A stretch of DNA of 34,244 bases, taken from a virus (lineage: Duplodnaviria > Caudoviricetes). Of the stretch, positions 1-34,244 are shown piece after piece; position 1 is the first letter of the stretch; each line of letters starts with the position of its first letter. The position numbers and the translations under genes were made by a program. The notes under the pieces were generated by a model that saw only the letters and a program-made list of their open reading frames with translations, searched no databases and had not been told where the DNA came from. Location: IMG/VR virus record IMGVR_UViG_3300048597_000593, positions 1 through 34,244 of that record. One strand, given 5' to 3'.

Positions 1-213
1 GCCCGTAACTTGCCAGGTGCAACCACGAAGGTTGGTGGCAAACTTATCCCCCGGACGTAACTGGCAAGCGGGAATTTTATTTGTCTCCATTGCCCGGTGG
101 TAGGCTTTAGCTGTGCCAAAAACTTCCATGGCTACCCTCAATCCGGCGATCCACTGTTGGGCACGGTTTCGGGTATAGGTTGGGATTTCACTGGGGGGAA
201 ATTTGCTGGGCAT
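1..213 (-). CDS. Hypothetical phage early protein (partial, runs off window)
   Basis: Read manually: ATG at 213, MPSKFPPSEIPTYTRNRAQQWIAGLRVAMEVFG..., open to position 1; overlaps end of upstream ORF. Confidence 0.55.
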   Translation of the reverse strand, partial: MPSKFPPSEIPTYTRNRAQQWIAGLRVAMEVFGTAKAYHRAMETNKIPACQLRPGDKFATNLRGCTWQVTG

Positions 214-346
214 TTTTGATTTTTTGGGTGTTCTTGTAGATGCGATTGATTTGGAGTTTGGCGATCGCCTTTCGCTCCTGTTGGGCTTCCTGGCGATACT
301 TGGCTAGGATTTCGTGGTAATCAGGGTCGCTGGGGGAGAGGGGCAT
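188..346 (-). CDS. Hypothetical protein (52 aa, MPLSPSDPDYHEILAKYRQ...)
   Basis: ORF track 188..445 trimmed to ATG 346, which has a GGAGG RBS; the upstream part overlaps another ORF. Confidence 0.6.
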   Translation of the reverse strand: MPLSPSDPDYHEILAKYRQEAQQERKAIAKLQINRIYKNTQKIKNAQQISPQ

Positions 347-485
347 GGGTTTCCTCCGGTTGATGTTCCATGGCCCCGCAGTGGAGGCAAGTCCAGACGG
401 GTTTGGTGGAGCCGGGGAAGTCAAGGAACAGGCAGTCTCCTCCACAGATGGGGCAAGGTTCGGAGTTAATTGGGTTAGTTTGCAT
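321..485 (-). CDS. Small Zn-ribbon protein (54 aa)
   Basis: Read manually: MQTNPINSEPCPICGGDCLFLDFPGSTKPVWTCLHCGAMEHQ...; CxxC...CxxC; GGAGGG RBS. Confidence 0.7.
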   Translation of the reverse strand: MQTNPINSEPCPICGGDCLFLDFPGSTKPVWTCLHCGAMEHQPEETHAPLPQRP

Positions 486-567
486 ACACCCTCCAGAGAA
501 CTAAGGCCACGGCCATGGGCAAATTCAGAATTAAAGTGGTGCCAAAGATGGTTGCAAAGTCATTCAT
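475..567 (-). CDS. Small single-TM peptide (30 aa)
   Basis: MNDFATIFGTTLILNLPMAVALVLWRVYAN; ATGA overlap with upstream stop, GGAGG RBS. Confidence 0.55.
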   Translation of the reverse strand: MNDFATIFGTTLILNLPMAVALVLWRVYAN

Positions 568-821
568 TTTGCACCTCCAAAATTAGGTGAAATCTTCCTG
601 GCTAATTCAGGCTCATTGCAACGGAATAAAAGCCAGAAATAGTCCAATTCCAACGGAGACAGTGCGGATAAAAGTTTCTGTACTTTTTGATAGCCAACGT
701 CTGTTTTTCCGTTTCTGAAACGGGAAATGTCAGATTCAGACACCCCGCTTTTGACAGCAAACTCGGAAGCTTTTATTTCGAAGTCTTTAAGGGTTAAATC
801 GAAGGCTTGGCTCATGTCCAC
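564..821 (-). CDS. XRE-family HTH transcriptional regulator
   Basis: ASEFAVKSGVSESDISRFRNGK HTH pattern; start may be ATG 815. Confidence 0.85.
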   Translation of the reverse strand: MDMSQAFDLTLKDFEIKASEFAVKSGVSESDISRFRNGKTDVGYQKVQKLLSALSPLELDYFWLLFRCNEPELARKISPNFGGAK

Positions 822-829
822 GGGAATCC

Positions 830-1288
830 TCAGAAGTTAATAACTTGGCTGGCATGGTTTTCAAACTCATGGAGTGGCACCAGATGCCCCCGTGTTACCC
901 AAGATTTGTTGCGGATATTACGGGTGGGATAATGCCCCCAATGCTTTAGCAACTTTGGGAAAAGCTTGGGTCGAAAAACATAAATCAATCGATCTTGGGG
1001 CAGTAGGTAAAAGAAGTAATCCGCCTGACAGGTGTAGGCCCAACCTCTTTTGTTGGGAAAGGCTGAATAGATTTCAAAAAATCCGTTACCTGTTGACGAT
1101 GCTTTCCTGTCGGACTTGACCTCTACAGTGCAGGAAATGTCGTCCCGCCGATGTTGAAAGTGGAAGTCAATGCCCCGCTTCTGGTCTGCCATGGTGGAGG
1201 GAGTAATAACCCAATCCCGCTGGAAGTGTTGGCGAATTAATTCTTCCCCCTCTGCTCCCTTGGCTAGTTGCTCTTTGAAGTCATACAT
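830..1288 (-). CDS. PD-(D/E)XK-type nuclease family protein
   Basis: G.EGE, GIDF and VEVKSD motifs; start trimmed to MYDFKEQL (overlaps upstream gene end). Confidence 0.7.
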   Translation of the reverse strand: MYDFKEQLAKGAEGEELIRQHFQRDWVITPSTMADQKRGIDFHFQHRRDDISCTVEVKSDRKASSTGNGFFEIYSAFPNKRGWAYTCQADYFFYLLPQDRLIYVFRPKLFPKLLKHWGHYPTRNIRNKSWVTRGHLVPLHEFENHASQVINF

Positions 1289-1499
1289 CTTCCGGCCCCC
1301 AGATACCCTCCTCGCTGTAACCAGCAACCTGTTTCCCCTCGCTGGACTCGTTTAAAGGGAGTTTGTAAACGTGAACATATTCTTCAGATGGATTGGATTC
1401 AACGAATTCTTTTAGCGTTGCCATTGCTAATTCAATGCAGTCATAGACGCCAACCATCTCGATTCCATTAGTGCTAGAAAAAACCAAATAAACATTCAT
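1281..1499 (-). CDS. Small hypothetical phage protein (72 aa)
   Basis: ORF track; in tightly packed operon; VYLV...VGVY pattern common in small phage proteins. Confidence 0.7.
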   Translation of the reverse strand: MNVYLVFSSTNGIEMVGVYDCIELAMATLKEFVESNPSEEYVHVYKLPLNESSEGKQVAGYSEEGIWGPEDV

Positions 1500-1508
1500 G
1501 GGAAACTC

Positions 1509-2837
1509 CTAAAACTCAGGTTCAACTAATGCACAAACCCAGCCCAGCCCATCAAAGACTTGGGCAAATTCTTTCTGCCGATCGCCGAGATACCAAAGGG
1601 CAGTGGTGAAAGTGGCAGAATCCCCGTCATTGCCGTAGTAACTGACGTATCCCTGCACAATGCAGAAGGGGGAAAAGTTACTGATTAAAGGCTTGAACCA
1701 ACCAACCCGACCATCAAACTTGCTGAGGAATACCACCTCTTTGCAGTGTCCTTGGACGTATTCATCGAGGGCTTTATTGACCCAGGTTTCCACGTCGGAG
1801 AATGGCGGATTGATAAAGACTGAACCCTCCCAGGTTTGCTCTAGCCCGTTGTCCTCTTTGGTGTAGTGGCGTTTAGCCTTGATGTTTTTGCCCGGATTGG
1901 AACAGGGGTCTAGGTCAAACTCAGAGCAAAACTGGTATAAAAAGTTAGTGATTTTTTCGGGGGTGTAATGCTCATCAGTCTTAGCTGATTTCTCCATACT
2001 GGTGAAGCGATTAGCCTCCTTTTTTTCTTCAACCGACAAGGGAGATGCGGCGGATTGGTCGGCCGTTTCCTCCAAGGCAAGCTTTGGGACGATGTGCCCC
2101 CCAATGGCAGTAAATTTAGAAACCTCCGGCACATAAGGCTTTTCGGTCTTTTGCTTAAATTCCTTGACGGTGCTAACTTCCCCAGTCTGGACAGCCTCCG
2201 CAAATTCTTTTTGCTTCTCTGGCTCCATCCTGGCCACTTCCACCAGTTGGGTTGTGGAGTTGGCGATCTCCGTATCCCGTAAGGTTTCCTTTACCTCTGG
2301 GACGATATTGCTGGCGATCTGTTTTCGCTTCTGAACTGAGTTTTTACTTAACCCAATTTCATCGGCAATGTCTTGGGTGGTTTTGGGTGGTATAACCGTT
2401 ACACTACCCAACTCACTATCTAAAAGTGGCGTTCCTTTTTCTTCCTGAGTGTATTGATTGCCGTTGAAACCAACCTTGGCCCGCAATCCCATTGCCTCCA
2501 TTAGTTCCTCGTACCGGGCGAGGTGTTCAGCCTGCTCTAGCACGGTCAACTCTTGGCGGCGCAGGTTCTCATCAATCTCGATAAGCTCTGCTTCGGTGCT
2601 ATCCACTTTATGCACAGAGCATTGAATAGACTCATGGCCCAGAGATTTGCAGGCTTCGAGTCGATGCAACCCTGCCATCAGGGTCACTCCACCTTCTGAC
2701 TCATAAACTGCGATGGGATTAATTAGTCCAATGTCTTCAATGGACTGGGCAATTTCCTTGACCTTCTTTAGGTTCAATGCCCGCAATCGATTGGGCGGGA
2801 CGCTAATTTCACTAATCCTGTAATCATCAAAATCCAT
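1509..2837 (-). CDS. ParB N-terminal domain / phage N6-adenine DNA methyltransferase fusion
   Basis: ParB-like GLINPIAV...AGLHRLEA...EIDENLRR; C-terminal FDLDPCS and NPPF motifs; start ATG 2837 in TGATG overlap with GGAGG RBS. Confidence 0.88.
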   Translation of the reverse strand: MDFDDYRISEISVPPNRLRALNLKKVKEIAQSIEDIGLINPIAVYESEGGVTLMAGLHRLEACKSLGHESIQCSVHKVDSTEAELIEIDENLRRQELTVLEQAEHLARYEELMEAMGLRAKVGFNGNQYTQEEKGTPLLDSELGSVTVIPPKTTQDIADEIGLSKNSVQKRKQIASNIVPEVKETLRDTEIANSTTQLVEVARMEPEKQKEFAEAVQTGEVSTVKEFKQKTEKPYVPEVSKFTAIGGHIVPKLALEETADQSAASPLSVEEKKEANRFTSMEKSAKTDEHYTPEKITNFLYQFCSEFDLDPCSNPGKNIKAKRHYTKEDNGLEQTWEGSVFINPPFSDVETWVNKALDEYVQGHCKEVVFLSKFDGRVGWFKPLISNFSPFCIVQGYVSYYGNDGDSATFTTALWYLGDRQKEFAQVFDGLGWVCALVEPEF

Positions 2838-2977
2838 CAGGCGATCCCTCCATAGTTGGTTTTGAAGTTGTTCCAGCGGCGCAATGCCGTATGGAGTTGG
2901 TTTTCTGTTTTCTCCCACTCGGTACGGCTTGGCACCGGAGGAAGGGTTGGCAGTAGTCGGGCGTTAGTTAGTTGCAA
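2837..2977 (-). CDS. Small hypothetical protein (46 aa)
   Basis: Read manually: TTG start after AGGAGG, MQLTNARLLPTLPPVPSRTEWEKTENQLHTALRRWNNF...; stop overlaps methyltransferase ATG. Confidence 0.55.
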   Translation of the reverse strand: MQLTNARLLPTLPPVPSRTEWEKTENQLHTALRRWNNFKTNYGGIA

Positions 2978-3213
2978 GGGATTCCTCCTGTTTTTTTTCG
3001 GCGTTTATTCCGGGCTTCTTCTATCTGCCGATAGGCTTCAGCCTTGGTGATTTTCAACCCGATCGCCAAACGAGCAATGGTTCTTTCCCCAATGCTTTGT
3101 CCGTTTAGAACACGGCAAAGGTACGCTGGATCAAGTCCAGTTTTTTCGGCGACCGCCCTTAAGGACATTCGATTCAAATTCATAAATCTCGTTAACTTGT
3201 TGGTCACCATCAT
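2968..3213 (-). CDS. Cro-like XRE HTH regulator
   Basis: SLRAVAEKTGLDPAYLCRVLNG; first gene of leftward early operon, divergent from repressor; exact start uncertain. Confidence 0.85.
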   Translation of the reverse strand: MMVTNKLTRFMNLNRMSLRAVAEKTGLDPAYLCRVLNGQSIGERTIARLAIGLKITKAEAYRQIEEARNKRRKKTGGIPCN

Positions 3214-3276
3214 CTTATTGGTGAACCACTAAAAAGTCAATAGCTTATTGACGTTTTTATTTAGAAGCGTTATTAA
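3212..3276. promoter_or_regulatory. Divergent sigma70-type promoters with palindromic operator
   Basis: Leftward TTGACT(3240-3235)-17-TAAGAT(3217-3212); rightward TTGACG(3248-3253)-17-TATTAA(3271-3276); palindrome GTCAATA-GCT-TATTGAC 3236-3252. Confidence 0.7.
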
Positions 3277-3302
3277 TTGGGTATGAACTACGGAGAAACC
3301 CG

Positions 3303-3662
3303 ATGAAAGCTGAAAGGTTGGCTAAATTGCTGGCTAGGCTACAAGGCAAAAAATCTCAGGCTTGGCTGGCTAAGGAAATGAACGTAACGCCTTCTCGCCT
3401 TGGAACGTATTTGAGGGGTGAGATTGATGACATATCTGTTGATTTTTTATCCCACGTAGCTGACTACATGGAGATTGGGCTTGATGAATTGGTGCGAGAA
3501 CTGGAAGGCAGGCAAAGGAGACTAAAAATTACCGCCCAGGAGCAAGGTGGGGTTTATAGGATAGTGAAATTTGAGGACTTGACTCCCAGCCTGGATCAGC
3601 TTGACAAGCAGGACGCAGTTAAGGCTATCAATTATCTTTCTGGGAAACTGATTGCCGTCTAG
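3303..3662 (+). CDS. CI-like repressor (XRE HTH)
   Basis: SQAWLAKEMNVTPSRLGTYLRG HTH; divergent from Cro-like gene, same strand as integrase; no S24 peptidase domain. Confidence 0.8.
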   Translation: MKAERLAKLLARLQGKKSQAWLAKEMNVTPSRLGTYLRGEIDDISVDFLSHVADYMEIGLDELVRELEGRQRRLKITAQEQGGVYRIVKFEDLTPSLDQLDKQDAVKAINYLSGKLIAV

Positions 3663-3693
3663 CTGTATGTGAAAGAGGGGGAAGCTATCGAGC

Positions 3694-4254
3694 ATGAGTG
3701 AGAAGAAACCAAGACAAAACTGGCCCCAAACACCGCTGGAGTGGTTGGGGGTCTTGGTGTTGGTTTTTCTGGCTTATTCAGCATGGGAGGCGGTTCACAA
3801 TATAGCCAGCCCGCCGGAAACAGAATCTACTAGGGCGATGGATGAATACAGCCGGTCAATTGAGGCGACGAATAGAGCGGTGGAAAAAGTTAAAGAGCGT
3901 GAAGCGAGGGAAAGCAGCCAGACAGCGTCGATCGCCGACTTGGAGCAGTCGCTAATCGGGAAATGGAGATATTGGGGGAGCCTGAACCACGGTGAGGACG
4001 AAGGACTGGACTGGACTATGGAATTTTTTGCTGATGGTAGTTATAGCCGGTTTGCTGAAACACCAGGAATAGAGAATCCTTATCGGGCTGGGGTTTATGA
4101 ACTTGTCGATGGGCAACTAAATACCACAGAACAAAGTTGTGGAAACGGGGAATGCGAAACAATCAACAACGCCGTCATGGTTGAATTCCCCAATACCAAC
4201 ACCATGTACATGGATAACGACGGGCTAATTATTGTGCTTAACAGAGAGTTTTAA
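3694..4254 (+). CDS. Membrane-anchored protein with C-terminal beta-rich (lipocalin-like GxW) domain
   Basis: N-terminal TM helix, charged helical linker, SLIGKWRY motif. Confidence 0.7.
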   Translation: MSEKKPRQNWPQTPLEWLGVLVLVFLAYSAWEAVHNIASPPETESTRAMDEYSRSIEATNRAVEKVKEREARESSQTASIADLEQSLIGKWRYWGSLNHGEDEGLDWTMEFFADGSYSRFAETPGIENPYRAGVYELVDGQLNTTEQSCGNGECETINNAVMVEFPNTNTMYMDNDGLIIVLNREF

Positions 4255-4283
4255 CCGATCGCCAGCTTCGCCGTCTTAACCAT

Positions 4284-4721
4284 TCAACCAAGAATAACGC
4301 CGATGGAATAGCAGGCGATGGCGGCGCAAAAGATTCCAATAATCCAGAGGAGATTAGCTTGCTTGCGAGAAATAACAGAATCGTAATCATCCAAAGCATC
4401 AACCCAACAACTGACAATGTAACCCTTATGAACTTCTTCCCCTTGCTTGAACCATTTATCTTCCAACAACACCGAAGGATGGGCCATGGGTCCAACATCG
4501 AAACCTCTGATATTGACGGCACACATAACAATCACGGCCAAGGAAAGAAGACAGACCGCAGTGCGAACCCATTGCAAATCAACATCGATCGCCAATCGAA
4601 TCAGGACAGCGGAAAACCCAATAAATACCTGAAATTTGGTGCTGTACCCCCTTAGAATGCCCGATGTTCTCTCAATGCAAAACTCCGTGTACTTGTAAAT
4701 CGTATCAATTGAATTATCCAT
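4284..4721 (-). CDS. Multi-pass membrane protein (about 3 TM)
   Basis: Hydrophobic segments FQVFIGFSAVLI, AVCLLSLAVIVMCAV, LLWIIGIFCAAIACYSIGVIL; ATG 4721 preferred over TTG 4739. Confidence 0.75.
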   Translation of the reverse strand: MDNSIDTIYKYTEFCIERTSGILRGYSTKFQVFIGFSAVLIRLAIDVDLQWVRTAVCLLSLAVIVMCAVNIRGFDVGPMAHPSVLLEDKWFKQGEEVHKGYIVSCWVDALDDYDSVISRKQANLLWIIGIFCAAIACYSIGVILG

Positions 4722-4866
4722 GAACCAAGAATCCCCCAAGTCCGATCAACCTAATGATACTCCCCCGCCCAAGCTGGAGGTTAACAAAATCAAGCCCGAC
4801 GCTGGGGACAAAAAACTTCAAGGCGACAGAGATACTGCCAACTTCAACGAACGGAAAGCAAACTAG
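4720..4866 (+). CDS. Possible small hydrophilic peptide (48 aa)
   Basis: MNQESPKSDQPNDTPPPKLEVNKIKPDAGDKKLQGDRD...; ends 6 nt before integrase; no clear RBS. Confidence 0.4.
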   Translation: MNQESPKSDQPNDTPPPKLEVNKIKPDAGDKKLQGDRDTANFNERKAN

Positions 4867-4872
4867 TCACCA

Positions 4873-5931
4873 ATGACAGACCCGATCGCCAGAGCCAATG
4901 CCAAGTTAGACCGGGTGAAAATTCGGCAGAAGGGGAAGTATTTATATTTGCGGGCCACGTTGCCGGATAAACACGGTGGGGAGAAATGGAAACAGGCCGA
5001 CGTAAGGACGGGTTGCCCCGCCAATGACAAAGGCTATAAAGCAGCCCTGGCCAAAGCCCAGAAAATGGAATCAGACCTGATTTTTGAGCGGTTCAATTGG
5101 GACGACTGGCTAGGGGAAAAAGAACAGGGGCTAGTGGTGCCATTGCGGAATAATATCGAATCCGCCATAAGGGGATTTACCCAAAGACATTGGGAGATAA
5201 ACCCCAAGACCCCAGCCAAAGAAAAGTATTTCTACAACGATTATTTAATTGCCTTCAACCAACTGCCCTTGGATGAACCGTTAACCGTGGCAACACTGCG
5301 GAAAGTCCTAGTGCAGACAGAACCAGATACCAGGGCCAGACAGCGGAACCACCACGCCTATACCTGCCTGGCCAAATATGCCGGATTGGAACTACCCCCC
5401 GACTGGAAAAAACTCAAAGGGAACTACAAACCAGCCCCCAGAATAGTGCCCAGTGATGAAGAAATTTTGGCGGTATGGGAAAACCTACCCGACGGCAAAT
5501 GGAAATGGGCCTACGGCATCATGGCCACCTATGGCATTAGAAACCATGAGCTAGCCAAACTAGACCTGACAGAATTTCCCATCCTGCGGATATTGCCCGA
5601 CACCAAAACCGGAGAAAGGCTGGCTTATCCCCTGCACAAACATTGGACCGATCGCCTGGGGTTGGCAGAATTTAACCCACCGGAATTTGGCAGTAGCAAC
5701 AACAGCACCAACGGGGACAGAGCTAACACCGCATTTCGTCGGATGAAAATCCCCTTCAATCCCTACGGATTAAGACATAGCTACGCCGTCCGGGGAGCCA
5801 GACTAGGCATCAGCCCCGCCATAGTCGCCAAGTGGATGGGCCATAGCCTGAGCGTCCACCACAACAGCTATCACCGCTGGCTAGACCAATGCGACTTCGA
5901 TGCAGTCTGGAATGCCCTAGGTAAAAATTAG
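4873..5931 (+). CDS. int: Tyrosine recombinase / phage integrase
   Basis: YGIRNHE (R), TKTG (K), LRHSYA, MGHS, YHRW (Y); cyanobacterial-type N-terminus YLRATLP. Confidence 0.95.
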   Translation: MTDPIARANAKLDRVKIRQKGKYLYLRATLPDKHGGEKWKQADVRTGCPANDKGYKAALAKAQKMESDLIFERFNWDDWLGEKEQGLVVPLRNNIESAIRGFTQRHWEINPKTPAKEKYFYNDYLIAFNQLPLDEPLTVATLRKVLVQTEPDTRARQRNHHAYTCLAKYAGLELPPDWKKLKGNYKPAPRIVPSDEEILAVWENLPDGKWKWAYGIMATYGIRNHELAKLDLTEFPILRILPDTKTGERLAYPLHKHWTDRLGLAEFNPPEFGSSNNSTNGDRANTAFRRMKIPFNPYGLRHSYAVRGARLGISPAIVAKWMGHSLSVHHNSYHRWLDQCDFDAVWNALGKN

Positions 5932-5960
5932 GGAATGGAAAAATTGATTTCTGAAACCCA

Positions 5961-6002
5961 AGCTGGTGACGGGATTTGAACCTGCGACCGACTGATTACA
6001 AA
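5961..6002 (-). other. att core: 3' half of tRNA-Thr(TGT)
   Basis: Reverse complement TT-TGT-AA TCAGT CGGTC GCAGG TTCAAAT CCCGT CACCAGC T = anticodon loop, short variable loop, T arm, acceptor 3' strand; no 5' half; 30 nt after integrase stop. Confidence 0.88.
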
Positions 6003-6138
6003 ACAATTTCAGAATTAAAGCAAAATCCCCAAACCACCGCAAAATCTAAGCCCTGAGACGTTTTCCTGTACCGCAGAAGACAGATAACGCAGATAAATTA
6101 AGTCAATTGCTAGGGAAGGGTTAGGGAGGAGATTGCCT

Positions 6139-6155
6139 CCGTATAAATCCACAAT
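6139..6155 (+). promoter_or_regulatory. Putative late promoter CCGTATAAATCCACAAT
   Basis: Identical to three - strand copies; upstream of the ATG at 6183. Confidence 0.8.
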
Positions 6156-6182
6156 GACGTTGATTCTCATTGCGGGGGCAAT

Positions 6183-6713
6183 ATGGCCAATCGGTATTTC
6201 AGGGGACAGGGTACAGTCAAAATTGGCACTAGGGATAGCGCCGGGGCCGCCGTTGGGCTGCGGTCGATTGGCAACTGTCCCATGCTCAATATTGCGATCG
6301 CCGAAGAATTTTCCGAGCATTACGAATCCGAAACCGGCGATCGGCGCATGGATTTAAAGGTGCGGACAAGCTTAAAAGTAGACATCACATTCATGATCGA
6401 AAGCTTCGACTTGGCCAATTGGCTGATGGCTTTCAATGGAGCGGAAGGAACCGGCGGCGCAGGGGAAGAAGTGGTGGAAGCCTTCAACGCTGACCGGGTG
6501 GATTACTATATGCGCTTTGAGGGGATGAACACCCTGGAGGGTAAAAATCCGATCACGGTTAATTTGTTTAAAGTTGACCTGTCCCCGCCATCCTCCCTGG
6601 ATTTGATTTCTGATGAGCTAGTCGGGCTGGAAATGACCGGCAGTGTTTTGTACGACAGCCTAAACGAAGACCTTGGTGGTTACTTCACCATCACCCAAGT
6701 AGCACCAGCGTAG
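6183..6713 (+). CDS. Tail tube-like protein (short paralog of 26615..27382)
   Basis: GTVKIGTRD/GTVHIGERD, EEFSEHYESETGD/QEFVEHMEHQSGD, YYMRFEGMNT/YYLFFQGYNT, LFKVDL/FYKVSF. Confidence 0.85.
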   Translation: MANRYFRGQGTVKIGTRDSAGAAVGLRSIGNCPMLNIAIAEEFSEHYESETGDRRMDLKVRTSLKVDITFMIESFDLANWLMAFNGAEGTGGAGEEVVEAFNADRVDYYMRFEGMNTLEGKNPITVNLFKVDLSPPSSLDLISDELVGLEMTGSVLYDSLNEDLGGYFTITQVAPA

Positions 6714-6723
6714 GAATAACTAA

Positions 6724-9363
6724 ATGGTCTGGAATTTAGTTGCTGGTCTGGGGATTTCCTTTGGGGCCCGTCTGCTGGGAGGGCTATTTGGTGGTGGCCG
6801 GCAAACCACTAGCCAAATTAATGAACAGGGATTTGTCAGTGATTTAACCCAGCCCGCCAGTCAGTATGGGGCACATATCCCGAGGGTCTGGGGAAATACC
6901 AGAATCACCGGCAATATGGTCTGGTGTGCGGAGCCCCAAGAGCGGGTAGACCAGTGGGACACAGAGCAGGTCAGTGGTGGTTCCCGCACCATCACCACCA
7001 ACCGCCAAGCCTATTACTATGGCCATGCCGTCTGGGTATTGTCCAGGGAGATTAGTTCTTTTCGGCGGGTGTGGGCCAATGACATTCTGATTTGGGAAGT
7101 GGGGGACAATATCCATCCTGAGCAACGGGCGAAATATTTCACCGACCCTAGCCTACCCCTCAATTCCGGCAACATTATTTCCCCTGGCCTTGATGCGTCC
7201 TTCTGGAATGGGGACGGCACTAACCCAGCCTTCCTTGACGATCGCCCCTACGGTTGGAATGACCGGGCCGTGGTTCAACTAGAAGAATTATTTCTAGGGC
7301 AATTTAATAATTCCTACCCGGCGATCGCCGTGGAGACCTATCGGGAAACGCCATTTTTCCTGAGCGAGATTATCACGGACTTAATGGTGGAAGCGGGCTA
7401 CGAGCCAGAACAGTTCGAGGTGGGGGAATTAGATGATATTTTTGTGCGGGGCTTTAGAACGACCAGCGCCGACAGCACCGAATCCTATCTGCGGCAACTC
7501 CAGCAAGCTTACTTTTTTGAATATTTTGAAAGCAACGGCAAAATAAAATTTATCAAAATTTTGCGCCCCTCCGTTGCCGCCAGCATACCCATCGCCGACT
7601 GTGCGGCCCATGAAGCGGGGGGGCAGGTGCCCGATGAAGCGGTGCAAGTGGAGGTCACCGCCGAGGATGACCTACCAAGCCGGGTGGAATTGAGCTATAT
7701 CAGCATTTTTGACTCCGTTTATGAGCGAAAAACTATCCTTTCTCCCCCCGTTAGGGTGGATCGGGAAAATATATTCTCTGTCAGCCTGGAAATCAGCCTG
7801 GCGGACTCAGATACAGAAATTATAGCTAATCGCCTACTGCAACTAGCCTGGAGTCAGCGGCGAACCTATAAATTTTCTCTGCCTCCTAAATACGGCTATT
7901 TGGAACCTGGGGATGTGGTGGCGTTGACTTGGTTGGGGGATGGGCCCCAGCAAGTGCAAATTACCCGCACCGATTGGGGAGCTAATGGGTTAATCAAAAT
8001 TGAAGCCCGTAGCTACAATCCCACTGTATTCAATGGGGCTTGGGTGCCTGCCCCGACGGAACCCGAAGAACCCGGTGGTGGTGGTAATTTCCCTGGTAAT
8101 CCTGGATCTTCCATACCGGATATTGTGCCCACTACCCTAGTGGCCCAAGAATTAGAGGCCAATGGCATTGGCTTATTCATCACCGCCGATCCGGGTTGGG
8201 TTGCGGCGCAATTATTTTATTCTCGGGACGACACCGATTACTTTCCCCTCGTTTTCACCCGCACTCTCTCCACCTCCGATGGTGGTAGCGGCTTCCTGTT
8301 GACGGGCTTTTACGGCAAATTCGATATTCTTCCCAGTGACGTGGGGGAAACCCTTTATTTCAAAGCGGTATCTGTCGGGCAGGACATTGACGATGCAACC
8401 GCCGTCACCATTGTCCCCACTGGACTTGGACTCCGAGGGGCGATCACGGGATTTTCCCCCACCCAAGGCCCAGAGGAAACCGCAATTTCCATCTATGGCT
8501 ATGGGTTCATCACCGCTACCGGCGCAGAAATTAACGGCACAGCAATAGACGATTTTCTCGTAGTGGACGATGGTACCATTACCGGCACAGTGGCGACGGG
8601 AACTACCACTGGCAAAGTTGTCGTATCCACTCCAGCAGGGGAAATCACCAGCATTACCGATTTTGTCTTGGCAGAACCCAGCATTGATTGGGGCCAGATT
8701 GGTGGAGAAATTCGTAACCAATTAGACCTTCAAGACAGGTTTAACAGAATTAGGCGTTATACAAACATTATTGGCAACGTCACTATCCCCAGCGTAGGTA
8801 ATACCGTAACCGTTACCCTAACTGACCCCGACGGCTTTGCCCCTACCGTCCCAGTCTGCCTATTCCGAACCGATACTGTTGGCAGTAGTAGTGGCTATGC
8901 CCAAATGTTGTGCATTGGGCGCACTGGAAGCACACTGACCCTAGAGAGAGATTCGATTGGACTGGTTACTCAAACCAGCTTCCTGGACGGGGATATTATT
9001 GCGCCAATTATTGACAGGGAAGTCAATATCTATGGTGGGCTGTCGGTTATCAGTCAAATAATAAATAAAGCTAAAAATATTGAATCAATCTCTGCGACTA
9101 AGACTTTAAATTTAGCGTCTGAATATTTTCAGTTTCTGACCCCCACTGTATCCAGTGTAATTGTCAGATTGCCTGCGGTTACCTTAAATGATTATTTTGA
9201 GGGAGAAATAATTAATGCCGGAAATGGGGATAATGCCTTAGTTGTTCAAGAAAGTGATTCTACTCCGGTAATTACTCTGTCCACTGCTGAAGTTGTCCGC
9301 TCAATTTATTATTATTGGGATGGGTCGATTTGGCGTATTTTTGAGAGGAACGTTTATGGCTAG
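6724..9363 (+). CDS. GTA-type tail/host-specificity protein (Phage-tail_3-like) with IPT/TIG-like domain
   Basis: SQYGAHIPRVWGNTRITGNMVW, RRVWAND, LPSRVELSY, LEPGDVV; AITGFSPTQG...IYGYGF Ig-like; WGQIGGEIRNQLDLQ fibre-type motif. Confidence 0.88.
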   Translation: MVWNLVAGLGISFGARLLGGLFGGGRQTTSQINEQGFVSDLTQPASQYGAHIPRVWGNTRITGNMVWCAEPQERVDQWDTEQVSGGSRTITTNRQAYYYGHAVWVLSREISSFRRVWANDILIWEVGDNIHPEQRAKYFTDPSLPLNSGNIISPGLDASFWNGDGTNPAFLDDRPYGWNDRAVVQLEELFLGQFNNSYPAIAVETYRETPFFLSEIITDLMVEAGYEPEQFEVGELDDIFVRGFRTTSADSTESYLRQLQQAYFFEYFESNGKIKFIKILRPSVAASIPIADCAAHEAGGQVPDEAVQVEVTAEDDLPSRVELSYISIFDSVYERKTILSPPVRVDRENIFSVSLEISLADSDTEIIANRLLQLAWSQRRTYKFSLPPKYGYLEPGDVVALTWLGDGPQQVQITRTDWGANGLIKIEARSYNPTVFNGAWVPAPTEPEEPGGGGNFPGNPGSSIPDIVPTTLVAQELEANGIGLFITADPGWVAAQLFYSRDDTDYFPLVFTRTLSTSDGGSGFLLTGFYGKFDILPSDVGETLYFKAVSVGQDIDDATAVTIVPTGLGLRGAITGFSPTQGPEETAISIYGYGFITATGAEINGTAIDDFLVVDDGTITGTVATGTTTGKVVVSTPAGEITSITDFVLAEPSIDWGQIGGEIRNQLDLQDRFNRIRRYTNIIGNVTIPSVGNTVTVTLTDPDGFAPTVPVCLFRTDTVGSSSGYAQMLCIGRTGSTLTLERDSIGLVTQTSFLDGDIIAPIIDREVNIYGGLSVISQIINKAKNIESISATKTLNLASEYFQFLTPTVSSVIVRLPAVTLNDYFEGEIINAGNGDNALVVQESDSTPVITLSTAEVVRSIYYYWDGSIWRIFERNVYG

Positions 9364-9706
9364 TAGTATTTATAAAGCTAGAAGTGGAGGGGCTTTAGAC
9401 TCTTTTGGATCTGTTTACATTGCTAGCCCTAGCAATAAAACAATCCCCCTGTTTACTGCTACTCGCCCATTTACAATAAACCAAGTCAGGGGGCTTGATC
9501 TGGGCGCAGGGACACTAACTTTATCCATTCAAATTAATGGCGTTAACGTCACCGGATTATCTAGTTTGAGTGTTACCACTACCGATCAAAATCTTACTGC
9601 CACCGCCGCCAATACCGGAGTGGCTGGGGATAGAGTAACCGCTGTGATCGCATCAGCGACCGAGGCGACAGACTTGGAGTTTACGATGGGGGTGACGTTG
9701 AACTAA
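9356..9706 (+). CDS. Beta-rich tail-associated protein (116 aa)
   Basis: ATG 9356 overlaps upstream gene end; T/A/G/V-rich. Confidence 0.7.
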   Translation: MASSIYKARSGGALDSFGSVYIASPSNKTIPLFTATRPFTINQVRGLDLGAGTLTLSIQINGVNVTGLSSLSVTTTDQNLTATAANTGVAGDRVTAVIASATEATDLEFTMGVTLN

Positions 9707-9864
9707 TGATTCTATTTTATGTGTTTGACGAGCCTAGCGGCGCACCAGTTAATGGAATTTTTGAATATTGTTCAACTAACCTAAGTGAATTTAATATACA
9801 GAATGTCAATGATGAATTTGAGTATTGCTCGACTAATATTAACGACTTTCCTTTACCACCATAA
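9706..9864 (+). CDS. Small protein with internal repeat (52 aa)
   Basis: Read manually: TAATG overlap; MILFYVFDEPSGAPVNGIFEYCSTNLSEFNIQNVNDEFEYCSTNINDFPLPP. Confidence 0.65.
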   Translation: MILFYVFDEPSGAPVNGIFEYCSTNLSEFNIQNVNDEFEYCSTNINDFPLPP

Positions 9865-9866
9865 CG

Positions 9867-10745
9867 ATGCCTAATTTAATCAACACCTATGCTGACAACG
9901 TTTTTTACAATTACGCAACGCCTCTAGTAAGAGGAGAGTCTGCGGCGATGAACAATACGGATTTTAATAATGGCCTAACCAATTTTTTTACCGAAAAACT
10001 AGGTGCTGTAGGTACGGCTTGGCGACAGGATAGTGGGTTTTGGTTTATGCGATTCCCTGCGCCAGGACTGGAAATGAAAACTGGAAACATGAGCAGTGGG
10101 ACGCAGCTTGGTTTTCAACGAGCGGCGGTTCGTTTTTTTGCTAGGACAGCGCAGATCAATGCTAATACTGCCAATACTAACAATCTCGACTTAGTTGGCG
10201 ACACGTTAAGTGTATCCCTAGGGACTTCAAATGCATCAAATGTCAGCTTCGCTTGCATTAATGATTACGCTCTGACCTTCTGTTACTTTACGGATAACAC
10301 GTTTTCAGTGCTCAGAAAGTTTTGTTATGTGGGTTGGTTGCGGGAACCGTCGTTTACAGGAACAAGCATAGGAGTGCGAGGGCTTTGCGTAATTAATCGA
10401 ACTAGCATTCCATCCTTAACCACCGTTAGACCAACTACGGAGAATGCCACTGCATCAACCAATCTATCCAACGCTGACAACTCCATTACCAATCCTCCTA
10501 TTACTTGCGGGGGAGACGCTAGCGACATAATTATTAGAGATGATTCCGCCCCGAACTATGCTATTGGTAAATTGTGGAATTGTGTTAGTTTGCCCAACGA
10601 AGCAGTGGTAGGGCAAATCTGGAAAAATACTGGGCCAGACGTTGATGGGTACACCGAGTCGGATAACACCAACAAATATCTGGTAGTAATGCCCTGGGGG
10701 GGGAGGAAATTGGGAATGAGAATTTGGACAGAGGGGTTTGTCTAG
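9867..10745 (+). CDS. Putative tail-tip / receptor-binding protein
   Basis: 292 aa, N/T/S/G-rich, last gene of tail operon; function inferred from position only. Confidence 0.6.
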   Translation: MPNLINTYADNVFYNYATPLVRGESAAMNNTDFNNGLTNFFTEKLGAVGTAWRQDSGFWFMRFPAPGLEMKTGNMSSGTQLGFQRAAVRFFARTAQINANTANTNNLDLVGDTLSVSLGTSNASNVSFACINDYALTFCYFTDNTFSVLRKFCYVGWLREPSFTGTSIGVRGLCVINRTSIPSLTTVRPTTENATASTNLSNADNSITNPPITCGGDASDIIIRDDSAPNYAIGKLWNCVSLPNEAVVGQIWKNTGPDVDGYTESDNTNKYLVVMPWGGRKLGMRIWTEGFV

Positions 10746-12286
10746 AGTAAAAAAGATACAATCTGATTAAATATTTGTTGCCCTGTTGCATTGATTGGCC
10801 AATTTGGAACCGAAAATACGTTGCTGTTAAATGGAGGATATCCATTGTTAGCATTAATTGCATCTGTTAGATGTCCGGTAAACGCAATTTCTTGCAAACC
10901 TGGGGGGGATGGGGTTGGGACAAATACTACGGTGTTTATGATGGCGTAATTAGGAGCGACAGCGTTAAATCCAGCGTGGTCTGATAGGTATAGCTCGGTT
11001 GGCTCTAAGCTTAAGTTCCTAGGATTATTTCGGTGATAGCTAAAAAATGCTTCGTTGATAAATATCAAAAACAAGTATTTTTCTGGTTCACTGGGATTGT
11101 CTCTATAATCTTCTGCAAGCCAGCTAACCCATCGCTCATTATTTATTCGAATAACAGGCTTCACGTATTTATTCGCCGTTTCTTCTGTGCCGTAAACCTG
11201 AGTGATCAATATATTCCTAAGTTCATCTATTGCGCTAGTTAATGGAGCAAGAACTTCAGACATTGATCCACTGCTATCATATATGGTGATTATGTAAGTT
11301 TCGTTGTCTATATCTACAGATATATCACCGCCACCTGAGCTACCTCCGCCTGGATCGCCGCCAGTTGATTTTACGGAGAGGCTGTTGAGGGCAAAGAGGC
11401 TTTCCCGATCGCCAATGTTTTCACCATAATAATTTTCGTCATGGGCTTCAAATTGGAGTCCGAGGGAATCGGTGTTAAAGCGGACAAGTTGCCAGGTTTC
11501 AGTTTGCCAGTCGTAGAAGTTGAAGGGGACTAGCTGACCACGGCAGAGGCGGAACATGGTAATCATCCTGGTCATTTCCGCCACATTGACCACCTTTGCC
11601 CCGATATTCCATTGGCTTTTACTGCCGGAATAATTGGACTGGCGATCGTCCCAGCCGGAGGGGAGGGCCATGATCGCCGTGGAGTAATTTAATCCCCCGG
11701 TGGTGCCGTAATCCTTGCCAATGCCCAAGTCAGCATCAATGGAAGCAGGGGGAACCTGGAGGGGAGCTTCGGGCCAAACTTTGCGGACTTCGGTGCAGGT
11801 CAATTCCTGTAAATTGAAAAGTCTTTCGCCATCGGGGGAATAGGCTTCAAAGCTGAGGGGAAACGCATCCTGGTCGAAGCGGACGGGCACATTGAACTCA
11901 CAGCTAATGGCACCGCCATCATCAACGATGGTTTCCTCTACCACAGCGGTAAGGAGGCGCTGAATGGTTTCTCCCCCCAGGCTATAGGTTTTAATTACGG
12001 ATTGTCGCCCTTCAATGACTGGACCCAAAGTGCCATCGGTTACTTGGTAATCTGTCCAATCCCGAATTTCAAACTCATTCAATCTGCCCTGGGCCGCTTC
12101 AAAAAAAGCCAGCAAATAATCCAACTCCTCTTTGTTGACCATGCGATTACCGATCGCCACTTTGAGGAGGGGCTGTTGGTAGAGGGCCCGGCGTTGTTCC
12201 ACCCCTGCCCGATTGCTGATGATGTCGGTGGCAAAGTTGAGGGAATAGGATGCCCCGTAATTGATACCTAAATCCAGAATGGCCAT
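10742..12286 (-). CDS. DUF2460-type distal tail protein, duplicated, with C-terminal vWA-like domain
   Basis: DLGINYGASY...GVEQRR and DLGIGKDYGTTGG...GWDDRQ repeats, PVRFDQD/VRFNTD; DSSGSMS MIDAS-like motif. Confidence 0.85.
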   Translation of the reverse strand: MAILDLGINYGASYSLNFATDIISNRAGVEQRRALYQQPLLKVAIGNRMVNKEELDYLLAFFEAAQGRLNEFEIRDWTDYQVTDGTLGPVIEGRQSVIKTYSLGGETIQRLLTAVVEETIVDDGGAISCEFNVPVRFDQDAFPLSFEAYSPDGERLFNLQELTCTEVRKVWPEAPLQVPPASIDADLGIGKDYGTTGGLNYSTAIMALPSGWDDRQSNYSGSKSQWNIGAKVVNVAEMTRMITMFRLCRGQLVPFNFYDWQTETWQLVRFNTDSLGLQFEAHDENYYGENIGDRESLFALNSLSVKSTGGDPGGGSSGGGDISVDIDNETYIITIYDSSGSMSEVLAPLTSAIDELRNILITQVYGTEETANKYVKPVIRINNERWVSWLAEDYRDNPSEPEKYLFLIFINEAFFSYHRNNPRNLSLEPTELYLSDHAGFNAVAPNYAIINTVVFVPTPSPPGLQEIAFTGHLTDAINANNGYPPFNSNVFSVPNWPINATGQQIFNQIVSFLL

Positions 12287-13137
12287 TAGTTAGTTGTCCC
12301 CCATTGTGCAAAGCCGGATTGCCCAGGGATGATGCCCTCGCCGCCATAGTTGAGGATATTGCCCCAGCGGTTCTGACAATCCTCCTCGGTTTTGAGGCAA
12401 TTTTCATAGGTCTCGAAGCTGTCCCCCGCTTCGATGTTGTAAGGGGTGGGGGATGCTAAGCGGAAGGTACTGCCATTGGAATAAATCACATTGCCCACAT
12501 AGCCCGCATTGTCCCCCGTCAACCATTCCACCGTTGACCCAGTGAACCGATTGTCGGCAAACGAATCAGCAACCGTGAACTGCAGGCGATCGCCGTTAGA
12601 TCCGGTGACGGTCTTGCTGACGTAGGTTAATTCCTTTTTGCAAAATTGATCGCCAAACTGATAGCGGCAATCCTTCTGACATTGCCAACCATTGCGGGCT
12701 TTGAGGTCATCCGCCAATCCTCGAAATTGTAGAGTGTAACGGCGATCGCCATAGTTGGTGATGCCTACCCGCCCCCGCACCAACAAATCATATTGCCGGG
12801 GTATGGCATCCAAATCGGTGGGTAAGCTGGCCCAATTGACCCGTATAAATTCCACCGTGGCATCCTCAAAAATGCCGCCATCCAATTCGGGGCGAGTCAC
12901 CTGATCGCCGAAAAAACTACTTATGGAAACTTGCCCGGAACCACTGAAATTACTATCCACATCGGTGGGGGCAAAGCCCTCGGCGGAGATGTAGGTTAGC
13001 CCGGCAAAGGTCAGGTCATGTTCAAAATCGGTGAACCCGAGGATTTCCCCGTCCTGTCGGATTACTCGCCAACAATGGGCAATGGTTTGGATGGTGCCGG
13101 CATTCCCGGTGGTGTAGGTACTGGCTAAAGCTTTCAT
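12286..13137 (-). CDS. DUF2163/BR0599-type baseplate hub protein
   Basis: CWRVIRQDGEILGFTDFEHDL, CRYQFGDQFC, CLKTEEDC...NILNYGG; start ATG 13137 with GGAGG. Confidence 0.9.
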   Translation of the reverse strand: MKALASTYTTGNAGTIQTIAHCWRVIRQDGEILGFTDFEHDLTFAGLTYISAEGFAPTDVDSNFSGSGQVSISSFFGDQVTRPELDGGIFEDATVEFIRVNWASLPTDLDAIPRQYDLLVRGRVGITNYGDRRYTLQFRGLADDLKARNGWQCQKDCRYQFGDQFCKKELTYVSKTVTGSNGDRLQFTVADSFADNRFTGSTVEWLTGDNAGYVGNVIYSNGSTFRLASPTPYNIEAGDSFETYENCLKTEEDCQNRWGNILNYGGEGIIPGQSGFAQWGTTN

Positions 13138-13160
13138 GGTTCCTCCCAGATTCCCTAGCC

Positions 13161-13177
13161 AGAATAAATTTATACAG
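13161..13177 (-). promoter_or_regulatory. Degenerate late promoter copy (CTGTATAAATTTATTCT)
   Basis: GTATAAAT core about 38 nt upstream of DUF2163 start. Confidence 0.55.
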
Positions 13178-13198
13178 GGGGGAGGAAGGATGGCGATC

Positions 13199-13354
13199 TT
13201 AGTCTTTAACGATTGCCCAACCCAGCATTGTTTCTTCATCGACAAAAAAACGATCCTCGGCTCTAGCCATGGCTATTTGCATTTCAGTTAGCCGATCAGA
13301 GGAAACAATTTTTGCGTTATCGGGGCATTTCAACAAAAAATCTCTTGCGTTCAT
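13199..13354 (-). CDS. Small hypothetical protein (51 aa)
   Basis: Read manually: MNARDFLLKCPDNAKIVSSDRLTEMQIAMARAEDRFFVDEETMLGWAIVKD; fills intergenic gap. Confidence 0.55.
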   Translation of the reverse strand: MNARDFLLKCPDNAKIVSSDRLTEMQIAMARAEDRFFVDEETMLGWAIVKD

Positions 13355-13531
13355 GGTTAATCATTTAGTAAAACAACACTTGTATTTTAACCGGGGCCAA
13401 GCTGGGCCAATTTGTGGCCAAAGGGACAATCCTTTCACAGACTGGGTTTTGGGGAATAGCAGCCAAAAAAGCGAAATAATCGCCAGGCGTGGACGAAAGG
13501 ATGGTGCGTCAGTGAATAAAAATTCTTCAGA

Positions 13532-13601
13532 TATAATCTGCGAACCCCTCACGGAACGACTAATTCCCAGGGGTTGTAACACCTTCGTAGCAGGTATCAC
13601 C
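13532..13601 (+). promoter_or_regulatory. -10 box plus two-hairpin leader
   Basis: TATAAT 13532-37; AACCCCT/AGGGGTT with inner GGAA-CGACTAA-TTCC; ACCT-N7-AGGT before ATG. Confidence 0.65.
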
Positions 13602-14417
13602 ATGGAAAGTATCGTAAGGCAAACTGCCACCACCCAAGAGTCTCCATTTGATTCCATTCGCCAAGTTGATGAGCACGGAAAAGAATTTTGGTCGGCCCGT
13701 GACCTGATGCCGATGCTGGGATACGCTAAATGGCAAAAGTTTAAAGATGTTATCGAGACGGCAGGGGAAAATCTTGAAACCGTTACAGGACAAGTGATTA
13801 ACCACATTACCCCTACGGATAAGATGGTTAAACGTCCCCAAGGTGGCGGAACTACTCAATTGGATTACAAGCTTTCTCGGTTGGCTTGTTACCATGTTGC
13901 TCTTTGCTGCGATTCCCGTGGCAATGACCAAGTGAAATTTGCCAAGCATTATTTCGCCGTCAAAACCCATCAAGCAGAAACCGTTATTCCCGAACTAGCC
14001 CAGGAAAATGAAACCCTACGGTTAATGCTGGAATTGGAGCGGGAACGCAACAAAGGAAAGCAGTTGGATTCAACAATGCTTCAACTTCATGGCGATCGGG
14101 TGGTATTGGCTTTGCGGGGACAGGCTGACGTGATTGTGGAGAAAGAAACTGTCATTACCGAGGTGGTGGAACCTGACACGGGCAAAACCTCTAAAATTCT
14201 GACAGCCGACCAACTAAAGCGGGCCGTCAAAGAACGGACAGGGCAGAAGCTTTCCACTGCCAAACAATTCACCGATGCCCTACGCAAAGCCGGACGGGAC
14301 GATCTGTTAGAACCAGTGCGACGTTCCCAGGTTGTGGAGTATGTCAAACCGGAATTTCTCAATGAGGCGATCGCCGTTGTCTATGGCAAATATCGGCAAC
14401 GATTGATTGGGGAATAA
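13602..14417 (+). CDS. BRO-N/DinD-like antirepressor-type protein
   Basis: FDSIRQ...EFWSARDLMPMLGYAKWQKF, DYKLSRLACY, AKHYFAVKT; start trimmed to 13602. Confidence 0.85.
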   Translation: MESIVRQTATTQESPFDSIRQVDEHGKEFWSARDLMPMLGYAKWQKFKDVIETAGENLETVTGQVINHITPTDKMVKRPQGGGTTQLDYKLSRLACYHVALCCDSRGNDQVKFAKHYFAVKTHQAETVIPELAQENETLRLMLELERERNKGKQLDSTMLQLHGDRVVLALRGQADVIVEKETVITEVVEPDTGKTSKILTADQLKRAVKERTGQKLSTAKQFTDALRKAGRDDLLEPVRRSQVVEYVKPEFLNEAIAVVYGKYRQRLIGE

Positions 14418-14479
14418 CCAAACCTTCGCCGTTAAGGAGGGACTGGCGACCCTGAATCCAAATAGAGTACATTCTTTAC

Positions 14480-14514
14480 TCCCGATCGCCGTTTTAGCCA
14501 TGTCGGGATTTTTT
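14480..14514 (+). terminator. Possible intrinsic terminator
   Basis: TCCCGA...TCGGGA followed by T run, between convergent genes; long loop. Confidence 0.45.
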
Positions 14515-14689
14515 ATTCTTTCCGTTCCCGTTTCATGTAACCGGCCACCGCTCCCAGGGCAAAGGTGATTATGTTTTCGGCGGCAGATAGGAAGTCAGCA
14601 TTGTCTTTCCACAGGGCACCGAACCACACTGCCACCATGAAGGCGATAACAGCCAGAATCAAATAGTCTTCGTCAAAATCAGGCAACAT
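14513..14689 (-). CDS. Small 2-TM protein, holin-like (58 aa)
   Basis: Read manually: AGGAGG RBS; MLPDFDEDYLILAVIAFMVAVWFGALWKDNADFLSAAENIITFALGAVAGYMKRERKE. Confidence 0.7.
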   Translation of the reverse strand: MLPDFDEDYLILAVIAFMVAVWFGALWKDNADFLSAAENIITFALGAVAGYMKRERKE

Positions 14690-14697
14690 AATTCCTC

Positions 14698-17600
14698 CTA
14701 TCGAATAGCCCGCCGCATTGCTTCCGCTTGTTCCCTGGCCAAGGTATTGGCCGAGGCGTTGAACCTATCCACCGGGGCATGGAAATTCTGCTCAATGGTG
14801 ATGCTTGGTCGGCGATCGCCGTTGGCCTTTTGGCCTTCTGCGGTGGCCAGGGCGGAGGGGTTCAGGTTGTAATTAGGACGGGAATTTAGCCCAGAAAGTA
14901 AATTACTTTCTAGATTCATCGGGGCCACCAGTCCCCCCAGGGCATAACCGGGTTTGATGCCTTGGTTGAGGGCATTTAGCAGGGGCAGCCCTAATTCCCG
15001 GGTAGCTTCCTTATTGAGCACATATTCCCCAGCATGGACAATGCCCGCCGGTTTATATTTGCCTCCCGGCCCCGTGTATCCCCCTTCACTAAAGCCAAAT
15101 AGACCACCGACCAAACTTTGTATCCCAGTGTTAATAAGGTTTTTGCCAATCTCCATCAGGGATTCCATCAGGGCATTGCCAAACGCCTGCAACGCATTTT
15201 CTCCCCGGAGCAAAGCATCAAAAAAGCTATTAAATGCTCCAGCCACGCCCATGCCGATACTCTCGGTTAGGTCGAGGAATTGACGATCAACCAAGGCCAA
15301 ATTCTGGGCGAGAATTTCCGCCTCCCGGTTAATGGCCGCTTGTTTTTCCGCCGCTGTGCCATACCGTGGATCGTTCAGAATCTCAAATTCTTTCTTGGCA
15401 AATTCCGCCCGTAGCCGCTCCTCCTCCATGCCTTGCTGCATGGTGGCCGCAGTGTAGGGATTGCGTTCCAAGCTGATCGCATTGGTGTTGAATCGTTGCT
15501 CCCGCTCAAAGGCAAGATCCGCCCGTTCAATTTGCCGTTGTCCGAAATCCCGTTCAATTTGCTCAATTCTGTTCAGGTAGCCCTGCCTGTTTTCCTCTAG
15601 CAGAGTCCGCTTTTTGTCGGTTTCAAAAATCTCCAGGTTGATGCGGGCTTCCTCTTGCTTAAATTCAATGGCCGCCTTGGCCATTTCCAGTTGCAGTTTC
15701 CGGGCTTCATTCCCCTCAAACTCCGCCCTGGTAATCGCTTTGGTGATTATCTCCAAGGCGATCGCCGCATCAGCACTTTCCCGCTCATACACTGCCCGCT
15801 GAGCCGAAATATCCGCCGATTTTTGCAGATTAGCTAGGTATTTTTTCAGATCCTCTGGCCTGTCGCCCATGGACAAGGTGGCCTCATTGGCCATGCTGGC
15901 CCGGTTTAACTCAATCCGTCTCAAGTCAGATTGAAGTTTTGCCTCGTTGTTGCCGGAAGCCTGGGCAATTTCCGACTCTAGCCCCACGGCTTGTAATTCC
16001 TGTTGGATGCTCCGCTGTTGGGCTTGAATTTGAATAAATTGCTCCGCCTGTCGCCGCACTTGGTCCAATTGGCCCAATTGCCCTTGGATTTCCGTCAAGG
16101 CAGATTTGGCAGCCGTCACCGATGCCCCAATCGTTTCCCGGGTCGCATTGTATCGGTCCAGAATCGGTTGCAATAGTTGCTGTTGTTCTGGCGGCAAAGA
16201 ACCAAATCCAGCGGCGATCGCCTCCATTTCTTGCTGAAATTTTTCGGTTCCCTTCAAGAAATCGTTAATGTCCCTGGCCTGTTGTTCTAGTCCCATCCGT
16301 TTATTGCGGAAAGTTGTCTCCAGTTCCCGCAAATCTGCCTCCGCCTGACTGGTCAAAGTCTGGCCGCCATAACGGGCGATCAGGTCAGCAAATTCATTGC
16401 GGGCATCCTGGGTAGCGTTAACGGTGTCCCTGGTAAATCCCCCAAATTGCCGGGATATTTCCTCAAACCTTTGCTGATTACTCAATAGAAATTGTTCTAA
16501 TTTCAATGCGGCATCCGCATCACTGAGATTAGCCAGGTCTAAATTCAAGTCCTGCATTTGGCTGGTCATTGCCCTAGCTCGGTCAATGTTGGGGTCATTG
16601 GCCGGCTTAGCTTGGGCTGTGGTGGTGGCGGCTGAGCTTCCAAAATTACGCTGGTATTCTGCGTAATATGCCATCACTGTTTTGACATGATTTTGGGTTT
16701 CCCTGAATGGAGGAATGCCGCCATATCGTTGGACATTGCCCGGACCTGCGTTGTAGGCCGCCAAACCAAGCTCAGGACTACCAAAAGCCTTGATTTGCTG
16801 TTGTAGGTATCTCGCCCCGCCAAAGATATTTTGCCTTGGGTCAAACACATCTTTGACACCCATTTCCCTGGCTGTTCCTGGCATTAGCTGAGTTAACCCC
16901 CTAGCTCCAGCAGGGGAAACAGCCCTGGGATTAAATGTCGATTCCTTCCGAATATTTGCGGCTAGTAACAGTGGATCTAGCCCGTATTGCTTAGCCGCTT
17001 CTTGGATAATGTCCCAATAAGGAATATTTGGTTTTTTGGCTGGGGTTGCCGATGATTGTGTGGCCGATGGGGTTCCCGGCATTCCTCCAACAACTTTTAC
17101 GTTTCTGCCATCAAACTTAATCAGCCCTAGCTTTTCATAAAATTTGATGGGGTCAACCGTTGCACTGCGATTGTTAAAACTTGCCTGCCCTTGGGCGTTG
17201 ATATTTTGGGTATGGATTTCGTAATGCAAAACCCCAGTCCCCGATTCGCCATAACCAACCGAGCCACCAGGAGCAATGACATCACCTAATTTGGCTGTAA
17301 GAGTAGCCATTTCAGCAATGCGCTCAACCACCTTTAACTGAGCATTATAAATATCAACAAAATGCCCATACCCACCGGGGTTGTTGCCTACCCTCGTTAT
17401 AGTTCCACCAATGAAGCTTTGGGCCTGTTGATTGCCTGAAATATCAAAGTCAACTCCCTGGTGTGCCCCTTTGCCTCGTCTTCTGTCGGCTCCCCATTGT
17501 TGCCCAGGGATTGTATTGGTTCGATAGGATTCAGTTACCCTGCCCCCAGCCGTTGCCGCTTGTTGTTGCCTTGCGCCACCACTGGCCGCTGTGCCCCCCG

Positions 17601-20600
17601 TTGCTGTGGAAGTAGTAGCTGTACCTCCCCCTAGGGAAGCCCGAAACGCATTAACCGCCTCCGTTGCCCCGGCCACAGACCGTTGGAAATCAACCATCTG
17701 ATTTTCCAGGCTGTAATTAGCTCCGGCTAATTGGAAGCGACGTTGCTGGGAACCCAGAATCGAATCCAGCACCCCAGCCGCTTCATCAAATAAACCTTGA
17801 ATGGATTGGACAACGCCATTGAGGAAACTGTTGGAACCAGGCACCAATGCCCGTTGCAGTTGTAACTTAAGTTGGTTCGATTTGAGTTGGTTGGTAGCTT
17901 TGGCAATTTCAAACTGAGCATCAACTATCTGTTGGGTCAGGTTCTGGAAAAAGTCATTTACCTGACGGGTAAGCCCAAATACACTTTCCTCTAGGTCGAT
18001 GGCATTCTGGGCGATCGCCTCTTGGGTTTGTTGTAATTCCTGGCGGGTTTCGATGATACGCTTGGCCAATTCCGCCACCGCTGTGGTTTGCGGATCTCGA
18101 TTTTCGCCAATGACTCTTTCCAGGGAAGCCAGATTCATTTCCAGCCCCCGTTCTAGTAGTTGCCGTTCTAGTTCCTGGTATTCCTTGGCAAATTGGTCAT
18201 CCTGCAATAGGGTTTCCTGTTGCCCCAACATTTGCTGTAAAAAGGCTTCCCGTTGCTGGGCTTCCTGCTGGGAAAGGTTGGCTAAGCCCACACCCCGCAC
18301 CGCTGACCCTGTGCCATCCTGCAAAGCTGTGGTCAGGTAATCAATGCGGCGACGGCTGGAAATACGCTCCAGGGTTTCGGAAAACGCCGACATACTTTCA
18401 CTGATTTTCTCCAGTTCCCGGCTCAGGGCATTAGTGGACATCTGGACAGAATTAACCAACTTATCGAAACCTTGCTGGGCTTCTTTCAATGCCCCCAGGC
18501 GATCTTCCAATGCCGCCCGCTGGGTTTGCTCTGCCGCCCGGGTGATACCTCCCCGAGCTACCAAAGCATCCAGGTCGGAGAGTGCCTGCTCCGTAGCGGT
18601 AATATCTTTGGTCAATCGTTCACCATAGGCAGAGGTGGCCGCCACCAAATCTTCCCGTTGGGCCAATAACTTTTTCTCCTCCTCCACCGATTTTTCGTAA
18701 GCTTGGCGATCGCCGGCGATATTTTCAAAGCGACGGGAGCGGACAACATTCAGTTGTTCTTCAATGGCGAGAACTTGCTCTACTCGTTTCTTCTCTTCAT
18801 TGCCGGCCATCACCGTTTGGTCAGCGGCCAACATTTGGCCACTACTTTGGATGATGAAATCGTTCATCTGCTTTTCACCCAAGGTGGTCAACCCCAATGC
18901 TTTGCGAGTGCCTTCTAGGTTTAGCCCCGTGTCAAAACCAAAGGGTTTCCAGGTCTGATCTGTAACAACGCCCCGGCCGTCAGTGGGCAGTGGATTTGAT
19001 TGCGAAGTAGTCTTATTGAGTTTTGCCACTGCCGCTTCATGGGCGATCGCCGCTTTAGTGGCTGCGTCAATAGAATTGGCATATTCCTTGAATCGGTTTT
19101 GCGTAACGTTGAATGCGGCCCCGAGAGCGCTTAACGCCAACTCCATTAAGGCAACATGGACCACAAACATCATTATGTGGGGACGGATCGCCGTGAAGAA
19201 TTTCATAATCACGGACTGCAACGCCCTGATTATCCCCATCGCAAACTGACTGCTTTTAACAACAGCAATTAGGGATTTGGCAAAGGAAAGACCATCCCAA
19301 GCCATTACCAACCCTGCCATGGTGACAATCCTGATTAGGGTGGGCAAGGCTTTTGTGAACAATTCAACTGCTGCAGTAGCAACGGCGATCGCCTCTTTCA
19401 CTCCCACAAACCAATCACCCATGTTTCTTTGCATTTCCAAGATGGCGTTTTGGTAACGGGCAATGGCTTGAGTGGTAGTTTCTGCGCTATTGGAAACCAC
19501 CGCATTTTCCGCCGCATACTGGGCCGCCACCTTGGGCAGCACATCCGCCGCCATGATGGAACCAGAAGCCATGGCATCATCCAACTGGGCTACGCCAATC
19601 CCCATAGACCGGGCTAAGGTTCCTTGGAAATCTAGCCCCGCAATCTCTCCTAATTGCCCCCTAACTTCCTCGGCACTAATTTTTTGCTTGCCCAACATTT
19701 GTTGGATCGCTGTGAACATTCGCCCCTGCTCTTCAGCATTAAGCCCACGAACGGATGCGGTTTGGGCAAAAATATCGAATATTTTCTTGGTTTCTGCTCC
19801 TTGGAGTGCCGTGCCTCTGGTGGTGGCCAATAAGCCCTGATAGGCTTGCTCGGCAGTTTGCAAATCAATGCCCAGTTTTTTGGCGGTGTCGCTGACAAAC
19901 TGTAATTCTGTTTTAGCCTTGGCAGAGCTTCCGGTTAATGCCACAAAACTACGGTTAAGGGACTCAAACCCGATCACTGCTTCAAAGCTAGCGGAGGCTA
20001 ATTGGGCAAAACCCATAACCATAGACTCCAGCGCCTTGCCGATCAGTGTCCCAGCAAAAAGCCCCAGCACAACATCACCCAGCTTGCCAATAATCGGGAA
20101 TGATTCTTTTATTTGTTGATAAAGTTCGGACATTCCCGAGGTGATGGATTCCACCGCTTCGCCTGCCCCGCTATCCACTTCTCGGATGAATCGGCGCACG
20201 TTATTGGCGGTACCTTCCCCTAGGGTGTCTAAGGCATCAGCAAAGCCTTGTATCACCATCTGTCCAATGTCGAAAAATTCCTCCGAGGGGGATTTAATAC
20301 CCAGGGCATCCTTTGCCCCTTTAATGGCCGCTTCTCCAATATCTATCCCGGATTGTTCGGCACTTTTTAGGTCGGCTTCAATGCCAGCGGTGAATCCTTC
20401 ATCAACACTATTGCCAATTTCCTGCCATAGCCCAGTGGCGGCCCGCCCTTTCATATTGGGCTGACCTTTGATTACTTCGTTTCGGAGCTTGGTAGATTCC
20501 CCGGACTTACCGCTCCAGAGCTTTTTGCCCTTGGCGGTGGTGACCTCTTGGCTCATCTGCTGATAGAGCACCTTCACCTGCTCGGTTTGCTCCAACAATT

Positions 20601-23600
20601 CCAACCCCAATGCTTTAGCCAGAACTTTATTCCCTTCGGCGATCGCCTGACGGAATTGGGATTTTTTCTGGTCTAATCCTTGGTTGAGGTTATCAATTTT
20701 GCCCCGGACAGCTTGGGCAATGTCGGCACCGGATTCCCGTAGTTCCGCTAATTCTGCATCTAGTCCGGTTTTGAAATTTTCCCGAATACCCTCTAGCCAC
20801 TGGTGCAAGTACGCCAAATATTTATCGGCTTGCTGTTTGGTGTCGATGGCAGGGCCCCACGCCGACTTATCAGCACCGCCAAATCCTTCTGGCTTGGGTG
20901 CGGCCGGTTCATCCCAAATGTCATAGTTGGCATTGGGTTCCACGGTCTTCGCTGTTTGTCCTCTGGATTTGACCCTAGCTCGACGACCACGACGGCGATC
21001 GGGTTCAGCGGTGGGAGATTCTGGAGCTTGGCTTGATTTTTTGCCTTGGAACACGCCACCAAGGGCATTGATCGCCTGACGACCCCATTTAACAAGGTTG
21101 CCGATAAAGGGTATTTGCTCCAGAAAGTCTAGAACACCGTTAAATGCGTAAATTACTGCTTGGCGGCCAGCTTCCACGCCATTAACTAGCCCATCTATGG
21201 ATTGCTGTCCGATTTTCGCCATCCGCTTGGAGGGGGAGGAAATATCTAGGCTGTCCTCGGTTCCTTCTGCCAGAGCATCACCGATTTCCCCGCCAGTGCC
21301 CCGCAGTTTGCCCCAAAAGCTTTTAATGCTATCGATCAAGTTCTCGACTGCATTACGTCCAACATCGTCAAGGTTCTCAAATTCAACCTGATCTGGTTCA
21401 AAGGCAATGGCAAAACCCCGATCTTTTATAAAGAGGGAGTCATAGCCCCGCTTTTGCAGAAGTTTAGTTCTGTCCCTGTCGTATTGTTCAAATGCTTGCG
21501 GATCTTTTAATGGCGTTGTTGTTTCAAACGGATCAACCAATTCGCCCGCATTTTCCGCCTCGGTAATAAGTTTTCGGTATTCAAGCTCATCAATAATTAA
21601 AGGGTTTTTGACTTTTAGTTTGGCTTTGAGTACCGCTGGACGGCGATGATCGTTGGCGTAACTTTGAGCCTCCGTTATGTCGTTGGCCATATAAAAGCCT
21701 TTGCCATACAAGGCATCTGTGGCCCGATCAACATCAATGCCTTGATTTCTGATAGACCTTGCCGCCGCTTTACTGGTGCCATGAAAGAAGTCCATCCGCA
21801 GGATTTCGGCAACTTCTTCTTTAATGTTTTCTACTTCTGCTTTTACTGCCTCCGCCGCATCCCGTAGGCTTTCCACTACACCTATTTCAAAGCCTTTGCC
21901 CGCCATCTCGCCCCGTTTCCGCATCTCCTCCGAGGGGGAGTGCATATCAAGGGATTCATCAATGCCATCTTTTGTTGCATCGCCAATATCTGCCGCCGCC
22001 GACTTAATATCAACAACATGGGACCTGACGGCATCCATAAACGAAATTGCCGCATTATCCCCTGCCTCTGCCATGCGCCCTGCTTCATCAATTACCTGGG
22101 TAACACCTTGGGAAGCCCGCCCCTTAGCAAGCGAACCTTTCATTACCTCCGTTTGCTGATGGGTAGCCGATCCCACCTGCCCCTGCCATGTATTTTTCCC
22201 TGCCCTTGTGCCAGCTTGCTTAGCCATAGCCCGGTAATAGGCCTTAAGCTGTTCTTCCTGGATTAAAATTGCCTCACCCACCGCCAACGCTATCTCCCGA
22301 TTACCATCGGCGATCGCCTGACGGAATTGGGCGACCCGATCATCCAGCCCGCCTCGTAGTGCGTCAATTTCTGACCTTAAGCCTTCTGGAATATTTGACT
22401 GTGTTGCCCGAAGCTGTTCTATTTGGGAATGAATAGCGGACTCCGTAGCAGAGCGCATTTCTGCCAAAAAGTCCGTCATTGATTGCCGCCAACTATCCGC
22501 CAATGGCAGTGGGGTGCCTGCGACTTGATTGGAAAAATCCTTCCCGGCCAAACGCACGTTATCCACTGCGGCAACAATGCCAGCCAGAGCGTCAAATGGT
22601 TTCTTTTCGGGCTTTATTCCTGTTGATTGGTCTTGAGAAATCAGCTTTTGTCGCTGATTTAGTAATTCCTGGTCGGTTAGGGTGGTGAAAGGAGCTAACG
22701 GGAAAGGAGTAACCCTGTCAATTGCTCTATTAACCGGAGCTGCCACCTTGCCAACGAGGGGGCCTTTAACACCCCTTGTAATGATTTCAGAGCCGACCTT
22801 GCCAGACAAGTAGGGGGCAACTTCACTAGTTACGAAACCATCTAAAACATTGTTCTCGATTACCTGATCGGCAATGTAATTACGAATATGCTCCGGCACC
22901 CCTGGGGCGATCCAACCCGCTAATTGATGCCCAGAGTTTTTTGCTGCCCCCTGTATAGCCCCAACACCTAAGCTACTAAATCTATTGCCCAAATACTCCC
23001 CGACAATGCCATCCCCGGCGATCGCCGTACCAGCACTAGATAACGCCTGCCGTGCCGGTTGCAAGGCCACCCGTGTCTGTCCATTCAAAAAGGATTTAGC
23101 AAAGTTGCCAACTAGTCCCCGTCCCAATGCAGAATTGCCAATGGCGTGCAATGGAGCAGAAATGGCTTTATTCAGACCTGGAGATAGCCCAGGTACCGCC
23201 AGATCCACATCTGGGGAGGTAATGGTTTTAATGGTGCGGTTAATGGCACCACCAAAGGAATCCTCTAACCAGGATGGAATCAGATTGCGAATCCAACCAT
23301 TAAGCCCCATGGCATTAGCGGCATCCCCTATACCCTTGCCAACTATAGTGCCGGAGGTATAGCCTACTGCCGCATTTCTGAGCTTATCAGGCAGAAACTT
23401 TCTGTTTTCCTTGAATTGCTTCCAGAATTCGCCTGTTGCTGGGTTTAGCCCTTGTTTTTGTAGTCCCCTAAAATTAGTTACATCGTCATAACCTGTTTCC
23501 CCTATTAATCGCCCAACTAGCCCCCCGCCGAAGCCGCCCATAGGGTGTCCCGTAGCCCCCCGCCCGATTACCATGCCGGGAACAGTAAAGGCGGTGGTCA

Positions 23601-25938
23601 TTACCGTCTTTTTGAATTCCTGACGGAAATTCTCCTTAAATCTTTCAGCGGCGAGATATAAGCGCCCTTGTATCTTGGCGATTAGTCGGTCAATTTTGCC
23701 ATTGAGTGCATCAACATCAATCCAGACATTTGGCTCTATCTCTATTTCGGTTTTAACTTTTCTGGCTCTTTTTTCCCTATTGAATGACTCCGCAATAAAT
23801 ACATCTATCTTGTTTTTGTCACCTTCATTAGTCCCTCTTGCCAACTCGCCAGGTTGTGATCTTCCAGGTAAGGCGGGGACACTATCCCCAGGGTTAGCGG
23901 GCATAGTATCCAGGCCCAAGCGTCCCAAATACCAAGGGTGATTACCGCCGAAACCACGTCTAGATCTTCTATTTCCTCCAATGACATCCGAAATATTCGG
24001 CTCAATCGAAACTTGATTAGGTTGATCAGCATTTCTGTCTCCTTGTTTTTTGACTATCTTGCCACCATCCGTCAAATTTTCTTTCCGTTGCTTGGTAGGG
24101 GTGCCCCCCTGGGAATGTACGGGGTTAGGACGATCGCCTGGCTGATTGCGATTTTTGGAGGACTTTTTGGAATTGCCCTTGTTTTTAGAGTCGGAGGCTT
24201 CCTCTAATTCAATACCAGGCAAGCCGACAGGCTGAGCTACAGATGGGCTAATATCTTCTACCGTAATCACCCAAAAATCCTGCCCCAGACGCTTAACCTT
24301 GCGCTTGTTGAGAATCTTGAAATCAGAATTGGGGGCAAACAAAACCTCTTCGTTGTCAAATGCCTCAAATCCGCTGACATCCTTGCCGGTGCCTTTGCTG
24401 ATAACCTCGACTAGGACATTGCCGGGGTAACGCTTTAAGTCATTCTTGGTGGTGGAGGTGAAGCCCTCTTCGTGCCAAATCTGACCAGGATTAAGGTTTT
24501 CTCGGATAACGCTTTCCGGCAACTGTAATCCCCGGTAGCTTTTGCCCTTATACCCAGGCATAGCATTCATGCCGGCGATCGCCGCATTGGCATTGATAAC
24601 TGCATCTTGCTGTAATTGCTCCAGTGACCTATCTATGCCAAGTCGCTTTTTGAACTTTTTAGGGAGCCACTGCCCGGCCTTGCCCCGTAGGGTATCGTTG
24701 ATTTCCTGGTAGCCTAAATCCTCCGTGTAATAACGGATCGCCGACATTTCCTCCAGGTTTTTATTATTTTTGCCTCTGCCATATTGGGAGACGTTTCGCT
24801 TATATTTTTGCAGTAGGTCGGGGCGCTCTGACTCCATAAAGCGAACATAATCCAACTTTTGTTGAGGGCTAAAAACTCCCTGCTTTTGTCTAGTTGCGGC
24901 TAACTGTTCTTTCTCTTCATCGGTTAACTTTTCTTCAATGGCGATCTGCTCTTGCAGGTAGGCAATGCGCTTTTGATAAAGTGCCTCTAATTTTTTCGGG
25001 TCACTAGTCCCGGTGTAGCGGTTTAAAAACTTGCTGATTTTGCCAGAAAGGACGGGGATTTTTTCCCTCAGCCCACTTTTGCCGGTTTCCCTGGCGTAAA
25101 TATGCACAGCCGCTCTTTTGGTATCAGCGGGATTTTCCACTGCATCTCTCACCGTGCCCGCCGTACTAAAGCCTGCGTCGGTGACGGCTTGACTACTGCC
25201 AGCAATGGTAATCTTGATATTTTTCTTGAGGGAACGGTCAAAGCCCTCCACCAGGCGATCGCCAATGCCATAAAAAATCCCCTGGATGAGCATTTGGCTC
25301 CAGGATTGATTGATATTGACATTTAATGGCTTGGACCTAAGTTGCTGGACAATCAAGGTGGCCGTGGTTCTCGGCAATGTGTTAGACAGTTGCCTAATTT
25401 CGAGGCGAATTGCAGAGCCAATACTTCTGCCTACAGCTTTGCCGGTTTCATTGGCGACGACTAGCGCTTGCTCTTTGTCTGCATCACTGCTCGGCTCAGT
25501 TTTTCCCCTTCTAATTCCGGTGGCAAACTGCCCCTTCATATCCGCTACTAATCCCCGGATTTCCTGGGCTGTAACTTGGCGAATATCGCTTAAAGCAATC
25601 TTCCACTCTGCCAATAATTGACTGGAAAAATCATCTGGCACTACCCTCGCAGGGGCGATCGCCTTGGCTTTAGTCGCAGAAACAAAGCGCCCCTTTTCAT
25701 CCCTGGGGCGTTCCTTGTTGGGCTTAACATTTTTAACTGCTTTGACAGCCCGCTCTTCCCGGTTGGTCGCTTCAATGCCCTTGCGGATGGCCCGCAACTC
25801 ATCGGTCTGGCGACGTTGTTCCGATAACCGGGTGCGACCATAGGCGGCCCGCCGGCCAGCATCCCCAATCAGGGTATCCCGCAGTCGTTCGATGGAACCA
25901 ACAACCGCCGCAAATCCCTGATTATTAGTGCTAGCCAT
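14698..25938 (-). CDS. Giant tape measure protein with two ADP-ribosyltransferase-like domains, M23 peptidase and lytic transglycosylase
   Basis: Follows tail chaperones; KISAEEVRGQLGE tape-measure motif; FSEGGYTGPGGKY.PAGIVHAGEYVL C-terminus; YRG/FTSTT/EEVL; HGT/YGKGFY; HQGVDF/HYE; ES.FN...GLTQLM...YNAG. Confidence 0.92.
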   Translation of the reverse strand: MASTNNQGFAAVVGSIERLRDTLIGDAGRRAAYGRTRLSEQRRQTDELRAIRKGIEATNREERAVKAVKNVKPNKERPRDEKGRFVSATKAKAIAPARVVPDDFSSQLLAEWKIALSDIRQVTAQEIRGLVADMKGQFATGIRRGKTEPSSDADKEQALVVANETGKAVGRSIGSAIRLEIRQLSNTLPRTTATLIVQQLRSKPLNVNINQSWSQMLIQGIFYGIGDRLVEGFDRSLKKNIKITIAGSSQAVTDAGFSTAGTVRDAVENPADTKRAAVHIYARETGKSGLREKIPVLSGKISKFLNRYTGTSDPKKLEALYQKRIAYLQEQIAIEEKLTDEEKEQLAATRQKQGVFSPQQKLDYVRFMESERPDLLQKYKRNVSQYGRGKNNKNLEEMSAIRYYTEDLGYQEINDTLRGKAGQWLPKKFKKRLGIDRSLEQLQQDAVINANAAIAGMNAMPGYKGKSYRGLQLPESVIRENLNPGQIWHEEGFTSTTKNDLKRYPGNVLVEVISKGTGKDVSGFEAFDNEEVLFAPNSDFKILNKRKVKRLGQDFWVITVEDISPSVAQPVGLPGIELEEASDSKNKGNSKKSSKNRNQPGDRPNPVHSQGGTPTKQRKENLTDGGKIVKKQGDRNADQPNQVSIEPNISDVIGGNRRSRRGFGGNHPWYLGRLGLDTMPANPGDSVPALPGRSQPGELARGTNEGDKNKIDVFIAESFNREKRARKVKTEIEIEPNVWIDVDALNGKIDRLIAKIQGRLYLAAERFKENFRQEFKKTVMTTAFTVPGMVIGRGATGHPMGGFGGGLVGRLIGETGYDDVTNFRGLQKQGLNPATGEFWKQFKENRKFLPDKLRNAAVGYTSGTIVGKGIGDAANAMGLNGWIRNLIPSWLEDSFGGAINRTIKTITSPDVDLAVPGLSPGLNKAISAPLHAIGNSALGRGLVGNFAKSFLNGQTRVALQPARQALSSAGTAIAGDGIVGEYLGNRFSSLGVGAIQGAAKNSGHQLAGWIAPGVPEHIRNYIADQVIENNVLDGFVTSEVAPYLSGKVGSEIITRGVKGPLVGKVAAPVNRAIDRVTPFPLAPFTTLTDQELLNQRQKLISQDQSTGIKPEKKPFDALAGIVAAVDNVRLAGKDFSNQVAGTPLPLADSWRQSMTDFLAEMRSATESAIHSQIEQLRATQSNIPEGLRSEIDALRGGLDDRVAQFRQAIADGNREIALAVGEAILIQEEQLKAYYRAMAKQAGTRAGKNTWQGQVGSATHQQTEVMKGSLAKGRASQGVTQVIDEAGRMAEAGDNAAISFMDAVRSHVVDIKSAAADIGDATKDGIDESLDMHSPSEEMRKRGEMAGKGFEIGVVESLRDAAEAVKAEVENIKEEVAEILRMDFFHGTSKAAARSIRNQGIDVDRATDALYGKGFYMANDITEAQSYANDHRRPAVLKAKLKVKNPLIIDELEYRKLITEAENAGELVDPFETTTPLKDPQAFEQYDRDRTKLLQKRGYDSLFIKDRGFAIAFEPDQVEFENLDDVGRNAVENLIDSIKSFWGKLRGTGGEIGDALAEGTEDSLDISSPSKRMAKIGQQSIDGLVNGVEAGRQAVIYAFNGVLDFLEQIPFIGNLVKWGRQAINALGGVFQGKKSSQAPESPTAEPDRRRGRRARVKSRGQTAKTVEPNANYDIWDEPAAPKPEGFGGADKSAWGPAIDTKQQADKYLAYLHQWLEGIRENFKTGLDAELAELRESGADIAQAVRGKIDNLNQGLDQKKSQFRQAIAEGNKVLAKALGLELLEQTEQVKVLYQQMSQEVTTAKGKKLWSGKSGESTKLRNEVIKGQPNMKGRAATGLWQEIGNSVDEGFTAGIEADLKSAEQSGIDIGEAAIKGAKDALGIKSPSEEFFDIGQMVIQGFADALDTLGEGTANNVRRFIREVDSGAGEAVESITSGMSELYQQIKESFPIIGKLGDVVLGLFAGTLIGKALESMVMGFAQLASASFEAVIGFESLNRSFVALTGSSAKAKTELQFVSDTAKKLGIDLQTAEQAYQGLLATTRGTALQGAETKKIFDIFAQTASVRGLNAEEQGRMFTAIQQMLGKQKISAEEVRGQLGEIAGLDFQGTLARSMGIGVAQLDDAMASGSIMAADVLPKVAAQYAAENAVVSNSAETTTQAIARYQNAILEMQRNMGDWFVGVKEAIAVATAAVELFTKALPTLIRIVTMAGLVMAWDGLSFAKSLIAVVKSSQFAMGIIRALQSVIMKFFTAIRPHIMMFVVHVALMELALSALGAAFNVTQNRFKEYANSIDAATKAAIAHEAAVAKLNKTTSQSNPLPTDGRGVVTDQTWKPFGFDTGLNLEGTRKALGLTTLGEKQMNDFIIQSSGQMLAADQTVMAGNEEKKRVEQVLAIEEQLNVVRSRRFENIAGDRQAYEKSVEEEKKLLAQREDLVAATSAYGERLTKDITATEQALSDLDALVARGGITRAAEQTQRAALEDRLGALKEAQQGFDKLVNSVQMSTNALSRELEKISESMSAFSETLERISSRRRIDYLTTALQDGTGSAVRGVGLANLSQQEAQQREAFLQQMLGQQETLLQDDQFAKEYQELERQLLERGLEMNLASLERVIGENRDPQTTAVAELAKRIIETRQELQQTQEAIAQNAIDLEESVFGLTRQVNDFFQNLTQQIVDAQFEIAKATNQLKSNQLKLQLQRALVPGSNSFLNGVVQSIQGLFDEAAGVLDSILGSQQRRFQLAGANYSLENQMVDFQRSVAGATEAVNAFRASLGGGTATTSTATGGTAASGGARQQQAATAGGRVTESYRTNTIPGQQWGADRRRGKGAHQGVDFDISGNQQAQSFIGGTITRVGNNPGGYGHFVDIYNAQLKVVERIAEMATLTAKLGDVIAPGGSVGYGESGTGVLHYEIHTQNINAQGQASFNNRSATVDPIKFYEKLGLIKFDGRNVKVVGGMPGTPSATQSSATPAKKPNIPYWDIIQEAAKQYGLDPLLLAANIRKESTFNPRAVSPAGARGLTQLMPGTAREMGVKDVFDPRQNIFGGARYLQQQIKAFGSPELGLAAYNAGPGNVQRYGGIPPFRETQNHVKTVMAYYAEYQRNFGSSAATTTAQAKPANDPNIDRARAMTSQMQDLNLDLANLSDADAALKLEQFLLSNQQRFEEISRQFGGFTRDTVNATQDARNEFADLIARYGGQTLTSQAEADLRELETTFRNKRMGLEQQARDINDFLKGTEKFQQEMEAIAAGFGSLPPEQQQLLQPILDRYNATRETIGASVTAAKSALTEIQGQLGQLDQVRRQAEQFIQIQAQQRSIQQELQAVGLESEIAQASGNNEAKLQSDLRRIELNRASMANEATLSMGDRPEDLKKYLANLQKSADISAQRAVYERESADAAIALEIITKAITRAEFEGNEARKLQLEMAKAAIEFKQEEARINLEIFETDKKRTLLEENRQGYLNRIEQIERDFGQRQIERADLAFEREQRFNTNAISLERNPYTAATMQQGMEEERLRAEFAKKEFEILNDPRYGTAAEKQAAINREAEILAQNLALVDRQFLDLTESIGMGVAGAFNSFFDALLRGENALQAFGNALMESLMEIGKNLINTGIQSLVGGLFGFSEGGYTGPGGKYKPAGIVHAGEYVLNKEATRELGLPLLNALNQGIKPGYALGGLVAPMNLESNLLSGLNSRPNYNLNPSALATAEGQKANGDRRPSITIEQNFHAPVDRFNASANTLAREQAEAMRRAIR

Positions 25939-26122
25939 GGCCGCCCAATCCCTTCAACGCTTTTTTGATAGATTTGTCATTTCCCTGGGAGGCGATCGCC
26001 GTCAGCATGAGTTGATTGCGACGGTCTTCGGCCTCTAGTTCGGTGGAACATTCCAGGAACAGTTTGATTTGGGCAAAGGTGTAATTTTGAATTTCTTCCC
26101 ACCGATGCCCTGCTTTAATCAA
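25931..26122 (-). CDS. Tail assembly chaperone, downstream (-1 frame) part
   Basis: LIKAGHRWEEIQNYTFAQIKLFL; lies between chaperone and TMP; its frame stays open back into upstream gene. Confidence 0.75.
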   Translation of the reverse strand: MIKAGHRWEEIQNYTFAQIKLFLECSTELEAEDRRNQLMLTAIASQGNDKSIKKALKGLGGHG

Positions 26123-26133
26123 TCGGGAAATGG

Positions 26134-26544
26134 TTAGTCCCCAGTCTTCGCCGGGGCCGCCTCTTCCCCGCTGGCTTCTGCCTTTTTGGGATTTAGTCGT
26201 TTGCTGATTGCCGTGAAAAAATCCATATTCATTTGCAGGATTTCCGTCAGTAGGCAGATCACTTCGTCATAGCCAAAGTCGTCCAGTTCAGAAACACCGG
26301 ATACCAGGGTGATCAGTTTGGCAATATCGTCCATAACCGCATAACCTTCCTCCTGCTTTTGCAAAAGGGCACTAATCATCTGGTCGGTGGTCAATTCCGG
26401 GTTAGAGATAATTTGCAAATACTTATCCACCAACTCCAAAGCTTCATTCAGTTGCTTAAATTTGAACGGCTTGAGGGTGATGGTGCCCGCACTGGTGGCA
26501 AAGCTTTCAGCGGGAATTAAAACTGCTAGTTGTTTACTGGCCAT
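26134..26544 (-). CDS. Tail assembly chaperone
   Basis: Between tail tube and TMP; ITLKPFKFKQL...NMDFF. Confidence 0.8.
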   Translation of the reverse strand: MASKQLAVLIPAESFATSAGTITLKPFKFKQLNEALELVDKYLQIISNPELTTDQMISALLQKQEEGYAVMDDIAKLITLVSGVSELDDFGYDEVICLLTEILQMNMDFFTAISKRLNPKKAEASGEEAAPAKTGD

Positions 26545-26557
26545 AAAAATTGTGGTT

Positions 26558-26597
26558 GGAAAAAATAGTTAGCCCGAAACCAAACGGCGATCGGGCT
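26558..26597 (-). terminator. Possible intrinsic terminator after tail tube gene
   Basis: AGCCCGA/TCGGGCT stem followed on - strand by AACTATTTTTT. Confidence 0.5.
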
Positions 26598-26614
26598 GAA
26601 AAACGGGGGCAATA

Positions 26615-27382
26615 TTAGTCAGCCAGGATGTAGTTGCCATAGCCTGCCAGGTTACCGGCGGTGGCTTGGAGGGGTTCAAATAACGCCTCAAAGGGGCAGG
26701 TCATCTGGATAATTTCATCGCCTAGCAGGTTGCCCAAGGAAGCTGCATCAAAGCTTACTTTGTAGAAATCCAGGGATACCCGTTTTTTGTTGATGGTGTT
26801 GTAACCCTGGAAAAACAGGTAATATTCCTTGAAGTTTTCGCCAAAGAAGCTGGCGGCGGTGCTATCCCCGGAGGTGTAGTTGACCAGAATGTCTTCCCCG
26901 GCCAAGGTGGAACCTGCGGGAACATAAATTAGGCGGCCATCCACCACGTAATCTTCCCCAGCTACATAGGTGGTGCCGGTGGGGTCAGAAGTAACGGAAG
27001 TGACGGCATTAACAATGGGGGAATTAAGCGGGAAGCTGTGCCCTACGGCGGGGGCGGTGTGGGCTTCGGCGGAAACGCTGGCCCCGGTTTCACTGTCTAA
27101 GGTGCCCCGGATAAAGGTTTTGAAGTTTTGGGAACCGGTGTTATCCAGAATCAAGTTGCCGTTGATGGTGGTCATCCGGGGGATTTTGACGTCCTTTTTG
27201 CCGTCCCCGGATTGGTGCTCCATGTGCTCCACAAATTCCTGGGAGGTTTCAAAGGTCAATTCAGAAGCATCGCCAAGAAAAATTAGTCCCGTGGCCGCCA
27301 GGGTGCCGGTGGTCAAATCCCGTTCGCCAATGTGTACCGTTCCGCCTAGTCTCTGATAATATTCGGGCAATCCAAAAGCCAT
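26615..27382 (-). CDS. Major tail tube protein
   Basis: Between tail terminator and chaperones; own late-promoter motif; central TYVAGEDYVVD insert. Confidence 0.88.
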   Translation of the reverse strand: MAFGLPEYYQRLGGTVHIGERDLTTGTLAATGLIFLGDASELTFETSQEFVEHMEHQSGDGKKDVKIPRMTTINGNLILDNTGSQNFKTFIRGTLDSETGASVSAEAHTAPAVGHSFPLNSPIVNAVTSVTSDPTGTTYVAGEDYVVDGRLIYVPAGSTLAGEDILVNYTSGDSTAASFFGENFKEYYLFFQGYNTINKKRVSLDFYKVSFDAASLGNLLGDEIIQMTCPFEALFEPLQATAGNLAGYGNYILAD

Positions 27383-27415
27383 TTTCTTTTCCTCGCAAGG
27401 GTGAATTTGGCTTTG

Positions 27416-27432
27416 ATTGTGGATTTATACGG
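27416..27432 (-). promoter_or_regulatory. Putative late promoter CCGTATAAATCCACAAT
   Basis: Exact motif copy upstream of tail tube gene. Confidence 0.8.
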
Positions 27433-27444
27433 TGGAAGTTTTTT

Positions 27445-27460
27445 CGTATAAGTCAAAAAT
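27445..27460 (+). promoter_or_regulatory. Divergent late promoter variant CGTATAAGTCAAAAAT
   Basis: 13/16 match to motif, about 41 nt upstream of ATG 27487. Confidence 0.55.
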
Positions 27461-27486
27461 AGGATGGCAAGTAAAGTTCCATCCCC

Positions 27487-28002
27487 ATGCGCTATCTACT
27501 CCAGTCCCAGGCACCTTCCCCCGGCGATCACCAAACCTATTCCACCGACGACATCCACATCCCCTTGGCCTGGGTAACGGGAACCCTTTTAACGACGGCG
27601 GCCATATTTTTCTCGATTGTTTGGTGGGTGCGGGGGCTAAAGTCCAATGTGGACGAATCTAATCGGCGTTTGGATTTGTTGGAGCAGAAAATAATGGAGT
27701 TTCAGTTATCTGAATCTAAGTCGAGGCTGGAACTTAAGGACGATTTGCGGATTTCCCTCCGTCGGGATATTGCGGAATCCGCCAGCGATATTTGCCATGG
27801 CTTTGAGTTGTTTGCGGTGGAAAATCGCCAACAGATTAAGCAGTTGACGGAAAAGCTCGAATCTAGGGATAAGCAACTGGAAAGACTAGATGCGAGAGTA
27901 GAGTATTTGGCGGATGAATTCTCTGGTTTGATAATACAACTGCGTTCCCAGGGATTGGGTATCCATTCCCGTCAGGGCAAGGACGATCAGCGCCCCGGTT
28001 GA
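27487..28002 (+). CDS. Single-TM coiled-coil protein
   Basis: TM IPLAWVTGTLLTTAAIFFSIVWWV then long heptad-like charged helices. Confidence 0.75.
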   Translation: MRYLLQSQAPSPGDHQTYSTDDIHIPLAWVTGTLLTTAAIFFSIVWWVRGLKSNVDESNRRLDLLEQKIMEFQLSESKSRLELKDDLRISLRRDIAESASDICHGFELFAVENRQQIKQLTEKLESRDKQLERLDARVEYLADEFSGLIIQLRSQGLGIHSRQGKDDQRPG

Positions 28003-28439
28003 CGATATTCGATTTCCACTGTCAATTCGACTAGGATGCCCTGCTTTCCCTTGGCGGCAATTAGTTTACTGTCCCGCATGGCCCGCACGGCAATCACATT
28101 ACTGTCCCATGGCTCCACCACTACCGCCTGATACAAGTCCTCCAGCATATTGCAGGAATCAGCCAATTTATTTTCCTTGGTTGTCCAACTGAATGCCGAT
28201 AGCTCTACATTTAACTTTTGCTCGTAGTTCTGATTTTTTCGTTCATATTCCGTGTCCGTGTCCCGAAAGGCGATCGCCGGGGGTCCATTGTAATCGTCGG
28301 GGTAAACGTCCCAATATTCCACGTTTTGGCCAAGGTTGGTGTGGTAGCCGTTGGCGGCGGTGATAGTACCCAGTTGGGTTTGCAGGGATTGGAGAATGGC
28401 AAGGCGCATATAGAAAAGCCCCTGAGGAGATAGGGGCAT
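27987..28439 (-). CDS. Tail terminator / completion protein
   Basis: LGTITAANGYHTNLG motif, C-terminal VEIEY; upstream of tail tube. Confidence 0.75.
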   Translation of the reverse strand: MPLSPQGLFYMRLAILQSLQTQLGTITAANGYHTNLGQNVEYWDVYPDDYNGPPAIAFRDTDTEYERKNQNYEQKLNVELSAFSWTTKENKLADSCNMLEDLYQAVVVEPWDSNVIAVRAMRDSKLIAAKGKQGILVELTVEIEYRQPGR

Positions 28440-28471
28440 GGCACTAAGTAGGAGGTCTCGGCTGTGGGTTT

Positions 28472-28488
28472 ATTGTGGATTTATACGG
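28472..28488 (-). promoter_or_regulatory. Putative late promoter CCGTATAAATCCACAAT
   Basis: Exact motif copy upstream of 28439 start. Confidence 0.8.
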
Positions 28489-28583
28489 GGTCAGACGGCG
28501 CTCAAGAACCCCAAAGGATTTTGCATTAGGCAGAGAGTATAAATATGATTAAAAATGTAATATGTAATCCACCGAAACAAGTC

Positions 28584-29099
28584 ATGAACGAGGAATGGAG
28601 AGATATTCCCGGATACGAAAGCCTTTATCAAGCGTCTAATCTCGGAAGAATCAAAAGAGTAAGCGGAATTGTCCGGGGCGGATTTGGTGATTACGCAAAA
28701 GAGGAGCGAATATTAAAACAGCAAGTCTTTGCCACCAAAAAAGAACCTCATGTCACGCTATGCAAAGAGGGAAACCCAAGGATGTATAGGGTTTCTAATT
28801 TAATTTGCTTGGCTTTTATTGGAGAGAAGCCAGATGGTCAGCTTGTTATTCATGTTAATGGCGACTCCAGGGATAACCGTGCCTGCAATTTGCAGTATGG
28901 AACGCGAAAGAATATAGCCAAAATCAGTCCTCAATGCACAAAAAAGGGAAACTTGATAACTTATGATGGGGTAACGAAAAATCAGGTCAATTGGAGCAAA
29001 GCAATAGGTGGATCTCAATATTTAGTTGCATCAAGACTAAAGGCGGGTTGGCCAATAGAAAAAGCAATAACCACTCCACCTATGAGGAAACGTCAATGA
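28584..29099 (+). CDS. NUMOD4-HNH homing endonuclease
   Basis: EEWRDIPGYESLYQASNLGRIK (NUMOD4); VIHVNGDSRDNRACNL (HNH-like). Confidence 0.88.
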   Translation: MNEEWRDIPGYESLYQASNLGRIKRVSGIVRGGFGDYAKEERILKQQVFATKKEPHVTLCKEGNPRMYRVSNLICLAFIGEKPDGQLVIHVNGDSRDNRACNLQYGTRKNIAKISPQCTKKGNLITYDGVTKNQVNWSKAIGGSQYLVASRLKAGWPIEKAITTPPMRKRQ

Positions 29100-29114
29100 T
29101 TCCAGACTCGGCGG

Positions 29115-30065
29115 TTAGCCAGTGGGATAGGTGACAAATAGGGGGATTTTATCAATGGCAAGTCCTTTGAGTTTTGCCATTTCCGCCTCAAAAGATTTAA
29201 ACCTTTCAGCGGACATGACAATGCAACCGAGGGAACCGGGAACATTGGCGTCTCGATGGATACCGAAGTCTCCCCGCTCAGCCCCGGAATCGGTGCGAAT
29301 CATAAAGGGAAGAACTTTATAAAAATTGCCCTCGATGCCCTTGACGTGGGAGAGATTAATGGGGCGAGTTTCCACTTCCCAGGCCCGTAGGTTGGGGACT
29401 CGATATTCTGGGGGAATTGGCCCACCTTTTTGATGGAAATCCTCTGGCTTCTGCCGACTGGCGATGCTGGAAGTGCTAACCCAAATTTGATGGGTGCGAC
29501 CGCCTTGGGCAGAAATAGACCGCAGGACTAAACGCCCCTCCTCCAATCGTCCGTCGGTATCTAGCCCCATGGCAAAATCGAGAAAATAAAATGTACCCAC
29601 TGGTTTTTCCTCCATTGATGTTGGTGGGTTGGTTTTAGACTCTGGGGGAAGCGGTCGGAGGTTGAAAAATCGATGCCGGCCAATCACCGAAGATGGAGTC
29701 TTTCCCCTGGCCCAATTGGGGGTGGCAATCCAATCGGCATAGTAATGATCAGCCCCATTGGTGGGGTCTAGCACCAAGTCCTGCAAGACCATATCCACAC
29801 AGCGACGCACTTCGGCAATCACCAGATCGGCGGATTCAGTATTGAGATTATTCACTCTGCCCCGGTTGGGGTCATTGTCATTCCAGCAACTAAATTGCCA
29901 GGGTTGGAGGCAAACTTCCCTAATAGTGTTGGGCCATTGCGGTTTGCGAGTGCGGTTGAGAATTACCCAGGCAACTGCCATCTTCCCGATCGCCTTTTCG
30001 CCCCTAGCCTCTCCCCAAACTGTTTTGATTAGGATTTCCCGGTCTTCTGGTGTGTAGGCGATCAT
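29115..30065 (-). CDS. Lysin: SleB-type cell wall hydrolase plus L,D-transpeptidase-like domain
   Basis: WGEARGE...AVAWVILNR...QFSCWN...GADHYY...IGRHRFF; C-terminal GIHRDANVPGSLGCIV. Confidence 0.85.
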   Translation of the reverse strand: MIAYTPEDREILIKTVWGEARGEKAIGKMAVAWVILNRTRKPQWPNTIREVCLQPWQFSCWNDNDPNRGRVNNLNTESADLVIAEVRRCVDMVLQDLVLDPTNGADHYYADWIATPNWARGKTPSSVIGRHRFFNLRPLPPESKTNPPTSMEEKPVGTFYFLDFAMGLDTDGRLEEGRLVLRSISAQGGRTHQIWVSTSSIASRQKPEDFHQKGGPIPPEYRVPNLRAWEVETRPINLSHVKGIEGNFYKVLPFMIRTDSGAERGDFGIHRDANVPGSLGCIVMSAERFKSFEAEMAKLKGLAIDKIPLFVTYPTG

Positions 30066-30223
30066 GCTTCTTCCTCCAGAAAATTAAGCTTGAGAAAGAT
30101 GGAAATCCTTAACATCACAAGGAGCAAAAAGCACGAAAAGATTTCCCAATCACGGCTAACTATGGCTAAGCAAAGCAAATACCCAAGGGACATATCGCCA
30201 ACAAATAACGAGATAGGCTTCAT
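30062..30223 (-). CDS. Small hydrophobic protein (53 aa), holin candidate
   Basis: Read manually: MKPISLFVGDMSLGYLLCLAIVSRDWEIFSCFLLLVMLRISIFLKLNFLEEEA; ATGA overlaps at both ends. Confidence 0.6.
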   Translation of the reverse strand: MKPISLFVGDMSLGYLLCLAIVSRDWEIFSCFLLLVMLRISIFLKLNFLEEEA

Positions 30224-30492
30224 GCTTCCTCCAGAAAAATTTTGACTAAGCGCCCATCTTGGATGGGGTGAATCTCCGCCACGGTGTAATTGTTGCCCCG
30301 AACAACCACGGCATCATTGGGCTGAATACCGGGAACATCAATTTTTTTAACCAAGGCAGAAATGGCCAATCCATTGGCGGCAATGGTCAGGGGGTCGTGC
30401 TGCTCATTGAAAATACAGGTGAGGGTCTGGCCATTCCAGTCAAAATCCTCACCGAAATCAGCAAAGAAAATCGTTAGATCGTCCTCAAACAT
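30220..30492 (-). CDS. Head-tail joining protein (lambda gpFII-like)
   Basis: MFEDDLTIFFADFGE...YTVAEIHPIQDGRLVKIFL; start trimmed to 30492. Confidence 0.7.
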   Translation of the reverse strand: MFEDDLTIFFADFGEDFDWNGQTLTCIFNEQHDPLTIAANGLAISALVKKIDVPGIQPNDAVVVRGNNYTVAEIHPIQDGRLVKIFLEEA

Positions 30493-30757
30493 TGGGTTTC
30501 CGGCCAGAAATTCCGAACGCCTGCAAAACTTCCCGGTCGAATTCGTCCTGCATGGCTTTGGCTTCAACCTCAACGGCGGGCTCGGCTTCCGGTTCCGCAG
30601 GAACTTCCACCAATTCCACATTGACCAGATGAACGTTCAACTCTGGGACAGACATAGGGGGCAAAATATCACCGACCTTGTACTCCACCCCCCGATGCCA
30701 ACAGCTATGTTTCGCCACCCGATAGGCGATCGCCGGCTCTGCTTTTTTCCTGGCCAT
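30485..30757 (-). CDS. Small head-associated hypothetical protein
   Basis: YRV...HRGVEYKVGD; overlaps neighbours in operon. Confidence 0.65.
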   Translation of the reverse strand: MARKKAEPAIAYRVAKHSCWHRGVEYKVGDILPPMSVPELNVHLVNVELVEVPAEPEAEPAVEVEAKAMQDEFDREVLQAFGISGRKPNV

Positions 30758-31179
30758 TACAGAGTCTCCGCAGTGATGTAGGTAATCAGCACATCCACGG
30801 TTTGGCCAGTACCCCCGATGGTCCCAGCGGCGGCCCCGTTGGTATCACAGGCAAACAAGCCAATTTCTTCGTCAGCAGTAACACTGGCGGCCGTATCCAA
30901 CAGAGTTTTGCTGACGTTGGTGGCGGCCAAGTTAGTGGACAGCCAATATTTGTCAGGGTCAGCGGTGGCAGTCAGGCGGCCAATGCCGAATTTGACAGCA
31001 GTGGTGGCAGAGATAGTTTGCGGATTTTTCACAGCCACACTGGCCACCACACTCCCAACGGGGATGGTGCCAATGCTGAAATTAGCAGCGGCGGTGGAAA
31101 TATCAACGGTCTTGGCGATCGTGCCGGTGGTTAAGCCCTGGGGCAAATAACTGACGTTGCGGTTGGCGGTTAAGGACAC
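30757..31179 (-). CDS. Putative capsid decoration/structural protein
   Basis: 140 aa A/T/G-rich beta protein; GGAG RBS, GTG start, late-promoter motif. Confidence 0.65.
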   Translation of the reverse strand: MSLTANRNVSYLPQGLTTGTIAKTVDISTAAANFSIGTIPVGSVVASVAVKNPQTISATTAVKFGIGRLTATADPDKYWLSTNLAATNVSKTLLDTAASVTADEEIGLFACDTNGAAAGTIGGTGQTVDVLITYITAETL

Positions 31180-31206
31180 TTTCTTCTCTCCAAAAAGTTT
31201 GTCCCC

Positions 31207-31223
31207 ATTGTCGATTTATACGG
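31207..31223 (-). promoter_or_regulatory. Putative late promoter CCGTATAAATCGACAAT
   Basis: 16/17 match to motif. Confidence 0.8.
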
Positions 31224-31237
31224 TGGGGGAATGGAGA

Positions 31238-31308
31238 TAAAATAATGAAGCCCCCGCAGTGCTGGTAACACTCGGAGGCATGGTCAACCTAGCTAACAGG
31301 TCAACATA
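31238..31308 (+). promoter_or_regulatory. -10 box plus two-hairpin leader
   Basis: TAAAAT 31238-43; GCCCCCG/CGGAGGC with inner AGTG-CTGGTAA-CACT; ACCT-N7-AGGT before ATG. Confidence 0.65.
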
Positions 31309-32643
31309 ATGAAGCGTAAGACAACAGAAGAATTTATTCAACAGGCGATCGGCGTACACAACGGCAAATACGACTATTCAAAAACTAAATACAGCAACAA
31401 TCAAACTCATGTAGAGGTTATCTGCCCAGATCACGGAAGTTTTTGGGTGACTCCTGCCAATCACTTAAAACGCATGAGGGGTAGGGGGTGCCCAAAGTGT
31501 GCGGGGAGACATAAAACAAATCAAGAATTTATATCTAAGTCAATCCTGATTCATGGCGACAAATACGATTACAGCAAAGCCAACTATGCCGGATCAGACT
31601 CAAAAATTGATATTATTTGTCGAACCCACGGAGTTTTTCAGCAAAGGCCTCACAGCCATTGGCGTGGTAGTGGATGCCCGAAATGCGCTGGAAGACATCA
31701 GACAACCGAATACTTCATTGAAGAGGCAAAACAAGTTCACGGGGACAGATACGACTACTCCGAATCGGTTTACCTGTCAGCCAAAGATAAGATAAAAATT
31801 ATTTGTCCGATTCATGGAATGTTTGAGCAACAACCCAACAATCACTTGATGGGGAAAGGGTGTAACCAATGCGGAATTGACAAAACAGCAAATACACACA
31901 GGAAAACTCAGGAAGAATTTATCAAAGAGGCAAGACGTGCTCATGGTGACAAATATGACTACTCTGAATCAGTTTATTTATCTTTGTTTAAAAAAATTAA
32001 AATTACCTGCCCAATTCATGGGCAATTTGAGCAAATACCCAGCAGTCACTTAAAGGGATGCGGATGCCAAAAATGCGGCTATGAGTCATTGTCGGCAACA
32101 AAAACAAAGACAACAGAACAATTCATTCAAGAAGCAAGACAAATCCACGGCGACAAATATGACTACTCAAACGTGAAATATGTTGATTCCCAATCAAAGA
32201 TAACTATTATCTGCCCAACCCATGGAATATTTAAACAGCAACCCAACAGCCATCTATCAGGATGTAGTTGCCCGAACTGCGCTGACTATGGATTTAATCC
32301 TGAAAAACCGTCCTTGATTTATCTACTAAAATTCCAAACCGACATTGCGACATTCTGGAAAATAGGCATTACCAACCGGACAATAGAAAAGCGGTTTACT
32401 ATAAACGATTTCAATTGCATCCGGCTTGGCTTTGTGTGGAAATGCAAAGGAAATCAAGCATACAAGATAGAGCAGTGCATATTAAAAACATACCGTCAAT
32501 ACCAATTAAGGTTTTTATTTCCATTAATTGAAGGCACAGGGAACACAGAATGCCTAGATTTGAATTTGCCATTCAAAAAAGTGGTTAAGGAAATTACCGA
32601 CAAAATAAAAAGCCCACCCAAGAAAATCAAAGGCGGGCTTTAG
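31309..32643 (+). CDS. Zn-ribbon-repeat (DUF723-like) protein with C-terminal GIY-YIG-like domain, probable homing endonuclease
   Basis: Five EFI...HGDKYDYS...ICP.HG.F.Q.P..H..G.GCxxC repeats; LIYLL...WKIGIT.R. Confidence 0.8.
   Translation: MKRKTTEEFIQQAIGVHNGKYDYSKTKYSNNQTHVEVICPDHGSFWVTPANHLKRMRGRGCPKCAGRHKTNQEFISKSILIHGDKYDYSKANYAGSDSKIDIICRTHGVFQQRPHSHWRGSGCPKCAGRHQTTEYFIEEAKQVHGDRYDYSESVYLSAKDKIKIICPIHGMFEQQPNNHLMGKGCNQCGIDKTANTHRKTQEEFIKEARRAHGDKYDYSESVYLSLFKKIKITCPIHGQFEQIPSSHLKGCGCQKCGYESLSATKTKTTEQFIQEARQIHGDKYDYSNVKYVDSQSKITIICPTHGIFKQQPNSHLSGCSCPNCADYGFNPEKPSLIYLLKFQTDIATFWKIGITNRTIEKRFTINDFNCIRLGFVWKCKGNQAYKIEQCILKTYRQYQLRFLFPLIEGTGNTECLDLNLPFKKVVKEITDKIKSPPKKIKGGL
32602..32640 (-). 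terminator. Possible terminator of capsid operon
   Basis: AAGCCC(A)CC...GG(C)GGGCTT stem then TTTTATTTT on - strand, just after the stop at 32645. Confidence 0.5.
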
Positions 32644-32644
32644 G

Positions 32645-32836
32645 CTATTCGGATTCAGTGGTCTTAGTTCTTCGTGGCTTGCTAACGGTAGCAGGCTTTT
32701 CTTCGACGGCTATTTCCTCCAGTTGGTGAAGATAACCTTGGGCTTCCTCTTCAGTCAGCTGCACGATCGCCCCCGGCTGAAGAGATGTGCCATTTTTCAA
32801 TAAGGGATAAAACCCCTGGCGAACTTTATAATACAT
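32645..32836 (-). CDS. Small protein downstream of capsid gene (63 aa)
   Basis: YKV...PGAIVQLTEEEA...L, charged tail; typical post-capsid small gene. Confidence 0.7.
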   Translation of the reverse strand: MYYKVRQGFYPLLKNGTSLQPGAIVQLTEEEAQGYLHQLEEIAVEEKPATVSKPRRTKTTESE

Positions 32837-32841
32837 AAAAA

Positions 32842-34191
32842 TTAAGTGGTGATCACGTCGGTTAACGCCGCAAAGGATTCATTGTGACGCAGTGCGATGT
32901 CCAGGGTTTTTATGGCACGGATTTCGATCCCCCCGTTCTCGTAGGTACGTCCGTACACGTTGGGCAAAATTTCTAATACGCCCCATTCCCCGACCACCAT
33001 CTGATCCCAGCATCCCAGGATAAGGGCAGACAATCCAGTACCATTGCCCTTGGTTAGGTTGGAGGGTACCTGATTACTCCAACCAGCTTCATAACCGAGC
33101 AGGTTAGCGGAATCTTTCAGAACAAAGTTGCCCTCTACACCAGAAGCCTGCATCGGGGTCAGCATCAGCTTAGCTTTGGTTTTGGGGTTGCCGAGCCACT
33201 TCATGGTAGAAATATCCGCATTGTCTACCTCGATTTCGGAACAGAGGTTAACCAAGTTGGCGTAGCTGGGGGCCGTACCATCAGCACTCAAGCCAGAGGA
33301 CAGAGTATTGATGGGATAATTGAGCACCCCACGGGGTTCGTTGTTGGCTCCACCACTGCCATAAATTGCCGCCCGGTCGATTCCAAGGGCAATTTGCTTA
33401 ACGAGGTCGTCCCTCACCAGAGCTTCTGCACTGACGCTGGATTGGAGTACGAGCTGTCGGCTCATGGACATCCGAGTAACAATATTTTTCGGAGTCAGGG
33501 AAATTTGCCCGAATGTAATGTCCGTTTCAGGTATCACGCCCCCCTCCCCGACCCAGTAGGTAGCCGCCACTCCGGTTTGCTTGGGAATTTCCACATTGCC
33601 TTGCAAGCCAGTCAGGAATCGAGCCCCCAAGCTAAAGACAACAGCCTTAGCCCTTAATGCTTCGATAAAGTCCTGGGAGCGGAGTTCGGTATCAACCAAC
33701 TGGCCACCATAGGCAGTGGCAGCGGTGTTGAGGGCATCCCGTTTTTGATTTCTGCCCACGGTGAGATGGCGGACGGGGATATACAAACCAGCGGTGGTTT
33801 TACCGATTTTGCGGCCAATCTCTTCGGATACTTCCCGCTCAAAACATTTCTGTTGATATTCAGGGAAGCCAGGGCAAATGGAGCGCAAAGCATTGAGCAA
33901 AGAATATTGCTTATCTTCCCTTTCGCCAAAGCCAGAAATATTGGCATCGCCTAGGGGGGCACCCAGGGGAACAGGATTATAATTGCGCTCAATTTTATCC
34001 AGAACGATGGAGCGGGCTTCATCAATGCTGGTGCCTTTTTCAATTAATTCATCCCCCAAGGAGGCTAAATTGTGCTTTTTGCAAAGGGCGGCGATGCCCC
34101 GGATGCGGTCAGATTCTTGTTGACGGAGCTTGGCCCGTTCTGCCTCCACGTCAAACTGAATTACCTTTTCCTCGTTGTTTTCGGTTCCCAT
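32842..34191 (-). CDS. Major capsid protein, HK97 family
   Basis: GGQLVDTE, IPKQTG...YWVGEG, ALGIDRAAIYGSG...EPRGVLN, DIALRHNESFA. Confidence 0.95.
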   Translation of the reverse strand: MGTENNEEKVIQFDVEAERAKLRQQESDRIRGIAALCKKHNLASLGDELIEKGTSIDEARSIVLDKIERNYNPVPLGAPLGDANISGFGEREDKQYSLLNALRSICPGFPEYQQKCFEREVSEEIGRKIGKTTAGLYIPVRHLTVGRNQKRDALNTAATAYGGQLVDTELRSQDFIEALRAKAVVFSLGARFLTGLQGNVEIPKQTGVAATYWVGEGGVIPETDITFGQISLTPKNIVTRMSMSRQLVLQSSVSAEALVRDDLVKQIALGIDRAAIYGSGGANNEPRGVLNYPINTLSSGLSADGTAPSYANLVNLCSEIEVDNADISTMKWLGNPKTKAKLMLTPMQASGVEGNFVLKDSANLLGYEAGWSNQVPSNLTKGNGTGLSALILGCWDQMVVGEWGVLEILPNVYGRTYENGGIEIRAIKTLDIALRHNESFAALTDVITT

Positions 34192-34222
34192 GGCTTCCCC
34201 TATAGGTTCGTTGTTGGTCTCA

Positions 34223-34239
34223 ATTGTGGATTTATACGG
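34223..34239 (-). promoter_or_regulatory. Putative late promoter CCGTATAAATCCACAAT
   Basis: Exact motif copy upstream of capsid ATG. Confidence 0.8.
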
Positions 34240-34244
34240 TGGAG

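Follow-up and report, generated by a model that had tools for sequence, protein, structure and literature searches.

A tape measure protein family with a fixed scaffold and exchangeable enzyme cargo, including ADP-ribosyltransferase-fold cassettes, in a putative cyanobacterial siphophage

We describe a giant tape measure protein (TMP), encoded in a 34,244-nt stretch of viral DNA (hereafter, the window), whose family combines a fixed scaffold with two exchangeable cargo zones and carries ADP-ribosyltransferases (ARTs) as optional, exchangeable cassettes. What is shown here is the domain content with its order, a scaffold that stays constant, cargo exchange among close relatives and borders marked by SPS repeats, and we consider it fairly probable that the TMP delivers its enzymes at infection. 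The optional and exchangeable nature of the ARTs was missed in the initial annotation of the window, which had presented a TMP loaded with two ARTs of different clades and two peptidoglycan hydrolases. TMPs are usually viewed as rulers and DNA channels, bearing at most a wall-cutting domain. If the proposed delivery is correct, siphophages, in addition to packing proteins in the head, would have another way of bringing in counter-defense enzymes ahead of gene expression.

Genomic context and identification of the tape measure protein

The window comes from a linear, metagenomic virus record that is 58% complete, and represents a temperate, HIP1-rich siphophage with integrase and HTH repressor genes (Pfam). 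HIP1 abundance is tied to cyanobacteria, so the 22 HIP1 sites in the window, versus about 0.5 expected under equal base frequencies, point to a cyanobacterial host. The TMP gene (14698..25938, minus strand) is a single ORF of 3746 aa without an internal stop, and the plus strand of the same interval contains stops throughout. It is located directly after the genes assigned with PHROGs to the major tail protein (26615..27382, minus strand; phrog_807) and a tail assembly chaperone pair, consisting of a 136-aa frame and an overlapping 63-aa frame in the -1 register (25931..26544, minus strand), and ahead of DUF2460 and baseplate-hub genes of a GTA-like non-contractile tip (10742..13245, minus strand; Pfam). 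No match to a tail sheath was detected among the ORFs scanned in the window, i.e., in a record of the completeness given above.

Pfam analysis of the whole chain returned SLT (E 2.6e-27), TMP_3 (E 1.6e-18) and ART-PolyVal (E 3e-9, above the cut-off), and PHROGs matched the chain to many TMP families. These matches and the position after the chaperones bear out the earlier assignment, which had been given without a strand: judged from its sequence, the ORF is a siphophage TMP. The TMP_3 core spans aa 1987–2174 (19417..19980; all features within the gene lie on the minus strand) and includes the tape-measure motif; a hydrophobic segment is found ahead of it (aa 1947–1974, 20017..20100) and a hydrophobic, membrane-helix-like segment behind it (aa 2247–2278, 19105..19200). 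The C-terminal TMP motif GGYTG...GIVHAGEYV is located at 15019..15084, with GGYTG at aa 3619 and GIVHAGEYV at aa 3632. TMP-type helical repeats closed by an SPS motif are present as copy 1 (aa 1153–1354, 21877..22482; TMP PHROGs, best E 7.6e-7) and copy 3 (aa 1705–1908, 20215..20826), which have in common a 32-nt direct repeat (94%), and the intervening SPS repeat, copy 2 (aa 1547–1590, 21169..21300), marks the start of DNA identity to the relative L003. A conserved glycine-rich cassette (aa 775–1099, 22642..23616) received no Pfam, PHROG or Atlas assignment (best Atlas score 0.79), and an exchangeable C-terminal slot occupies aa 2771–3114 (16597..17628). The five stretches positioned in the initial annotation, namely the R-S-E ART (aa 395–557), H-Y ART (aa 1382–1520), tape-measure motif (aa 1993–2167), M23 (aa 2810–2937) and SLT (aa 2970–3093), were all found where it had placed them.

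Fixed scaffold and exchangeable cargo zones

Protein, viral-contig and genome searches yielded 23 non-duplicate family members, leaving out duplicates (L001, L002, L007), partial loci (L006, L010), distant loci (L013–L016, L032–L039) and L005 (5608–17359), where the TMP gene is divided between two overlapping frames by a frameshift or a sequencing error. Among the 21 members with both slot borders, TMP length ranged from 2479 to 4254 aa. The core-to-slot scaffold measured 798±12 aa (range 783–830) and the post-slot scaffold 651±19 aa (616–686); the cargo zones were variable, with 823–2448 aa in the N-terminal zone and 108–577 aa in the slot. A hydrophobic segment was present at core +207 to +296 in 23/23 members.

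This length pattern raises the question of how much of the chain acts as the ruler. The N-terminal half could be a translational fusion that is cleaved in tail assembly, acting late in the producing cell, or that is packed separately, with the C-terminal part of about 1760 aa as the ruler. Such a scheme would fit the near-constant length from core to C-terminus (without the slot), set against a threefold variation of the N-terminal zone, as well as the HExxH peptidase of 6/23 members and the cleavage of T5 and lambda TMPs in morphogenesis (PMC10038345). However, repeats matching TMP PHROGs are interspersed through the N-terminal zone, the same zone of the window TMP contains neither a peptidase cassette nor an HExxH motif, the nearest cassette relatives sit on virion head proteins, and a late-acting enzyme would gain nothing from fusion to a TMP; we therefore consider this scheme distinctly unlikely. 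At 1.5 Å of tail length per TMP residue (PMC7354433), a tail of about 560 nm is predicted with the full TMP as ruler and of about 265 nm with the C-terminal part only.

The N-terminal cassettes of the 23 members comprise alpha/beta-hydrolase (17), glycine-rich (14), H-Y ART-like (8, i.e., seven close copies and L004), an unassigned 190-aa cassette (8), HExxH peptidase (6), N-x-E ART (5) and kinase (2). The search for homologs with and without the ART inserts, which had been proposed with the initial annotation, found some ART in 12 members and no recognized ART in the other 11, so the ARTs are dispensable for the TMP role; R-S-E and H-Y domains occur together only in the window TMP. Member counts are not independent, because nine members form one close clade. 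All matches of six cassette profiles (49/49) were N-terminal of the core, a count that is not fully independent since the profiles were built from N-terminal cassettes. A wall-enzyme Pfam match was found in 16 of the 21 slots and none in four, one slot being outside the scan. Eighteen of 23 internal cassettes begin within 100 aa of an SPS module.

Exchange is evident in the comparison with L003, the nearest relative. At the DNA level, ORF nt 4657–8339 are 85% and nt 9334–11241 are 90% identical, with the ART zone and the slot unrelated; L003 has neither ART and carries alpha/beta-hydrolase, NlpC/P60 and glucosaminidase instead. In a quick tree, the window TMP, L003 and P0002 formed one clade (SH-aLRT 100) with three different cargo sets, and each ART type was spread over several clades. 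The comparison offers a clear example of domains exchanged recently within a TMP, a class for which such exchange could not be confirmed in a mosaicism survey of phage proteins (PMC10684548). That the two-ART combination is instead a misassembled chimera seems barely credible: it does come from a single, incomplete metagenomic record and both ART types are found in only 1/23 members, but the R-S-E domain also stands beside the glycine-rich cassette in L008 and P0018, the glycine-rich cassette is followed by an H-Y domain in six others, the frame stays open over 11.2 kb, and leader and core both match L003.

The clearest cassette array was observed in L004 (9734–22033), whose 4099-aa TMP contains five enzyme cassettes (a hydrolase, two ART-like and two HExxH) between SPS repeats, with internal DNA repeats of 78–82%; its two ART-like cassettes are motif-based calls, one of them with an additional Pfam match below the cut-off (E 3.1e-5). 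The 190-aa cassette (L007 10460–11029 and seven other members) displays, on visual inspection, an R...S...E-x-E-like pattern. Its candidacy as an R-S-E ART was dropped (hhalign probability 0.3) and it was not counted as an ART; Pfam, PHROG and PDB searches with this cassette gave no useful match.

The core was matched in 9/401 genomes of the cyanobacterial phylum (E 1e-10). Of nine regions retrieved, L031 belongs to the family; hydrolase, HExxH or kinase cassettes precede the core in L032, L033, L035 and L036. One named host record, Pannus brasiliensis (L002), holds an ART-free family member. Among 50,697 GenBank phage records, 1109 were matched, all below 60% identity and none over 80% of the query, i.e., no close TMP.

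The R-S-E domain

The R-S-E ART-fold cassette spans aa 395–565 (24244..24756), with R469, S495 and N529-x-E531 as the motif residues. Pfam ADPrib_exo_Tox matched the isolated piece only (E 1.6e-6) and was missed on the whole chain; alignment, AlphaFold (pLDDT 91) and Foldseek (Vis and Tre1, E about 2e-12) show that both the ARTC fold and the R-S-E triad are present. Structure prediction per domain had been suggested as a check on the two-ART claim, and with the H-Y model described below it supports two ART folds of different clades.

T4 Alt is a virion-delivered ART, and the window protein had initially been likened to it. The R-S-E domain resembles the arginine ARTs T4 Alt, Tre1 and Vis in fold and triad, but its ARTT loop contains N-x-E in place of E-x-E, and is by alignment one residue shorter than that of Tre1, and the domain is embedded in a TMP. 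When the query was aligned with two TMP copies and 150 database hits, N-x-E was found in 20 of the 22 best-ranked rows versus E-x-E in 126 of the 131 remaining rows; the R, S and E residues are kept in 5/5 TMP copies and across all 22 of the best-ranked rows. According to mutagenesis, E-x-E governs arginine transfer, and a relative with Q-x-E or K-x-E can be an NADase only, or inactive (PMC3102197). Because arginine specificity depends on this motif, the N-x-E domain is set apart as a distinct clade, and the analogy with T4 Alt fails on a defining feature. Arginine ADP-ribosylation by this domain appears unlikely; the acceptor may be another residue, nucleic acid, or water, the last making it an NADase.

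The H-Y domain

The second cassette, of the H-Y ART-PolyVal type, covers about aa 1382–1520 (21379..21792), with H1386, Y1416, Y1427, D1500 and D1506. It scored 44.3 bits against Pfam PF18760 (cut-off 31.2), with His and Tyr present and an ARTD fold, and its AlphaFold model (pLDDT 86) matched PARP/diphtheria-type folds. H1386, Y1416, Y1427 and D1500 (the Asp of the GYD motif) are kept in 8/8 close H-Y copies and D1506 in 7/8, which by conservation makes D1500 and D1506 the candidates for a catalytic Asp on strand 5. By motif register from the alignment, rather than by superposition, F1509 occupies the Glu position of PARPs and diphtheria toxin, where we take the PARP register to define the canonical site.

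The best structural match of the model was 9K3A_B residues 1418–1601 (Z 10.1, rmsd 3.6, 133 aligned; Foldseek E 3.8e-6), the sole chain out of 48,161 to reach a Z of 8, followed by AcrIF11 and PARPs. From its residue numbers, chain B should be gp27 of cyanophage A4. The available main text and supplement of the A4 paper (PMC12002296) contain no mention of ADP-ribosylation or ART, and the ART fold in this solved ejection protein was apparently unremarked before. The A4 pre-ejectosome (9K3A, 9K2V; PMC12002296) is comparable with the window TMP in that its cyanophage ejection proteins are packed in the virion, include SLT plus M23 (both on gp28) and contain the region matching the H-Y model; unlike the TMP, it is a podophage capsid core of four proteins. 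AcrIF11 (6KYF) has the H-Y-clade fold (Foldseek E 5.6e-4; VIA Z 6.4), a candidate Asp and likewise no canonical Glu, but is only 17% identical, small and stand-alone, with an H-F-H-D site versus H-Y-Y in the window domain; phmmer of the H-Y domain against 6KYF gave no match at E 10. Its activity as a transferase relies on an Asp (PMC8120803).

These motif differences also bear on what the two domains would do once delivered. They might serve as NAD+ hydrolases or NAD-binding decoys, lowering NAD+ or soaking up a defense sensor, a reading that we regard as rather unlikely. It could account for the N-x-E enrichment and the shorter loop of the R-S-E domain and for the missing canonical Glu of the H-Y domain, and there is a precedent in rat ART2, which carries Q-x-E and hydrolyzes NAD+ only (PMC3102197). 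On the other hand, AcrIF11, the second Foldseek hit, is an active transferase, the N is conserved rather than random, as expected of an acceptor-selecting residue, and an NAD+ drain would presumably hurt a phage that needs a live host. In our main reading, the H-Y domain would act as a mono-ART like AcrIF11 and other ART-PolyVal-type enzymes and would rely on an aspartate.

No relatives were retrieved when the H-Y domain was used in word-based protein searches, and the lone locus from the viral-contig scan, L030, was rejected from its alignment as a chance match. At L050 (1441–2110), a stand-alone H-Y relative and a 73-aa Cys-rich ORF are located between proC-like and argS-like genes and possibly form a toxin-antitoxin pair.

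The same cassettes on other carriers

The N-x-E ART also occurs on a MuF fusion (P0026), and the non-TMP protein P0025 carries both ART types plus a hydrolase. Cultured-phage matches of the two ART domains (12 and 2 records) are minor-head, virion or unannotated proteins, the best being minor-head/MuF. By these matches, the cassettes are independent of their carrier. Five non-TMP proteins (P0017, P0020, P0021, P0024, P0025) combine the N-x-E ART with short Cys motifs and, in most, a hydrolase, and are likely head-associated polyvalent proteins.

No ART-bearing TMP was found in the literature searched, a set with most subscription papers outside it. The same cassette types were already known on MuF and polyvalent head proteins; this family adds the TMP as a carrier, with visible cassette exchange. 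Phage polyvalent proteins (Iyer et al. 2017, PMC5512222) are likewise large late-gene products with several conflict enzymes, share ART-PolyVal, HExxH peptidase, kinase and SLT cassettes with the TMP family, and have been proposed to be injected along with DNA. Their definition includes H-Y-D-clade ARTs only and an MPTase or LPD hub, whereas the window TMP has an R-S-E ART and an N-terminal zone free of HExxH. MuF/minor-head fusions (PMC7302621; PMC3482391) also place an ART, which one phage has and a relative lacks, on a virion protein, but the carrier is a head protein rather than the tail ruler and the cargo a single C-terminal toxin rather than an internal array; no MuF domain (PF04233) was matched in the window TMP.

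Cell-wall enzymes of the C-terminal slot

Of the two peptidoglycan hydrolases originally claimed, both folds were recovered, and the SLT lytic transglycosylase (16690..17010), with E2999 at the catalytic position, looks canonical and intact. The M23 domain (17203..17466; E 2.8e-5 on the whole chain, below the cut-off, and 8.8e-7 on the isolated piece, just above it) proved to be non-canonical. Its Zn ligands H2826, D2830 and H2905 are kept, and E2876 and V2903 replace both catalytic His of LytM, which we take to be H260 and H291. A 57% identical copy in the otherwise distant TMP of L017 has the same two substitutions, which argues for a conserved variant and not decay. This Glu-type M23 variant and the N-x-E ART clade are two uncharacterized groups brought out by the analysis. 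By eye, the slots of P0004–P0009, P0011, P0012, P0014 and L008 appear to contain a circularly permuted M23, with an HxH-like motif before HxxxD; those of P0006 and P0009 have an additional beta-lactamase/PBP-like domain.

Proposed delivery and role of the cargo

The logic of delivery with an ejected TMP, put forward in the initial annotation, gains support from where the cargo lies relative to the hydrophobic segments, from the occurrence of the same cassettes on MuF/head proteins and from the ART-like fold in a solved cyanophage ejection protein. The C-terminal end of TMPs occupies the tail tip and is the first part to exit (PMC11445458; PMC10038345). If the window TMP behaves as those of T5 and JBD30, its C-terminus would exit the tail first, the slot enzymes (SLT and variant M23) would act in the periplasm to open the cell wall, and the mid-chain hydrophobic segments would insert into the inner membrane. 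The N-terminal half would end in the cytoplasm, the site of NAD+ and ATP, and refold, and the two ART-fold domains would likely consume NAD+ and modify host or defense targets ahead of phage gene expression. Recombination at the repeats may account for cassette gain and loss.

Muralytic TMPs such as T5 pb2 (PMC10038345) share the C-terminal wall enzyme, the hydrophobic segments and ejection, but T5 lacks cytoplasm-type enzymes, and the TMPs of T5 and JBD30 reach about one third of the length of the window TMP. The hydrophobic stretch of the T5 TMP was modeled in the outer membrane (PMC10038345), which makes the topology proposed here an extrapolation. A tail tube lumen of about 40 Å (PMC8718954) is probably too narrow for three TMP copies with their domains folded, so the cargo must be unfolded or cleaved.

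Whom the cargo would act upon is a further question. As proposed for MuF toxins, it could be a lysogen's weapon, with released particles poisoning non-lysogen neighbors. The phage is temperate, cassettes are exchanged like polymorphic toxins, the closest match of the R-S-E domain, Tre1, is an interbacterial toxin, and a stand-alone H-Y relative is found on a cyanobacterial chromosome (L050) with a small Cys-rich partner gene. Yet the cargo is internal, not C-terminal, death of a newly infected cell blocks progeny, and the Cys-rich partner motif of the L050 type (one motif only) was absent from the window and 20 TMP loci scanned; this role has little likelihood in our view. Counter-defense in the infected cell is favored over general takeover, since members can do without the cargo and its turnover is fast. 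In its boldest form, which we advance tentatively, the family would constitute a tail-borne effector injection system, in which a repeat-bounded magazine of cassettes, reshuffled by recombination, acts in the cytoplasm ahead of all phage gene expression and disables host defenses. Its effectors would include an N-x-E ART clade whose acceptor is not arginine, together with H-Y ARTs, kinases, peptidases and esterases.

Additional features of the window

A second, shorter tail-tube paralog and a Phage-tail_3 tip gene (6183..9363, within the interval 6183–10745, plus strand; Pfam, PHROGs) are convergent on the main late operon. The tip gene is likewise on the opposite strand in the relatives L003, L004, L005, L007, L008 and L012. 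Inversion or misassembly of these plus-strand genes was rejected, because the layout is common to relatives and the genes have their own upstream motif. This 17-nt motif, CCGTATAAATC[C/G]ACAAT, occurs in five copies in the window (0.01 expected by chance), some tens of bases ahead of structural genes: 6139–6155 on the plus strand, and 27416–27432, 28472–28488, 31207–31223 and 34223–34239 on the minus strand. Its core is also present in L003 and L004, and it is likely a late promoter.

Pfam further identified a ParB-Dam methylase fusion (1509–2918, minus strand) and a Hydrolase_2 lysin with a second domain (29115–30065, minus strand). Two endonuclease-like genes and a Bro-N gene (28545–29099, 31309–32643 and 13269–14417, plus strand; Pfam) are oriented against the late operon.
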